A stretch of DNA of 62,882 nt, the filler included. It is 8 parts of 8 records of this genome, joined end to end, with 100 filler letters (N's around TTAATTAATTAA, not from the genome) between each part and the next. Parts side by side here need not be neighbours in the genome. Positions count along the whole stretch, not along the records: positions 54,945 to 62,882 come from DRR723986_11670; 7 more parts are not named here. The stretch is one strand, 5' to 3'. Of the stretch, positions 1-62,882 are shown piece by piece (the first letter of the stretch is position 1; every line of letters begins with the position of its first letter). Under the pieces are notes generated by a model. That model had not been told where the DNA came from and ran no database searches. It saw only the letters and a list, made by a program, of their open reading frames with translations. Position numbers and translations under genes: made by a program.

Positions 1-261
1 GCGATTAAACTATCCTTATTCGATGGCTAGTGCACTAGTCGACATGCGGACTGACGACACAAGCTTAACACTCTACAGCCATAATTCCATCCGCAAAAAA
101 CTCAAAGCACCGCAATCCCGTGTCCAACGGCCGGAAAGTCGGTTTAAACGGCCATGGACATCTGTCAAGAACAAATAAAACAACTCACAGATGCATTTAA
201 TATTTAACACTAACGCTCTTGAACCACAGCACGGCCGCAGGAATACACACGCAAGTAAAAC

Positions 262-1998
262 CTAAGACCACCAGTCCAAATCCAAATCGGCGAAGACGGC
301 ATTACGCTGTTCACAATCCGCCAGAAATGTCTCGTCTTCTGCCGCCAGAGTTTTAGCGCTGCGCGGTTTAAGAGACGCGTACTTTGAAGCAATGGCAAGC
401 AAATGGTTAAAGTCGGAATTGTGACAGGCAAAACGTCGCTCAGCATAATCGCGCGCGCCACCGGTTGTGACGAGGAATTCCCAGTCGGACGCCTGCATTA
501 ACATGAGTTCACGCAGAGCCTGAGTTGTGATTCGGCGAAGCGTTTTATCCATGCCTGACGTCGGGTGCGACTCAATAAATTGTTTAAAGCTGTGCTCGCT
601 GCGATAGATTAGGTTCCACATCCAGGACGTATCGTCGTTAATCCACACGTCGTGATGCCCTCCATCACCCCAACTGCCTTCGGGTAAGGCCACGCGCTCC
701 TTCACCTGTAGGTACTCCAGCTGCTCCGAAGCGGTCGCCGTGGAAACATAGGGCGAATGGTGAATACCGCGCAGGACAGCCTCAATAAATGCCGGGCCCT
801 CAAACCACCAATGCCCGAACAATTCGGTGTCAAAGGTAATACACAAATTACCTTCGCGGCCATGCACGTTGTGATAGTGTGCCAGTGTGCCTTCGATAGC
901 CTTAATAAAGTGATGTGACTGATTGGCAATTTTGCCCTCGGTCCAGACGGGGTTGTAGGGCTGCTTGTACTGCATGTCCGCCTTGCTGTCGGTTACCCGC
1001 CAGTAGCGCAAATTGGAAGCTGAATACTTTTTGTGAAAATCCAGATAATCGGGATCGCCAGGATAGCCCTGTTCCCCACTCCAGACCTGCATAGCGATAT
1101 CGCGATGACGCGCCATTACATGCGCAACGGCACCGTCGGGCGTCGAGGCGGGCGCAACGGCAAAGGCAGAAAGTGCATCGCGGCGGAAAGGCCAACGCTG
1201 ATGGTCAAATTCACGTGACCAGACCGGAGCAAATTTGCCATCATCACCAATCACGCCAAGTGGGCTGACACCTTCAAGCATGTGCTCATCGGCAAAGAAG
1301 AAGTTGATGTTTTCCTCTGCGAGCAGCGACTCAATTCCGGGACGGTAGCGCGGAGTTTCGTAGGGCGCTACGGGCAAATAGGTCTGCCAGTCATACGCAG
1401 GACGGTACGCACATTCGGGAAGCCAGATTCCACGCGGTTCAACACCAAAATGACGTTTGTGCGCTGCACGCGCTGCCCGAATTTGTAAACGAATCGACGC
1501 ATCCTCGGCTACCAGAGGAAAATATGCGTGCGTGGCACCACACGTGATAATTTCAATCGCTCCCTTTTCCTGTAACTCGCGGAAGGCGCCGATGATATCG
1601 CGACTGTAGGTCTCGGTAAAGTCTGTTAAACGCTGCCCGTACCACAGCTCCCAGTATTTGGACATGGGCGCCAGATGCGCTTCGGCGGCGTCTGCATCAA
1701 AATGCTCAAAATCTTTTTGCGCGGCTTCAACTCGCTGGCGGCAATAGCGCTCAAACATTTCCGGCAATTCGGGATGTGCGATTTGCTCGCAGAGGATTGG
1801 CGACAGGTTAATTGTTACGCCCGGCCGAATGCCGTCTGACAACAGATTGTTAAACGCGTTCAGCAGGGGGATGTATGATTCCGCAAGTGCTTCACACAAC
1901 CAATCCGTGCCGTGCGGCCAGTCGCCGTGGTTGATGACGTAAGGAAGATGTGAGTGCAAGGTTAAAACCAGGTTGCCGGAGTGACGCATGTCATCCAT
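262..1998 (-). CDS. GH57 family 1,4-alpha-glucan branching enzyme (with DUF1957-type C-terminus)
   Basis: GH57 conserved regions HSHLPYV, TCGATHAYFPL, GIWLPECAY (nucleophile Glu), FDTELFGHWWFEGP (acid/base Asp), QASDWEF. Confidence 0.92.
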   Translation of the reverse strand: MDDMRHSGNLVLTLHSHLPYVINHGDWPHGTDWLCEALAESYIPLLNAFNNLLSDGIRPGVTINLSPILCEQIAHPELPEMFERYCRQRVEAAQKDFEHFDADAAEAHLAPMSKYWELWYGQRLTDFTETYSRDIIGAFRELQEKGAIEIITCGATHAYFPLVAEDASIRLQIRAARAAHKRHFGVEPRGIWLPECAYRPAYDWQTYLPVAPYETPRYRPGIESLLAEENINFFFADEHMLEGVSPLGVIGDDGKFAPVWSREFDHQRWPFRRDALSAFAVAPASTPDGAVAHVMARHRDIAMQVWSGEQGYPGDPDYLDFHKKYSASNLRYWRVTDSKADMQYKQPYNPVWTEGKIANQSHHFIKAIEGTLAHYHNVHGREGNLCITFDTELFGHWWFEGPAFIEAVLRGIHHSPYVSTATASEQLEYLQVKERVALPEGSWGDGGHHDVWINDDTSWMWNLIYRSEHSFKQFIESHPTSGMDKTLRRITTQALRELMLMQASDWEFLVTTGGARDYAERRFACHNSDFNHLLAIASKYASLKPRSAKTLAAEDETFLADCEQRNAVFADLDLDWWS

Positions 1999-2228
1999 TC
2001 CTTCTGACGGTTGGCAGCGCCCTGTTGTTCAACAGGTGCGGAATCGCTACAAAATACGGAATTTTAGTGTTATGCCGGGCCGTGTTAATCGGCCGACCAG
2101 CGCCGACCTGGAGTAAAAATGATGGCGGACTGCAAGAGCATGCGCCCTGGCCAATTAGCTGACAGCGGTGAGCGCTCTGAAAAAGACTGGATGCTGCGTT
2201 GCTGGTGGCTGACGCCACAGTGACTAAC

Positions 2229-2269
2229 AAAAATAAAAAAGGACCACCCCCGCGCTTGGGAGGTGGCCC
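2229..2269 (-). terminator. Rho-independent terminator after the DUF3467 gene
   Basis: Minus strand GGGCCACCTCC-CAAGCGC-GGGGGTGGTCC stem followed by TTTTTTATTTTT. Confidence 0.8.
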
Positions 2270-2323
2270 GATCTTAGCTTATATCAGGGCATGAGAAGCA
2301 CTGATACTGCCGGCCTGAAGGAA

Positions 2324-2650
2324 TCAGTGGAAACTTCCGCCTTCGCCGCCGACTGGGAAATTGCCCTGTGGAGCATTAACTCCGTCAGCTGCAATTTCGC
2401 CGTGTTTATTTTCGAATTTGTTGACATTATCGATCAACGCATTCATGAGCAACTTCGCATGCTGAGGCGTCATGATAATACGCGACTGCACTTTGGCTTT
2501 GGGAACGCCAGGCAGGATGCGCGTAAAATCAATGATGAATTCAGCAGCAGAGTGAGAGATGATAGCGAGGTTGGAATATGTTCCTTCGGCCTCTTTTTCA
2601 CCCAACTCAACACTGATTTGCTGCGGTTGCTGTTTGTTCTGATCCGACAT
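2324..2650 (-). CDS. DUF3467 domain protein
   Basis: AEGTYSNLAIISHSAAEFIIDF...AKVQSRIIMTPQHAKLLMNALIDNVNKFENKHGEI; start taken at MSDQ. Confidence 0.88.
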   Translation of the reverse strand: MSDQNKQQPQQISVELGEKEAEGTYSNLAIISHSAAEFIIDFTRILPGVPKAKVQSRIIMTPQHAKLLMNALIDNVNKFENKHGEIAADGVNAPQGNFPVGGEGGSFH

Positions 2651-2755
2651 GAATTTCACCTTAAACGTATCTGACTATTTGTGTGCCGAAATGGCTGATT
2701 GACCGAACATCCACCGCTATTCTGCACTTGAATACCAAGGCAGAATCCCATACGC

Positions 2756-4297
2756 TTATTTGCTGCGCAGTTTGTCGGCTTTGTCATAGGCGGTTTGCGC
2801 CTTTTCGGACTGGTCATTTTTCAGAAAGTACTGGCCCAGGAACTCGTAGTATGCAGGGTTGTCGTTGTACTTATAATCTAGTGCTTCCAGTTCGCGAACA
2901 AGAAGCTTGGCTTTGTCGGCGTCGAGGGTAACCTGGTAGATGTTAACCAGCTGCTCAATCACAGCGAAGTCACGGTCATTGCCGGGCAGGGAGCGATAGC
3001 GCTCAAAGTACTCAGCGGCAGTGCGCAGAGTCGGCAGGTAACGCTCTTCCTTGATCTCGTAGTTCTCATCTTCGGCATTTTTAGCCTGCTCTTCTTTTTG
3101 AACTTCGCTGGCTTTGTTTTTGTATGCCGCACCAACGTTGTAGAGCGCGATGTCGTACTTGTCGTCCTCTTTTAAGGCGCGTTCAAAGTACGTGATTGCA
3201 TCATCATAGCGGCCGATGTTGGCAAGCATTGTGCCGTACTGGCCCAGGTAGAGTTTGTCCTTGGGGAACTCATCTACAAGTTTTTTCGTGGCGGCCAGAG
3301 CTTCCTCGGCGCTACCGGTTTCCTCGATGATGGCAGTCTGCAGGCGCAGTGCATTCTCATCGGCAGGGTTGAGCATCAGCGCTACGTTCAGGTAACTCTT
3401 GGCTTTATCAAAGTCTTTGCTGTCGTAGAACGAAAATGCCAGAACCGGAAAGATTCCAACATCCAGGTCTGAATAACGATCGACTTCCTGAGTCAGCCAG
3501 TCGGAGGGAGCATTAAGGCGCATGCCGCGCAGCTCAAACTCGCCATTGGTTTCACGGTAGAAAATGCGGGCGACGTTGCCGTCGAGTGCATCGTAGTGAT
3601 CAATGATGATCGAATCGGCTTCACCAAGGCGGTCACCGACGGATTTATCTGGCTGGCCAAGTGTTTGCAGAGCGCGGTCGCGTGTGGTCTTGTGCTGCAG
3701 ACGCTTGTTGCGGTAAATGTCAATTACTTTGGCCTGCGCACGCGCATACTCTTCCAGTACATTAACATATGCGGGCTCATCTTCGATTTCTTTGTAGACG
3801 TAAGACTTGACGAGCATAGGCTCGTAGTTTTCAGGCTTGACCTGGAGAGCATAGTCGGAGTACTGCAAGGACTTCTCAGCATACTGACGCTTCAGTGACT
3901 CTGTTTTGGCGCGTGCCAGGGAGTCATTGAAATAGTCGTAGCCGCGGTTGTACATGTCGATCCACATGTTGTACTTGACTTGTTTGAGCAGCTCTTTTTG
4001 GGTAGGGTTTTGCAGGTTGGCGGATGCATTTTCCATTGCCTCGATCGTTCCGGGCACATCTTCCAAATTTTTGCGTACTTCTACGAGGCGGAACCAGGCG
4101 TCACCATTTTTTGGGCGCTTCATCAGTTCCTTTTCGTAGTGGCCGGCTGCTTTTTCCCAGTCTTCTTTGTTGTTGGTTTTCTTGGCTTCCCTGAGGGCGA
4201 TATTGCCGTTGGTCATCTCGGCCGACGAACATTGAAACCCTTGCGTGACGAGGCCCGCAAATACAAGGAACAGACAGATACGGATGATCGTTTTCAC
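2756..4297 (-). CDS. Exported tetratricopeptide-repeat protein
   Basis: N-terminal signal peptide ending GFQC; several TPR units (e.g. YGTMLANIGRYDDAITYFERALKEDDKYDIALYNVG). Confidence 0.8.
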   Translation of the reverse strand: MKTIIRICLFLVFAGLVTQGFQCSSAEMTNGNIALREAKKTNNKEDWEKAAGHYEKELMKRPKNGDAWFRLVEVRKNLEDVPGTIEAMENASANLQNPTQKELLKQVKYNMWIDMYNRGYDYFNDSLARAKTESLKRQYAEKSLQYSDYALQVKPENYEPMLVKSYVYKEIEDEPAYVNVLEEYARAQAKVIDIYRNKRLQHKTTRDRALQTLGQPDKSVGDRLGEADSIIIDHYDALDGNVARIFYRETNGEFELRGMRLNAPSDWLTQEVDRYSDLDVGIFPVLAFSFYDSKDFDKAKSYLNVALMLNPADENALRLQTAIIEETGSAEEALAATKKLVDEFPKDKLYLGQYGTMLANIGRYDDAITYFERALKEDDKYDIALYNVGAAYKNKASEVQKEEQAKNAEDENYEIKEERYLPTLRTAAEYFERYRSLPGNDRDFAVIEQLVNIYQVTLDADKAKLLVRELEALDYKYNDNPAYYEFLGQYFLKNDQSEKAQTAYDKADKLRSK

Positions 4298-4557
4298 GAA
4301 CAGTTACTCCGGAAAGTTATAAAGGATTGCATCGATCGAGAATGGGTTTGCATGCGTGCTACCGCTGCAGACTGCAGGGGCATGCCTCCTAAACCATGCA
4401 AGGGTGCAAAATTACGAAATGCGATTCCACCACACAAACATGGCAGCCCCAAAATTGGTGGCCCCAATTGCTGAATAAGAGCTGATGTGGAAACCAAACT
4501 AGTCTTTGCAAGCGCTACCGGTTTTGCGGCAGTCGCAGAGAATTGTAAATATTTGAA

Positions 4558-5658
4558 TCATTCTTTGACGCTTTTTTGCCCAAGCGCTTTTTTGTGCACC
4601 GGACGTTTCCCGCGCGGACGTGGCGCGCGCAACGCATTTGACGAAACAACAAAGTCCAGCCCCGAACGCTGACCCGCACGCAACATCTGGCGACCAACAA
4701 CCGCAATCATGGCCGCATTGTCGGTACAATATGTCAGTGCCGGAATCACGACCCGAATGCCATCGCGCGCTGCGCTTTCGCGCATGGCCACCCGCAGCAG
4801 ACTGTTGGCCGAAACTCCGCCGGCAACGATGATATTACTGACGCCGTGCCTGTTGGCGGCGCGCAGCGTTTTGGCCACAAGAACATCAACAATTGCGGCG
4901 CGCAGCGAGGCGCAGATGTCAGGCAAATCTGCTTCCGCCACTCCGTCGCTATGATGTTTCTGTATGTGCGTCCTAACGGAAGTTTTGAGGCCGCTAAAAC
5001 TGAAGTCCAGTGAATTGTCGTGCAGCATTGCGCGTGGAAACTTGACGGCTTCGGGATTGCCGGTCGCTGCCAGCTTATCGATTTTGACGCCGCCTGGATA
5101 CCCGAGGCCCAACATCTTGGCACTTTTGTCAAAAGCTTCACCCGCCGCATCATCGCGCGTTCCGCCAATCACTTCATAGTCGCCCCAGCCGCGTACGATA
5201 AAGAGTGAGGTGTGCCCGCCGCTGACGACCAATGCAATAAAGGGAAAACTTATTGGTTCAAAGTCTGCGGACTGTTCCTCCAGGAACGCCGAGTACACGT
5301 GGCCTTCAATATGGTCGACTGCCACCAGCGGAAGATCGTACCGGAGTGCCAGGCCCTTCGCAAAATTTGCACCTACCACGAGTGAGCCCATCAGTCCCGG
5401 ACGCGCCGTTACCGCAATGCCGCCAATTTCGGCCATGCTCAGATCGGCTTCGGCCAGCGCAGCACTAACAACCTGGTTGATGACTTTGACGTGCGCACGC
5501 GAAGCCAGTTCGGGCACAACGCCGCCCCATTTGGAATGCACCAACTGCGAAGACACGATGTTGGAGGCTAACTTGCCGCCACGCATCACCGCCGCGGAAG
5601 TCTCGTCGCACGAAGATTCTATAGCCAGGAGAGGAGTATCGGATTCAAATGGCCGCAC
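4558..5658 (-). CDS. tsaD: tRNA N6-adenosine threonylcarbamoyltransferase
   Basis: LAIESSCDETSAA, GGVVPELASRAH, HIEGH, VSGGHT, DDAAGEAFDK, CTDNAAMI. Confidence 0.97.
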   Translation of the reverse strand: MRPFESDTPLLAIESSCDETSAAVMRGGKLASNIVSSQLVHSKWGGVVPELASRAHVKVINQVVSAALAEADLSMAEIGGIAVTARPGLMGSLVVGANFAKGLALRYDLPLVAVDHIEGHVYSAFLEEQSADFEPISFPFIALVVSGGHTSLFIVRGWGDYEVIGGTRDDAAGEAFDKSAKMLGLGYPGGVKIDKLAATGNPEAVKFPRAMLHDNSLDFSFSGLKTSVRTHIQKHHSDGVAEADLPDICASLRAAIVDVLVAKTLRAANRHGVSNIIVAGGVSANSLLRVAMRESAARDGIRVVIPALTYCTDNAAMIAVVGRQMLRAGQRSGLDFVVSSNALRAPRPRGKRPVHKKALGQKSVKE

Positions 5659-5789
5659 AGCCGCATCGCTCCATTCTGTTTAAGCAGCTAAGAAAGGTTG
5701 CTGTTAACATGTTTTGCGGCCGGATTGCCGCCAAGTTACGAGTCCCAAGTTTTCACTATTGACAGAGAGACGTATCGAGTCACAAGGAC

Positions 5790-7037
5790 TCAATTAACAT
5801 TTTGCAGGTGTTTGAGTAACATCCCCAGCGCGGCTGCTACCGAACGCTCGCGATTGACGCGCCTGTCCTTCAGGAACAGAAAGTGGTGCGCCGTAACTCC
5901 ATTGGCATCCGCCAGCCCAATCCACACCGTCCCGACGGGCTTAACATCTGAGCCACCGCCCGGCCCTGCAATTCCTGTTACAGAGAGGGACAGATCAGAG
6001 CCAATAAGGTTACGAACACCCTGCGCCATTTCACACGCAGTCTCTTCACTTACCGCGCCGTGTGCCTCCAGCGTCGCAGCCTTAACGCCCAGCTGCGCTT
6101 GTTTAACTTCATTGCTGTAGCTAATCACGCCGCCGGGAAACCACGCCGAACTCCCCGAGACTTCGGTAATCGCGCCACCCAACAAGCCACCGGTACAAGA
6201 CTCCGCCACCGAAACTGTTAAACCGCGCTCCTGCAGCAGGCGGCCTACCGCAGACGCCAGACTGTCGTCATCGCGGCCGTAAATATACGTTCCTGCGCGC
6301 TGCTGAATTTCGGTCTCGACTTTGTTTAAGTGTGCCTCACCCGCCTCGCGATTGTCCGCCGTCACGCCGATACGCATGCGGACGCCCTGAACCGACGGCA
6401 AAAATGCCAGCGTCGCTCCATTCAGAAATTCTTCGGGCTCGCCAATTACATCCGCAAGAGCACCTTCCGCTACGCCGTTTGTTAACAATGTCCGGTACAT
6501 CGTGAGCTCGTCATTCTGCGAACGCTCGCGCAGCAGTGGCAACACCGCCTGCGTCATCATATTTTTCATTTCAACCGGAACACCCGGCATTGAGACTACA
6601 ATTTTACCCTGTTCACTCTCAAACAACATGCCCGGCGCCGTACCATGCTGATTGTGCAGGACACGCGCCCTGGACGGAACCATTGCCTGCTCACGCTGCC
6701 GCTCACTCAGCTGCAGATTGCGCCGCGCCAACAGCTTTGTGATGAACTCCAGCGTCTGTGCGTCTTCAATCAGCGTATCATCAAAGTACTTGGTCAAAAC
6801 CGCCTTGGTGCGGTCGTCATGGGTTGGTCCCAGCCCCCCGGTGATCAAAACTGCATCGGCAAATTTCAGCAGGCGCTCCAGTTCGGCCGTAATCTCAGCA
6901 TCTTCATCACCGACCGTCGAATGCAGCACCACAGCTATGCCTGCGCGCGTGCATTCCGTCGCCATCCAGGCCGCATTCGTATTTACAATCTGCCCAATAT
7001 TGATTTCATCGCCAATCGTCAGAATTGCTGCTTTCAT
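5790..7037 (-). CDS. cinA: Competence/damage-inducible protein A (MoCF-like domain + NMN deamidase PncC domain)
   Basis: IGDEINIGQIVNTNA, TGGLGPTHDDRT, AESCTGG, GAVSEE, SVTGIAGPGGG; start at MKAAIL. Confidence 0.95.
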   Translation of the reverse strand: MKAAILTIGDEINIGQIVNTNAAWMATECTRAGIAVVLHSTVGDEDAEITAELERLLKFADAVLITGGLGPTHDDRTKAVLTKYFDDTLIEDAQTLEFITKLLARRNLQLSERQREQAMVPSRARVLHNQHGTAPGMLFESEQGKIVVSMPGVPVEMKNMMTQAVLPLLRERSQNDELTMYRTLLTNGVAEGALADVIGEPEEFLNGATLAFLPSVQGVRMRIGVTADNREAGEAHLNKVETEIQQRAGTYIYGRDDDSLASAVGRLLQERGLTVSVAESCTGGLLGGAITEVSGSSAWFPGGVISYSNEVKQAQLGVKAATLEAHGAVSEETACEMAQGVRNLIGSDLSLSVTGIAGPGGGSDVKPVGTVWIGLADANGVTAHHFLFLKDRRVNRERSVAAALGMLLKHLQNVN

Positions 7038-7199
7038 CCCCGCCCTCGCACTGTTGTTTAGCCTGTCTGGTCCTGCTTGCAGCCTTGGACGCCTACACGC
7101 CACTTTGCCCCCTAGCTGCGAAACAAGCGCCGAAATATTGTCTCCGGCCACCGTACATTGTTGCACGCTCAACAAATCAGTCTGCCAACACTCCTCAAC

Positions 7200-8174
7200 C
7201 TACAAAGTATAACCGAGCTGTCGCAGTGCCTGCATTGCAATTTTCTGACGTATCATTGGGAAGTTTTTCATGTCAAAATCTTCGTCCGGCTCCACGTTGA
7301 CAACCACGCAGGCAATGCCATTTTCTGACTCCAGCATACCTATAAACCAGCCAATGTTAAACCCATCGCGAATCGACCAGCCGGTTTTTCCACGCAGACT
7401 TAAACCATTTGACTCCGCCAGCAGCATAATCGAGCGCATTTCCGTACGTGTTTTTTCACTTAACGGCAGCTCATCCTGCGCTAGTCTACGCGCAAATTCG
7501 AGCCACTCAAAACTTGTAATTCGCGACTTGCCTTCCAGCCAAAATTTGTCGATTGATTGATTGTTAACATCCATACCAGGAAAACCAAGTGTGTCCAGCC
7601 AGTGATTCATTTTCTCTACACCAATCGTACGCGCCAGCTCCTGATAACAGGGCACGCAGGACACCCGATAGGCTTCCACCAGTCGCAGGTCACGTTCCCA
7701 GGGCTGCATTCGTCGCGGCAAACTATCCCAGGTAAACACGTGATGTTTATTGCGCAGCACACCAGTTTCCAGGCCGACCATGGAGTTAACAATTTTAAAT
7801 GTGGACGCCGGCAAATACCCCTGGGCACATCGTTTAAAATCGTTACTAAACACAGTTTTACGGGACGAATCATAGAGCAGTACACTTCCACTCACACCGG
7901 CACTATCGAGGATTGCTCCAAACTCCGGACGCTCTTCACGTGCCATTTTTTCAACTACGGACTCAGCACGTTCGGCTTTGGGATTGGTGTTTTGCGGCTG
8001 ATCATTTTGTGGTTCGGCATCGCTCTGGCAAGCTGTTAACATGGCGAGTACAGCCAGGCCCAAGGTCAGGTTAATAATTGCGCTCCGGTTTAATTTCCAA
8101 GGAACGTTCTGGAACAGTGTTAAAACGCTCAATGTAGCACTCGCAGATGTTGGGATGTTTGTGTTCGCTGGCAT
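7200..8174 (-). CDS. Class D (OXA-like) beta-lactamase, predicted lipoprotein
   Basis: PASTFK (SxxK), SCV (SxV), FWLEG, GKTGW, GWFIG; lipobox LTAC; exact start uncertain. Confidence 0.85.
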   Translation of the reverse strand: MPANTNIPTSASATLSVLTLFQNVPWKLNRSAIINLTLGLAVLAMLTACQSDAEPQNDQPQNTNPKAERAESVVEKMAREERPEFGAILDSAGVSGSVLLYDSSRKTVFSNDFKRCAQGYLPASTFKIVNSMVGLETGVLRNKHHVFTWDSLPRRMQPWERDLRLVEAYRVSCVPCYQELARTIGVEKMNHWLDTLGFPGMDVNNQSIDKFWLEGKSRITSFEWLEFARRLAQDELPLSEKTRTEMRSIMLLAESNGLSLRGKTGWSIRDGFNIGWFIGMLESENGIACVVVNVEPDEDFDMKNFPMIRQKIAMQALRQLGYTL

Positions 8175-8458
8175 TGCAGACCCGTCAATTTTATTTACTC
8201 ACTTTAGCACAAAGGGATCACGACTTTTCGTTCGCCCCACGAAGCTACGGCCTGCGCACCGCAAAATCAAAAGATTTACTTGAGCGCTTTATGCCACCCT
8301 CCATTCTTGCGGGGGCATAGCTTTTTTGAGCTTTTTGTTTTGCGCTGATGCGGTAGTCTGCAGCACTTGAGTTTGCGCGGAGCCGCTGAGTAACAGGTGC
8401 CTGGTCTGCCGCAGGATCAGGAGCGTGACGCTGGGTAGCACCGATCACACTTGGGTGA

Positions 8459-8558
8459 NNNNNNNNNNNNNNNNNNNNNNNNNNNNNNNNNNNNNNNNNN
8501 NNTTAATTAATTAANNNNNNNNNNNNNNNNNNNNNNNNNNNNNNNNNNNNNNNNNNNN
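8459..8558. other. Artificial contig linker 1
   Basis: N44-TTAATTAATTAA-N44, stops in all six frames. Confidence 0.99.
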
Positions 8559-8684
8559 GTGGGCCCAAAGATTCATCGCAGGAGTCCGCCCAATTCCTTC
8601 TTAAACCCTGTTCTGAACCCTCATATCAAATATGCTGGCCGGCCGATGGCCCCAAAGTTTCATCGCGTGAGTCTACCCAAATTC
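8559..8684 (+). repeat. Degenerate direct repeat, two ~39-bp copies 87 bp apart at the contig edge
   Basis: GTGGGCCCAAAGATTCATCGCAGGAGTCCGCCCAATTCC (8559) vs ATGGCCCCAAAGTTTCATCGCGTGAGTCTACCCAAATTC (8646), 30/39 identical by manual alignment. Confidence 0.6.
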
Positions 8685-8990
8685 TCCCTATCCGTTTTTA
8701 ACATCCCTCAAAAACTCATGCCCGCGAGACTCCAACACGCATGTTCATCCAAGGCCCCACTCCATTCTCCCGCCACAATCCAGCCCGTCGAGTTCTGCAG
8801 TATTAAAGCATGCTCCGGTCAAGCAATTTTAACTGCGTGACTTAACTATGACCTCTAAAAAACTAGCAAAAATATAAAAGCCAGCCGCCGGCTTGTATAA
8901 GCCGAGGCGCAGCGGTCAAGCCTCAAAACACCAGAATTACACAACCTGACCAAAGCGAGTTGCAAGAAGTTAGCATTCAGCAAATGCGAC

Positions 8991-9632
8991 TCAGGGATTA
9001 CCAGAGTCCAATAAGCGCAAACCAGATTCCGTTAACACAGCGTCCAGCCTCTTGTCGTGGTTTTCAACTGGAAGTTCATTAAATTCCTGCACGTTAAAGG
9101 CAACTCCAAGACTGGTGGCCGCACAGTTCATCAGAAAACGATCGTAATATCCGCCGCCATACCCCAGACGTATTCCCCTCGGATCAAAAGCGAGCAAAGG
9201 CAGCACAACAAGATCGAGCGATGTGAAGTCCTCCGCAAGAATGTGCGCCGCATCACCTGGGCTTAAAGGCAGTGGCTCGCGAATCCCGAGTTTATTAACA
9301 GTATACTGGGTAGCCGCAGTAATCTTAACATGCTCCATTGCGCCTGGCACGCGCTTATCAACACGTGGAGCGTAGAGCTGTTTACCTGTACGTAGAACGG
9401 CCTTGCAAATAGAATCTGTGGCAACTTCACTACCAAACGACAAATAACAATGAACCTTGGTGGCCGACTTAAACAAGTCCAGCTGTTTAAACTGCTCAAA
9501 AATCAATTCGGAACAGTCATTCTGCTGTTTTTGCGATAGCGCATCACGTCGCGCGCGCGCCTGCCTGCGCAAGTCTTGTTTAAGTCGCCTGACGTCTGGC
9601 GCTCCGGAAGCCGATCCCGATGTACTTGGCAT
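8991..9632 (-). CDS. ygfA: 5-formyltetrahydrofolate cyclo-ligase
   Basis: YLSFGSEVAT, GIREP, DLVVLPLLAFDPRGIRLGYGGGYYDRFL, HDKRLDAVLTE. Confidence 0.93.
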   Translation of the reverse strand: MPSTSGSASGAPDVRRLKQDLRRQARARRDALSQKQQNDCSELIFEQFKQLDLFKSATKVHCYLSFGSEVATDSICKAVLRTGKQLYAPRVDKRVPGAMEHVKITAATQYTVNKLGIREPLPLSPGDAAHILAEDFTSLDLVVLPLLAFDPRGIRLGYGGGYYDRFLMNCAATSLGVAFNVQEFNELPVENHDKRLDAVLTESGLRLLDSGNP

Positions 9633-9660
9633 GACAGCTCAACCCATTAGACACGAAATA

Positions 9661-10566
9661 TCAGGCATACTCCTGCAGCATGCTTTCAAAGGCAACATCG
9701 AGTGGCGTGGCTTTCCAGTCCGAATAGTTTTGCAGGTGACTACTGTTAAGTGACACATCGGCGACGGTCGTAACATAACCGGGAATATCACTTACGCGTG
9801 CCTCGCGAATTTTGCTGTCGTCAATTCCGGCGATGCGGCAATAGCGGCGCACAAAGTCTACACGGTTAATACGCTCCGGGCCACCAACGTTAAAGATATC
9901 ACCGTAGAGTTTGCGTTTAATTATCTGATCAATTGCACGCGCCACATCCTTAACATAAACAGGTGTGCGGAATTGATCGGTAAACAACGTCGTCTCTTCG
10001 CCGCGCATGAGCGGTTCGGTGGCAAAACCGGGGTAACCCTCACTCCAGGGCGTGGGATTGTCAAACATGAGTGAACTGCGTACAATCGACCAGAAGGGAT
10101 ACAGCTGCTGGGCCTTCAACGCTACTTCGATTTCGCGTTTGGAACGGCCGTATTCAATAATCGGCAGCGCATCATCGGTTTCGCAGTAATTGCCGCGCAG
10201 GCCGTCATACACCAGATCCGTCGAGACAAAAATGAACGGCACTCCCAGAGCCGCGCAGACGCTGAAAACGTTGCTGCTGCCCACCACATTAACTTCGCGC
10301 GTTCGCAGGTGATTGGCCTCACACTCAGCCGGTTGCGCCAGAGCGCCCGCATGCAGAACAACATCCGGACGCACGGTACTCAGCACCGTCGCAACACCCG
10401 TTTGGTCAACAATGTCAAGCTCTACAGCCGTCGGTGCGTCCGGCAATGACTGAACCTTGGCCGGCATGCGACTTGCAAGGACAATATCGTAGCCCAGCTC
10501 AGCAAATTCGCGCCAGGCGTTCCACGCAAAAAATCCACTGCCACCGGTGATTAGAAGTGTTGGCAC
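9661..10566 (-). CDS. RmlD-like NAD(P)-dependent oxidoreductase (dTDP-4-dehydrorhamnose reductase family)
   Basis: ITGGSGFF, VSTDLVYDG, YGRSK (YxxxK), LFTDQFRTPVYV. Confidence 0.85.
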   Translation of the reverse strand: MPTLLITGGSGFFAWNAWREFAELGYDIVLASRMPAKVQSLPDAPTAVELDIVDQTGVATVLSTVRPDVVLHAGALAQPAECEANHLRTREVNVVGSSNVFSVCAALGVPFIFVSTDLVYDGLRGNYCETDDALPIIEYGRSKREIEVALKAQQLYPFWSIVRSSLMFDNPTPWSEGYPGFATEPLMRGEETTLFTDQFRTPVYVKDVARAIDQIIKRKLYGDIFNVGGPERINRVDFVRRYCRIAGIDDSKIREARVSDIPGYVTTVADVSLNSSHLQNYSDWKATPLDVAFESMLQEYA

Positions 10567-10622
10567 AGTCGCTTCATCCCCGTTACGGTATCAAATACCT
10601 GTGAGTTTGTAGAGTGAGTCCG

Positions 10623-11984
10623 TCAGAGCTCTTCGTAAAAATGCGCCGTCGATTCGATACCACGGCGGAAGTTACTCAGATCAAAGTGTTCATCCGGCGA
10701 GTGCAGATTCTCAGTCTCAAGACCAAATCCCATCAGCACTACCGGAGCCTGCAGCTCCTCCTGAAATGTCAGGACGATTGGAATTGAACCGCCCTCGCGC
10801 TTCAGATAAGGCTTGACGCCATAAGCTTTTTCCAGCGCGCGCATCGCGGCCTGGACACCTGCGGAATCGACAGGCGTAAGTGCCGGATTGCCGCCATGAT
10901 GGCTCGTAATCTCAATCCGAACCGTCGGCGGAGCAATTGCACGCACATACTGTTCAAACTTATCGGCAATATCTTCGCAATCCTGATTCGGAACCAAGCG
11001 CATTGAAATTTTTGCAGAAGCCTGCGCAGGCAAAACCGTCTTGGCGCCTTCACCCGTAAAACCGCTCCACATGCCATTGACGTCCAGCGTGGGGCGCGCC
11101 CACAAGCGCTCCAACGTGGTGAAACCAAACTCACCATACGTGTGTGGCACATTCAGCTCCTGGGCATAGGCTGCTTCACTCCAGGGCAGACGCGCAAACT
11201 CAGCACGCTCTTCCTCGCTCAGCGGCAGGACGTCATCATAGAAGCCGGGAATAGTGACGCGGCTGAAATCGTCCTTGAGGCGTGCAATGATCCAGGCCAG
11301 CACATTCGCCGGGTTGGCTACGGCGCCACCAAAGGAACCGGAATGCAGGTCGCGATTGGGGCCATGCACCGTAAGTTCCATGTACGCCAGGCCGCGCAAA
11401 CCATAACCAATCGAAGGCATTTCCGGCGCGTACATGGCCGTATCGCTGATCACGATCGTATCACAGGCCAGGCGCTCGCGATGTTTGTCAAGGAAGGGGC
11501 CCAGATTCGGACTACCAATTTCCTCTTCACCTTCAATCAGCACCTTAACATTTACCGGCAGTGATCCGTTTTGTTTTAAGTGTGCTTCCAGCGCGCACAA
11601 GTGCAGAAAAACTTGCCCCTTGTCATCCGTTGCGCCGCGCGCAAAGATTTTGCCGTCGCGTACCGTCGGCTCAAATGGCGGCTGTGTCCACAGGTCAATC
11701 GGATCAACCGGCTGAACATCGTAGTGGCCATAGAACAATACGGTCGGCTTGTCCGAACCGGCTTCCAGCCATTCGCCATACACAATCGGATGGCCGTCGG
11801 TGGCTTCAATTGCCACATTGTTTAATCCAATTCCGCGCAAATGTTTTGCCAGCCAGTCTGCGCAGTGCTGCACATCACCAACGTGTTCCTTGTCCGTGCT
11901 GACACTCGGAATCGACAAAAATTCGGTCAAACTCTGTAGATGCCGTGCATGCTCACGGTCGATGTAATCAAGGACTTCTTGCAT
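10623..11984 (-). CDS. M20 family dipeptidase
   Basis: YGHYDVQP, RGATDDKGQ, EGEEEIGS, DLHSG, GGSIP, HSPDEHF. Confidence 0.93.
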   Translation of the reverse strand: MQEVLDYIDREHARHLQSLTEFLSIPSVSTDKEHVGDVQHCADWLAKHLRGIGLNNVAIEATDGHPIVYGEWLEAGSDKPTVLFYGHYDVQPVDPIDLWTQPPFEPTVRDGKIFARGATDDKGQVFLHLCALEAHLKQNGSLPVNVKVLIEGEEEIGSPNLGPFLDKHRERLACDTIVISDTAMYAPEMPSIGYGLRGLAYMELTVHGPNRDLHSGSFGGAVANPANVLAWIIARLKDDFSRVTIPGFYDDVLPLSEEERAEFARLPWSEAAYAQELNVPHTYGEFGFTTLERLWARPTLDVNGMWSGFTGEGAKTVLPAQASAKISMRLVPNQDCEDIADKFEQYVRAIAPPTVRIEITSHHGGNPALTPVDSAGVQAAMRALEKAYGVKPYLKREGGSIPIVLTFQEELQAPVVLMGFGLETENLHSPDEHFDLSNFRRGIESTAHFYEEL

Positions 11985-12061
11985 AATCAGGTTCACAGGT
12001 TTAAGGATGACAAGCTATTGGTACGGAATTGCAAGCCTGGAGCAAAGTATATTGCTATTAC

Positions 12062-13186
12062 TCAGGCCTTGGGCGGCACGCTGTCGGAAGTACCGCTTTG
12101 ACTCGCCGGAAGTTCAGCAGCCGTGGAATCGGTGTCACCGGATGTCTCAGGCTGCGCAGATGTTATTCCGCGCCAGGATATTCCAAGTGAATTTTCGCGA
12201 ATCATAAAAGCCGCGCCAACCACCAAATTAGTCAAAAAGCCAATCGCATGAGCAACAAATGCATACGCAACGGCTTCTTCGGTCGGCAGGCCGTATATAC
12301 TTTCAAGTGCCTTTTGGGTCGTGATATGATACAGTCCAGCAGCGCCGGGAGTCGGTGCCACGGCTATCGCAACACTCGACAGCACACACAGGACGTTGGC
12401 ATCCAGTATCGTAAAGGCATAGTAGCGGTGCAGGTCAAATGCTTCAATGACCATGTACAGCGGCACTACATACAGCGTCCACATCACAACTGTAATCAAG
12501 AAAACCTGAACATAGAGCTTGGGCTTCGACAGCACTGCAAACCCGTCGGCAAAGGCATCCAACTGCGTGAGTGCACGCGTGTAAAACGTTTCCGAAAAAC
12601 GCCTGACAGTTAACTCCAGAAAACGCTGTATCATTCGTGTTTTTAGCAGAACATACAGTCCCGCCAAAAACGCAAGAATCAATGAGCCCAAAAACACAAG
12701 AACCGTCCCCGGCCCCGCGTCCGAATTGTCGGAAAAGACGCGCGCAAAGTCATCTGAGAAAACAGAAACTGCTATAATCAGCAGAACCGCCAGACTCAGC
12801 ACGTCGATCATGCGCTCAACAAACACAGATGCCAAAGCGGTCGAGACAGGCATCTTCTCACGCCGCGCAAATATAAACGGCCGTGCAAACTCACCGGAAC
12901 GTGGAATGATGTTGTTAAACAGATAGGAGATCATGACGGCGGAAAAAGCATTCCAGGTTGAAACGCCGGCGCGCACCGGATCAAGCATCACCCGCCAGCG
13001 TACGGCTCGCAGATAATGTGAAAGCAGGATGATCGGCAGCGTCGCCAGAATCCACCAGATATTCGCCGATAGGAACGCGTCCATCAGACGTCCGTAATTG
13101 ACGCCATCGAGTGCGAAATAGAATGACAGTGCCAGGACCGCAGTCGGCAGCACAAACTTCAGGAATTTCTTACTTAGTTGATTCAT
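12062..13186 (-). CDS. UPF0104/YbhN (lysylphosphatidylglycerol synthase TM-like) flippase-family membrane protein
   Basis: LRAVRWR, NNIIPRSGEFAR, SVFVERMID, PTPGAAGLYH; multiple TM helices. Confidence 0.85.
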   Translation of the reverse strand: MNQLSKKFLKFVLPTAVLALSFYFALDGVNYGRLMDAFLSANIWWILATLPIILLSHYLRAVRWRVMLDPVRAGVSTWNAFSAVMISYLFNNIIPRSGEFARPFIFARREKMPVSTALASVFVERMIDVLSLAVLLIIAVSVFSDDFARVFSDNSDAGPGTVLVFLGSLILAFLAGLYVLLKTRMIQRFLELTVRRFSETFYTRALTQLDAFADGFAVLSKPKLYVQVFLITVVMWTLYVVPLYMVIEAFDLHRYYAFTILDANVLCVLSSVAIAVAPTPGAAGLYHITTQKALESIYGLPTEEAVAYAFVAHAIGFLTNLVVGAAFMIRENSLGISWRGITSAQPETSGDTDSTAAELPASQSGTSDSVPPKA

Positions 13187-13242
13187 GAGCAGTAGGAAGC
13201 AGCAATCGTCGCGGCGGGCGGCACGCACAAATGTTAAAACAG

Positions 13243-13737
13243 TCAGAAGTTCAGGTTAAACCTGCCGTTCGTCATAATTAAATCATCGGAAGAGTCATCA
13301 CTGTTAATCAGGGTGCCGGAAAATGTCCCCTGAACGCTCGTGCTGGAGAAATTGGCCACCTGAACTGATCCGCTGCCGCCGGCATTGCGTGTGGAATATG
13401 GAATTGGGTTCCCAATACCAATGCGATACACAACCGCGTTGGGCTCATCCGGCCCCAGTGGATGTGTGGCGCGTGTTCCCGAACCCGCCAAAGCGATAGT
13501 CAACAACACGTCAACATCCGTGACCGTGATTTCCAGTGCCTGCGTCGTTTCGTTGTATCGCATCTGTATCTCTTCCTTGGGCGGCGCATATTCAATGCCG
13601 TCCAATTCTACTCTCAATTCGCCGGGGTCCAGTCTGTTGGGATCAAAGGGATCCGGCGCCTGCTCTCCAGGACCATCGTCGCAGGCTCCCAGAGCCACGC
13701 CCAAAACCAGCAACAGAAGTAATTTGACACCTTGCAT
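13243..13737 (-). CDS. Hypothetical lipoprotein (beta-rich)
   Basis: Lipobox LGAC-DD; C-terminal GTFSGTL...MTNGRFNLNF pattern typical of FCB lipoproteins. Confidence 0.75.
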   Translation of the reverse strand: MQGVKLLLLLVLGVALGACDDGPGEQAPDPFDPNRLDPGELRVELDGIEYAPPKEEIQMRYNETTQALEITVTDVDVLLTIALAGSGTRATHPLGPDEPNAVVYRIGIGNPIPYSTRNAGGSGSVQVANFSSTSVQGTFSGTLINSDDSSDDLIMTNGRFNLNF

Positions 13738-13821
13738 AGTTACCTCGTTTAGTTCAGGTCAGCCACGCGCGCGCGGGCTCTTAACATTCCATCCCCAATG
13801 CAGTACATGCGGGGATCTCAA

Positions 13822-16746
13822 TCATTCAGACTTTGCCGAACTGCGCCGGCGACTCGTTTTGGCGGCAGGTTTGGCTTTTTTGCGGGTCGTTTTACGGCCT
13901 TTGGAGGCTAAACCTTCGCGCTCAAAAAGTTCGCGCAGGAACCTGCCGGTATGTGAGGCCTCAATCTGGCTGACGCCTTCCGGGGTGCCGCTGGCTACCA
14001 GCCCACCACCGCGTGAGCCGCCATCCGGCCCCAGGTCAATCAGCCAATCGGCCGACTTGATAACGTCCAGATTGTGCTCCACAATCAGCAGCGAATGCCC
14101 GCGACTGATCAGCTGGCGGAAACACTGCAGCAGCTTGGCCACATCGTCAAAATGCAAACCCGTCGTCGGCTCATCAAAAATGAACAGGGTCGGGTCGGCA
14201 CTGCGCACCTGCATGTGCGCAGCCAGTTTAACACGTTGTGCCTCGCCGCCCGAAAGGGTTGTGCCGGCCTGTCCCAGACGCATATATCCCAGTCCCACAT
14301 CCTCAAGCACTTTCAGGCGCTTGCGAATTTTGGCTTCGGCGCTGAAAAACGCGATGGCCTCGGAGACTGTCATGCCCAGGACATCCACAATCGACTTGCC
14401 ATTGTAGCGCACGCCGAGCGCCTCGCGCCGGTAGCGCGAGCCACGACATTCTTCGCATTCCAGGAAAATATCCGCCAGGAACTGCATCTCGATTTTCACA
14501 ACGCCGTCGCCCTCACAGGTCGGGCAGCGCCCGCCGGGAACGTTAAACGAGAAGTGCCCAGGCTTCCAGCCCAGGCGCCGCGCCTCAGGTAGTTTAGAGT
14601 ACAACTCGCGAATCACGTCAAAAGCTTTTGTGTACGTCGCCGGCGTCGAACGTGGCGACTTGCCAATCGGCGACTGATCGACCATCTCAATGTTAACAAC
14701 ATTGTCCATACCGTCAATACTGTCACAATGCCCGGTGGAGCCAACCTGTTTGCCGCGCGCACGCTGCATTCCATTATACAGAACTTCATGCACGAGCGTA
14801 CTTTTGCCGGAGCCGGAAACACCGGTCACAACCACCATTTTGCCCAGCGGAAACTCAACGTCGTCACCTTTCAGGTTGTGTTCCGTTGGTCCGCGCACAA
14901 TGATCGACTTGCCGTTGCCCGCCTCGCGTTCAGCTGGAATCGGAATCGCAGCACGGCCGCTCAAATATTTTCCGGTCAGCGATGCAGGGTCGCTCGTGAT
15001 TTCATCGTAATTGCCATGTGACACCACTTCGCCGCCATGTTCACCGGCGCGCGGCCCCATGTCGATAATGTTATCGGCATTGCGCATGATTTCTTCATCA
15101 TGCTCTACAACAACTACCGTATTGCCCAGGTTACGCAGCCTGTGCAGAACCCGAATCATTTTTTCCGTGTCGCGCGGATGTAAACCGATGCTCGGCTCGT
15201 CCAGAACATATAATGAGCCCACCAACGCCGAACCAATCGACGTCGCCAGGTGAATCCGCTGCGACTCCCCGCCTGAAAGGGTGTGCGAAAGCCGGTCCAG
15301 CGTCAAATAATGCAGCCCTATCTCCACCAGCAGATTTAAGCGCCGGCGCAGCTCAATCAGAATGCGCCCTGCTATCTGCTCACCATGTTCGTCCAGCTGG
15401 ATGCCCGTCACAAAGTGTAGTGCGTCCTCCAGCGTCATCGCCACCACCTGCGGCAGCGAGTGATTATCTACAAACACCTGCCGTGCCGAAGTACGCAGCC
15501 GCGAACCTTTGCATGCCGTGCAGCGTGTGTAGCCGCGGTAGCGACTGATCAACACGCGATAATGCATCTTGTAGGACTTCTCTTCCAGCATCTTAAAAAA
15601 GCCATTAATCCCAATGTACTTGCCGCCGCCGTCCCACAAATAGTTGCGTTGTTCAGTACTCAGGTTTTCAATCGGCTTGTTAATCGGAATGCCGCGCTTC
15701 TGCGCCTCACCCAGCAGTGCCTTAAAGTGTTTGCTGTGCGTTGGTGTCGTAAACGGATGAATCGCGCCGTCCATAATCGTGCGCGAGGCATTCGGAATCA
15801 CCAGGTTTTCATCAATGCCGATGCAGCGTCCAAAACCCTGACAGGTAGGGCAGGCGCCGAAAGGATTGTTAAAGGAGAACAGGCGTGGCTGCGGCTCTTC
15901 ATACAAAATTTCACACTGCGCACACTCAAACTTCGAACTGAAGCGCAGCTCTTCGTCGCTCAGAATATTGCGCACGATACATTTTCCGCCACCTTTAATA
16001 AAGGCCGTCTCCAGCGAATCCACCATCCGCGAGCGCGAGGCCTTATCATTGCGCAGCACTAAACGGTCTGCCAGTATGTAAACTTCGTCGCGTTTGCCGT
16101 CCAGCAGCTCGTTATCCAGGTCAATGATTTCATTGGCGGCAGGCAGCACCATCCGGAAAAAACCCTGCTCGCGCATCGACTGTAATTCGGCTTCAAAGTC
16201 CTGTCCCTGATGGCGTTGCAGTGGAAACAGGATAAATAGTTTGTCGTTTGCCTTCCAGGTGTCCAGCACCGTTTGCATGGCAGCTTGTGGCGTGTCCTTA
16301 TGTACGGGGTTGCCACAACTATAACAGCGCGTGCGTCCCACTCTACCAAAAAGCAGGCGCAGGTAGTCGTACACTTCGGTGGAAGTTCCGGCGGTTGAGC
16401 GCGGATTGCGTGACGTTGTCTTTTGTTCAATCGCTATCGCAGGTGGTATTCCGGTGATCAGATCCACATCCGGTTTCGCCATTCGTTCCAGGAACTGGCG
16501 TGCATACGCGGAGAGCGACTCAACAAATCGACGCTGGCCTTCGGCATACAAAGTGTCAAATGCCAGGGATGACTTCCCCGAGCCACTTACGCCGGTAACG
16601 ACGGTTAACCGATTCCGCGGAATTTCGATATTGACATTCTTGAGATTGTGGACGCGTGCGCCGCGTATCTCAATTGACGTACGTTTTGCACCTGCCGGAC
16701 GCTCATGCCCTTCCGACTTCGTGCTCTGCGCTTCCTGAACTGCCAC
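13822..16746 (-). CDS. uvrA: Excinuclease ABC subunit A
   Basis: Two ABC domains (GVSGSGKS twice, LSGGE, DEP), Zn-finger CxxC pairs, HNLK motifs. Confidence 0.97.
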
Positions 16747-16989
16747 GCTCTGTTCTCCCGTTTTCCCTCAAGCCATGCGTCACATTTGACGAACCTGCAA
16801 GCTACGCAAATTCACTTCCAACCTAAAAGGTAATACGCAATGCCGGATAGCGACGTTTTAGTCATACTTCAGGTGTTTTTAGCCTGTGAAATCTTCCAGA
16901 TCCCCACTCCCCACCTGGTTTTCTTGATCGCTTTGAGCCCTGCCCTCCACTTACAGTGTCGTTTGGTCTCAGGCTTTTTGATTTTTTTG

Positions 16990-17089
16990 NNNNNNNNNNN
17001 NNNNNNNNNNNNNNNNNNNNNNNNNNNNNNNNNTTAATTAATTAANNNNNNNNNNNNNNNNNNNNNNNNNNNNNNNNNNNNNNNNNNNN
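16990..17089. other. Artificial contig linker 2
   Basis: N44-TTAATTAATTAA-N44. Confidence 0.99.
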
Positions 17090-17121
17090 ACACGCACACG
17101 CACACGCACACGCACGAACAG
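17090..17121 (+). repeat. (CACACG)n microsatellite ending in a probable 3' splice acceptor (ACAG)
   Basis: acacgcacacgcacacgcacacgcacgaacag directly precedes the coding-like sequence. Confidence 0.6.
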
Positions 17122-20100
17122 CCAAGCACTTGTACATGGGAGCATCGATGCAGTCGCCGTCGTCGCTGGTGAGCGTGGGCGGCGGGTTGCTGGTGGACGA
17201 CGTGCGCGTGTGGGCGCTCGTGCTGTCGGAGCTGGACGTGCTGAACACCATGTACCCGAGCCCCACGCACACGGAGTGGCTGGTGCACAGCTTCGGGTTC
17301 AACGACCTGACGGTGGAGCGGACGGTCGCGAACACGGCACCGTCGTCGTCGACCTCCTCCACCACGCTGGTGCGGGCGTCGCTGGTGCGGGCGTCGACGG
17401 TGGAGTACGGGCGCAACAACGTGCGGTCGCTGACGCGCGCGTTCCAGCAGGGCTCGCGCGACCCCTACCGCGGCTGCTTCCCGGTGTCGGCGATCGCGAC
17501 GGGCGCGGTCGAGGTGGTGGAGACGGCGACGGCGTCGGTGGAGGAGTGCCGCCTGCACTGCCGCGACGCCAACGTGGCCGTGGCGTACGTGGCGGGCACC
17601 GAGTGCGGGTGCCTGGAGGCCGCGCCGTCGGCGTCGCTGGCGCAGTTCGGCTGCTCGGCGCTGGGGTGCGGCACGGGAATGGAGTGCGGCAACGCGGCGC
17701 TGGGGCTCGCGTCGGTGTTCGACAGCTTCTTGGTGCTGTCGGCGCTGCCGGACCGCGGCACGTCGATGCAGTGGCGCGCGTCCACGGAGACCACGGGCGG
17801 CAGCTCCACGGCGGCGGTGGTGATCCAGCCGCACGGCACGTCGCCCACGCGCCAGCGCGTGCCCATGCTGGCGCTGGAGGGCGAGGCGCTGGCGTGGAAC
17901 ACGGTGCCCAGCGTGCAGCTCACCGAGAGCGACTCGCACGAGACGGTGGAGGTGCAGGCGTGGTGGGCGTCGGGGGCGAGCGTTCCCAGCAGCGTGGCGG
18001 GCGAGAACGCGTGGCGCGTGCACTGGGCGATGGTGGACCCGCTGACCACGTACCTGGGGCAGACGCTCGTGCTGGGCGCCACCGAGCGCAACGCCACGGG
18101 GTGGGCAACCACCGCCAGCGCCAGCGCCGCCGCCGCGGGCTACGTGTCGGTCACCATCGACGCCTCGGCGCAGGTCGCGGCGGCGCTGGAGGGGGGCGGC
18201 GCGCTGTCGGGCACGGGGCTGCTGTACTTTGCGTGGGTGGTGGGCGCGGACGCGGGCACGGCGCCCAAGGCCAAGGGCCTGCTGGGCAGCGGCGTGGTGC
18301 TGTCCCCCTCGTCGTCGTCGTCGTCGTCGGGCAGCGGGCAGTTCACGGTGCAGGTGCGCCCCGGCGACGCGGACCGCGCGCTGGCGGCCGACGAGGCCGA
18401 GGCGGCGCAGTGGCACGTGCGGTGGTTCGCGGTAGACGGCGAGGCGGCGGACCCGCAGGAGGTGCCGCGCGGGCTGAGCGGCGGGTCGCTGTGGCGGCAG
18501 TCGGCCACGCAGCCCGGCCTGTTCTTCCTCCGCGTCGACCTGGCGGCGTACGACCTGAGCGAGGCGCCCGTGTGCACCGTGTGCCTGCAGGTCAGCGCGC
18601 CGTCGTGGGCGACGGACGACCAGGCCGCCGCGCTGGAGGCCAACGTGGCGTGGCCCGTGGTGCGGCGCGTGTCGCGCTCCGGGTTCACCGTGCTGGTGCG
18701 GTCGCACGCGGACCCGCCGCCGTCGCTGGACGACATCAAGCACGACGGCGCGTGGCAGGTGGCGTGGATCGCGCTGCCGCAGGGGCCCGTGGGGGACGAG
18801 CTGCGCACCATCAGCGACGGGCCCACGGCGGCGGCGGCGTTCTCGCGGCTGCGGCCGTGGTCGGCGTACGACATTCGCGTGCGCGCGGGGCAGGACAACC
18901 TGGACTACCCCAGCAGCCGCGGCATGCAGGTCAGCGAGGCGTCGCCCTTGTTCCGCGTGGCCACCACGGCGGTGCCGCCGGCCGACTACTTGCGGCTGCC
19001 CGGCTTCCACGCGAGCGAGGTGTCCGGGTCGGCGGTCAAGCTGGCGTGGAACTCCACCGCGCTGTTCGACTACCCCACGGTCACGCGCGTCAAGGTGCAG
19101 GTGCGGCAGGGCAGCGCCGAGTTCGCCGACACGCGGCGCGGCGAGCACGTCAAGGTGACCACGGGCACGGCGTACTACGTGGTGGAGAGCGACGACCTGG
19201 CGGGCGCGGGCAACCTGGTGGAGTTCCGCGCGGTGCTGGGCAACGCCGCGGGGTGGCAGGGCACGGGCACCACGCTCAAGGTGCTGCCCACGGACGACGC
19301 GCCCGAGGGCGCCCTCGACGTGCTCCTGCTCACGCACGTCACCACCACCACGGCCACCATCCTGTTCGACAAGCACTCGGCCGACGCGTTCCACGTGCAG
19401 CTCAGCACGGACTGCGCCGCGTACGCCGACGCGGCCAGCTACTCGTGCCAGGCCACGCGCTTCTCGGACTCGGACTGCAGGATGGACCAGACCACCGAGC
19501 GCTTCGCCGCCCACACGTTCACGGGGCTCGCCGCGGCGCAGACGTACTGCGCGCGCGTGTACGCGGGCAACGACGGCGGCACGCAGAGCCCCGAGGACGG
19601 CACGGTGCTCGAGTTCACCACGGTGGCCAGCGTGGACTCGGCGTACCTCACGTCGGGCGTCGAGTTCCGCATGTGCTTCGACGGCCTGAGCGACGCGGGC
19701 GACGTCGCGCCCGACATGGTGGTGGCGTGCCGCCACCTCACGGCCGACTGGCCCGCGCGCGACGAGTGGGCGTGCCGCGAGATCGACCCGTTCGTCAACC
19801 AGACGCTCGTGTCGGCCCTCGCCGAGGCGCGCGCCAGCACCTACTCGGACGACGGCAAGGTCAACGTCTGGGGCGAGTCGCTCAGCTTCAACCCCTCCAC
19901 GCTGCAGTTCACCAGCACGCAGGCGGGCCTGACGGCCGACTACTGCAGCGAGCACGTCAAGCCCACGGGCCAGCCCACCGTGCTGCTGGTCGACACGTCG
20001 CCCACGAGCGTGACGCTGCGCTTCGCCATGCCGGGCGCGACGCGCTTCAAGGTGCAGGCGCTGACGGCCCGCCCCTCGGCGAGCGGCGCCGCGTCGCGCA

Positions 20101-23064
20101 CGCGGCTGGTGTGGACCGACGTCGCCGCCGACATCGTGGCGTCCGAGTACACGGTGGACGGCCTGGCCCCCTTCCAGCGCTACACCTTGCGCGTCGTGGG
20201 CGGCAACCCCTCGGCGTACCAGGACAGCTTCCGCGGCGCCAACGTCACCGTGGGCACCACCGACGCCGCCCCTGGCGCCTCCGACCAAGGCGACGACGAC
20301 GACGACGGGCTGGTCACCAACGTGCGCTTCACCGCGCTCTCCGACGCCCCCTTGGCCACCGTGGCGTGGGACGCGGGCCCCACGCACACGCGCTTCCGCG
20401 TGCAGGTGCGGCTGGGCCCCAACGGCAACGGCGACCACGGCGACGGCGGCGGGTTCGACGACGCCGCGTTCGCCACGGTGGCCAGCGACCTGGAGGCCAC
20501 GACGTTCACGCTCACGGGCGACCACATCACGGCCGGCGTGGAGTGGGACGTGCGCGTCGTGGCGGGCAACTCGTACGGCTACGCGTCGGGCGGGAGGGTG
20601 GTGCAGGTGGTGGCGTCCTCGGGCGCGCCCGAGGCCGAGTCGCGCCCGCGCGACGAGCCGTACCACCGCGCCGTGGCCGTGACGCGCCTGGACGTGCGCT
20701 CGTCGTACGGCGCGCACGCCGTGGACGCGTTCCGCACCGCCGTGGACGCGACGCTGTCCGCCGCCCGGACGTCGGCCACCGTGGTCTCGGACAGCCGCGC
20801 GCTGGTGGAGCTCGAGTTCTCGCTGCCGGGCGCCACGCAGTTCGACCTGTACTACTGGCAGCCGTCGTCCAGCTCGTGGCTGGCCGTGCTGTCCGACGTG
20901 CCGCACACGCGCTACGCGCTGACGTGCCTGGACCCCGAGGACGACTGCGCCACGGCGATCCCGCAGCCCGCCTACAACGAGCGTGCGCTGCGCTTCAAGG
21001 TGGTCGGCAAGAACGGCGCGTCGCTGGAGCAGCCCGCGCCGCACCAGGAGGTGGAGGTGGCCTTTGACGTGTGCGCGTGGCGGTCGGTGATGCGGCGCGC
21101 GTCGGTGCACGAGACGGACGCCGCGTGGGCCACGCGCATCATGAGCGCCGCGAGGTGCCGGGACACGAGCGCCACGGACTCGGCCGCCTTCGAGCCGCAC
21201 CTGGCGGGCCTGCGGTCGCTCTCGCTCGCCGACGCCGACGCCCTGTGCGCCGAGTTCTGCACGCTGCACCCCGACGACTCGGCCGTCGTGCCGTGGGGCA
21301 ACGACGCCGCGGGGCGGTCGCACATGTGCGCCTGCGACGCCGCGCTGCTGTCGGACGCGCCGGCCAGCTTCGCGGGCGCCCTGGACGCCGTGGCCACCGG
21401 CGCCGTGTACTTTGCGCCCGACGAGGCCGAGCACCCGCGCACGTTCGTGCTGACGGCCGCCAACAAGTCCGCCGAGCACCCCTTGCTCGGCTTTGGCCAC
21501 GACCAGGCCCTGCGCGTCAACGGCGAGGAGGCCGCCGAGCTGCTCCTGTGGCACGGCACGACGTACGCGTTCGTGCTGAGCGACGACGGCGAGGTGCCCA
21601 TCGCCACGGCGTGCCCGGGCGGCGTGTTCCTGACCACGTCCGCGGTCGGCGGCGCCGGGGACGGCGAGGTGCTGGCGGACGGTGTGGACGTTGGGGCGGA
21701 CGGTGTGGACGGTGGGGCGGACGGTGGCGGCGTCCCCACGCGCCTCACGGCAGGCAACTTCACGCTGACGCCCACCAACTCGACGCCGTCGACGCTGTTC
21801 TACCAGTGCGCGGACCGCGAGCACATGGGCTGGCGCGTGCGCGTCTCGGCGCCCGGGCCCGCGCCCGCGGAGGAGGACTCGGTGCGGGACCTGCGCGTGG
21901 CCAACACCACAGAGTCCACGGTGACCCTGTCGTGGACGGCCGCCGCGCGCCACACGCGCTTCCGCGTGCAGTACCGCGAGGTGCCGACGCTGCGGGCCGC
22001 CGACGACGGCCTGCGCTTCCACGCCGCGACGGGGCAAGCCTTCGTGGACTTCTCCGGCGACGCCGTGGACATCGTGCGCGCGTCCGACACGCGCGACGGC
22101 CCGCCGGCGTTCCTGTTCAAGGCGCGCAACCTGGCCGAGGGCACCACGTACCAGTGGCGCGTGGTGGGCGGCAACTCGTTCCTCTACCCGCCGCAGGCGC
22201 TGGTGGACCAGTTCGGCAGCCGCGCGCTGGCCAACTCCACGGCGTTCGCCGTGCCCACGCGCTCCGCGCCGCGGGGGGCGCCGCGCGTGGAGGTGGACGC
22301 CGTCGGGCAGGACGCCGCCTCCTCGGCCACCGTCGAGTCGTTCGTGGTGTACCTGGGCAACGCGGACGGGTCGGAGCGCTCGGCGGCGCTGCAGACGCTG
22401 GCCACCACGGCGCCGGCGTCGGGCGACCTCGGCGATTTGGAGATCACGCTGCCCTCCACGTCGCTCGGGTCGTACACGCACGTGCTCGTGTACGCGGCCA
22501 ACGCCAACGGCGAGACGGGCCCCGCGAGCGCGCTGGTGGTGGACAGCACGGGGACGGCGCCGGCCAGCGCGCCCGCGGCGGTGTCGTTCGTCGACGTCGA
22601 CCCGCGGTCCGGGTACGTGCACGGCACGGTGACCATCACGCCGCCCGCCGACGAGACCGACGTGCAGTCGTACCTGGTGCGCTTCACCCTGAGCTCGTCG
22701 TCGCTGACCGACCCCACCAGCGAGTTCGAGGCCACCGTGGCCAAGGTCGCCAACAGCGGCGGCGCCACGCTGGAGCTGGCCGTCAGCGGCGTGGCCCTGG
22801 GCGCCAACACCCACGTCCACGTGTGGTCGCAGAACGACGACGGCGTCAGCGCGTCCGCGACGGGCGTGGAGGTGGTGGACCTGGTGCCGCGGCCCCTGCT
22901 GGCCCCGCGCGCCCTGAGCTTCGCCGACGACAACCCCGCCGCCGGCCTCGTCAACGGCACCGTCGTCGTCTACGCCCCGCTGGTGGACGGCAGCGACGCC
23001 GACGTGGACTCGTACGTGGTGTTCCTGGGCACCGCCTCCTCTTCCTCTTCCTCTTCCTCTTCCT
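17122..23064 (+). CDS. Partial giant extracellular multidomain protein (LamG-like tail, WSC, H-type-lectin-like, FN3 repeats, cupredoxin-like, Ig-like FxDxD repeats), probably eukaryotic
   Basis: ~1980 uninterrupted codons with extreme GC3. LYMG...VDDVRVW..VLS; YRGCF...C...C...ECGC...C...CG...SVF; FN3 signatures such as YTVDGLAPFQRYTLRVVGGN; FYQC...HMG. Truncated at both ends. Confidence 0.85.
23037..23064 (+). repeat. (TCTTCC)n microsatellite / poly-Ser at the contig end
   Basis: tcctcttcctcttcctcttcctcttcct. Confidence 0.8.
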
Positions 23065-23164
23065 NNNNNNNNNNNNNNNNNNNNNNNNNNNNNNNNNNNN
23101 NNNNNNNNTTAATTAATTAANNNNNNNNNNNNNNNNNNNNNNNNNNNNNNNNNNNNNNNNNNNN
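23065..23164. other. Artificial contig linker 3
   Basis: N44-TTAATTAATTAA-N44. Confidence 0.99.
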
Positions 23165-23752
23165 GATCTCGCGCGCCGCCAGCATGATCTGCTGACCATC
23201 GACGACATTCAGTCCTTCTTCCTGCAACGCATGGAACATGGCGGTTTCGGCATAGTCCACGCCGACGGGCATATCAGCCATCCCCGCGTCGCGGATCAGC
23301 CCCGCGATCTCCTTGGCGTATTTGCGCATCAGCCCAAAATCGGGCGGGATCGTCCCGCGCATGCCGACAACGCCGGCGCGGCAATGGTCAGGCTCTAACC
23401 AGTCCGAGAACTTCTTGTGATGCATCGCGGCCGAACCGAAGTCCCAGACATAGGGGCTGTCATCGCCGGTCAGCAGGCAGAAACGGCACATCTTGTCCCG
23501 TTCCCATTCGCCGATCTTGGTCGCTGAAACATAGCGGATGTTGTTCACATCGAACAAAAGCAGCGTGCCCGCATGGGAATTCTTCAGTGCATTGCGGGTG
23601 CGGCTCAACCGGTAGCGGCGCAAGCGGTCATGGTCGATGCGGCGTTCGAAATCGACCGAGGTATGGCCCCATGCTGGCAAACGGCCTTCCCATTGCCAAT
23701 TGGGTTCAAGATCCTGAGGCGTCAGGACGTTCGGGGTGAGGGCGCGGTTCAT
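23165..23752 (-). CDS. M24 (Xaa-Pro peptidase/creatinase/DddP-like) family protein, N-terminal half (truncated)
   Basis: RLRRYRLSR...LLLFDVNNIRYVS creatinase-N motif; ends ...MLAAREI at the junction to the pita-bread domain; GGAG RBS. Confidence 0.8.
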
Positions 23753-23840
23753 TGTGAAACTCCGTAGGGTGGGCAGTTTGCCCACCTTTGGTTTGAGGAA
23801 GAGAAGAGATCGGGACAGGCCAGCGGCCCGCCCATAGGCG

Positions 23841-24650
23841 TCACTGGATGCACCAGCCGCCGTCGATGTGGATCATCTGGCCGGTCATGTAGTCGCTGTC
23901 ATTCGACGCGAGGTACGACGCGGTGCCAGTGATGTCGTCCGGGTAGGACACCCGCTTGATCACCAGCTCATTCGCGACAATGTCCTCATAGGCCTGACCG
24001 GCACGTTCCTTGAACCCGATTTCGACCAGATCCTTGTCGAGCTGTTCCCAAAGCGGGGTGACCACAACGCCCGGCGCATAGCCGTTGACGGTGATATTGT
24101 GTTCGGCCAGCGCCACGGCGCCACAATGGGTCAGCGCCAGGCAGCCGTATTTCGAAGTGCAGTAGACGGTCACGTCCACCAGCGGTTTGCGCGATGCGAT
24201 CGAGCCCACGTTGATGATCTTGTAGGGATGATCCTCCATCGGTCCCTGCGTGATCATCTGGCGGGCGGCTTCCTGCATGCCGAGCCACATCGCCTTGGTG
24301 TTGACGTTCATGATCATGTCCCAGTTGTCTTCGTCGATATCCATGAAGAACCGGGGTTTGTTGAGACCCGCATTGAACAGCGCCACATTGAGTGTGCCGA
24401 AGGCTTCGACACATGCGGCAACGGCAGCGGCGTTGTCCTCTCGTTTGGTGACATCCATCTGAACCGCAACCGCTTTGCCATTGCCCGCCGCGTTGATGCG
24501 GTCGGTCACGGTCCGGGCTTCGCCAAGATCCAGATCGCCGATGCAGATATTGGCACCCTGGGCCGCGAAGGCCTCGGCATTGCTGGCGCCCATTCCGCGG
24601 GCGGCGCCGGTGATCAGGATGTTCTTGCCCTTGAGTCGATTGGGGTCCAT
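23841..24650 (-). CDS. SDR oxidoreductase (polyol/acetoin dehydrogenase-like, NAD-preferring)
   Basis: TGAARGMG, acidic residue after beta2 (GDLD), NAG, YCTSK, TGQMIHIDGG; AGGAGG RBS. Confidence 0.92.
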   Translation of the reverse strand: MDPNRLKGKNILITGAARGMGASNAEAFAAQGANICIGDLDLGEARTVTDRINAAGNGKAVAVQMDVTKREDNAAAVAACVEAFGTLNVALFNAGLNKPRFFMDIDEDNWDMIMNVNTKAMWLGMQEAARQMITQGPMEDHPYKIINVGSIASRKPLVDVTVYCTSKYGCLALTHCGAVALAEHNITVNGYAPGVVVTPLWEQLDKDLVEIGFKERAGQAYEDIVANELVIKRVSYPDDITGTASYLASNDSDYMTGQMIHIDGGWCIQ

Positions 24651-24663
24651 TTGGGTTCCTCCT

Positions 24664-26427
24664 TTAATCCCTGTGTTGTCGCATGACCTGTTCGGCGCGG
24701 GTCTGAACCCGTGCCAGGGTCTCTCGCGGGGTTGAAACACCCCGCAGCATGTCGTGAAGTTCCGTGCCGCAAATCGCGATCAACTGGTTGATCTGCGGAA
24801 CCGGCGGTCGCGGCCAGAACTGCAATTCATCATGCCAGGACATTGCATCGACGGCCTCGAAGATCGGCGAGAGCTGCCGCACATCGGGATCGGCGCCAAC
24901 CGAATACCGCGGCGCCGTGCGGCTGCCATGCTGGATGTACAGCTTTTGCGCTTCGGGTGAGGTGAAGGCGACAAGTGCCTTCGCCGCTTCGTGTTTGCGC
25001 TCCTCCGGTAGGTTCGCCGGGATGCACAAGACATAGCCGCCAACGGGCGCGATCGGATCGCCTGATGGGCCAGCGGGATGTGGTAGATAGCCGGTGTTAC
25101 CATTGGCGGGAGAGTTTCCGTCCAGCTCGAAATACGGGGCCAGTAGTGTGTAGCCATAGGCCATCGCGATCTTGCCGGCCGCATAGGGGCGGACGCGTTC
25201 GTACCACGACATCGACAGAATGTCGGGCGGCGAGAACTCCAGCAGGGCCATCAGATATTCGGCCGCTTCCAGCGCACGCGGCGTATTGATTGTCGGGACC
25301 AGATCATCGCGGTCCAGATGATCCGCATCATAGCCCCCCGCGATTTCATGCAAGTTCAGGATCGGCTGCCCGAAATCAGCACAGGTCATCATGAACGTAT
25401 GCCCAAGCGCCGTCCCCCGAGCCGCGTTCCAGGCAATGCCGTAGCGGCTCTTTCGGGGATCGTGCAGGATCTTTGCCGCGTCCAGAACGGCGGCGGCGGT
25501 GCGCGGCGGCTCCAGCCCTGCCTCTGCGAACCAATCCTTGCGGTAGAACATCAATTCTGGCGTGGTCTGGCTTGGCACGCCATAGGGGCGACCCGCCCAA
25601 TGCGCCGCGCGCCAGCCAGCCGTGTGGAAGTCACCGGGATCCAGGGCGTCGACATCAAGTACCGCGTCCAACGGCGTAAGCAGCCCCTTGGTCACGAATT
25701 CACCGATCCAGGGCAGATCGAGCGCGATTATGTCATAGCGGCTGACAGGGCGTTCCCCGTTGCGAAGCGCCTCTTCATGCAGACGGTCGATGGAAAAGGC
25801 ACGTTGGCTGATCTTGGTGCCGACAACCTGCTCGAACTGACGCTTCAGGCTTTCCATGACCATGAAAGTCGGATCACCATGAACCAGAATGCGCAGCCCC
25901 CCGGTCAGCGACAGGGGGTCGGGCAGAACCTGCGGTGGCTGGATCGAGCGGCCAACCTGATATGACCCGCCAAAATAATACTCCGTCCCGGAATGTTCCG
26001 CATCCCCGGCACCGGCGTGCTTCTTGGCCATGCGTAGCAAGCGGTCCGCCAGCTGCCCCCAATTCTGTAAGAGCAACGCACTTGGATGCAGGGAAAAGCT
26101 CTTGCCGGTTTTGGTGCGCGGGCGCGTTTCGATCAATCCCGCCCCCTGAAGCTCAGCCAGCTTGCGCCGGGCGGTGGCATAGGGCACAGCGGATGCAGCA
26201 ATGACCGAAGATGCGGTACTGATCCGCCCCTCCAGGTGGTTCTTGACCAGATGCAGCGCCATGTTGAGATGCGGGTTTGGCGAAGCAACGTCCAGCATCG
26301 ACTCGATTTCGGCGGAAAAATCCTCTATCAGATCAATGACCTGCAACATATCGGACGAGGCATAGGGGAGCTTTCCGGGGGGGACCGGCTTGCCTCCCAG
26401 CAAATATTCGTTTTGAATATTTTTCAT
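24664..26427 (-). CDS. Winged-HTH fused to a family-1 sugar-binding protein domain (cytoplasmic one-component regulator)
   Basis: N-terminal SSVIAASAVPYATARRKLAELQGAGLIETRPRTKTGKSFSLHPS wHTH; C-terminal SBP motifs YDIIALDLPWIGEF, LMFYRKDWF; no signal peptide; start taken at MKNIQ (uncertain). Confidence 0.8.
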   Translation of the reverse strand: MKNIQNEYLLGGKPVPPGKLPYASSDMLQVIDLIEDFSAEIESMLDVASPNPHLNMALHLVKNHLEGRISTASSVIAASAVPYATARRKLAELQGAGLIETRPRTKTGKSFSLHPSALLLQNWGQLADRLLRMAKKHAGAGDAEHSGTEYYFGGSYQVGRSIQPPQVLPDPLSLTGGLRILVHGDPTFMVMESLKRQFEQVVGTKISQRAFSIDRLHEEALRNGERPVSRYDIIALDLPWIGEFVTKGLLTPLDAVLDVDALDPGDFHTAGWRAAHWAGRPYGVPSQTTPELMFYRKDWFAEAGLEPPRTAAAVLDAAKILHDPRKSRYGIAWNAARGTALGHTFMMTCADFGQPILNLHEIAGGYDADHLDRDDLVPTINTPRALEAAEYLMALLEFSPPDILSMSWYERVRPYAAGKIAMAYGYTLLAPYFELDGNSPANGNTGYLPHPAGPSGDPIAPVGGYVLCIPANLPEERKHEAAKALVAFTSPEAQKLYIQHGSRTAPRYSVGADPDVRQLSPIFEAVDAMSWHDELQFWPRPPVPQINQLIAICGTELHDMLRGVSTPRETLARVQTRAEQVMRQHRD

Positions 26428-26545
26428 ATCCCTGGCGTCTCTGGTTCTTTGTGTTGCGTTTGTATCCCGTGGGGGAATCGGCTGTCGCATATCGGGCCTC
26501 ATCTGGTTGTGACGGATTGGGAAGGTCGCAAGAACAGCACAGATA

Positions 26546-26577
26546 TCCATTTTGAACAATGAAATGGTCAAAGTGGA
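26546..26577. promoter_or_regulatory. Imperfect 32-bp palindrome, candidate operator in the divergent promoter region
   Basis: TCCATTTTGAACAATGAAATGGTCAAAGTGGA, 24/32 positions match its reverse complement. Confidence 0.55.
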
Positions 26578-26705
26578 CAAATCGCATGCGGATCGAAAAC
26601 CGAAAAACCGCGACCAATGCGACATTCGGCAGCCACGAGGGTGATTCCCGTCGGAAAGGCTGCCGGGGACAACGAAAGATGAATTCATCTAAGGGAGGAA
26701 CCAGG

Positions 26706-27674
26706 ATGAACACTCGCACCAAGGCCATGATCGCAGGCACCACCGCACTTGCAGGGCTTGTCTTTGCCGGCACTGTGGCCGCGCAAGAGGTATTCACAAT
26801 CGGCATCACCCAGAACAACGTGGGCGTCGACAGCTATCAGACCACCTATGAAGAGGCGTTCATTGCCGCTGCTGCCGCGAACCCCAATGTCGAGGTTGTC
26901 GTGCTTGACGCCGGTGGTGACGTGTCCCGTCAGATCGCACAGATGCAGGATCTCGTTCAGCAGGAAGTCGATGCCATTATCATCTGGCCGACCAACGGTC
27001 AGGCCGTTATCCCTGCCGTGCGGGAAGCCTATCAGGCCGGTATTCCTGTCATTGTGACCAATTCGAACATCGCAGAGGCGGGCTTCGAATTCGTGGCGTC
27101 CTTCTCTGGCCCCGACAACATCACGCAAGGCTCGCGCTCGGCGGAAATCATGTGTGACCGCTTCATCGAACTCGGCATCGAGAACGAAGCGCGCGTTGTG
27201 CAGATCTCCGGTCAGCCCGGCTACACCACCGCCATCGAGCGCGCGCAGGGCTTTGAAGACCGCCTGCCCGAAGTTTGCCCGAACGTCACGCTGGTTGAAA
27301 CCCAGCCGGGCAACTGGAACCGCGAGGATTCTCAGCGTGTCATGGAAGCCTTCCTGGTCCAGTATGACGATATCGACGGCGTCTACTCTGGTGATGACAA
27401 CATGGGTGTTGGTGCCCTGAACGCAGCCATCGCGGCGGGTCGCGCCGAAGGCATCGTCTTCGTCGGCGCTACCAACTTCGCTGTGGGCTACGATGCCATG
27501 GGTCGCGGCGAATACTGGGGCTCGATCTATCAGTCTCCGGTCGATGACGCCGAGGCCGCCCTGCTGACCGCGCTTGACGTGCTGAACGGTGTGGACGTTC
27601 CCTTCCTGAACTACTTCGACACGCCGAAGATCACCCAGGACAACATGGAAGAGTTCGACCGTCCGGTCTTCTGA
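26706..27674 (+). CDS. Sugar ABC transporter periplasmic binding protein (RbsB/CUT2 type)
   Basis: Signal peptide ...GTVAA-QE; DAGGDVSRQIAQMQDLVQQEVDAIIIWP; GGAGG RBS. Confidence 0.92.
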   Translation: MNTRTKAMIAGTTALAGLVFAGTVAAQEVFTIGITQNNVGVDSYQTTYEEAFIAAAAANPNVEVVVLDAGGDVSRQIAQMQDLVQQEVDAIIIWPTNGQAVIPAVREAYQAGIPVIVTNSNIAEAGFEFVASFSGPDNITQGSRSAEIMCDRFIELGIENEARVVQISGQPGYTTAIERAQGFEDRLPEVCPNVTLVETQPGNWNREDSQRVMEAFLVQYDDIDGVYSGDDNMGVGALNAAIAAGRAEGIVFVGATNFAVGYDAMGRGEYWGSIYQSPVDDAEAALLTALDVLNGVDVPFLNYFDTPKITQDNMEEFDRPVF

Positions 27675-27687
27675 TCCGCTGAACGGT

Positions 27688-27716
27688 CAGGGCCGGGCAG
27701 ATGCTGCCCGGCCCTG
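27688..27716 (+). promoter_or_regulatory. GC-rich stem-loop after the binding-protein gene (mRNA stabiliser or partial terminator)
   Basis: CAGGGCCGGGCAG-ATG-CTGCCCGGCCCTG perfect 13-bp stem, no U-tract. Confidence 0.7.
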
Positions 27717-27766
27717 TGCCCTTTCGACACCCAGGAAAGAACAACAACAAACCGTGGGAGGACGCC

Positions 27767-28564
27767 ATGGGACGAGTCTCGGGACGTGCCTGCATCGTGA
27801 CAGGTGCTGCTCAGGGCATCGGTCGCGCCATCGGTGAAGCGCTTCTGGACGAAGGCGCAGATGTGTGTTTCGCTGATTTGAACGCCGAGAAAGTCGCCGA
27901 GGTAGCGGCCGCGAATGAGCGCCGGGCCGAAGCTGGTGGCGGTCGGGTCATGTCCTCTGCGGTCAATGTCACCGACCGGGAGCAGGTCCGCGCGATGATC
28001 GCCAAGACGGTGGATGCGTTTGGCAGGTTGGACGTGAAATTCAATAATGCAGGTGTGAACAGGCCGATGAATTTCCTCGACGTGACAGAGGATAATTGGA
28101 AATTCATAATGGATATCAACGGCTTGGGATGCCTGATCGGAATGCAGGAAGCCGCGCAGCAGATGATTGCGCAAGGCACCGGTGGCAAAATCATCAACAC
28201 CGCCTCTATCGCAAGCAGACAGGGGTTCGACAACGTGGCGCCCTATTGCGCCTCGAAATGGGCGGTCGTGTCGCTGACGCAATCCGGCGCCCGCGATCTT
28301 GCCAAGCACAACATCACCGTGACGGGTTTCGCGCCGGGTGTCGTCGCCACCGAGATGTGGGAGCAGGTCGACCAGGATCTGATGGCGATCGGCGCCGCAG
28401 AGCGACCGGGTCAGGCGATGGAGGAGTTTTCGGCCGATATCCTGAAGGGCCGCGTGGCAAAGCCCGAGGATATCACCGGGACGACAACGTTTCTGGCCGC
28501 GAAAGAGAGCGACTACATGACCGGCCAGATCGTCATGATTGATGGTGGCATGACACTGGTGTGA
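27767..28564 (+). CDS. SDR oxidoreductase (polyol/acetoin dehydrogenase-like)
   Basis: TGAAQGIG, ADLN, NNAG, YCASK, TGQIVMIDGG. Confidence 0.92.
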   Translation: MGRVSGRACIVTGAAQGIGRAIGEALLDEGADVCFADLNAEKVAEVAAANERRAEAGGGRVMSSAVNVTDREQVRAMIAKTVDAFGRLDVKFNNAGVNRPMNFLDVTEDNWKFIMDINGLGCLIGMQEAAQQMIAQGTGGKIINTASIASRQGFDNVAPYCASKWAVVSLTQSGARDLAKHNITVTGFAPGVVATEMWEQVDQDLMAIGAAERPGQAMEEFSADILKGRVAKPEDITGTTTFLAAKESDYMTGQIVMIDGGMTLV

Positions 28565-28646
28565 CCCGCGCCTAGGGCGAGACGGGGTGGGATCGGCAAA
28601 GGAATTCACTGTTGCGCCGAGGCGCGCAGGTCGGGGAGGAAAAGAC

Positions 28647-29622
28647 ATGGCAGAGACGCGCCTTAACTCAGCAGGCAGCTTTCTGGCCCGTCAGGGCATA
28701 CTGGTGGCGTTCGTGCTGTTCATGATCGGGTTCTCGCTGTGGAACCCACGCTTTATCGACATCGACAATGTCTTCGGCGTGATCCGGTCTTCGGCTATCC
28801 TTGGGGTCATGGCGCTTGGCGTGACCTTTGTGGTGATCGGCGGCAATCTCGATCTGTCGGTCGGGTCGTTGATGTCTTTTTCGGCCATCGTGGTTCTGGA
28901 TCTTCACGAAAACCCGGCATTCGGGCCGCTTCTGGCAATCCCGATGATGTTTGCCATGACCATGGCCATCGGGGCGCTGATCGGCTTTCTGGTCGGTTAC
29001 ATGAAGCTCAATTCGCTGATCGTCACCCTTGGGATGCTCTCGGCCATCCATGGCCTGACTCTGACCTATTCTGGCGGCCAGAACATGGACATCGCCAATC
29101 AGGAAGCGACATGGTTCGGCGTCTTCGGGCGCGGGACGGCGCTTGGCATTCCGATCCCGGTTCTGATCTTCGGACTGCTGGCTGCCTTGTTGGCGATCAT
29201 CCTTGCGAAAACGCCTTTCGGGCGAAAGGTCTACGCCGTCGGCGGCAATGGAACGGCAGCCACGTTTTCCGGCATTCCCCGCGCACGGGTGGTGTTCTTT
29301 ACCTATCTGATCTCGTCCTTCTGTGTCGCGACGGCGGGTCTGATCCAGGCCAGCCGCACCATGGGAGCACAAAACACCGTCGGTCAGGGGATGGAGCTGG
29401 AGGTTCTGGCCGCCGTCATCCTGGGGGGGGCGTCATTGCTTGGCGGGTCCGGCACCGTTTTCAAGACCGTCATCGGCGTGCTGATCCTGGGGTTCATCCA
29501 GAACGGCCTGCTGCTGGCGGGGCTGGAATTCTACGTCCAGTTCGTCGTGACCTGGGTCATCATCATCCTTGCTGTGTGGCTCGATATCGCCACCAAACGC
29601 GGCAAGCTCTGGTCGCCGATCG
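28647..29622 (+). CDS. Sugar ABC transporter permease (RbsC type), stop just beyond the contig end
   Basis: GNLDLSVGS, TPFGRKVYAVGGN..AA..SGI, ELEVLAAVILGGASLLGG. Confidence 0.92.
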
Positions 29623-29722
29623 NNNNNNNNNNNNNNNNNNNNNNNNNNNNNNNNNNNNNNNNNNNNTTAATTAATTAANNNNNNNNNNNNNNNNNNNNNN
29701 NNNNNNNNNNNNNNNNNNNNNN
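29623..29722. other. Artificial contig linker 4
   Basis: N44-TTAATTAATTAA-N44. Confidence 0.99.
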
Positions 29723-30096
29723 CCTGCCACTAGTGAATAAGAAAAATCGGTAGGATTATTAATGTAAGCATTCCCTCCAGGTATGGTAAGCGCCTTTGAG
29801 TTCAATTTCACTTCACCTACATTGACCAATGTGCTCCCAACAGCTCCATTGAAAAATGATCCTGAAGCTACATCAATAGCAATTCCACCTACTCCAGGTA
29901 CGCTTGGCACCGAACTAGGCAAATCTGAATACGACAGTACCGCTGCCAATACGGCGTTAGCATCACTTGGTGCTGTTGGCGTTGGGCTGGTCTGAGTCGG
30001 TTGAGTAGGATCGTTATCATCATCCGAGCTACAAGCTGAAAAAGTAAGAACGACTCCTAAAAGTAAAGTCCAAAGTGTAGAGTTATAAGTTTTCAT
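29723..30096 (-). CDS. Hypothetical lipoprotein (partial)
   Basis: Lipobox FSAC followed by the Bacteroidota surface-export-like SSDDDND. Confidence 0.8.
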
Positions 30097-30276
30097 AGTT
30101 TTATAGATTTAAAATACTTTTCAAATGTATAACTGCATGATTCCCCTCGCCATACGACAAATAGCGTATATTGATTAGGTACAGGTAGGAAGATGCAAAG
30201 GCTGTTCTTTTCATTCAAGCAGAAGATTTTGATACCTTCGCAGCATCCACCACATTCAGCCGCAAAATCTTCCTAT

Positions 30277-30891
30277 ATGGATAACATCCTTGCCTTCACC
30301 CTTTCTGTTTTTACCGGTTTTTTCGCCATTATGAACCCGATTGCGAATGTGCCAATTTTCGCTTCTTTGACAGATGACTTGGATAAAGCCACCAAGCGAA
30401 GTGTTAGCAAGAGAGCTACCATTACTGCCTTTGTGATAGTTGTTGTTTTTGTAGTACTGGGGAAATTTATCTTCGAACTCTTCGGAATCACCATTCCAGC
30501 TTTTAAAATCACTGGGGGTATTCTGATTTTCTATGTGGGTTTCGAAATGCTACAGTCCAAAAAATCGAGTGTCAAACATATAAAAGAGCCAGAAACTCAC
30601 GAAAACATAGCAATTTCACCCTTGGCAATTCCTATTCTAGCAGGGCCAGGCACCATCGTTACTGCGATGAACTTTGCTTCCAAAGGCAATTACATCAATA
30701 TTCTAATTGTAATAGCCGTATTCGCTGTGATGTGTCTTTTAACACATATTGCATTTGAATTAGGCGAAAAAATCGTAAAACGTCTTGGTAAAAATCTGAT
30801 CGTGGTGATCGGAAAAATCATGGGTTTGATCATCGCAATCATCGGCACCAATATGATTATTACAGGAATTAAAGCTGCTTTCTTCGAATAA
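30277..30891 (+). CDS. marC: MarC family membrane protein
   Basis: FAIMNPIANVP, FKITGGIL, PLAIPILAGPG, KIMGLII. Confidence 0.9.
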   Translation: MDNILAFTLSVFTGFFAIMNPIANVPIFASLTDDLDKATKRSVSKRATITAFVIVVVFVVLGKFIFELFGITIPAFKITGGILIFYVGFEMLQSKKSSVKHIKEPETHENIAISPLAIPILAGPGTIVTAMNFASKGNYINILIVIAVFAVMCLLTHIAFELGEKIVKRLGKNLIVVIGKIMGLIIAIIGTNMIITGIKAAFFE

Positions 30892-30952
30892 TATGATTAT
30901 CCGCAATGATGACAGACCTTAGGTTCTCTGCTAATCAGATTGGAAGACCGAT

Positions 30953-30976
30953 ACTTCGGCTACGCTCAGTACAAGT
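30953..30976. repeat. REP-like intergenic element (Bacteroidota CTTCGRCT.CGCTCAG type)
   Basis: ACTTCGGCTACGCTCAGTACAAGT between convergent genes; recognised from memory of Bacteroidota REPs. Confidence 0.45.
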
Positions 30977-31083
30977 GATCGAAGATCGAAATGGGCTCAA
31001 TTATTAAGTTTAGCATATCCTACATTGCTTGTACCACCTTACAGTTAGAAAAGCGGAGTACATATTGAACTACAAAGTCCCCC

Positions 31084-31860
31084 TTACTTCTTCCCTAACA
31101 CATAAAACAAATCCAATCCTTTCGAAGGGTCATCCACCATCGGGTAATCTTCGTGGGTGATATCTACCACGCTTTTTCCCTGCTGTTGATGAAGTTTGTT
31201 TCTATTCCTGCGATTGAGAATTTCATAGGGCATTCTCAAAATGGATGCAGGCAATTTGTGTTGCAGATCAAAAATATCGAATCGCATGATTTTCTGTACA
31301 GACTTGCGGTTAGCCTCATGGTAAGCCCACACTTTCTCATTGCCTCCGACTCCTTTTGCCTCCACACTATCAAATATAGACGCACATAAATCAATCAATT
31401 GCTGAGGAGTATATTCCCGCTCATGCCATGGATTTCTTGAAAGCGTATGGTTGATATTCGGAGTAGAAATCACGGCTTTGCCTCCTGGCTTCAACACACG
31501 GTAAATTTCCTCTAGAAATAACCTATCATTTGGAATATGCTCGATCACCTGAAAACTCACCACGGTATCGAAGGAATTATCAGGGATTCCAGCAAATGGC
31601 GGAATCACCGCTTGCTGAAATTCGACTTTCGGAAAGCGAACTTTAAGCTCGTCAATCACTTCCTGGATTTTATCCAAACCTAGATAACTGTCCGCAAAAG
31701 GCAAAAGTGTCTCCACACCACGGCCTTCTCCACAACCAACTTCCAGCAATTTGCCAGAAATCCAAGGCTGAGCAGCAATGTATGCTTTCAGTAAGCGTTG
31801 ATGAATAGGATTGTCACTGACCAACTTGTCAGAGGCGATTTCCGTTGTATAGGTAGCCAT
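31084..31860 (-). CDS. Class I SAM-dependent methyltransferase
   Basis: LLEVGCGEG, FDTVVSFQVIEH, RVLKPGG, STPN. Confidence 0.9.
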   Translation of the reverse strand: MATYTTEIASDKLVSDNPIHQRLLKAYIAAQPWISGKLLEVGCGEGRGVETLLPFADSYLGLDKIQEVIDELKVRFPKVEFQQAVIPPFAGIPDNSFDTVVSFQVIEHIPNDRLFLEEIYRVLKPGGKAVISTPNINHTLSRNPWHEREYTPQQLIDLCASIFDSVEAKGVGGNEKVWAYHEANRKSVQKIMRFDIFDLQHKLPASILRMPYEILNRRNRNKLHQQQGKSVVDITHEDYPMVDDPSKGLDLFYVLGKK

Positions 31861-31921
31861 ACAAAAATTTACTATTTTGGCAAAAGTAAGGTTAATTTTG
31901 AAAACCCGAGATCAACACCCG

Positions 31922-33157
31922 ATGAACTGTAAAACAAGCCGACTCCTATTTTTTTTGATCCTCTTCGCTGGATGCTCATTACCCACCCTAGCTCAAAAGA
32001 CATTAAGCAGTCTAAATCAGACACTTCGCTATTCCAGATACTCTAGACTATCTCTAAAAATCATTCCTATCAAGGTATCAGAGACGAAGTACAAACTTCA
32101 ATTACAGGTCGAAAAAATCGAAGAAAATCCTGTTTTGAATACATTTAGTTTTACCTATTCTGTTTTGGATAGCTATGAGGAGGAAATCATTTCTGACAAC
32201 ACCTATATTTTAACCTCAGATGACCTGAAGTATGACACAGATAGGCATTGGGTATTTGAAAAGACGGTAGAAATACCGTCCACTAAGAAAACTGCAATTG
32301 CCTTATTTACTGCTTTGGACACGAGACAGGGAGATGAATATTACTATTCTACTGACCTCAAAAGTAGTTTCGTCTTTGATGTGCCAAATTTTGGTGCATA
32401 TTATGCTAATTATGTAGGTTTTGACCAGAACTACCTAAACGTTGGAGAGTCTTTACTATTCAAATCTGATGGGGGGCCAACATTACATAATTTTTACTAT
32501 CCAATTAGTTTGGAGGTGCCTTATCCACCCATGGAAACCAAGCCGGCAGCAGTACCTCGAGAATTAGAGGTGATAGACTCCGGAGATTTCTTGGAAAACA
32601 TCCCTAAATCTTTTGATCAAATCGGCTATTATTTCATCCAAAGCGATACTTCTGCCAGTACAGGACTTGTTCTGAAAACTACTCATGAGGCATTTCCAAA
32701 AGTTAAGGATTGGGACGAAATGGTGGATATGGTCACCTACATTTCCACCAGAAAAGAACATGATGACCTGAAAGCAGCTGAAGACAAAAAGAAGGCTCTG
32801 GACACCTACTGGTTGGGATTGACGAGAAATCCTGAAACTGCCAAAGAGCTGATCCGGGAATATTTTAGACAGGTAGAATTTGCAAATATCCTTTTCACCG
32901 ACTTCAAAGAAGGCTGGAAAACGGACAAGGGAATGATTTATATCGTCATGGGCCCTCCGCAGGAAGTCAACTTTTATTTGGATAGAGAAGTGTGGAGTTA
33001 TGGAGGAACTAATGAGAGTTCAAGAATTCGCTTTACCTTTGCGCGGGTTAAAAACATACTTAGCCCTCACTATTACACCTTGAATCGCTCCCGCGCTTAC
33101 CAGCCGGTTTGGTTCAAAAACATATCCATATGGAGAAGCGGAAAGATGGCTTTTTGA
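31922..33157 (+). CDS. GWxTD domain protein
   Basis: EGWKTDKGMIYIVMGPP with upstream EYFRQVEFANILF; signal peptide. Confidence 0.9.
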   Translation: MNCKTSRLLFFLILFAGCSLPTLAQKTLSSLNQTLRYSRYSRLSLKIIPIKVSETKYKLQLQVEKIEENPVLNTFSFTYSVLDSYEEEIISDNTYILTSDDLKYDTDRHWVFEKTVEIPSTKKTAIALFTALDTRQGDEYYYSTDLKSSFVFDVPNFGAYYANYVGFDQNYLNVGESLLFKSDGGPTLHNFYYPISLEVPYPPMETKPAAVPRELEVIDSGDFLENIPKSFDQIGYYFIQSDTSASTGLVLKTTHEAFPKVKDWDEMVDMVTYISTRKEHDDLKAAEDKKKALDTYWLGLTRNPETAKELIREYFRQVEFANILFTDFKEGWKTDKGMIYIVMGPPQEVNFYLDREVWSYGGTNESSRIRFTFARVKNILSPHYYTLNRSRAYQPVWFKNISIWRSGKMAF

Positions 33158-33903
33158 TTGAAAAAGGCGAACACGAAAAAGATTTTATTTTTGGAACACG
33201 AGCTGTCATGGAATCCATCCATGCAGGCAAAGACATTGACAAGGTGTTGGTTCAGAAAGAAATCAACAATGACCTAATTAAGGAATTGATTAAGCTTTGC
33301 AAAGCTGAAAAAATCCCCGTAGTCAGAGTCCCTGATGCTAAGCTCAATAGAATCACCCGCAAAAACCATCAGGGTGTAGTAGCCCAGATGTCCTCCATAG
33401 AATACGCTTCATTGGATCATGTAATCGAAAGCTGCTTCAACGTGGGCAAAGCTCCACTAATTTTGATATTAGATAGAATTACTGACGTGAGAAATTTTGG
33501 TGCAATCGCTAGAACTGCAGAATGTGCCGGAGTAGATGCAATAGTAATTCCCGAAAAGGGCAGTGCCCAGATCAACTCTGACGCAATAAAAACGTCGGTT
33601 GGAGCATTGAACTTCCTTCCTGTCGTTAGATCAAGAAACCTTTTTTATACGTGCAGAGACCTTCAAAAATCAGGTTTAGTATTGGTAGCCATCACAGAAA
33701 AAACTGAGAAAACCATGTACGAAGCTAACTTCTCAGTGCCAGTTGCGATGGTGATGGGATCTGAAGAAGATGGGATATCCACCGAACTAATGGGAATCGT
33801 AGACGAAAAAGTGAAAATCCCAATGGCAGGGAGAATCGAAAGTTTAAACGTTTCTGTTTCTGCCGGAGTGGCGATTTACGAAGCAATCAGGCAAAGGAAA
33901 TAA
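33130..33903 (+). CDS. rlmB: 23S rRNA (G2251-2'-O)-methyltransferase
   Basis: NHQGVVA, LDRITDVRNFGAIARTA, MGSEEDG, ESLNVSVS (SPOUT motifs). Confidence 0.93.
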   Translation: MEKRKDGFLIEKGEHEKDFIFGTRAVMESIHAGKDIDKVLVQKEINNDLIKELIKLCKAEKIPVVRVPDAKLNRITRKNHQGVVAQMSSIEYASLDHVIESCFNVGKAPLILILDRITDVRNFGAIARTAECAGVDAIVIPEKGSAQINSDAIKTSVGALNFLPVVRSRNLFYTCRDLQKSGLVLVAITEKTEKTMYEANFSVPVAMVMGSEEDGISTELMGIVDEKVKIPMAGRIESLNVSVSAGVAIYEAIRQRK

Positions 33904-33932
33904 TTTTAAAAACATTGTGGAAGGGGAAGATT

Positions 33933-35003
33933 TTAGATAAAGTCTTCCCCCTTCTTTTTTGCGTTGGATACAAACTCACGGAATTTTTTCTCAGCGTCTA
34001 GTTTGCAGATTAAAAGCACATTATCTGTCTCGTTGACCAAGTAGTTTTCCAGGCCTTGAACTACAACTAGCTTATCCCCCTTTACTTTGATATAGCTGTT
34101 TTCGGTTTCGTAAAGAACGGCATTTGCGTCCACCACATTGTTGTTTTCATCCTTATCTCTTAGCTCAAATAAGCTATTCCAGGAGCCCAAGTCTGACCAA
34201 CCAAAATCTCCCAAGATGACGTACACCTGGCTTGATTTTTCCATTATCCCAAAGTCGATGGAAATGTTTTTGACCTGTGTATAAGCCGTAGATACAAATT
34301 CAGCTTCCTTGGCAGTGCCATAAGCTGCTCTGCCTTCTTCAAAAACCTCTGCCAAATCGGGCATGCATTCTTCGTATGCCTTTATCAGGCTTTGCGCCTT
34401 CCAGACGAACATTCCTGAATTCCACACAAAATCCCCACTTTCTACGAATGTCTTTGCAAGCTTAGAATTTGGTTTTTCAGTGAAGGTCTTTACTCGATAC
34501 GCGATGTTATCTGGGCTTTCTATGTACTGGATATAGCCATAGCCAGTATCTGGTCTATTTGGCTTGATTCCTAGGGTTATAAGTCTGTCAGAGTCTGCTG
34601 CCTCTAATGCTTGATTGATGGTACGGGTGAATTTTTTCTCCTGCAAGATGAGATGATCTGCAGGTGTCACAATAATCTTAGCCTCTGGGTCCAAAGAATG
34701 TATTCTATAAGTAGCATACGCTATACAAGTTGCAGTATTCTTACGAAGAGGTTCAGATAGAATCTGATGATCTTTCAGTTCAGGAAGTTGTTCTTTTACC
34801 AGAGCAAGGTATTTACGATAAGTGATCACAACAAACTGCTCAGGTTCGGCGATTTCCAAAAATCGATCATACGTCATCTGCAATAGTGACCGACCTGTGC
34901 CCAAAACATCCAAAAATTGCTTAGGCCTCTTCCTACGGCTGTATGGCCAAAATCTTGTGCCGATTCCACCGGCCATTATAAGAATATAGGGTTTATTGTG
35001 CAT
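33933..35003 (-). CDS. manC: Mannose-1-phosphate guanylyltransferase
   Basis: MAGGIGTRFWPYSR..PKQF, EPLRKNTA, PADH, TGYGYI, FTEKP, WNSGMF, WSDLGSW. Confidence 0.92.
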   Translation of the reverse strand: MHNKPYILIMAGGIGTRFWPYSRRKRPKQFLDVLGTGRSLLQMTYDRFLEIAEPEQFVVITYRKYLALVKEQLPELKDHQILSEPLRKNTATCIAYATYRIHSLDPEAKIIVTPADHLILQEKKFTRTINQALEAADSDRLITLGIKPNRPDTGYGYIQYIESPDNIAYRVKTFTEKPNSKLAKTFVESGDFVWNSGMFVWKAQSLIKAYEECMPDLAEVFEEGRAAYGTAKEAEFVSTAYTQVKNISIDFGIMEKSSQVYVILGDFGWSDLGSWNSLFELRDKDENNNVVDANAVLYETENSYIKVKGDKLVVVQGLENYLVNETDNVLLICKLDAEKKFREFVSNAKKKGEDFI

Positions 35004-35011
35004 GCTAAAAG

Positions 35012-35980
35012 TTAAACAATTCCTTCTTTCATCAATTCATGAATATGAACAAAACCTGCGATTTTATCCCCATTCATGGCTACAAGCTGCGTGATATTAT
35101 GATTTTTCATCATATTCAAGGCACGAACGGCATATTCCTGTGTCGAAATCGATTTAGGATTTACCGTCATAATATCTGAAGCTCTGAGAAATTGAATATC
35201 TAGTGATTTTTGAAGCATTCTCCTCAAATCTCCATCCGTAATAATTCCTTTTAGATTTCCTTGCTCATCAGTTACAGAAGTCGCACCTAATCTTTTGCCG
35301 GAAATCTCTAAGATCACTTCAGCCAAACTGGCATTTTCGGTAACTACTGGGATTTCATTTCCCCCCAGCACATCACCAACTCTGAGATACAACTGCTTAC
35401 CCAAAGATCCTCCTGGGTGATATTTGGCAAAATCCTCTGGAGTGAACCCTCTCGCTTCAAGTAGGCATACTGCTAATGCATCTCCAAGCGCTAAATGTGC
35501 TGTCGTGCTGGTAGTGGGAGCCAAATTATTGGGACATGCTTCCTCACCAATGGTGGCATTTAGCACATAATCTGCCTGCTCAGCAAGGAAACTTTTTGTA
35601 TTGCTCACTAAAGCGACAAGTTTGGAACCAAGATTTTTAAGCAAAGGAACCAATACTTTGATCTCAGGGGTATTGCCACTTTTAGAGATACAAATCACGA
35701 TATCCTCTTCCAAAATCATTCCCAGGTCTCCATGAATTGCATCTGCGGCATGCATGAAAATGGCTGGCGTTCCCGTAGAATTAAGTGTGGCAACTATCTT
35801 ATTGGCTATAAGCGCACTTTTACCTACTCCTGTGATAACTACCCTTCCCTTTGAATCCAAAATATGGGCTACACAGGCTTCAAAATCGCCATCTAAAAAA
35901 TCAACGAGATTTAACACGGCCTGAGCCTCGTTTTGCAATACTCTCGTGGCTGTATTTCTAATATTTTTAGCTAAATTCAA
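35012..35980 (-). CDS. kdsD: KpsF/GutQ family arabinose-5-phosphate isomerase (SIS + CBS pair)
   Basis: GVGKSA, LNSTGTP, HGDLG, SKSGNTPE, APTTST, HPGGSLG, GIITDGDLRR. Confidence 0.92.
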   Translation of the reverse strand: MNLAKNIRNTATRVLQNEAQAVLNLVDFLDGDFEACVAHILDSKGRVVITGVGKSALIANKIVATLNSTGTPAIFMHAADAIHGDLGMILEEDIVICISKSGNTPEIKVLVPLLKNLGSKLVALVSNTKSFLAEQADYVLNATIGEEACPNNLAPTTSTTAHLALGDALAVCLLEARGFTPEDFAKYHPGGSLGKQLYLRVGDVLGGNEIPVVTENASLAEVILEISGKRLGATSVTDEQGNLKGIITDGDLRRMLQKSLDIQFLRASDIMTVNPKSISTQEYAVRALNMMKNHNITQLVAMNGDKIAGFVHIHELMKEGIV

Positions 35981-36076
35981 TTTTACCTGTGTTTATAACT
36001 AATTTTGAACCTGGGTATAAATGTAATAAATCATTCCTGTTTACAGGCTTTAGTTACCCTTTTAGCCCCCTAACAA

Positions 36077-38254
36077 GTGGAAGAAAAAGTAAAAGCAGAT
36101 CTTAAAAAAATCTTTGGGTTCAGCAAATTTCGCGGGAACCAAGAAATGATCGTCGATAATTTGCTAAACAAGCGAAATACCTTCGTAATCATGCCTACGG
36201 GTGCTGGCAAATCTTTGTGCTATCAATTGCCCGCAGTGATGAATGAGGGTACGGCTATCGTGATTTCTCCGTTGATAGCTTTGATGAAAAATCAGGTGGA
36301 TCAGTTGCAGGCATTGGGAATCAATGCTCATTTTCTGAACTCAACCCTCAATAAATCTGAAGCTACACGCGTGAAAAGCGAAGTCATGAAGAAGAAAACC
36401 AAACTTCTTTATGTAGCGCCTGAATCCTTGACAAAGGAAGAAAATGTAGAATTTCTCAAAGCAGCTACTCTAAGTTTTGTAGCCATCGATGAAGCTCACT
36501 GTATCTCTGAGTGGGGTCATGACTTCAGGCCAGAATACAGAAGAATCAAATCCATAATCGCACAGATCGCGCCTAACTTGCCGATCATCGCACTGACTGC
36601 TACTGCCACACCTAAAGTGCAGCAGGACATACAGCGCAACTTGCAGATGGAAGAAGCTGATTTATTCAAATCATCATTCAACAGAACCAACCTTTTCTAT
36701 GAGGTTCGTCCTAAGGTCAAAAATGATTCAAAAAAGGATTTGATCAAGTTCATCAAAGGACACAAAGGGAAATCCGGAATTATCTATTGCCTCAGTCGCA
36801 AAAAAGTAGAGGAAATCGCTCAGCTTCTCAAAGTAAATCAGGTAAATGCTGCTCCTTACCATGCAGGACTTGATTCCTCTGTTAGGATCAAAACTCAGGA
36901 AGATTTTCTAAATGAAGAACTGGATGTGATTGTGGCCACTATTGCATTTGGAATGGGAATAGACAAGCCTGATGTTCGTTATGTGATCCACTATGATGTG
37001 CCAAAATCTTTGGAAGGCTACTATCAGGAAACAGGGCGAGCAGGACGAGATGGTTTGGAAGGACATTGCCTCATGTTTTATAGGTATGAAGACATTGTAA
37101 AACTCGACAAATTCAACAAGGACAAGCCGGTCACCGAGCGTGAAAATGCCAAAACCCTATTGCAGGAAATGGCTGCTTATTCTGAAACTGGAGTTTGTAG
37201 AAGGAAATTCATTCTGAATTACTTTGGTGAAACGATGAATGACGATTGTGGCTTCTGTGACAATTGTAAGCGAAACCGGGAGACATTCGAAGGGATGGAC
37301 ATGGTGACTACCGTACTGGAAGCTGCCAAACAAACCAATGAACGTTTTGGCTTAGATCACCTCGTGAAAGTAATTGTAGGAGAATCAACAGATTATGTAC
37401 TGAGTTATTCACACGATAAGCTTCCTGTTTTCGGAAAAGGGAAAGATTCTTCTGAAAAAACCTGGATAGGAGTAATCCGTCAGGTGATGATTCTAAACAT
37501 GCTTGAAAAGGACATCGAAAGTTATGGGGTCCTAAAATTAACTTCCAAAGGCAAGGAATATCTTGAATCTCCTTTTGAGGTTGACCTACACCATGACCAC
37601 GATTTCGCAAAAGAAGTAGAATCAGGCCAAGCTGAAATTGTCATCAGTGCCGGAATCGCCTATGACGAGAAGCTATTTGAACTTTTAAAAGCAGAGCGTA
37701 AAAAAGTAGCCCGTTCCAAAGGCCTTCCTCCCTATGTCATCTTTCAGGACCCTTCTTTGGAAGAAATGGCAACCGTCTATCCAACTACGAGAGAAGAGCT
37801 AGCGCAAATCATTGGCGTTGGTATGGGAAAAGTCCTTAAATTCGGGTCTTCATTCCTGAAATTAATAGAGAATTACGTTGAAGAGAATGAGATAGAAACC
37901 GCTTCGGATGTCGTAGTAAAGTCATCTGGAACTAGGTCAAAAGTAAAAATTTCAATAATCCAGCAGATCGACCGCAAGGTAGGCTTGGACGAGGTAGCAG
38001 AAAACCTCAACATAAGTATGAGTGATTTACTGCACGAAATAGAGCAGATCATTTATAGCGGAACTAAACTAAATATAGATTACTACATAGAAGCGATCAT
38101 GGATGAGGATCGGGAGGATTTGCTCCACGATTACTTTATGAATGCTACGAGTGATCAGATCAAAGCAGCCTTAGATGAACTCGAAGACGAGGATTTCGCA
38201 GAAGATGAATTGCGAGTCTACCGGATCAAATTCATCTCTGAGCATGCAAATTAA
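36077..38254 (+). CDS. recQ: ATP-dependent DNA helicase RecQ
   Basis: MPTGAGKSLCYQLP, DEAHCISEWGHDFRP, QETGRAGRDG, RQC Cys cluster, HRDC. Confidence 0.97.
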   Translation: MEEKVKADLKKIFGFSKFRGNQEMIVDNLLNKRNTFVIMPTGAGKSLCYQLPAVMNEGTAIVISPLIALMKNQVDQLQALGINAHFLNSTLNKSEATRVKSEVMKKKTKLLYVAPESLTKEENVEFLKAATLSFVAIDEAHCISEWGHDFRPEYRRIKSIIAQIAPNLPIIALTATATPKVQQDIQRNLQMEEADLFKSSFNRTNLFYEVRPKVKNDSKKDLIKFIKGHKGKSGIIYCLSRKKVEEIAQLLKVNQVNAAPYHAGLDSSVRIKTQEDFLNEELDVIVATIAFGMGIDKPDVRYVIHYDVPKSLEGYYQETGRAGRDGLEGHCLMFYRYEDIVKLDKFNKDKPVTERENAKTLLQEMAAYSETGVCRRKFILNYFGETMNDDCGFCDNCKRNRETFEGMDMVTTVLEAAKQTNERFGLDHLVKVIVGESTDYVLSYSHDKLPVFGKGKDSSEKTWIGVIRQVMILNMLEKDIESYGVLKLTSKGKEYLESPFEVDLHHDHDFAKEVESGQAEIVISAGIAYDEKLFELLKAERKKVARSKGLPPYVIFQDPSLEEMATVYPTTREELAQIIGVGMGKVLKFGSSFLKLIENYVEENEIETASDVVVKSSGTRSKVKISIIQQIDRKVGLDEVAENLNISMSDLLHEIEQIIYSGTKLNIDYYIEAIMDEDREDLLHDYFMNATSDQIKAALDELEDEDFAEDELRVYRIKFISEHAN

Positions 38255-38268
38255 CTTGAATTGAGTCA

Positions 38269-39555
38269 ATGAATATACTCTTATTAGGGAGCGGAGGCAG
38301 AGAACACGCGTTCGCTTGGAAGATCGTACAAAGTACCGATTGCACCCAATTATATGTCGCTCCAGGTAATGCTGGCACAGAATCCATAGCTACCAATGTC
38401 TCCATCAGCATCACTGATTTCGACGCCATACGAGATTTTACAACCTCAAAAAACATAGGCCTTGTAGTCGTGGGCCCCGAAGAGCCTTTGGTAAAAGGGA
38501 TAGTAGATTACCTTCAAAACCAACCTGAAACTTCATCAATTCCCGTGGTGGGCCCCTCCCAATTAGGAGCTACATTGGAAGGCAGCAAGGACTTTTCGAA
38601 GCGTTTTATGCAACGAAATAATGTCCCTACTGCAGCTTACGAAACGTTCACTGCAGATCAGCTAGATGCTGGTTTGGCTTACTTGGACAAACAAAACCTT
38701 CCTATCGTATTAAAAGCAGATGGACTTGCCGCTGGTAAAGGCGTGCTGATCTGCTTGACTTTGGAGGACGCAAAAAATTCCTTGAAGGAGATGCTCTTAG
38801 ATCAGAAATTTGGCGAAGCATCCTCTAAAGTTGTAATTGAAGAATTCCTGACAGGAATCGAGCTTTCTGTGTTTGTTGCTACTGATGGAAAAAACTATAA
38901 GATTTTGCCAGAGGCAAAAGACTACAAAAGAATAGGCGAAGGAGACACTGGCCTGAATACAGGAGGAATGGGAGCTGTGAGCCCCGTTATTTTCGCAGAC
39001 GAAGCCTTTATGGCAAAAGTGGAAGAAAAGGTCGTGAAGCCTACAGTGGATGGTCTTGCGAAGGAAAACATCCCGTACAAAGGATTTTTATTCATAGGCC
39101 TAATGAACAAAGACGGTGAGCCACAGGTCATTGAATACAATGTGAGAATGGGTGATCCAGAAACGGAAGCAGTGCTTCCTAGAATTGAAAGTGATTTCTT
39201 GGGATTACTTCATGGTATAGGTACCGGAACTCTGGATTCTTATGAGCTTAAGATTTCTCCAGATTATGCAACCACCGTAGTAATGGTAAGTGGTGGATAT
39301 CCGGGATCTTATGAAAAAGGAAAAGTAATTTCTCTTCCGGAAACCGTTGAGGGTGCCGAGATTTTTCATGCAGGCACAGCAAGAAATGATAAGGGAGAAT
39401 TAGTCAATCAAGGTGGTCGAGTAATCGCTGTGACAGGAAGAGGTACGTCAATGCAGGAAGCTTTGAGCAATGCGTTCACCACTGTGAAGAGCATTGATTG
39501 GGACCAAGCCTACTACCGCAAGGATATCGGAATGGATATCCTGAACTTAATGTAA
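38269..39555 (+). CDS. purD: Phosphoribosylamine-glycine ligase
   Basis: GSGGREHA, LEGSK, KADGLAAGKGV, NTGGMGA, EYNVRMGDPE. Confidence 0.97.
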   Translation: MNILLLGSGGREHAFAWKIVQSTDCTQLYVAPGNAGTESIATNVSISITDFDAIRDFTTSKNIGLVVVGPEEPLVKGIVDYLQNQPETSSIPVVGPSQLGATLEGSKDFSKRFMQRNNVPTAAYETFTADQLDAGLAYLDKQNLPIVLKADGLAAGKGVLICLTLEDAKNSLKEMLLDQKFGEASSKVVIEEFLTGIELSVFVATDGKNYKILPEAKDYKRIGEGDTGLNTGGMGAVSPVIFADEAFMAKVEEKVVKPTVDGLAKENIPYKGFLFIGLMNKDGEPQVIEYNVRMGDPETEAVLPRIESDFLGLLHGIGTGTLDSYELKISPDYATTVVMVSGGYPGSYEKGKVISLPETVEGAEIFHAGTARNDKGELVNQGGRVIAVTGRGTSMQEALSNAFTTVKSIDWDQAYYRKDIGMDILNLM

Positions 39556-39598
39556 TTAAACCCAAAACTAACCAGGGCTCAGCCCCTGTCTATATATT

Positions 39599-41110
39599 AT
39601 GTCTGGATGTAGCACATGCTCAACCTCCTCAGGAGGGACCGGAGGATGCCAAAGTAACGGCACCTGTGGCACGAGTGATTGTAATAAAATGAATGTTTTC
39701 GATTGGCTATCTCACATGGGAATTCCCGAGGTAGACAACTTTGATATAGTAGAAGTAAAATTCAAAGGAGGAAGAAAAGAATACTACAGAAATGTGGATT
39801 TTCTTGCTTTAAATACTGGTGATCCTGTCGTAGTAGACGTCCCAAGTGGACATCACATAGGCTATGTATCACTCCAAGGCGAACTTGTTCGTCTTCAGAT
39901 GCAAAAAAGAAAAATCAGGAATGACGACGAAATCCTGAGAATATACCGCGTCGCGAATCAAAAAGACATGGAAAAGTGGGGAGAAGCTCAAAACCGTGAA
40001 ATCCCTACGCTTTATAGATGTCGTCAGATTGTGGAGGAATTTGGATTGAAGATGAAAATGTCGGATGTCGAATATCAGGCAGATAATTCCAAAGCTACTT
40101 TTTATTATTCCGCAGACGACCGCGTAGATTTCCGTGAATTGATTAAAGCGCTGGCGGGTGAATTCAGAATCCGTGTAGAAATGCGCCAAATCAGCCTAAG
40201 ACAAGAGGCGGGAAGGCTTGGAGGTATCGGAGTTTGTGGAAGAGAACTATGCTGTTCCACCTGGTTGGTTGATTTTAAAAACGTCAGCACCTCAGCGGCG
40301 AGATATCAAAACTTATCTCTAAACCCCGGAAAACTGAGTGGTCAATGCGGAAGGCTGAAATGCTGTCTAAATTATGAGTTGGACACCTACATGGATGCGA
40401 TCAAAGATATTCCATCCATCGATCGTCCCCTTCAGACCGAATCGGGCCCAGCAAAACTTCAGAAAACGGATATTTTCCGCAAGCTGATGTGGTTCAGTTA
40501 TAATAATGACAACGATTGGCATAGCATTACCTGCGAGCGAGTAAAAGAAATACTTGCGATTAATGAAAAAGGAAAAAAAGTCTTCACTCTCCAGTACAAT
40601 GAAGCTTCAGAAATTGAAGATATGGCTGCCAAGTCTACGAGAGAATTAGAGCTTTTGGATAAAAAATTTGCTTCTACAAGCCCTAAACGGAAGAAAAAAC
40701 CTCGTCCACAAAACAGAAATGCAGGTGGGAACAGAAATCAAGATAATTCCAATAAACCACCTCAAAAGCAAAATCAACCTCAGGCTCAGCAATCTTCTCC
40801 TCAAAAAGCCAATCAAGGTCCAAGACCGGCGGGAGATCATCCTAAAAAACGTAGGAATAAAAACAGGAATAAGCCTAGGAATCCAGAGGCCAATGCTGGA
40901 CAGGCTCCAGCAGCTCAACCTCAGCAGACAAAGCCGCAAAACGGCCCTCCAAAGAGGCAAAACGTGCAGAAGCCAAAAGCTAATGATGGAAATGCTGGGA
41001 ACGCTTCAAACCCGAATGCTGGTCCGGCTAAGCCAAAACCACAAGGAAAAAAGAGATTCCCTCCTAGAAAAAACCAAGGGCCAAATCCAAATAAACCTGG
41101 AAATGAATAA
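39599..41110 (+). CDS. ricT: PSP1/RicT (YaaT) Fe-S regulatory protein with long low-complexity C-tail
   Basis: RVDFRELIK, GGIGVCGRELCC, GQCGRLKCCLNYE; N-terminal Cys cluster. Confidence 0.9.
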   Translation: MSGCSTCSTSSGGTGGCQSNGTCGTSDCNKMNVFDWLSHMGIPEVDNFDIVEVKFKGGRKEYYRNVDFLALNTGDPVVVDVPSGHHIGYVSLQGELVRLQMQKRKIRNDDEILRIYRVANQKDMEKWGEAQNREIPTLYRCRQIVEEFGLKMKMSDVEYQADNSKATFYYSADDRVDFRELIKALAGEFRIRVEMRQISLRQEAGRLGGIGVCGRELCCSTWLVDFKNVSTSAARYQNLSLNPGKLSGQCGRLKCCLNYELDTYMDAIKDIPSIDRPLQTESGPAKLQKTDIFRKLMWFSYNNDNDWHSITCERVKEILAINEKGKKVFTLQYNEASEIEDMAAKSTRELELLDKKFASTSPKRKKKPRPQNRNAGGNRNQDNSNKPPQKQNQPQAQQSSPQKANQGPRPAGDHPKKRRNKNRNKPRNPEANAGQAPAAQPQQTKPQNGPPKRQNVQKPKANDGNAGNASNPNAGPAKPKPQGKKRFPPRKNQGPNPNKPGNE

Positions 41111-41558
41111 GGTAAAACATTGCCTATTAGTAGTACTTATTCTCGTAAGTGTAGCCTGTACTGAGGGCCGCATATACGAGGATTTTCAAAGCCTACCCAA
41201 TCAAAACTGGGGTGTCACTGATAGCCTTATTTTTGATTTTCAGGATGTAGAGCTGATTAACACGCCTAACTTGGTGGCGATGAAATTTAACGAGGAATAT
41301 GCTTTCTCCAACTGCTACCTGAGAATCATCAGTAAAGATTCGGCAGGAGTTATTCTAGACAATAAGTTGGTAAACATGGTTTTATTCGACCCGAAGTCTG
41401 GAGAGCCGCTAGGAGAAGGTTTTGGGAATTCTTACACGCGCTACGATACACTTCCTTTCTTATTTGATCAGCAGACCAAAAGCGTCACGCTATTGCAATA
41501 CATGCGGCAGGATTTACTACCAGGTGTAGAGGCAGTTGGGATTAAGATTCTGAAATAA
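41103..41558 (+). CDS. gldH: Gliding motility lipoprotein GldH
   Basis: Lipobox SVAC; YAFSNCYL, GEPLGEGFG, QYMRQDLLPGV..VGIKI; follows PSP1 as usual in Bacteroidota. Confidence 0.88.
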   Translation: MNKVKHCLLVVLILVSVACTEGRIYEDFQSLPNQNWGVTDSLIFDFQDVELINTPNLVAMKFNEEYAFSNCYLRIISKDSAGVILDNKLVNMVLFDPKSGEPLGEGFGNSYTRYDTLPFLFDQQTKSVTLLQYMRQDLLPGVEAVGIKILK

Positions 41559-41718
41559 ATGTAAAGCTGAAAAATAGAAGAAGAGATACCGAGGTAGGTT
41601 TTACATCATCGCATACAGTAAGCATGAAGCGACCTAGAGTAAATGGCTAGAAGTAAAACTTGACAGAGTTATAGAAAAAAAGCCGTGAGCTCTATTTCTC
41701 CTCGCATGACCTGTGGGG

Positions 41719-42168
41719 TTATATTTTTTTTTGAAAGCATACGCTATTGTCCATCCCAATGTATTGTCCATAGTTTGGAATGAGAACGTATCCCTGCTTT
41801 TTATAGAGTGCAAGAGCTTCCACCTGCCTTTTCCCTGTTTCGAGTACGCATTTATTATAATCTAATTCGGCAGCCCAAATTTCCAATTCTGTCAATACTA
41901 GAGATGCAAAGCCTTTCCCTCTAGCTTCAGGAGAAGTAAACATCCGCTTCACTTCCATAGAATTCTCATCAAATTCTTTCATTGCACCACAAGCTATTGG
42001 GGTTTCATTTTCATAGCAAACCACCACATTTTTCAGGTTGACGATCTTATTAAATTGATTGTAAAAATCATGGTCTCTTCCATCCTTCTCGGCTAGGTAT
42101 GCATCCAGCAACTTTACCAGAGCTATAAAATCAGGATTGGAAGAATCAGTGCGTGTGAGTGTGATCAT
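41719..42168 (-). CDS. GNAT family N-acetyltransferase
   Basis: EVKRMFTSPEARGKGFAS, LETGKRQVEALALY. Confidence 0.9.
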   Translation of the reverse strand: MITLTRTDSSNPDFIALVKLLDAYLAEKDGRDHDFYNQFNKIVNLKNVVVCYENETPIACGAMKEFDENSMEVKRMFTSPEARGKGFASLVLTELEIWAAELDYNKCVLETGKRQVEALALYKKQGYVLIPNYGQYIGMDNSVCFQKKI

Positions 42169-42479
42169 GGGTTAAAGATAAACGAAAAGACTTGGTTATT
42201 CTGAAATCTTGGTACGGCCTTCCGCAGAATATTTCGACAGAAAAAGGGCTTTGAGACTTCTTTATCCATGTGTGAATCAAGAACTAAGTTATATTGCAGA
42301 GCAGTAAAAATAAAACAAAATTGAGAACGCTAAATATTTCTAAATTCGGATGATCTCTTCACTGACCAAAACCAACACTTTATCCTGGTTTGTGAGCTCA
42401 TAGATTAAGATTAAAGAATTTAACTTGTAGAGAAGGAGAAATGCCACAAACCATGGTGCTTGAAATCATTAATTTACAG

Positions 42480-42509
42480 GACACTATCCCGAAAAGTGTG
42501 TAAATGAAT
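42480..42509. mobile_element. Probable IS256-family terminal inverted repeat at the contig end
   Basis: GACACTATCCCGAAAAGTGTGTAAA resembles IS256-type ends (GA...TGTGTAAA) and sits where the assembly breaks; no transposase present. Confidence 0.4.
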
Positions 42510-42609
42510 NNNNNNNNNNNNNNNNNNNNNNNNNNNNNNNNNNNNNNNNNNNNTTAATTAATTAANNNNNNNNNNNNNNNNNNNNNNNNNNNNNNNNNNN
42601 NNNNNNNNN
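42510..42609. other. Artificial contig linker 5
   Basis: N44-TTAATTAATTAA-N44. Confidence 0.99.
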
Positions 42610-42655
42610 ATATCCCGGGGGGCGCGGCACGCGCGGGGGCGGAGCCCCCTCCGCC
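42610..42655. repeat. REP-like GC palindrome at the contig edge
   Basis: CCCGGGGGG...GCGGGGGCGGAGCCCCC hairpin of the kind dispersed in Rhodobacteraceae. Confidence 0.45.
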
Positions 42656-42658
42656 CTC

Positions 42659-43147
42659 TCAATGGTTGTCGTGCGTGCCCATCACGCGCTCGACTTGGCG
42701 CAGCACCAACAGCACCGCGACCACCACGAAGGTCGCCATGGCGGCCAGCGGCATCTGGCCCGCGCCGCAGCCCAGCCCGATCCCGCCCGCCAGCCAGAGC
42801 GAGGCGCCGGTGGTCACGTTGCGGACCTTTTCTCCGGCGGTGAAGATCAACCCGGCGGCAAGGAAGGCCACGCCCGCCGTCACCGCCTCGATCATCCGCA
42901 GCGGGTCGTTGCGCTGCTCGCCTTCGCCGAAGTCCATCGCCGCCAGTTCGCGCCCCAGCAGCACGAAGAGGCAGGCGGCCACGGAGACGAGGATATGCGT
43001 CCGCAGACCCGCCGGTTTCTCGCGCCATTCCCGTTCCAGCCCGACCACGCCGCCGAGGAAGATCGCCGCGACGATGCGGGCAAAGGCGACCTCGGGCGGG
43101 ATGACGGAAAAAGAGCGGGTAAGTTCCTGCGTGATCTGGTCGAACAT
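42659..43147 (-). CDS. MgtC/SapB family membrane protein
   Basis: GLEREWREKPAGLRTH, DPLRMIEAVTAGVAFLAAG, TTGASLW. Confidence 0.9.
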   Translation of the reverse strand: MFDQITQELTRSFSVIPPEVAFARIVAAIFLGGVVGLEREWREKPAGLRTHILVSVAACLFVLLGRELAAMDFGEGEQRNDPLRMIEAVTAGVAFLAAGLIFTAGEKVRNVTTGASLWLAGGIGLGCGAGQMPLAAMATFVVVAVLLVLRQVERVMGTHDNH

Positions 43148-43288
43148 GAATGGGCCCCTGTACCTGTGCGGGGACAATGCCCGCCTGACGAAGTTGTTCC
43201 CGGGGAAGGGGCTTGGCACGGCCGACATCCTGCCTATCTGGCAAGGCCCATGGCGGTCCACCCACGGACCCGACAGAAAGGAAACACC

Positions 43289-43813
43289 ATGCCTGACGCT
43301 CTTCGCTCCGCCGCAGCCTTTCCCGTGACCGAGGTCGCCCGTCTTGGCGGGGGGACGATCACGCTCGGCAAGCCCGACACCCGGCCGTGGCAGCTGGTCT
43401 TCGTCTATCGCGGCATCCATTGCCCGATCTGCCGTCAGTACCTCACCGATCTCGAGCCGAAGCTCTCGGAATTCGCGGAACTTGGCATCGAGGTCGTGGC
43501 CGTCTCTGCCGACACCGAAGCCAAGGCGCAGCAGCTCAAATCGGATATTTCGTCTTCCGTTGCGCTGGGATACGGGTTGGACGTGGCGCAGATGCAGGCC
43601 TTGGGGCTTTACGTCTCGGACCCGCGCTCGCCCGAGGAAACCGACCGGCCCTTCGCCGAGCCGGGCCTCTTCCTGATCAACCCGGAGGGCAAGCTACATA
43701 TGGTGGACATCTCGAACGCGCCGTTCCTGCGGCCCGAACTGGAGAAGCTGCCCGCGCGGATCAAATTCGTGATCGAGAAGGATTACCCGATTCGCGGCAC
43801 GCATGGCGCCTGA
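43289..43813 (+). CDS. Peroxiredoxin-like (AhpC/TSA-redoxin) protein
   Basis: YRGIHCPIC, VAVSAD, FAEPGLFLINP, SNAPFLRP, YPIRG; AAGGA RBS. Confidence 0.88.
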   Translation: MPDALRSAAAFPVTEVARLGGGTITLGKPDTRPWQLVFVYRGIHCPICRQYLTDLEPKLSEFAELGIEVVAVSADTEAKAQQLKSDISSSVALGYGLDVAQMQALGLYVSDPRSPEETDRPFAEPGLFLINPEGKLHMVDISNAPFLRPELEKLPARIKFVIEKDYPIRGTHGA

Positions 43814-43852
43814 TGCGCGCCCCCTTCCGGGCCGATCCCACCGGGTCGGCCC

Positions 43853-44755
43853 ATGAGCGCATGGCTGATCTCGCTCGAGGGCACGGCCGCGGGGCACCAG
43901 CTTGCCATGGTGCTCGCGCTGGCGGCGGCCTTCCTGCATGCGATCTTCGGGGCGCTGCAGAAGGGGCGGCATGATCCATGGCTGTCGCGCGGTGCCATCG
44001 ACGGATGCTACGGCCTGATGGCAGCGCCCTTCGCGCTGTTCGTCGTGCCTTGGCCAGAGCTGCACATGTGGGTGATCTTCGCCGGCGCCTTCGTGATCCA
44101 CGCCATCTACAAGCTCCTGCAGGCCATGGCCTACACACAGGGCGCCTATACGGTGGTCTACCCGGTGGTGCGGGGCACCGGCCCGCTCTTCGCGGTCATC
44201 GGCGCCTCGGTGGTCTTCCACGAACATTTCGCGCCGCTGCAATGGTTCGGGGTGGGGGTGCTGCTCTCGGGGATCTTCGGCCTCGCGCTCTACAACCTGC
44301 GCTATCTCGAAACCGCCCGGGACACGCTGAACCGCGCCTTGCTCTTCGCCGTCGCCACCGGGCTGTTCGTGGCGCTCTACACCACCTATGACGCCTACGG
44401 CATCCGCGCCACGGCGGACCCTTTCACCTTTCTCGCGTGGTTCTTCTTCATCGACGGCTGGCTGATGCCGGTGATCGCGGTGCGGCGATACCGCAGCATG
44501 GCGAACAGGCCGGCGCTGCCGCCCCTGATGCTGCGCGGGGTCATCGGCGGGCTGGTGGCCTTCGTCAGCTTCGGCTCGGTCATGCTGGCCACGCGGCTCG
44601 ACAAGGTCGGAGAGGCCGCCGTCCTGCGCGAGACCTCGACGGTCTTCGCCGCCGTGATCGGCTGGCTGGTGCTGAAGGAAACGGTGGGCCCGCGCCGCAT
44701 CGCCCTGATGGCGCTGATCGCCGCCGGTGCGGTCATCGTTGAGTTGGGCGGCTGA
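43853..44755 (+). CDS. DMT/EamA family transporter
   Basis: Two EamA repeats; VYPVVRGTGP, LRETSTVF. Confidence 0.9.
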   Translation: MSAWLISLEGTAAGHQLAMVLALAAAFLHAIFGALQKGRHDPWLSRGAIDGCYGLMAAPFALFVVPWPELHMWVIFAGAFVIHAIYKLLQAMAYTQGAYTVVYPVVRGTGPLFAVIGASVVFHEHFAPLQWFGVGVLLSGIFGLALYNLRYLETARDTLNRALLFAVATGLFVALYTTYDAYGIRATADPFTFLAWFFFIDGWLMPVIAVRRYRSMANRPALPPLMLRGVIGGLVAFVSFGSVMLATRLDKVGEAAVLRETSTVFAAVIGWLVLKETVGPRRIALMALIAAGAVIVELGG

Positions 44756-44792
44756 AGCGCCTATCTGAAACGCGACAGGTACGAGAGGCCCC

Positions 44793-45416
44793 ATGACCGA
44801 CCACAAGCCCACGACAGAGCCGAAGACGGCGAACCCGATGCTGAAGACCGTGCTGGAGTTCGGCCCGATCCTTGCCTTCTTCGTCGCCTACCTCTGGCTG
44901 AAGGACGAGATCTTCACCATCGGCGGGACCGAGTACAACGGCTTCATCGTCGTGACGGCGGCCTTCATCCCGGTCTTTTTGATCTGCATGGGCCTTCTGT
45001 GGAAGGTGACGGGGCATCTCAGCCGGATGCAGGTGGTGACGGCGGTGCTGATCGTGGTCTTCGGCGGCCTGTCCGTCTGGCTGAACGACGAGCGCTTCTT
45101 CAAGATGAAGCCGACGCTGATCTACCTGCTGTTCGGCACGGCCCTGGCGATCGGTCTGATGCGCGGCGAAAGCTGGCTTCAGGCGGTGATGGAGGGGCTG
45201 ATGCCGCTGCGGCAAGAGGGGTGGATGATCCTGACCAAGCGGGTGATGCTGCTTTTCTTCGGTCTCGCCCTGCTGAACGAGGTGATCTGGCGCACCATGA
45301 GCACCGAGACATGGGTCTATTTCAAGACCTTCGGCCTGACCGCCGCCATCGTCGTCTTCTTCCTGTTCCAGGGCGGGCTGTTCAAGCGCTACAGTTCCGA
45401 GGAAACCGCCGAGTGA
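44793..45416 (+). CDS. yciB: Inner membrane protein YciB (IspZ)
   Basis: LEFGP, FGGLSVWLNDERFFKMKPT, LNEVIWR, WVYFKTFG. Confidence 0.92.
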   Translation: MTDHKPTTEPKTANPMLKTVLEFGPILAFFVAYLWLKDEIFTIGGTEYNGFIVVTAAFIPVFLICMGLLWKVTGHLSRMQVVTAVLIVVFGGLSVWLNDERFFKMKPTLIYLLFGTALAIGLMRGESWLQAVMEGLMPLRQEGWMILTKRVMLLFFGLALLNEVIWRTMSTETWVYFKTFGLTAAIVVFFLFQGGLFKRYSSEETAE

Positions 45417-45498
45417 AACGGGCGCGGGCCGGTCGGCGCGCGCCGGGCGGGATGAGGCGCCCGGGTGATCCGCGCGCAGGGCGGGCCGCGGGCCGGGC

Positions 45499-45936
45499 CT
45501 AGCCGCCGCGGCGGTCGATGCGCGTGCTCAGGTGGATCAGGCTTTCCGATCCGCGCACGCCCTTCGCCTCTCCGATCTGGTCGAGCGCGCGGTCGAGCGC
45601 CTCCGTGGTCTGCGCCGCCAGTTCCGCCACAAGATCGAAGCGGCCCGAGGTCGTGTGCACCGTCTCGACCTCCTTCACCTGCTTCAGCCGCGCCAGAACA
45701 GAGGGCGTGGCGCGCGGCTCCACCCCGATCAGCACCGTCGCGCGGATCGCCGGGTCCAGCCGCTGCCCGCGCCGGATCGTGTATCCCGCGATGGCGCCAG
45801 AGCCCTCCAGCCGCTCGATCCGCGCCTGAACGGTGGTCCGCGCAAGGCCAAGGTGTTTCGCCAGTTCGGTGGCCGAGGCGCGGGCGTTTTCCGACAGGAG
45901 GGCGATCAGCGCGCGGTCGGTTTCGTCGAATTGCAT
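45499..45936 (-). CDS. Lrp/AsnC family transcriptional regulator
   Basis: DETDRALIALLSENARAS.TELA..LGLARTTVQARIERLE; TTSGRFDL; divergent from the decarboxylase. Confidence 0.92.
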   Translation of the reverse strand: MQFDETDRALIALLSENARASATELAKHLGLARTTVQARIERLEGSGAIAGYTIRRGQRLDPAIRATVLIGVEPRATPSVLARLKQVKEVETVHTTSGRFDLVAELAAQTTEALDRALDQIGEAKGVRGSESLIHLSTRIDRRGG

Positions 45937-46052
45937 GATCTCTCCTGCGTTTTGCCGATGGTTGCGGGCATCATGGCGCATCCGCCCGATGAATTCGACG
46001 GAATTCGCGGTGAGACTGAAGGGACAGGCAACCCGACCCAGAGGCGCGAACC

Positions 46053-47171
46053 ATGGTCCTTCAGCAGGCTTTCCACCGCAACCCGGCGCAGTACCTTTCC
46101 CGCGAAGCCCCGCAGGAGCCGGTCTTCTTCTTCGACCCGGCCCGGCTGGCGCAGACCGCCCGGGTGTTCCTCGACCGCTTCCCGGGCCTCGTGACCTTCG
46201 CGGTCAAGGCCAACCCGGACCGCGCCGTGCTCGAGGCGCTGGCGGCGGCCGGGGTGGGCACCTTCGACGTGGCCTCGCCCGAGGAGATGCAGATGGTGCG
46301 CGCCGTGGCGCCGGGGGCGGCGCTGCATTACCACAACCCGATCCGCGCGGCCTCGGAGATCGCCGAGGGGCGGCGCATGGGCGTCGTGTCATGGTCGGTG
46401 GACCGCCTGTCGGAACTGGACAAGCTGGGCGACCTGACGGGGCTGGAAATCGCCGTGCGGCTGAAACTGCCGGTCCCGGGTGCGGTCTATGACTTCGGCT
46501 CGAAATTCGGCGCAGAGCCCGAGCGCGCCGTTCTGCTGCTGCGTGAGGTCGCCCGGCGTGGCGGCACGCCCTCGATCACCTTCCACCCCGGCACCCAATG
46601 CCGCGACGCGCAGGCCTGGGTCACATACATCCACGCCGCCGCGCAGGTGGCCCGAAAGGCAGAGGTGACGCTGCACCGGCTGAACGTCGGCGGCGGCTTT
46701 CCCGCGCACCGCGAGGACCCGGCGCCCGACCTGCCGGCGATCTTCGACGCCATCGCCGCCGCCACCCACGCGGCCTTTGCCACGCCGCCCGCGCTGGTCT
46801 GCGAACCGGGCCGGGCCATGGTTGCCGAGTGCTTCGAACTGGCCTTGCTGGTCAAGGCCGCACCCGAGGGCGCGGTGTTCCTGAACGACGGCATCTACGG
46901 CGGCCTCAGCGAGTGGCGCGACCTTGGCCCCTCGGCGCGGATCACCGCGCTGTCGCCCGACGGCAGGCCGCGCACCGGCGCCCCGAGGCCCGTCACCGTC
47001 TTCGGCCCGACCTGCGACAGCCTCGACCGGCTGTCGGAAACCGTGTCGTTGCCCGGGGATCTGGCCGAGGGCGATTACCTGCTGTTTCACGCCTGCGGCG
47101 CCTATTCGAACGCGCTGGCCACCCGGTTCAACGGCTATGGCGCGCGGCAGATCGTGACGCTGGCGCGCTGA
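46053..47171 (+). CDS. Type III PLP-dependent decarboxylase (ornithine/lysine decarboxylase-like)
   Basis: FAVKANP (PLP Lys), FDVAS, NVGGGF, EPGR, GPTCDS, GAY. Confidence 0.9.
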   Translation: MVLQQAFHRNPAQYLSREAPQEPVFFFDPARLAQTARVFLDRFPGLVTFAVKANPDRAVLEALAAAGVGTFDVASPEEMQMVRAVAPGAALHYHNPIRAASEIAEGRRMGVVSWSVDRLSELDKLGDLTGLEIAVRLKLPVPGAVYDFGSKFGAEPERAVLLLREVARRGGTPSITFHPGTQCRDAQAWVTYIHAAAQVARKAEVTLHRLNVGGGFPAHREDPAPDLPAIFDAIAAATHAAFATPPALVCEPGRAMVAECFELALLVKAAPEGAVFLNDGIYGGLSEWRDLGPSARITALSPDGRPRTGAPRPVTVFGPTCDSLDRLSETVSLPGDLAEGDYLLFHACGAYSNALATRFNGYGARQIVTLAR

Positions 47172-47241
47172 CCCGGGGTGGACACTCCGGACGTGGCCGC
47201 TAAGGTCCGCGCAAAGGCATCCAGCACGCGCGAGAGACCCC

Positions 47242-48614
47242 ATGGAAAAGTTCGGCAAGGCCCAGTCCGTCACACGCAGGGAAGACACCCGGTTCCTGAC
47301 CGGGCAGGGGCGTTACGTCGATGACATCGTGCCCGAAGGCGCCCTGCGCGCCTTCGTCTTCCGCTCTCCCGTGGCCCATGCGCGGATCACCGGGCTGGAC
47401 GTCTCTGCCGCGCAGGAGGCCGAGGGCGTGCATCTGGTGGTGACGGCCACGGACATGACCGAGGCGGGCGTCGACATCGCCATGTCCGCGACGCTGGCGC
47501 CCAACCGCGACGGCTCCAAGGGGGCAAGGACGCGCCGCCCGGTGCTGGCCGAGGACAAGCTGCGCTTTGCCGGAGAGCCGGTGGCCGTGGTGGTGGCGGA
47601 TACGCTGCAACAGGCCCGCGACGCCGCCGAGCTGATCGAACTCGACTACGAAGACCTGCCCGTCATGCTGGAGATGGCGCCGGGCGACACCGCGATCCAC
47701 GACGAGGCGCCGGACAACCGCGCCTATGACTTCGGCCTCGGCGACGAGGCGGCCACCGAGGCAGCCTTCGCGGCGGCGGCGAAGACCGTCTCGCTGGAGG
47801 TCGGCGACAACCGCATCATCGTCAACGCAATGGAGCCGCGCGGCGCCTATGCCGAATACGATGGTGGTCGGTTCCACCTTGCCTTCAACGGGCAGGGGGT
47901 CTGGGGCATGAAGGCGGAACTGGCGCGCGCCTTCGGCGTCGAGGCCGAGACCGTGCGCGTGACCAACCCCGACGTGGGCGGCGGCTTCGGCATGAAGGGC
48001 ATGCCGTATCCCGAGTATTTCGTGCTGCCCTATGCGGCCAAGGTGCTGGGCCGGCCCGTCCACTGGATGTCGGACCGGGGCGAGGCGATGCTGAGCGACA
48101 ACGCCGGGCGCGACCTGACAACCTTCGCCGAACTGGCCTTCGACGAGAACAACCGGATCACCGCCTACCGCCTGCACACGCGGTCGAACCTTGGCGCCTA
48201 CAACTCCAACTTCGGGCAGATGATCCAGAGCTTCCTCTTCGGCCGCGTCATCACCGGGGTCTACGACATCCAGACGATGTATTACCGGGCCGAGGGTTTC
48301 TACACCAACACCACGCAGGTCGACGCCTATCGCGGCGCCGGCCGGCCCGAGGCGATCTATGTGCTCGAACGGGTCATGGACCGCGCCGCGCGCGAGCTGG
48401 GCGTCGACCCGCTGGAACTGCGGCGGATCAACTTCATCAAGCCCGAGCAGTTTCCCTACAAGACCGCCTCGGGCGAGCTGTACGACGTGGGCGATTTCGC
48501 GCGCGTCATGGGCCATGCAGAGCGGTTCTCGGCGCTGGAGGGCTTTGCCGAACGGCGCGCGCAGTCGCGGGCGCAGGGCAAGCTGCGCGGCATGGGGCTG
48601 TGCTATTACATCGA
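47242..48614 (+). CDS. Xanthine dehydrogenase/CoxL-like molybdopterin-binding large subunit (partial)
   Basis: RREDTRFLTGQGRYVDD, RSPVAHA, MEPRG, DVGGGFGMK, AYRGAGRPEA (form II-type motif, not the AYRCSFR of true CO dehydrogenases). Confidence 0.9.
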
Positions 48615-48714
48615 NNNNNNNNNNNNNNNNNNNNNNNNNNNNNNNNNNNNNNNNNNNNTTAATTAATTAANNNNNNNNNNNNNNNNNNNNNNNNNNNNNN
48701 NNNNNNNNNNNNNN
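48615..48714. other. Artificial contig linker 6
   Basis: N44-TTAATTAATTAA-N44. Confidence 0.99.
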
Positions 48715-49492
48715 CCTAAGGGCTCGACCCGGGTGTCAAATTTTTAGATTTTAAATTTGCAACCGCTAAACCTGATTCTCATCACGCTGCCCCAAAAACA
48801 CCGACCGCAAAGCCGCTTTACCTTGCAATTGTCAAACTCTAAATTAGTTGGGAGTCTGCATGGATTGTTATGCCGGATCCAGGTGCAAGCAATCGCCGTT
48901 CTACCGGTCCAATTCCTCCCACAATCCAGGAGTTTGCCGAACGACAATGTGCGAGCCCCGGCATTTTATTTGAGTCTGAGGCTCTTTGAGCTTTTTGTTT
49001 GTCGCTCAGCCGGCATTCACAAGTCACCGAGCCCAATGATTGCCGCGCCCAGGCAAAAACACAAAGTCACTGGCCGAGCAAGCACAAAATCTGGACGCCT
49101 GGAGCTGTTGGACTCTACTTTAAGGTAGAGTGAACTTTGCATTACAAATGGACTGTTTTCAGATTGCATCCGATCAGACCCGAAGTAATGCGTCCGGAGG
49201 ATAAAGCCCCAGGAGAGATAAAGCATCAGAGGTCATACGCGAACTCAGGCTACCGGCCAAACGTACATGCTTTGTCGCTCTGAACCGGAAGGGTCTGCCA
49301 GGGTTTCGCCCGCCTGTTTCGTGCTAGCGTAACTTTTTTTCGAGACGGGTGATACAAAACCGTGACTGCTTTGTTATGACCGCAAGAAGGGTAAGGAGAC
49401 GCCAAATGATCGGTCCAATGAGATCATCCCCCCTCGATTGTCCAGATTGATCCTGGTGCGGCGCTTTTTTATCCGGCACACGCGAAAATCGT

Positions 49493-50056
49493 ATGACGAG
49501 ACGCATTGAACAGTATACCGATTCGGAGCTTTACGGTCTTTTAGACCGTACCGAGCAGGTCCGGAGTGAAGCCATGGCTTTGCTCTATGATCGGCACGCG
49601 CCTATGCTGTATCGCTATTGCGCGCGCATGTTAAACAACAATGAAGCCGCCAGGGATGTGACGCACGAATGTTTCCTGCGTCTGCTGCGTGTGAGTACTG
49701 AAAAATCGCAGATTGAAAATGTAGCTGGATATCTGGTCCGCTCAGCTCGCAACTTATGCATCAATCTGCGCCGCGCTCCACGCTGGAATAGTGAAGAATT
49801 TGATGAGACCCGGCAGCCACGTGAAGACACCGTGGTGGAAGACCGCGAAATGCAGGAGTTGGTTGGAGCTGCGCTGGAGAAACTGCCGGCAGATTATCGC
49901 GAGGCCTTAGTTCTCCAGGTGTACGCGGGGATGGCCTACCAGGAGATAGCCGAAACGCTTGGTGTTAGTTTGCCCACAGTCCGAAACCGCATTGCGCGCG
50001 GAAAAATCAAATTGCGCACCTACCTCCAACCCTATTTTGCCGACGTCTTTGAATAA
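49493..50056 (+). CDS. ECF RNA polymerase sigma factor
   Basis: Region 2 ARDVTHECFLRL...YLVRSARNLCIN; region 4 LEKLPADYREALVL...YQEIAETLGVSLPTVRNRIARG. Confidence 0.93.
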   Translation: MTRRIEQYTDSELYGLLDRTEQVRSEAMALLYDRHAPMLYRYCARMLNNNEAARDVTHECFLRLLRVSTEKSQIENVAGYLVRSARNLCINLRRAPRWNSEEFDETRQPREDTVVEDREMQELVGAALEKLPADYREALVLQVYAGMAYQEIAETLGVSLPTVRNRIARGKIKLRTYLQPYFADVFE

Positions 50057-50071
50057 TAAAGTGTAAAAAGC

Positions 50072-51676
50072 ATGAAAACCGCAGGCAATCACGATATCGC
50101 TGTACTGATCGAGTTTTACCTCGACGGTGAATGCAGCCCCGCCGAAAAGAAGGTGTTGGAGGATGCAATCTCCGATGATCCTGCGCTGCGGTCTGAGATT
50201 CAGCAGGCGCAGCAGATGCGCAATGCCCTGGCGCGTGATTCGCAATCCCTGAGCCTGCCTGCGGGTGACAAGCTCTCATTCATGTCGAAAGTCTCAGGGG
50301 TGCCCGGTGGAGTTGGAGCAGGTATTTCCGCTTCAGTAGGTGCCGCCGCCATGTTTGGCGTCAGTGCCACACCACACCTCGGTGAAGACGCTTCCAGCGC
50401 CGCCGCAGATGAAGCTGCGGCAGTCCAGACACAGGCCGTCTCGACTTCCGGCTCCGGCGCATTGCAGAGTTCCGGCATTTTGCAGGGCATTATCCAGAAA
50501 GTACTGCAGCCGGCCTCGCAGGTAGTATCGGCAGGTTTCGGCGGCTGGCTCGCCTCAGCCGGCGCAATGGTCACCATGTTTTTTGTGAGTGCCGTTGAGA
50601 TGCCTCAAGTCAGTGAGTCTCAAGCCTTTCAATCGCTGAACCGCGCAGCCTTCAGTCAGGAAGCCAGGCCACAAGCCGCTCAGCTACAAGGCCAGACCAG
50701 CACTCGCGAGAATTATCGCAGCGATCAGCCGCATGGCGCTGCTGCTGCAAGTGAAAATCAGTATTCAACAGAAAATTCGCACTCGCCCTCGGCCTCTGAG
50801 CTGGAAGGGCATACCGATGGCCGCACGGATCACCGCAGTGACCATTCGCTTGGTAATAATGCTGCAACAGCGCCGCATGCCGCCGACGCGTCTGCGAATT
50901 TTGGCAATGGCAATGCGAGCGGCGCGAACCATGGCGCGAACAATTTGGGCAACAGCCCGGCACCTCAATCCGATAAGTCTGATGCAGCCGCTAACGCGCC
51001 GGCCGCAGATGCGCCGGAACAGTCCAGCAATGCCGGCGCAAATCTGGCCCCTGCTGAGCAGGCGAGTGCCGAAGCGAGTGCGCCGCCAAGCGCATCACTC
51101 CAGAGCATCGTGACAATTTCCGGAGCGGAGATGTTTGCGCATGATGCAGCGCAGACTGCACCGCAGCTGCCGCAAAGCAACTCAGCAACGCCCCAGACCC
51201 TGCAAGAGCTGGAGCTGCGCGTTCCCGCCGCAGACCGCTGGAAACTGCTGTTTTCGACGGGACTCCTGGTCTCGACCAGCGAAGGCATGCCGGCCATGAA
51301 TCAGGCGGATATCAACGGCGGGCTGCAGTTTGTGGTCAACGACGAACTGAATCTGATGCTGGAAGGTGGGCAGGAGAGCGTCTCCCTGGTTGAGCTTAGT
51401 GGCCAATATTTTATTGATGTTGAGCGCATCAACTACGTCCTTGGTGGCGTGAATTATTCTCCGCTCGTTCTGCGTTTTGAAGCAGTCCAGCCCTATTTCA
51501 CCCTTGCCGCCGGAGTTTCCGATAGCGGTTTGTTGCTCAAAACGCGCCTCGGTCTCTCGCGTCCTTTGCTGGGGCCCGTAGGAATCCACGCGGCGATTGA
51601 GCTGGGTGGCCTGAGCGGCTCGTGGCAGGATGTTAACAAAGTCTCGTTGCTTTCCGGTTTGAGCTACCGTTTCTAA
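50072..51676 (+). CDS. Putative anti-sigma factor with TM helix, disordered linker and C-terminal outer-membrane beta-barrel
   Basis: N-terminal LIEFYLDGEC.PAE ASD-like motif; hydrophobic segment GWLASAGAMVTMFFVSAV; A/S/N/Q-rich linker; amphipathic strands ending GLSYRF. Confidence 0.75.
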   Translation: MKTAGNHDIAVLIEFYLDGECSPAEKKVLEDAISDDPALRSEIQQAQQMRNALARDSQSLSLPAGDKLSFMSKVSGVPGGVGAGISASVGAAAMFGVSATPHLGEDASSAAADEAAAVQTQAVSTSGSGALQSSGILQGIIQKVLQPASQVVSAGFGGWLASAGAMVTMFFVSAVEMPQVSESQAFQSLNRAAFSQEARPQAAQLQGQTSTRENYRSDQPHGAAAASENQYSTENSHSPSASELEGHTDGRTDHRSDHSLGNNAATAPHAADASANFGNGNASGANHGANNLGNSPAPQSDKSDAAANAPAADAPEQSSNAGANLAPAEQASAEASAPPSASLQSIVTISGAEMFAHDAAQTAPQLPQSNSATPQTLQELELRVPAADRWKLLFSTGLLVSTSEGMPAMNQADINGGLQFVVNDELNLMLEGGQESVSLVELSGQYFIDVERINYVLGGVNYSPLVLRFEAVQPYFTLAAGVSDSGLLLKTRLGLSRPLLGPVGIHAAIELGGLSGSWQDVNKVSLLSGLSYRF

Positions 51677-52128
51677 ACAGATTGTGCTGTCTTGTGATTC
51701 AGAGTCACTGATGTTCCAAGTCGAGCCTGCAGAATTGTTGCCTAGGCAACTAATTTGAGTCTTAGAGTTGTGTTCTGGAGACAAGACCTTGGGGCTCCGG
51801 CTGCGAGATTTGGCGTGGGATTGCGGCTGAGCGCTTTCTACTGCAGTGCAAAACAAGAAGCTCAAAAGGCAAGCCCAAAACAAGGCAGTCTTGCCGCAGG
51901 AGCAGGGGCGCTGCAATCTGGAAGGTGAAAACGGCTGAAATGGCCTAAAAAGCCTAAAAAGCCCAAAGAGTAGAGAATTCGCGCTGATTCCGCTTGATTG
52001 AAATTTTGCAGGACTACAGCTGAGAGGCAGTCCAAAAAATGTTGAAAAAATGTAGAAACAGGTGAGACGAATTTTTTGCTGGCCTGTTAGAAGGATAGAC
52101 TTGATCGGAGAGGCTTTGGCTGACTCCG

Positions 52129-52183
52129 AAACAAGAATGGGGTGAACCGCTGGGGGCAAGAGTGGTTCGCCCCGTCTTGTTTT
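52129..52183 (+). terminator. Long intergenic hairpin with U-tail (terminator or sRNA 3' end)
   Basis: AAACAAGA-A-TGGGGTGAACCGCT / AGTGGTTCGCCCCG-TCTTGTTT, with G-U pairs consistent with the + strand. Confidence 0.55.
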
Positions 52184-52540
52184 AAAGCGACTGCGTCGTG
52201 AGATCACCAGTTGCGAACGGCACCGGAAAAGTGAACTGGACAAGATTTGTTTCCTTGGGTGATTCCCGGTATTTTAGTGCATCGTGCTGAAACTGAATTC
52301 TGTTCGTTGGTCTGACTTTTCAGAAGAAATGCAACTGATGTGTGATTGATTTTAATTGAACGCGCATTTGTTGTCCGCACCTGACCAAAGTAGCAAACTT
52401 CCAGCCCCCCGCCCAAACAAGTGAACAGCACAGATTATGGAGCGCTATCCTCGGGTAGCAGCACAATCCCTGTCTTGAACGTTCTTTTGGCCCTAATCTC
52501 CATAATGCGTTGACAGTCAGCCCAAAACTCCGTGACACAT

Positions 52541-54844
52541 ATGCAGCGACTTCCTATAGTATTGATTCTACTGCTCCTGTTCCTATCGATCCAGACCCAG
52601 GAACTGTTCGCCTACAGAACCAGCCACGTGTATGGAATCTCAACCACTCGTTTTGTTGGGAGCCTTTGGCGGGTTAATCTGAAAACAGGCACGCTTGACC
52701 TGATCGCTGAAGTTCCGGTGCCGAGCCTGCATCAGGATGGCCTGCAGGCTGTGATTGACAACCATTCTGACTTGTACTGTTATATCGAACGGCCCGATCG
52801 AGTTAAACAGGACGCCGAGCTGGTTACGATCGAATTGTTAAGCGGCAACATCAAGGCTAAACATACACTGCCCAGCGGTAAATATTTGAGTATGCGCCTT
52901 AGTCCTAAAAATGGCTTGATCTATGTGCTGTTTAAACCCGAAGGTGAACTCGACTTCTTTTTGCTGGAAATCAACCCGCGTAGCGGCGCAACACGCACAG
53001 TGCAGCAATTGCCGGCAGGTTTTACGCCAAGTATGTGTACGGGAATATTCGACATAGTCGACGGTCAGTATCATGCCGTGCGTACCGTTGTTAATGCTAC
53101 AGACATCAAAAAAGTCTGGGTTTATGATGTTGAAAACGGTGAATTGCTCAAAACCTATGAGCTACCGAATGATATGACGGTGACAATATATGACCCATCC
53201 GAAGATGCTATTTTCAGTTTAACAAAACTTCGTGAAGATGGCGAGCTGAATGGTAGTTTTGCGGACCTGCAGCGCTTTGATCCGGATACTGAAGAGTTAA
53301 CACGACTGGGAACAGTCAGTTTTCCGCGTGGCTCTGGAACTCTGTCACATTGTCATACCGGCTTTGATGTGACGCTGCGTAAGATGTTTGTCGTTAGTAG
53401 TTATTGGTTGACGATCATCGATCTTGAAGCGCAGGAATCTACACTTGAATACCTCGGAGAACAGAATGCGGACTATCGCCAGTTAACACTTATCGCCAGT
53501 TATCCGGCTGACTCCAGTGAGGCCGATAGTTACCTGCAGCGGCTGGAAGCGCGTGTCGTGCACGATCTGGATGTTAACTGCAGCTATGACGCGCGCAATG
53601 ACGACCTGATGCAGGGGTACGCCATTGATGTCTCACCGTCTGATCAGGTCCTGTTCTCAGGCACAAACGGCAAAGCGATCACATATTTGCCTGAGGGTGA
53701 ATACAGTTTACGTGTGCGCGCGCCTGAGTGGTTGCAGGACTGTTCGTCACAGCCGATAAGTTTAACTTCAGAAGGGCAGGCGCAGGTGCCGGCGGATCTA
53801 TTGTTAAAACCGAAAGCAAGTGTGCGCAGGCTGGAACTCAGCCTTGTGTGCCGCGGCGAGGCCGAACCGGGCGAGCGGACGCGTTTTGTACTGCACTGTC
53901 ACAACACGGGCACCTTAACATACAATGGCAAAGTGCGCATGCAGCTAAACCCTCTTGTGGAAGTCCTTGCTATTGCACCGCAGCCACTGGAAGTTAATCC
54001 GCAGGAATTGGTGTGGGCGGTTGAGGGTTTGCGTCCCGGCCACACAATGCGGATAGGAGTTACCGTTCAGGTGCCGGACCGGCGCGATATACTCGGCCAA
54101 GAATTGTGCGCCCAGGCCGGATTGCTTCAACCGCGTTCCGACCTGCTACTGCGTGATGAAATGTCTGAATGTTGTTTACTGATTCGCGAGCGTCCGCCAG
54201 TTGAGCAGCCGCGTGATGACGAAGGCCGCCCTTACGACCCCAACGATATTACGGTAAGCCCGGCCGGCTTTGGTGATGAGGGCCTGGTTGTCACGGATGT
54301 CTCGACGCTGGTTTATCGAATTCGATTCCAGAACATCGGAACGGGTGATGCCAAAAATGTTATCATTCTCGATACGCTGGATGCAAATATGGATGTTAAC
54401 ACGCTGCAGTTTGGCGCGGCAACCCACGACTACACGGTTTCACTTTTGCAGGGTAACATTCTGGAGTTTCGATTCATCGGGATAAACCTGCCCTACGAAT
54501 CCAAGGATGAACCCGGTAGCCACGGTGCACTTAAATACCGGATTGACTTAAACAAAGGTTTGCCGGTTGGTACGCAAATTCGCAATAGTGCCGCCATCTA
54601 TTTTGACAATGAAGCCCCGGTGATTACGAATACTGAACTGACTACTCTGGGCGATGGTATCACAGACATTGAGGAGGCAAATCCCGGTGACTCTTATAAA
54701 ACCAAGCTTGAGCTGCGCTCGCTTGGGCAAGGCCATTTTGTTTGTCGTTTAAGCACGCCGTACGATTCTCTGAGAAGAGTGCTCAACGGCAAACTGCAAG
54801 TCTTTTCAGTCCTGGGGAGCAAAGTCTTTGAGACCAGTCTCAAG
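52541..54844 (+). CDS. Secreted protein: beta-propeller-like N-terminus, DUF11-like and DUF7619-like Ig domains, probable T9SS C-terminal sorting domain (truncated)
   Basis: Signal peptide; PYDPND...YRIRFQNIGT..A.NV.I.DTL...IRNSAAIYFD..PVITN; C-terminal LQVFSVLGSKV. Confidence 0.8.
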
Positions 54845-54944
54845 NNNNNNNNNNNNNNNNNNNNNNNNNNNNNNNNNNNNNNNNNNNNTTAATTAATTAA
54901 NNNNNNNNNNNNNNNNNNNNNNNNNNNNNNNNNNNNNNNNNNNN
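54845..54944. other. Artificial contig linker 7
   Basis: N44-TTAATTAATTAA-N44. Confidence 0.99.
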
Positions 54945-55070
54945 GAAGAAAGCTGAGGCCTACTTTCAAACAATCTTTTCTGATGATGGACCAATTCGTA
55001 ACAAACCAACGAATGACGCGAAATGCGAGAGGGATAGCCGCCCAAATTTCAGCGTAATTGGGGGGCTCCA

Positions 55071-55253
55071 ATGACAAAACGAAAGTCCCCACGGGAACTC
55101 GCCGCTAGAGCTCTGTGCAAACTGGATGGGAACACTCCAGATGCTACGATGGATGGGGAGCCGCTGTGGCAATCATATCTGCCGGAGGTTGATGCCACAT
55201 TGAAGGAGGCACTATCAGAGGAGGAGTGGCAGATGCTCAGGGATGACGGGTAA
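55071..55253 (+). CDS. Small hypothetical protein
   Basis: ELAARALC.LDG..PD....GEPLWQSYLPEVDA.L pattern familiar from alphaproteobacterial mobile elements; GGGGG RBS. Confidence 0.65.
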   Translation: MTKRKSPRELAARALCKLDGNTPDATMDGEPLWQSYLPEVDATLKEALSEEEWQMLRDDG

Positions 55254-55485
55254 GCCCCGCCTATGCCGGGACGAGGCTTAACCCTAGAGTGCGCACGTTG
55301 CGCACTTTCCCGCTTTATCAGGCAGGGATAGAACTACAATTGGATGAGAGCACCAAAAAGAATAACCCCACGTAAGTGTGAGGTTAATCTCCAACCACAT
55401 TTGATCGGGGTAGATAAAACGCGATGCTCCGAGCCTAGCTCACCAAAGTGCTGGATCAAGTCAACTATCCGTTATTATCTCAGGC

Positions 55486-55511
55486 AAAGAAAAACCCCGC
55501 CGTAGCGGGGT
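55486..55511 (-). terminator. Rho-independent terminator
   Basis: Minus strand ACCCCGC-TACG-GCGGGGT-TTTTCTTT. Confidence 0.8.
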
Positions 55512-55580
55512 GAGAAAGCGCCAGCCTCAGGAAAGGTTTTGAACCCGGCTGAGGTCGAGACACCAAATCAGTGGGTCGCG

Positions 55581-55751
55581 TCAATCGGCCTTTGCGGCTC
55601 CCTTGCTCGTGACAAGGGCGGTTATTAACACGCCAATTGGTCCAAGGATCACACCAAGCGCGATATGCAACTTTACGCTCAGGTCTTTGCGGGATGCGAG
55701 GCTTGCATTTATCAAGCCGCAGAGGACAGAAAGAATGATTATGATTGGCAT
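55581..55751 (-). CDS. 56-aa two-TM membrane protein (not in ORF track)
   Basis: Manual translation MPIIIILSVLCGLINASLASRKDLSVKLHIALGVILGPIGVLITALVTSKGAAKAD. Confidence 0.65.
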   Translation of the reverse strand: MPIIIILSVLCGLINASLASRKDLSVKLHIALGVILGPIGVLITALVTSKGAAKAD

Positions 55752-55948
55752 GAGGCTGAGATAAACACGAATCCAACTTATTCAAGCTCGCATCACCAGT
55801 GAAAGCAATTGTGCACGTATGGTTGGGAAGGGTGCCCCAGCAAGCATCTACGGGAGTGCCGCGCTGGTGCGAGCAGGCAACGGCTAGGTAGGGGACTCGC
55901 TGGGACAGTTCCGTTAATAGTCGATGTTAGGCGGACTTCAAAGGAGAC

Positions 55949-56122
55949 CTAAACGCTGGGTATGGCCTTTTTAACCTGCTGGTCGCCACACTCCACACAT
56001 TTCCATGTCTGAATTTTCACCCCAGCTTGAAAGTCCTGAAGGCCGGGCGGGTCTTCAGAACGGATCAGGCGGGATTTGGTCTCGCCGCAACTGGCACAAA
56101 CAATAAAATCAATCTCGGTCAT
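55949..56122 (-). CDS. 57-aa zinc-ribbon protein (not in ORF track)
   Basis: Manual translation MTEIDFIVCASCGETKSRLIRSEDPPGLQDFQAGVKIQTWKCVECGDQQVKKAIPSV, two CxxCG knuckles. Confidence 0.65.
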   Translation of the reverse strand: MTEIDFIVCASCGETKSRLIRSEDPPGLQDFQAGVKIQTWKCVECGDQQVKKAIPSV

Positions 56123-56274
56123 TTGAGATTTCTAGCGTCCGACTATCGAGTTGTCATCAACTTCAACCCTTACCACGGCAGTGAAATCAAACCCCATCTC
56201 AAATCTGACGACCCAAGACTTGCTTGGCCCTCAAGCGAAAGCGGCCCGGTTACCATTCGAAGTAACTTTTTGCG

Positions 56275-56613
56275 CTATGGGTAGAACTCACACCATGCCG
56301 TATAGATCCAGCCGTTAAAAATTGCTTCCCGTCCGTTTAGGGCCCCATTCTCGACATAACACCATTTGCCATCACATTTTCTAAGGTAGGCCGCGTCTCC
56401 GTTATGTAGTCTGCCAATCTGCCTGTACTTTGACCCCGGCCCAGCACGCAAAGCTAAGAAACCATCACCATTTGGATCAAGACCAGAGACCAAGCATCCA
56501 GTATCATATTCATAGGGCCCGCTGGGGACGAAGACACCGCCCGCAATTGCACTATTGGCTGAGGCGAGCGCCAAAAATAGTGCCAGTACTTTCAGGGTTA
56601 CTCGCTTCATCAT
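56275..56613 (-). CDS. Exported bacterial SH3-domain protein
   Basis: Signal peptide ..ANSAIA; VSGLDPNGDGFLALRAGPG..Y..IGRL.NG...W..V...GWI. Confidence 0.8.
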   Translation of the reverse strand: MMKRVTLKVLALFLALASANSAIAGGVFVPSGPYEYDTGCLVSGLDPNGDGFLALRAGPGSKYRQIGRLHNGDAAYLRKCDGKWCYVENGALNGREAIFNGWIYTAWCEFYP

Positions 56614-56707
56614 TAGACTTCCTTTTTGCTGAAGGGGTGATGGTAAACTTTTCTAGAGGCAGCATACTCATGTGAAAAAAACAGTTCCATGCTGCCTTAG
56701 TTGAGAT

Positions 56708-57016
56708 TCACCTATCAGTTCGCCGCCCACAAGTGTTGCAGAGCCAATGGCCAACACCAGAATCAAAATGCGCACTCTGACAAGTGCATATCGGCGCTCG
56801 ACCCTCAGTCTTGGTTGTTTCGCTAGTTTCCGCGATTGCGTCAAAAATCCCTGTGTCATTTACCATTTGGCGTATGACGCCCTCTAAAGCAGAAATCTCA
56901 GTCTCTGTTGGCTCCCTGTTGAAGAAGAAACCAACACCTCGACGGTCTAGGGGCTGTCGAAAGGTGAAATTAAGTCGGAGCTTCTGCTCGACATTCAGAT
57001 TGTGGACGTTTGGCAA
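56708..57016 (-). CDS. Hypothetical protein with C-terminal Cys/Zn motif
   Basis: CTC...WLCNTCG; TTG start. Confidence 0.55.
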   Translation of the reverse strand: MPNVHNLNVEQKLRLNFTFRQPLDRRGVGFFFNREPTETEISALEGVIRQMVNDTGIFDAIAETSETTKTEGRAPICTCQSAHFDSGVGHWLCNTCGRRTDR

Positions 57017-57258
57017 TTAGTGGTGTTCCCAAGGTTGGCAGGTGGATGCCGCGACGATGCGCGCAATTTCACAATCTGCCGATTCCGGAACATGAGCAAG
57101 CTAGTATTTGCTGGACTTTATCAACCACTTAAGCGCCCCTCGAAGGACCTGATACTTCCCTTTCGCCGGGGAGATTTTGTAACTAATTCCCACTGTTTCC
57201 AGCTTTGAAACAATCTACAACTTGTGCTAGAAGGTGCGCATTTTGGAGAAGCCATTTA

Positions 57259-57501
57259 ATGAGTGATTTCAAGCGAGAATGTCAGATCAAGATGCTCAAG
57301 GCTTGCGCCCAGTATTCCGAAACAGGGGTCTGGTCGGGTGAAATTTACTATCCCAACTGCGCTTGGGACATGGTCGAGATGGGGTTAGTAACCCCAAGTA
57401 AGGAAGTCACATTAGCAGGTCGGGTTGCATTGTTTCTGCTTGGCGAGGGCGAAGATCCATTAAGCCAATCTGCTAGCATATATGAGCTTGGGGGCGGCTG
57501 A
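57259..57501 (+). CDS. Hypothetical protein (possible winged-helix)
   Basis: GGAG RBS; MVEMGLV...EVTLAGR.AL wing-like motif. Confidence 0.55.
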   Translation: MSDFKRECQIKMLKACAQYSETGVWSGEIYYPNCAWDMVEMGLVTPSKEVTLAGRVALFLLGEGEDPLSQSASIYELGGG

Positions 57502-57562
57502 TTGACAGCTATCCAACAACTGATAGTTTTGAGAACGTAAGCTCTCTGACAATCTTAGACTG

Positions 57563-57596
57563 ACCCCACCCTGCATCGGTGGGGTTTTCTTTGTTT
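57563..57596 (+). terminator. Rho-independent terminator
   Basis: ACCCCACC-CTGCATC-GGTGGGGT-TTTCTTTGTTT. Confidence 0.75.
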
Positions 57597-57785
57597 CGCG
57601 GCGAAGAAACGGCAATACCGCTGCCCCAGTCTGGGGAGAGGGGTGGGCTGGTCCGATATGGCGCTTTGATTATTTTAATGAGCCGTACCCCTGAAAAGCA
57701 CATATGTGCGCGGTTTCCCAACACCCTTGCAGCTATCTTCCCCCGCGGGGCGACGGACACTCGTTAGGGACCGCATGTTATAGAG

Positions 57786-58310
57786 TCACTCGATTGCGCT
57801 CCAAAGGATCACTTCCTGTTCCTCTCGGTCGTTGGTGAAGAACGCTATGTCGGACTTACTGACCTTCTTCGATAGAACTGTGCACTGTTTTCTTTCAGCA
57901 AAGAACTCAGCAACAGGCTTGGAGAGTGTCCAAGAAATCCCGGCGGCATGGCCACCACGATAGACCATGACCCTTGCGGGGATATGTTCAGGAATCGTCT
58001 GGTCGACATACCTCAAGACATCGCGAATATCGGCTGTTCCGGCAGTGCGGAAAAAGTGTGTTTGAGTGATCGCCAAAGAAAAGACCTGTTCAACAGCCTC
58101 ACTCGGAAGCGCGAGATTGCGCACCATGTGCAGCGCCAGCGGCCATCTTTGGAAATCGTGCAGCCCGCAAGCCACAGAAAGCGCCGCCTCTACATCGCCT
58201 TTGTAGAATAGAGCTATATCATCAGCTTGAATGTGGGGTGGCATAGTCGGCGGAAGACCCTGTGACACCCTCACCCGTTCCTCAGTTAAATTTAGCGGCA
58301 CATGGGTCAT
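57786..58310 (-). CDS. Putative ADP-ribosyltransferase (R-S-E clade) with N-terminal helical domain
   Basis: VMVYRG (Arg), GISWTLS..VAEFFA (S-x-T plus helix), DREEQEVIL (ExE) in canonical order. Confidence 0.7.
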   Translation of the reverse strand: MTHVPLNLTEERVRVSQGLPPTMPPHIQADDIALFYKGDVEAALSVACGLHDFQRWPLALHMVRNLALPSEAVEQVFSLAITQTHFFRTAGTADIRDVLRYVDQTIPEHIPARVMVYRGGHAAGISWTLSKPVAEFFAERKQCTVLSKKVSKSDIAFFTNDREEQEVILWSAIE

Positions 58311-58585
58311 TTAGCAATCGCATCATCATCTTTGTCGGGGTCAGAAAGGAGACGCGCCCCGGTTCCGGTGCCATTTGTAATCTGAACATTCTCAGCAGCG
58401 AAGGCTGCGACAATCTTTGCTTCGACTGATGCGCTGCACGTACCAGTTTTCTCAAAGCGGTGAACTGTGGAGAAGGCAACGCTGGCCTTGTCCGCAAGCT
58501 CGCGAATTGACCATTGCAGGATTGCACGAGCCGCACGGTTCGCTTGTGGGGTGAGTTTTGCCAATTTTTGAACTTTCTTCGCCAA
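58307..58585 (-). CDS. XRE-family helix-turn-helix regulator
   Basis: LTPQANRAARAILQWSIRELADKASVAFSTVHRFE; its stop overlaps the ART start (ATGA). Confidence 0.88.
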   Translation of the reverse strand: MAKKVQKLAKLTPQANRAARAILQWSIRELADKASVAFSTVHRFEKTGTCSASVEAKIVAAFAAENVQITNGTGTGARLLSDPDKDDDAIAK

Positions 58586-58592
58586 AATGAAT

Positions 58593-58639
58593 ACAAGTGT
58601 ATTGACTACACTTGTTGTTAATGACTATATGTGTAGTCA
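58593..58639. promoter_or_regulatory. Divergent promoter with two palindromic operators
   Basis: ACAAGTGTA-TTGAC-TACACTTGT (58593-58615) and TGACTA-N6-TAGTCA (58622-58639); TTGAC...CTATAT sigma70-like boxes embedded. Confidence 0.7.
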
Positions 58640-58670
58640 CATTAGTAAGCAATAGAAAGGAACCGCGCAA

Positions 58671-58994
58671 ATGACACAGACAGTCACATATGACCTCACC
58701 GCCATCATGCAAGACGCTTGGGCGCGGGTTCACAAGTCCAACGTCGCAAAGTTTGGCCTGCGCTTCATTCTGCGCAATGCCCTCCGCGCCGCTTGGGGTG
58801 AAGCAAAGCATCAAAGGGCAATGGCCCGCCTTCAGGTTCAAGCCGCCAAGGAAAACCCGGAAGTGCGCCGGATCAAAACGTCCATAGCGGAGATTGAAGG
58901 CAAGAACCGCTGGACGCAGCAGGACTATGCCCGCCGGGGTGTACTGCGGGCAGCACTTCGAGCCGCAGAAGAACACCAGACATCTGCCGCCTGA
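58671..58994 (+). CDS. Phage-type hypothetical protein
   Basis: YD..AIMQDAW...LRNALRAAWGEAK motif; AAAGGA RBS. Confidence 0.75.
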   Translation: MTQTVTYDLTAIMQDAWARVHKSNVAKFGLRFILRNALRAAWGEAKHQRAMARLQVQAAKENPEVRRIKTSIAEIEGKNRWTQQDYARRGVLRAALRAAEEHQTSAA

Positions 58995-59055
58995 CCAACA
59001 AAAATTCCAAGACGCCATCAGTTTTGACCTGATGGCCACACCAGAGGACGAACCA

Positions 59056-59751
59056 ATGCAAACCAGTGAACTCAACACAATCAACACCCGCCTTGGGGCA
59101 TTTGCTCAGGCGATGGGCGATACGCCGCCTGCCGCAATCATCGGCCCGCAGGGTGAGCCAACACTTGACCTGTTGGCCTACCGAGCAAAGCACGGCCTTA
59201 GCCTTGATTGGATCGTTCTGGGGGAAGGGCCGCAGTACCACACCCGCCCCACCGCAAAAGCCTCAGATTTGGCATATGACGCCACCTTTCTGCATGGCCT
59301 CCTGCAAGGGTTGGATCATCTGATTAACGACATGCCCACCGAAAACAGCTCAGTTTCAAACGCCACCATAGCCCTTTCACAGGAAGTTCTGACCAAGGCA
59401 GATGTGCTTTTGAGGGGCATTGAGACCCTTGCAGAGACCAAGAAAGGTGACGTTGATCCCCACGCCGGGTGGTTGCTCAATTGGAAAGATGCCCGCCACA
59501 AATGGGCGGCGGCAGCGGTAGGGAGAGATGAACAATGGGACGTTTCCGCCGCAGCTGAGGCCGAGGGCAAGGCGGACGCATTTGCCGAACTAATCTCGCA
59601 AACCTCTGCCAAGACCATTGAGGGAATACAGGCAAAGCTTGAATACTGGCTTGCCGATTATGGCAGCGCCATGGACCCGAAAGACCCCAGCTTGGCGCTG
59701 GTCCGTTCCGTATCAAATGAGTTGGCCAGCCTGAAAGGCGGTGCGCAATGA
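59056..59751 (+). CDS. Hypothetical protein, N-terminal HTH-like segment plus helical module
   Basis: HGLSLDWIVLGEGP resembles the end of CI-type HTH domains; GAGGA RBS. Confidence 0.7.
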   Translation: MQTSELNTINTRLGAFAQAMGDTPPAAIIGPQGEPTLDLLAYRAKHGLSLDWIVLGEGPQYHTRPTAKASDLAYDATFLHGLLQGLDHLINDMPTENSSVSNATIALSQEVLTKADVLLRGIETLAETKKGDVDPHAGWLLNWKDARHKWAAAAVGRDEQWDVSAAAEAEGKADAFAELISQTSAKTIEGIQAKLEYWLADYGSAMDPKDPSLALVRSVSNELASLKGGAQ

Positions 59752-60248
59752 GCATCGCGGCAGCAATCACTACGGCCTATCAAGCGGGTAGCGTCCTGCA
59801 AGTCTGCGCCCGTGCCTTGGAGAACGAACACCCGTTGCGCCCCGGGGACGACGATGCAACGGCAGAACTTGTTCGCCTTGCGGGTGACATGGTTGGGGAG
59901 GTGATCGACGGCTTGGAGACAATCGAACGCAACCCATGCCCAAACGGGGCTGCGGATTTATTCAGGCGCTGGCAGGAGAATAGAGCAGCGCAAAAGGCCA
60001 TTGCCGAAACGCTCAAGGGCGATGCGAACACCCCGCCCGAGTTGGAAATAATGGCAGCCGCTGAGGAAGTGCTTAGCCAAGAGATTGCGGCCTGTACCCC
60101 GGACAACGATACGGATGCAGCGGCCATACTGGAATGGTGCATTCAAGACAGCGGCGGCGCAATTCTGTGTGACCTATATCCGCAAGCACAACGCGCGGTG
60201 ATTGACTACCTGGCATCCAAGGGCGGGTCCCTCAGTTTGGTCGCATGA
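59748..60248 (+). CDS. Hypothetical helical protein, paralogous to the C-terminal part of the upstream gene
   Basis: ATGA overlap; shared AY.A...G(I/L)ET..., W...R, LE(Y/W)...D.G.A, LAS(L)KGG. Confidence 0.7.
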   Translation: MSIAAAITTAYQAGSVLQVCARALENEHPLRPGDDDATAELVRLAGDMVGEVIDGLETIERNPCPNGAADLFRRWQENRAAQKAIAETLKGDANTPPELEIMAAAEEVLSQEIAACTPDNDTDAAAILEWCIQDSGGAILCDLYPQAQRAVIDYLASKGGSLSLVA

Positions 60249-60303
60249 GGCTTGCAGGCACAAAAATGAACCAGAGCGGGGGCGCTATCGGAGAAATCAT
60301 TGA

Positions 60304-60810
60304 ATGAACTGCTATACCAATAATCGGAACTGGTCTGACCGGTTCCTCCCCGAAATCAAACAACTAATCGGCGGCTATCTCCTTGAGACTGCCGCCGATC
60401 CGTTTGACCATATGCAGGCTACGGATCTGATGATGCTGGATGCGCGGGATATGCGCGTTGCCGCCCGCGTCCGCCGCCCCGGCTATGCGCAACGCTATCC
60501 CCACCAGTTCACCATACGCTCAGCGGTCGCCTCAGGGGCGCAGACAGAGCTATCGAAAATAGTCAACGGAAATGGTGATTGGATGTTCTACGGGCATTCT
60601 AACGCCAGCCAGACGGGTCTGGATGCGTGGTGGCTGATAGACCTGCGGGCGTTTCGTGCAGCGCTCATCCGCCATCAGATGAACGGGTCCAACATCGTCA
60701 TGGGGGATCAGGTGAACGCCGATGGGACGCGGTTCAAGTGGTTTGATATGCGGTCTTTTCCGGCAGAGCCGAGGTTGGTGGTGGCGCAGGGCGACGCTTT
60801 CAAACTTTAA
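60304..60810 (+). CDS. Phage-associated protein, possible PD-(D/E)XK-like nuclease
   Basis: D...ATDL......VAARVR...FTIRS...GAQTELSKI..G.GDWMFYG; fold is inferred. Confidence 0.55.
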   Translation: MNCYTNNRNWSDRFLPEIKQLIGGYLLETAADPFDHMQATDLMMLDARDMRVAARVRRPGYAQRYPHQFTIRSAVASGAQTELSKIVNGNGDWMFYGHSNASQTGLDAWWLIDLRAFRAALIRHQMNGSNIVMGDQVNADGTRFKWFDMRSFPAEPRLVVAQGDAFKL

Positions 60811-60874
60811 CGTATAGGCTTGAACGCTGCTCTCAGCACAGCTAACCGTGGGTTGTAGCATTTGAGCAGATACA

Positions 60875-61996
60875 ATGAAATTGATTTCGAAACTGGAATT
60901 GAGCCGCAAGATTAGGCGGGCTCGGCGACGCCGAAAAGTGACGTTGAGAAGGAAGAAAGGCGGGAAATCGTCACCATATTCCGGCACTTCGCGGATGGGT
61001 ACCAAACCCAAGGTCATTCATTTTCGGTTCCCCAAATCAGTCTCGCTGACTGCGGACTACGAAGGCACTATGGAAATAATCAGTCAACTCAAACAGGAGG
61101 CTCTCACTGATTCGGGGGGAGACAGGTTATTCCGTATGGATTTTTCCAGAACGGAAGAAGTCTCTTTGGCGGCGGTATTGCTGTTATCTTCTGAGATAGA
61201 CCGAGCAATCAGCCTAAGTAAAGTCAGAGGTAAGAACCACTTTTTTGGCTTCAACATGAAGAACTGGAAAAAGGAAGTAACAGCGTATCTTGGAGACTTC
61301 GGGTTTCTCGACTTGCTCAAGAATTCTCAGATATTGAGGTGGAGTTCAGACGCGCTAACGGACGGGTTTGCCGTCGTAAAGATGATCGCTTGCGGTAAAT
61401 ACTCAAAAGAGAGCGTCGCAACCATAACCCGGGAGTTGTCAGTAACTGCAGAATTTTTCGATCAAAGCCCTTATATTTACGAAGGCCTAGTAGAGGCGAT
61501 GGGAAATGTAGTCGATCATGCTTATCCTACAGGCGGGGATCTGGAATTTGAGGCCATAGAAGGAGATTGGTGGTGGGCCGCCGCAACATACATGCATTGG
61601 GAAAAGGAAATTCGGGTTGTGGTATACGATCAAGGAGTCGGCATTCCCAACACGCTGCCCCAATCTGGGCTTTGGGAGCATGTGCTTGCTCAGTTGGCCA
61701 AACTTGGTCACAGTGCTTCCTCACTTGTTCAGCACGACGCTAGGATGATCGACGCGGCAATTGGTGCTTCCCGAACATCTCGCGACACCTCCCTTGGACG
61801 CGGAAAGGGACTTGCGGAGATTGCCGGGATCACGGCAGAAATTGGCGGCTCAACAGTAAGAGTATTGAGTGGTCTGGGTTGTGTACTATATAAGGAAGGG
61901 GAGGACCCGAAAATGAACACTCTTTCCAAGCACATTGGCGGCACTATGATCGAGTGGCGCGTACCAATAACCCGAGCCAGCGGCGAGCAAGTATGA
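60875..61996 (+). CDS. STAS-like + GHKL ATPase/Ser-kinase fusion protein with a very basic N-terminus
   Basis: MDFSRTEEVSLAAVLLL (STAS-like); N-box EAMGNVVDHAY; G1 YDQGVGIP; G2 GRGKGL; G3 GGTMIEW; no HisKA domain. Confidence 0.82.
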   Translation: MKLISKLELSRKIRRARRRRKVTLRRKKGGKSSPYSGTSRMGTKPKVIHFRFPKSVSLTADYEGTMEIISQLKQEALTDSGGDRLFRMDFSRTEEVSLAAVLLLSSEIDRAISLSKVRGKNHFFGFNMKNWKKEVTAYLGDFGFLDLLKNSQILRWSSDALTDGFAVVKMIACGKYSKESVATITRELSVTAEFFDQSPYIYEGLVEAMGNVVDHAYPTGGDLEFEAIEGDWWWAAATYMHWEKEIRVVVYDQGVGIPNTLPQSGLWEHVLAQLAKLGHSASSLVQHDARMIDAAIGASRTSRDTSLGRGKGLAEIAGITAEIGGSTVRVLSGLGCVLYKEGEDPKMNTLSKHIGGTMIEWRVPITRASGEQV

Positions 61997-62328
61997 TGCC
62001 TTTTTCAGTCAAGGTCGTTAGAGATTTTCACCCTTTGCCGGGTGGTCGATATGACGTGGACGGCGAAGGCAATGGTACGGCATTTCGTGAAAAATATCTT
62101 GTCCCCGCCCTCAAGAAAAATGAAGAAATCATCATCGATTTAGATGACGCTCCGGGATACCCGTCCTCGTTTCTTGAGGAGGCATTTGGCGGGCTGGTTC
62201 GTGAGAACTTTGACGCAGCATTACTTCGTAAACTACTGACGTTCAAATTCACGCAACCAGGCTTTGAACGTTATGTGCGACGTATTTGGGAACATGTAGA
62301 TAGAGCATCTCAAAAGCTAGCGCAGTGA
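61993..62328 (+). CDS. STAS-like (DUF4325-type) protein
   Basis: DFHPLPGGRY..DG..NG..FRE..L, IIIDLDD..GYPSSFLEEAFGGL; ATGA overlap with the kinase gene. Confidence 0.85.
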   Translation: MMPFSVKVVRDFHPLPGGRYDVDGEGNGTAFREKYLVPALKKNEEIIIDLDDAPGYPSSFLEEAFGGLVRENFDAALLRKLLTFKFTQPGFERYVRRIWEHVDRASQKLAQ

Positions 62329-62810
62329 CCTTGCTGGCCAATTTCTTCCAAACCGTTGTTGCTTCCGCTATCGGATTTGTCATCGCAAAAGTCGCGACGG
62401 CTTGGTTTGATGCGAATGTTTCTCATGCCAAGTTTCTCGAGGACGAGCGCAATGCAGATGTCCAAGAGCTAAGAGCCAGAGTTTCAGCTCTTAAAGATAC
62501 AGGCTTAAGTTATTGGATGTCAGACAGGGGCGACGAAGATAGTCAAATTGAAGCGCTAATTCTTTCCGAGATCAATGGTCTCGGCGTTCTAATAGGTAGT
62601 TTGTTCGGCAATGTAGCCGACTTGAACGATGCGTGCCAATTGGAACTGGATCGGCTTGACGACGCCCTGACTTATGGCGATTTCAGGTCAGAGCGCAGAA
62701 AGGCTGAAGAGCAGCGGGTGAGCGAAATCTATCTCACAACAGACGCACTACAATCGAAGGTGCGAAGTTGCCGTCGCAAACTGAAACCGAAATGGCTTTG
62801 GCAACTATGA
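62325..62810 (+). CDS. Hypothetical protein with an N-terminal TM helix and a helical soluble domain
   Basis: FFQTVVASAIGFVIAKVATAW TM; YW and LTYGDF motifs; GTGA overlap with the STAS gene. Confidence 0.75.
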   Translation: MTLLANFFQTVVASAIGFVIAKVATAWFDANVSHAKFLEDERNADVQELRARVSALKDTGLSYWMSDRGDEDSQIEALILSEINGLGVLIGSLFGNVADLNDACQLELDRLDDALTYGDFRSERRKAEEQRVSEIYLTTDALQSKVRSCRRKLKPKWLWQL

Positions 62811-62882
62811 AACAATCCGCTTCATAGTTTAGACGCCTTTCACTGTCTGCTCTGCAAACGCTGGCGACTCGCTACAACAAAA

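Follow-up and report, generated by a model that had tools for sequence, protein, structure and literature searches.

What does a phosphorylation switch built from a STAS-GHKL kinase and a STAS-like partner control when the third gene of the operon encodes a membrane protein? The question is raised by three consecutive genes at the end of one contig in the 62,882-nt stretch of DNA analyzed here (the window). The first-pass annotation of this DNA described gene 1 as a kinase-like protein with an Arg/Lys-rich N-terminal tail, a STAS-like domain and a full GHKL fold without HisKA, gene 2 as a stand-alone STAS-like protein with an SSF serine site, and gene 3 as a helical protein with one transmembrane segment. 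All three descriptions agree with the domain, fold and residue data presented below. It further proposed that the switch gates the membrane protein as a defence effector, and it is this proposal that we weigh here against its alternatives.

Organization and conservation of the three genes

The sequence confirms three overlapping genes, coupled, as had been claimed, by an ATGA overlap at positions 61993-61996 (genes 1 and 2) and a GTGA overlap at 62325-62328 (genes 2 and 3). The frame of gene 2 is also open from a GTG at 61954; the start at the ATG is supported because the homologous ORFs of three related loci (L003, L007 and L011) begin at the position equivalent to 61993. The order of the genes is kept in relatives: it is the same in 23 of the 26 related genome loci found with a 12-sequence alignment and in seven of eight viral contigs from IMG/VR. 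In the genome loci, the spacing between genes 2 and 3 is mostly from -8 to +18 nt. The trio also occurs in Marinobacter phage AS1, where it adjoins a Cro/CI-type gene and its members overlap by 4 bp. The features of the locus are collected in Table 1.

Table 1. Features of the three-gene locus and its contig (positions along the window)
Feature	Position	Strand	Description
Contig carrying the trio	54945..62882	.	One of eight concatenated contigs
Left edge of cargo	60788..60874	.	End of similarity to other metagenome contigs and fall in GC
Gene 1 (K)	60875-61996	+	373 aa; STAS-GHKL serine-kinase-like, relative of VapK/CapK
Arg/Lys-rich N-terminal helix of gene 1, residues 6-30	60890..60964	+	Helix 6-30 in the model
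STAS domain of gene 1, residues 44-153	61004..61333	+	Fold matches
GHKL (Bergerat-fold) kinase domain of gene 1, residues 163-368	61361..61978	+	Fold and profile matches
Gene 2 (S)	61993-62328	+	111 aa from ATG; DUF4325 STAS-like; likely kinase substrate and effector-binding partner
Ser58/Ser59 codons in GYPSSFLEEAFGGLVR motif of gene 2	62164..62169	+	Candidate phospho-acceptor site
Gene 3	62325-62810	+	161 aa, GTG start; membrane-anchored four-helix bundle, proposed effector
Hydrophobic N-terminal segment of gene 3, residues ~3-27	62331..62405	+	Kyte-Doolittle 1.89; presumed membrane anchor

A predicted serine kinase fused to a STAS domain

The AlphaFold2 model of the gene 1 product (pLDDT 86.3, pTM 0.83) was compared with known folds by VIA-align. 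The N-terminal domain matched the STAS domains of SULTR4;1 (Z 8.6) and SLC26A11 (8.6) as well as SpoIIAA (8.1) and RsbS (7.9), and the C-terminal domain matched SpoIIAB (Z 11.5), RsbW (11.5), the RsbW domain of Rv1364c (10.9), UsfX (10.3) and SiaB (9.5). RsbW was also the top-ranked match when the gene 1 profile was searched against PDB sequences (E = 6.9e-4); a Foldseek search of the model against PDB returned nothing at E <= 1e-3. Among Pfam families, HATPase_c was detected below threshold only, and HisKA gave no match at E <= 1.

An alignment of 70 family members shows that the ATP-binding motifs, the N-box and the G-box, are conserved. Residues E207, N211, H215, D252, G254, G310 and G312 do not vary, at least 90% of the sequences keep G256, and E107 and R110 of the STAS domain are invariant too. 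The model and the conserved residues strongly support the reading of gene 1 as an active-looking serine kinase of the SpoIIAB type fused to its own STAS domain. The family is large, with matches at E <= 1e-3 in 1544 clusters (50% identity), and residues 50-368 of gene 1 match phrog_3364, a family of unknown function, with E = 5.6e-42.

The first 40 residues of gene 1 contain 17 lysines and arginines and one acidic residue. Their net charge reaches +5 or more in 69 of the 70 family members, with a median of +13, and is zero or below in all six VapK-like proteins used for comparison (see below). Judged from these sequences, the basic tail is a feature specific to the gene 1 clade.

The STAS-like partner

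Gene 2 matches PF14213 (DUF4325) with E = 9.2e-15 and 54.5 bits, the cut-off being 23. This is the sole domain detected in the protein, and about 30 residues remain after it. Residues 5-70 are 55% identical to AS1_40 of Marinobacter phage AS1. Serine 59 of the SSF site is invariant (26/26 sequences), and position 58 is a serine or threonine in 24 of the 26. It is thus strongly supported that gene 2 is a STAS-like partner of gene 1 with an invariant serine, and the protein is likely to be the substrate of the kinase and the partner that binds the effector. A search of PDB sequences with the gene 2 profile gave chance matches alone (E = 0.16); VapS (9Z7O) and CapS (9Z71-73) were not returned, being either too diverged or absent from the PDB copy that was searched.

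The third gene

Gene 3 is modeled with a pLDDT of 93.2 as one long helix (residues 2-64) followed by a four-helix bundle that extends to residue 151. The highest Kyte-Doolittle value in a 19-residue frame falls at residues 3-21. In 13 of 23 aligned homologues, the N-terminal maximum likewise reaches 1.6 or more, and in the other 10 it is below 1.6 or the maximum lies elsewhere. The family is kept downstream of gene 2; W64 is invariant, and T116, G118 and R125 are nearly so.

Gene 3 had no match in Pfam, NCBIfam, PHROGs or PADLOC, no PIN domain was detected by Pfam at E <= 1, and no similarity to known toxins was found. The fold search was uninformative because it returned generic four-helix bundles only, the best with a Z of 12.8, within the noise range of helical proteins. 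Five proteins, all unnamed or "hypothetical", were retrieved by the profile of gene 3 in a word-index search, and in the phylum of the nearest genome (G001), the profile matched one of 401 genomes, at E = 1e-3 only. ESM Atlas results were clusters without names, apart from a lead to KilB (score 0.90, 136 shared features) that we regard as chance.

Comparison with VapKSC, CapK/CapS and other systems

The first-pass annotation knew of no functional characterization of this architecture, a statement overtaken by Chambers, Rani, Min, Villa and Corbett (EMBO J 2026, PMC13373217), who describe CapK/CapS and VapKSC. As set out there, the STAS-GHKL kinase of VapKSC phosphorylates a STAS antitoxin, whereupon a PIN toxin is freed; the S48E substitution releases VapC, and the system gives about 2-log protection against Bas42. 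CapK is described in the same source as activated by ssDNA in vitro and as sensing the ssDNA of DNA damage. The earlier idea of a phosphorylation switch that gates an effector therefore has, in VapKSC, an experimental precedent (PMC13373217). The word "transmembrane" is absent from the main text of that paper, and our literature search found no STAS-domain kinase anti-phage system with a transmembrane partner. In the literature searched, the name VapKSC appears in this paper and its preprint only, and what a jumbo-phage paper says on STAS and GHKL proved to be unrelated.

Six K proteins from operons that combine DUF4325 and PIN genes stood in for the published VapK. Compared by hhalign, the gene 1 family matches this VapK-like set with a probability of 98.4% (E = 8.1e-15, 237 columns), and gene 2 matches the corresponding VapS-like proteins with a probability of 94.6% (E = 7e-8), the conserved serine or threonine of the latter aligning with S58. 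The kinase and the STAS protein of VapKSC are thus profile-level homologues of genes 1 and 2. The third gene differs, being a VapC PIN nuclease in VapKSC and a membrane-anchored four-helix-bundle protein here. Exchange of gene 3 for PIN nucleases, which had been anticipated, is observed in related K-S operons, where PF01850 was found in four of five third genes tested. On this sequence comparison, genes 1 and 2 are relatives of the phage-defence switch published in 2026, and the third gene appears to be a new kind of partner for it.

The kinase itself also differs from VapK. Gene 1 is about 70 residues longer, and its basic N-terminal helix has no VapK-like counterpart. It has no aromatic residue opposite those of the VapK-like proteins in the aligned stretch, in which CapK W68 and VapK F54 are unmapped, and its trigger may therefore differ from ssDNA. 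CapK/CapS resembles genes 1 and 2 in that a STAS-GHKL kinase is paired with a substrate of the STAS type in which a serine is conserved. However, CapK has an N-terminal HTH, whereas residues 6-30 of gene 1 form a single basic helix and no Pfam HTH was found at E <= 1; CapS is a wHTH-bearing transcriptional repressor of a downstream immune operon, whereas no DNA-binding domain was detected in gene 2.

Genes 1 and 2 have the GHKL serine-kinase and STAS folds in common with SpoIIAB-SpoIIAA, RsbW-RsbV and UsfX-RsfB (Z 11.5 and about 8, respectively), and in SpoIIAB/SpoIIAA-type partners, as in gene 2, the second STAS helix begins with a serine. In contrast to partner switching of that type, the trio has neither a sigma factor nor a PP2C phosphatase, its kinase is fused to a STAS domain, and the partner belongs to DUF4325 and not to the canonical STAS family.

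A different kind of likeness is offered by prophage exclusion of the lambda RexAB type. As there, the AS1 trio lies on a temperate phage, beside immunity genes, and includes a membrane protein presumed to do the killing. The sensor of the trio is, however, a kinase-substrate pair, and the two are likened by general features, not by sequence or fold. The annotation table of Francisella phage KIRK (PMC7924643) lists a trio, Fhv_0046-0048, between the CI repressor and the integrase. Its members are a hypothetical protein of 293 aa with its best match in Marinobacter phage AS1, a DUF4325 protein of 112 aa and a TM protein of 125 aa, so that, as far as that table tells, gene order and the kind of third gene are as here. 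The KIRK kinase-like protein is short and, judged by the listed length, would have no long basic tail.

Boundaries and genomic context

The window consists of eight concatenated contigs joined by spacers of the form N44-TTAATTAATTAA-N44, and paired N44 runs around TTAATTAATTAA occur at seven places; the GC content of the pieces spans 0.39 to 0.76. Physical linkage to the trio ends at the spacer 54845-54944, genes past which belong to other contigs. An ECF sigma factor gene at 49493-50056 was considered as a target of the switch and ruled out because it is located on a different contig. The trio's own contig stops 72 nt past gene 3, and its content is otherwise small ORFans.

The left edge of the cargo lies at 60788-60874. 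Contigs from other metagenomes (runs X1, X2 and X4) align to positions 60304-60791 and then continue as four different, unlike sequences. The GC content is 0.57 upstream of this boundary and 0.47-0.50 within the operon. Gene by gene, it is 0.498, 0.470 and 0.488 for genes 1-3, as against 0.57-0.59 in four upstream genes, and GC3 is 0.42-0.52 as against 0.62-0.69; an operon richer in AT than the genes before it had been noted by eye. The nearest genome has nothing that matches 57000-62882. A promoter and terminator scan of the region gave no more signals than were obtained with shuffles. Among the contigs aligned from the sequencing runs, none extended over 60820-62882, and the one RNA-library contig spans the upstream gene only.

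The first-pass annotation had placed the operon in a phage-like region. On the contig itself (54945-62882), no hallmark phage gene was found, and the phage signal consists only of PHROG matches of unknown function and one sub-threshold Phage_Gp111 match. The two larger upstream proteins had no match by tblastn among 50,697 phage records, and ten other ORFs at 48.7-57.8 kb had none in PHROGs. Viral and prophage copies do occur among the relatives, and judged by such sequence matches, the phage link of the operon rests mainly on them. Viral copies adjoin integrases (L058 and L065) or are surrounded by genes for tail proteins, lysis or methylases. Of the 26 genome loci, 15 have markers of integrases, transposases, phages, restriction-modification or toxin-antitoxin systems within 5 kb; at three loci (L002, L015 and L020), the trio lies between housekeeping genes. 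Downstream of the trio, the genes of relatives vary from locus to locus and nothing is conserved. The trio is accessory, horizontally mobile cargo.

Enrichment of homologues in defence islands is weak: only three of the 26 genome loci have a restriction gene or a candidate defence gene within 5 kb (L013, L016 and L017); at two further loci, a DNA methyltransferase is the sole such gene. A search of PADLOC for an already named system found none: no model of PADLOC-DB v2.0.0 (2023), a library older than the 2026 paper, matched any of the three proteins at E <= 1.

What the switch may control

On balance, we favor the reading of the trio as a self-contained, mobile and phospho-gated switch of three proteins that is akin to CapK/CapS and VapKSC but has a membrane output, and that probably acts as a toxin-antitoxin module or in abortive infection or exclusion. 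The original proposal of a membrane defence effector is supported in part by the domain assignments and the VapKSC precedent, and is weakened by the sparse association with defence islands. The steps below are proposed because genes 1 and 2 are related to VapKSC, the switch of which is experimental. Unphosphorylated gene 2 protein would keep the gene 3 protein inactive. A cue of infection or DNA damage, probably a nucleic acid sensed through the STAS/GHKL groove, the Arg-rich tail or both, would switch on the gene 1 kinase, which would phosphorylate the SSF serine so that the gene 2 protein lets go of the gene 3 protein. The freed, membrane-anchored bundle protein may then damage or depolarize the membrane, leading to cell arrest or death. 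Carried by a prophage or island, such a module could, as its context suggests, provide abortive infection or superinfection exclusion.

A bolder version can be offered only tentatively, and we consider it rather less probable. It holds that the trio represents a new branch of phosphorylation-gated immune or toxin-antitoxin systems in which a hitherto unrecognized family of membrane four-helix-bundle toxins is held by STAS antitoxins, a kinase with a conserved Arg-rich tail reads invading nucleic acid and releases the toxin, and temperate phages of marine Rhodobacterales use the module for Rex-like exclusion.

If the favored reading is true, the ssDNA-sensing kinase/STAS switch of 2026 would be a general modular trigger, with a membrane effector added to the transcriptional output of CapS and the nuclease VapC. 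Gene 3 would found a new family of small membrane toxins, and gene 1 a new kinase clade whose arginine-rich tail may alter what the switch senses. Being large and found repeatedly in prophages of marine Alphaproteobacteria, the gene 1 family may shape phage-host dynamics at sea. The trio would also be a compact three-gene model in which to study partner release by a phosphorylated STAS domain.

Alternative explanations

The same biochemistry could serve addiction or a stress response, that is, stabilization of the element or a host reply to DNA damage. The trio is found on integrative elements, beside IS elements and in prophages, few known defence genes are near it (the three loci named above), and genes for Y-family polymerase or DnaE2, which belong to the DNA-damage response, neighbor five related loci (L004, L008, L009, L021 and L007). 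Exclusion genes, however, typically occupy places next to the repressor or the integrase of a temperate phage. The authors of VapKSC call the border between immune and stress pathways fuzzy in their Discussion, yet by their account this nearest characterized relative protects against phage (PMC13373217). We regard this explanation as unlikely, though the strongest of the alternatives.

Gene 3 might instead be a membrane anchor or sensor for the kinase-STAS pair and not a toxin, the output of the switch lying elsewhere. It has no toxin-like feature, and histidine kinases and chemoreceptors have four-helix-bundle sensor domains that look like its soluble part, albeit with generic Z values only. 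Against this, no further gene is conserved with the trio in the 26 genome and eight viral loci, and gene 2 has no wHTH output domain of the CapS kind; the operon therefore offers no other candidate output. An anchor or sensor role seems to us improbable.

Still more doubtful is a device of the phage life cycle, in which a DNA-damage-sensing kinase would control a holin- or antiholin-like membrane protein so as to time lysis or aid induction. Endolysin genes lie within 4 kb in two viral copies (L061 and L065), the AS1 trio stands beside the Cro/CI switch, and the related CapK senses DNA-damage ssDNA according to PMC13373217. But the position in prophages varies (integrase, head/tail junction, tail fibres, methylase), many copies have no phage genes nearby, and the trio is AT-rich cargo and not part of a conserved lysis cassette.

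Finally, classical partner switching, with its sigma factor at another place in the genome, is very improbable. Gene 1 does have anti-sigma factor kinases as its top fold matches. However, neither the trio's contig nor the 218 neighboring ORFs (100 aa or longer, no farther than 5 kb from the 26 related loci) yielded a sigma factor or a PP2C phosphatase, the ECF sigma gene of the window sits on another contig, the module moves horizontally, and the kinase has its own STAS domain, like CapK and VapK.

Organization of the operon and its contig

Eight contigs make up the window. Each of the seven spacers between them holds the linker TTAATTAATTAA flanked by a pair of N44 runs, and gene neighbourhoods are therefore not to be read across the spacers. 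The GC content of the pieces varies from 0.39 to 0.76, and the bin behind the window looks heterogeneous. The contig that carries the operon ends 72 nt beyond it, and the DNA to the left of position 54945, including an ECF sigma gene, is not linked to the operon.

Features of the window and of related loci discussed in the text
Feature	Record	Position	Strand	Description
Gene 1	Window	60875-61996	+	ORF, 373 aa
Gene 2	Window	61993-62328	+	ORF, 111 aa
Gene 3	Window	62325-62810	+	ORF, 161 aa, GTG start
Upstream ORF	Window	60304-60810		168 aa
Putative HTH ORF	Window	58307-58585	-	92 aa, XRE/Cro-type by eye
ECF sigma gene	Window	49493-50056		Unlinked to operon
Operon-bearing contig	Window	54945-62882		
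Spacers (N44-linker-N44)	Window	8459-8558, 16990-17089, 23065-23164, 29623-29722, 42510-42609, 48615-48714, 54845-54944		
Overlapping very long ORFs	Window	17034-23120		On the 75% GC contig
Kinase-STAS fusion	L034	514-1797		428 aa
Kinase, gene 2 homologue, third gene	L076	2868-4814		Third protein 202 aa
Decayed trio	L026	6544-8867		IS insertion
Decayed trio	L027	5825-6355		Lone gene 1 fragment
Y-family polymerase (IMS family)	L004	3625-4854		
Y-family polymerase (IMS family)	L008	3634-4953		
Y-family polymerase (IMS family)	L009	4299-5564		
Y-family polymerase (IMS family)	L021	8357-9679		
Y-family polymerase (IMS family)	L065 (viral)	3543-4865		
DnaE2-like polymerase	L007	8901-12371		

Genes 1 and 2 overlap by ATGA and genes 2 and 3 by GTGA. 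The GC content of the three genes is 0.47-0.50, compared with 0.57-0.59 in the four preceding genes, and the corresponding GC3 values are 0.42-0.52 and 0.62-0.69. The first-pass annotation, which had described three overlapping genes richer in AT than the DNA upstream, is borne out by these figures.

The 168-aa ORF upstream of the operon matched no family. Contigs that match it at 90-99% identity come from metagenomes of seawater (here a contig of an RNA library), of the plastisphere, of algae and of biofilm. Contigs of three public metagenome runs match 60304-60791 and then continue into four different, unlike sequences, with similarity ending at 60788-60791. This pattern fits a slot for variable cargo, beginning where GC drops. 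Further upstream, the putative HTH ORF, which had no Pfam match at E<=0.01, is divergent from small plus-strand ORFs that start from 58671 onward, a layout resembling an immunity region. The high-GC contig has very long ORFs, of 1928 aa and 1996 aa, that overlap one another in opposite orientation, and at least one of them is probably a high-GC artefact.

Genes 1 and 2 probably encode a GHKL kinase and its STAS-like partner

Pfam searches with gene 1 returned a sub-threshold HATPase_c match (E=0.0046) and no HisKA domain, and NCBIfam gave no match. PADLOC, suggested earlier as a way to see whether the operon had already been named, recognized neither gene 1 nor gene 3. Among PHROGs, gene 1 belongs to phrog_3364 (E=5.6e-42), a family of unknown function. 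An exhaustive phmmer search placed its relatives in 1544 clusters (50% identity) at E<=1e-3 and in 805 at E<=1e-10. In a 70-member alignment, the Bergerat-fold residues E207, N211, H215, D252, G254, G310, G312 and T357 are invariant, as are E107 and R110 of the N-terminal domain, and G256 is kept in at least 90% of these members.

The AlphaFold2 model of gene 1 (pLDDT 86.3, pTM 0.83) comprises a helix (6-30), an alpha/beta domain (44-153) and a GHKL domain (163-368). When the model was compared with 48,161 PDB representatives by VIA-align, the GHKL domain matched SpoIIAB and RsbW (Z 11.5 each), the RsbW domain of Rv1364c (Z 10.9), UsfX (Z 10.3) and, aligned from residue 128, SiaB (Z 9.5). The alpha/beta domain matched the STAS domains of SULTR4;1 and SLC26A11 (Z 8.6 each), SpoIIAA (Z 8.1) and RsbS (Z 7.9). 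Foldseek alone retrieved nothing at E<=1e-3, and RsbW was the best PDB sequence found with the family profile (E=6.9e-4). The basic tail is a feature of the clade: the first 40 residues carry a net charge of at least +5 in 69 of the 70 members (median +13). Since the arginine-rich helix is nearly devoid of a hydrophobic face, its sequence hints at nucleic acid, and not membrane, as its binding partner.

Gene 2 matches DUF4325 (PF14213), annotated as "STAS-like", with E=9.2e-15. Its motif GYPSSFLEEAFGGLVR is nearly fixed among 26 aligned sequences, with S59 invariant and position 58 occupied by S or T in 24. A second match of gene 2 is to the C-terminal portion of phrog_5816, a profile of 441 positions; this points to the existence of fused kinase-STAS forms. 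One natural fusion was found at L034, where a single protein is recognized by the kinase profile and, at residues 330-393, by DUF4325. DUF4325 was also seen in open frames of ~345-420 aa to which the gene 1 kinase profile gave no match (L036-L044, L046, L048-L057; mostly one genus), a different and apparently common architecture of this domain.

Relation to CapK/CapS and VapKSC

In the CapK/CapS system of Chambers et al. (EMBO J 2026, PMC13373217), ssDNA activates the kinase CapK (HTH-STAS-GHKL), which then phosphorylates CapS (STAS-wHTH) on a conserved serine and so takes it off DNA. The same paper describes VapKSC, in which the proposed substrate of VapK (STAS-GHKL) is VapS, a STAS protein whose C-terminal region is short. 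VapS inhibits the PIN toxin VapC by binding to it; both binding and antitoxin activity are lost in the phosphomimic S48E of VapS, and the operon confers about 2-log protection against phage Bas42 (PMC13373217).

In the one phylum searched, that of the nearest genome, PF14213 was present in 66 of 401 genomes. Operons composed of a ~290-aa protein gene, a DUF4325 gene and a 180-235-aa gene were found at six loci (L029-L033, L045). Their first proteins match the gene 1 HMM (E 1.8e-7 to 1.4e-10), and four of five third genes tested encode a PF01850 PIN domain, the very swap of gene 3 for PIN nucleases that had been put forward as a check. In profile-profile comparisons, the gene 1 family matched the VapK-like kinases of DUF4325+PIN operons with 98.4% probability (E=8.1e-15, 237 columns) and the gene 2 family matched their VapS-like partners with 94.6% (E=7e-8), the conserved S/T of the latter aligning opposite S58 of gene 2. 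That genes 1 and 2 form a kinase and substrate of the CapK/VapK type is very probable.

Of 20 additional loci with DUF4325, 14 have a kinase gene directly upstream of the DUF4325 gene; the third gene of these is PIN-like by eye in five, codes for a two-TM protein in one (L076), and is absent or unclear in eight. The L076 kinase is of the long, basic-tailed type (E=1.4e-46 to the gene 1 profile); after it and a gene 2 homologue comes a protein that has two strongly hydrophobic segments and does not match the gene 3 profile, a predicted second membrane-type third gene. Because the third gene varies in this way across DUF4325 loci, the kinase-substrate pair is modular, with the window trio as its putative membrane-effector branch.

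The domain reading of the first-pass annotation stood, carried by the fold matches, by conservation of the catalytic and acceptor residues and by homology to VapK-like and VapS-like proteins. Its statement that the architecture lacked functional characterization did not, as the kinase-substrate switch itself had been described (PMC13373217). What is new is the membrane-anchored third component, in place of the PIN toxin of VapKSC, and the clade of basic-tailed kinases. The word "transmembrane" does not occur in the main text of Chambers et al. (PMC13373217), and a full-text literature search found no paper joining STAS domain, anti-phage, kinase and transmembrane.

Gene 3 and the proposed mechanism

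Gene 3 matched no model in Pfam, NCBIfam, PHROGs or PADLOC. Its homologues are always located directly 3' of gene 2 and share a hydrophobic N-terminus, a TGGxF motif, a conserved Arg, a basic C-terminal tail and an invariant W64 within a YW motif. The model (pLDDT 93.2) consists of a single long helix (2-64) leading into a four-helix bundle that ends at 151; fold matches were generic four-helix bundles, uninformative on function. The Kyte-Doolittle value is 1.89 at residues 3-21, and since the N-terminal maximum is at least 1.6 in 13 of 23 aligned homologues, membrane anchoring is likely, yet marginal in some members.

We propose that the gene 2 protein would bind and silence the gene 3 protein, that the kinase would sense a nucleic-acid cue and phosphorylate the SSF serine of gene 2 (Ser58/Ser59), and that the gene 3 protein, once freed, would act on the membrane. 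We regard this complete chain as plausible and slightly favour it. Where gene 1 aligns with VapK-like proteins, none of its aromatic residues lines up with theirs, and the trigger may therefore differ from ssDNA.

Conservation and genomic context of the trio

A 12-sequence alignment recovered 26 genome loci, mostly in Rhodobacterales and other Alphaproteobacteria, with some in Gammaproteobacteria and one in Deferribacteraceae. The three ORFs are present in order at 23 of these, counting L015, which is cut by the contig start, L019, where gene 3 is short, and L025, whose TM protein is poorly alignable. Decay marks the remaining three: gene 3 is missing from L022; in L026 a truncated gene 1 and a 54-aa fragment of gene 2 are separated by an IS (rve integrase-core transposase); and at L027 only a gene 1 fragment is left, adjoining an IS66.

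Genes 1 and 2 were also found on eight IMG/VR viral contigs (12-46 kb), together with gene 3 on seven, the eighth contig ending inside gene 2. The two sets overlap, since viral contig L060 and genome locus L010 are the same record. On the viral contigs the trio lies beside an integrase (L058, L065), between a head protease and a tail terminator (L060), 3' of a methyltransferase (L062) or an endolysin (L061), near tail-fibre genes (L059, L063) or beside a regulator (L064). In Marinobacter phage AS1, the trio corresponds to AS1_41, AS1_40 and AS1_39, with 4-bp overlaps, one gene away from a Cro/CI-family gene. AS1_39 has no pairwise similarity to gene 3; it nonetheless aligns with the gene 3 family and contains the YW motif. 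Francisella phage KIRK shows the same pattern in its published annotation table (PMC7924643), where a hypothetical protein of 293 aa, a DUF4325 protein of 112 aa and a TM protein of 125 aa stand between CI and the integrase.

The trio is a tight, conserved operon in a mobile context, and, in agreement with the first reading of the window, the 218 ORFs (100 aa or longer) lying up to 5 kb from the 26 genome loci include neither a sigma factor nor a PP2C phosphatase. At 15 of these loci there are markers of mobility or conflict: integrase (L005, L014, L016, L021), transposase or IS (L007, L017, L026, L027), resolvase (L011), portal and head protease (L010), ParA/ParB (L004, L009), restriction-modification (L013, L016), ParE (L025) and, as the only marker, a Y-family polymerase (L008). 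When every one of the 26 genome loci and six of the viral loci were scanned with PADLOC, restriction genes or candidate defence genes were convincing only at L013 (type II R-M), L016 (type I REase and PDC-M06) and L017 (PDC-S42). L026 and L062 had DNA methyltransferases only, and the remaining PADLOC matches around the trio were generic housekeeping domains.

A Y-family DNA polymerase gene adjoins the trio at four of the 26 genome loci and on one viral contig, and a DnaE2-like polymerase gene lies near it at a fifth genome locus. These neighbours may be shared island cargo or may reflect a link to DNA-damage responses, and some of the polymerase-bearing loci may be one and the same element.
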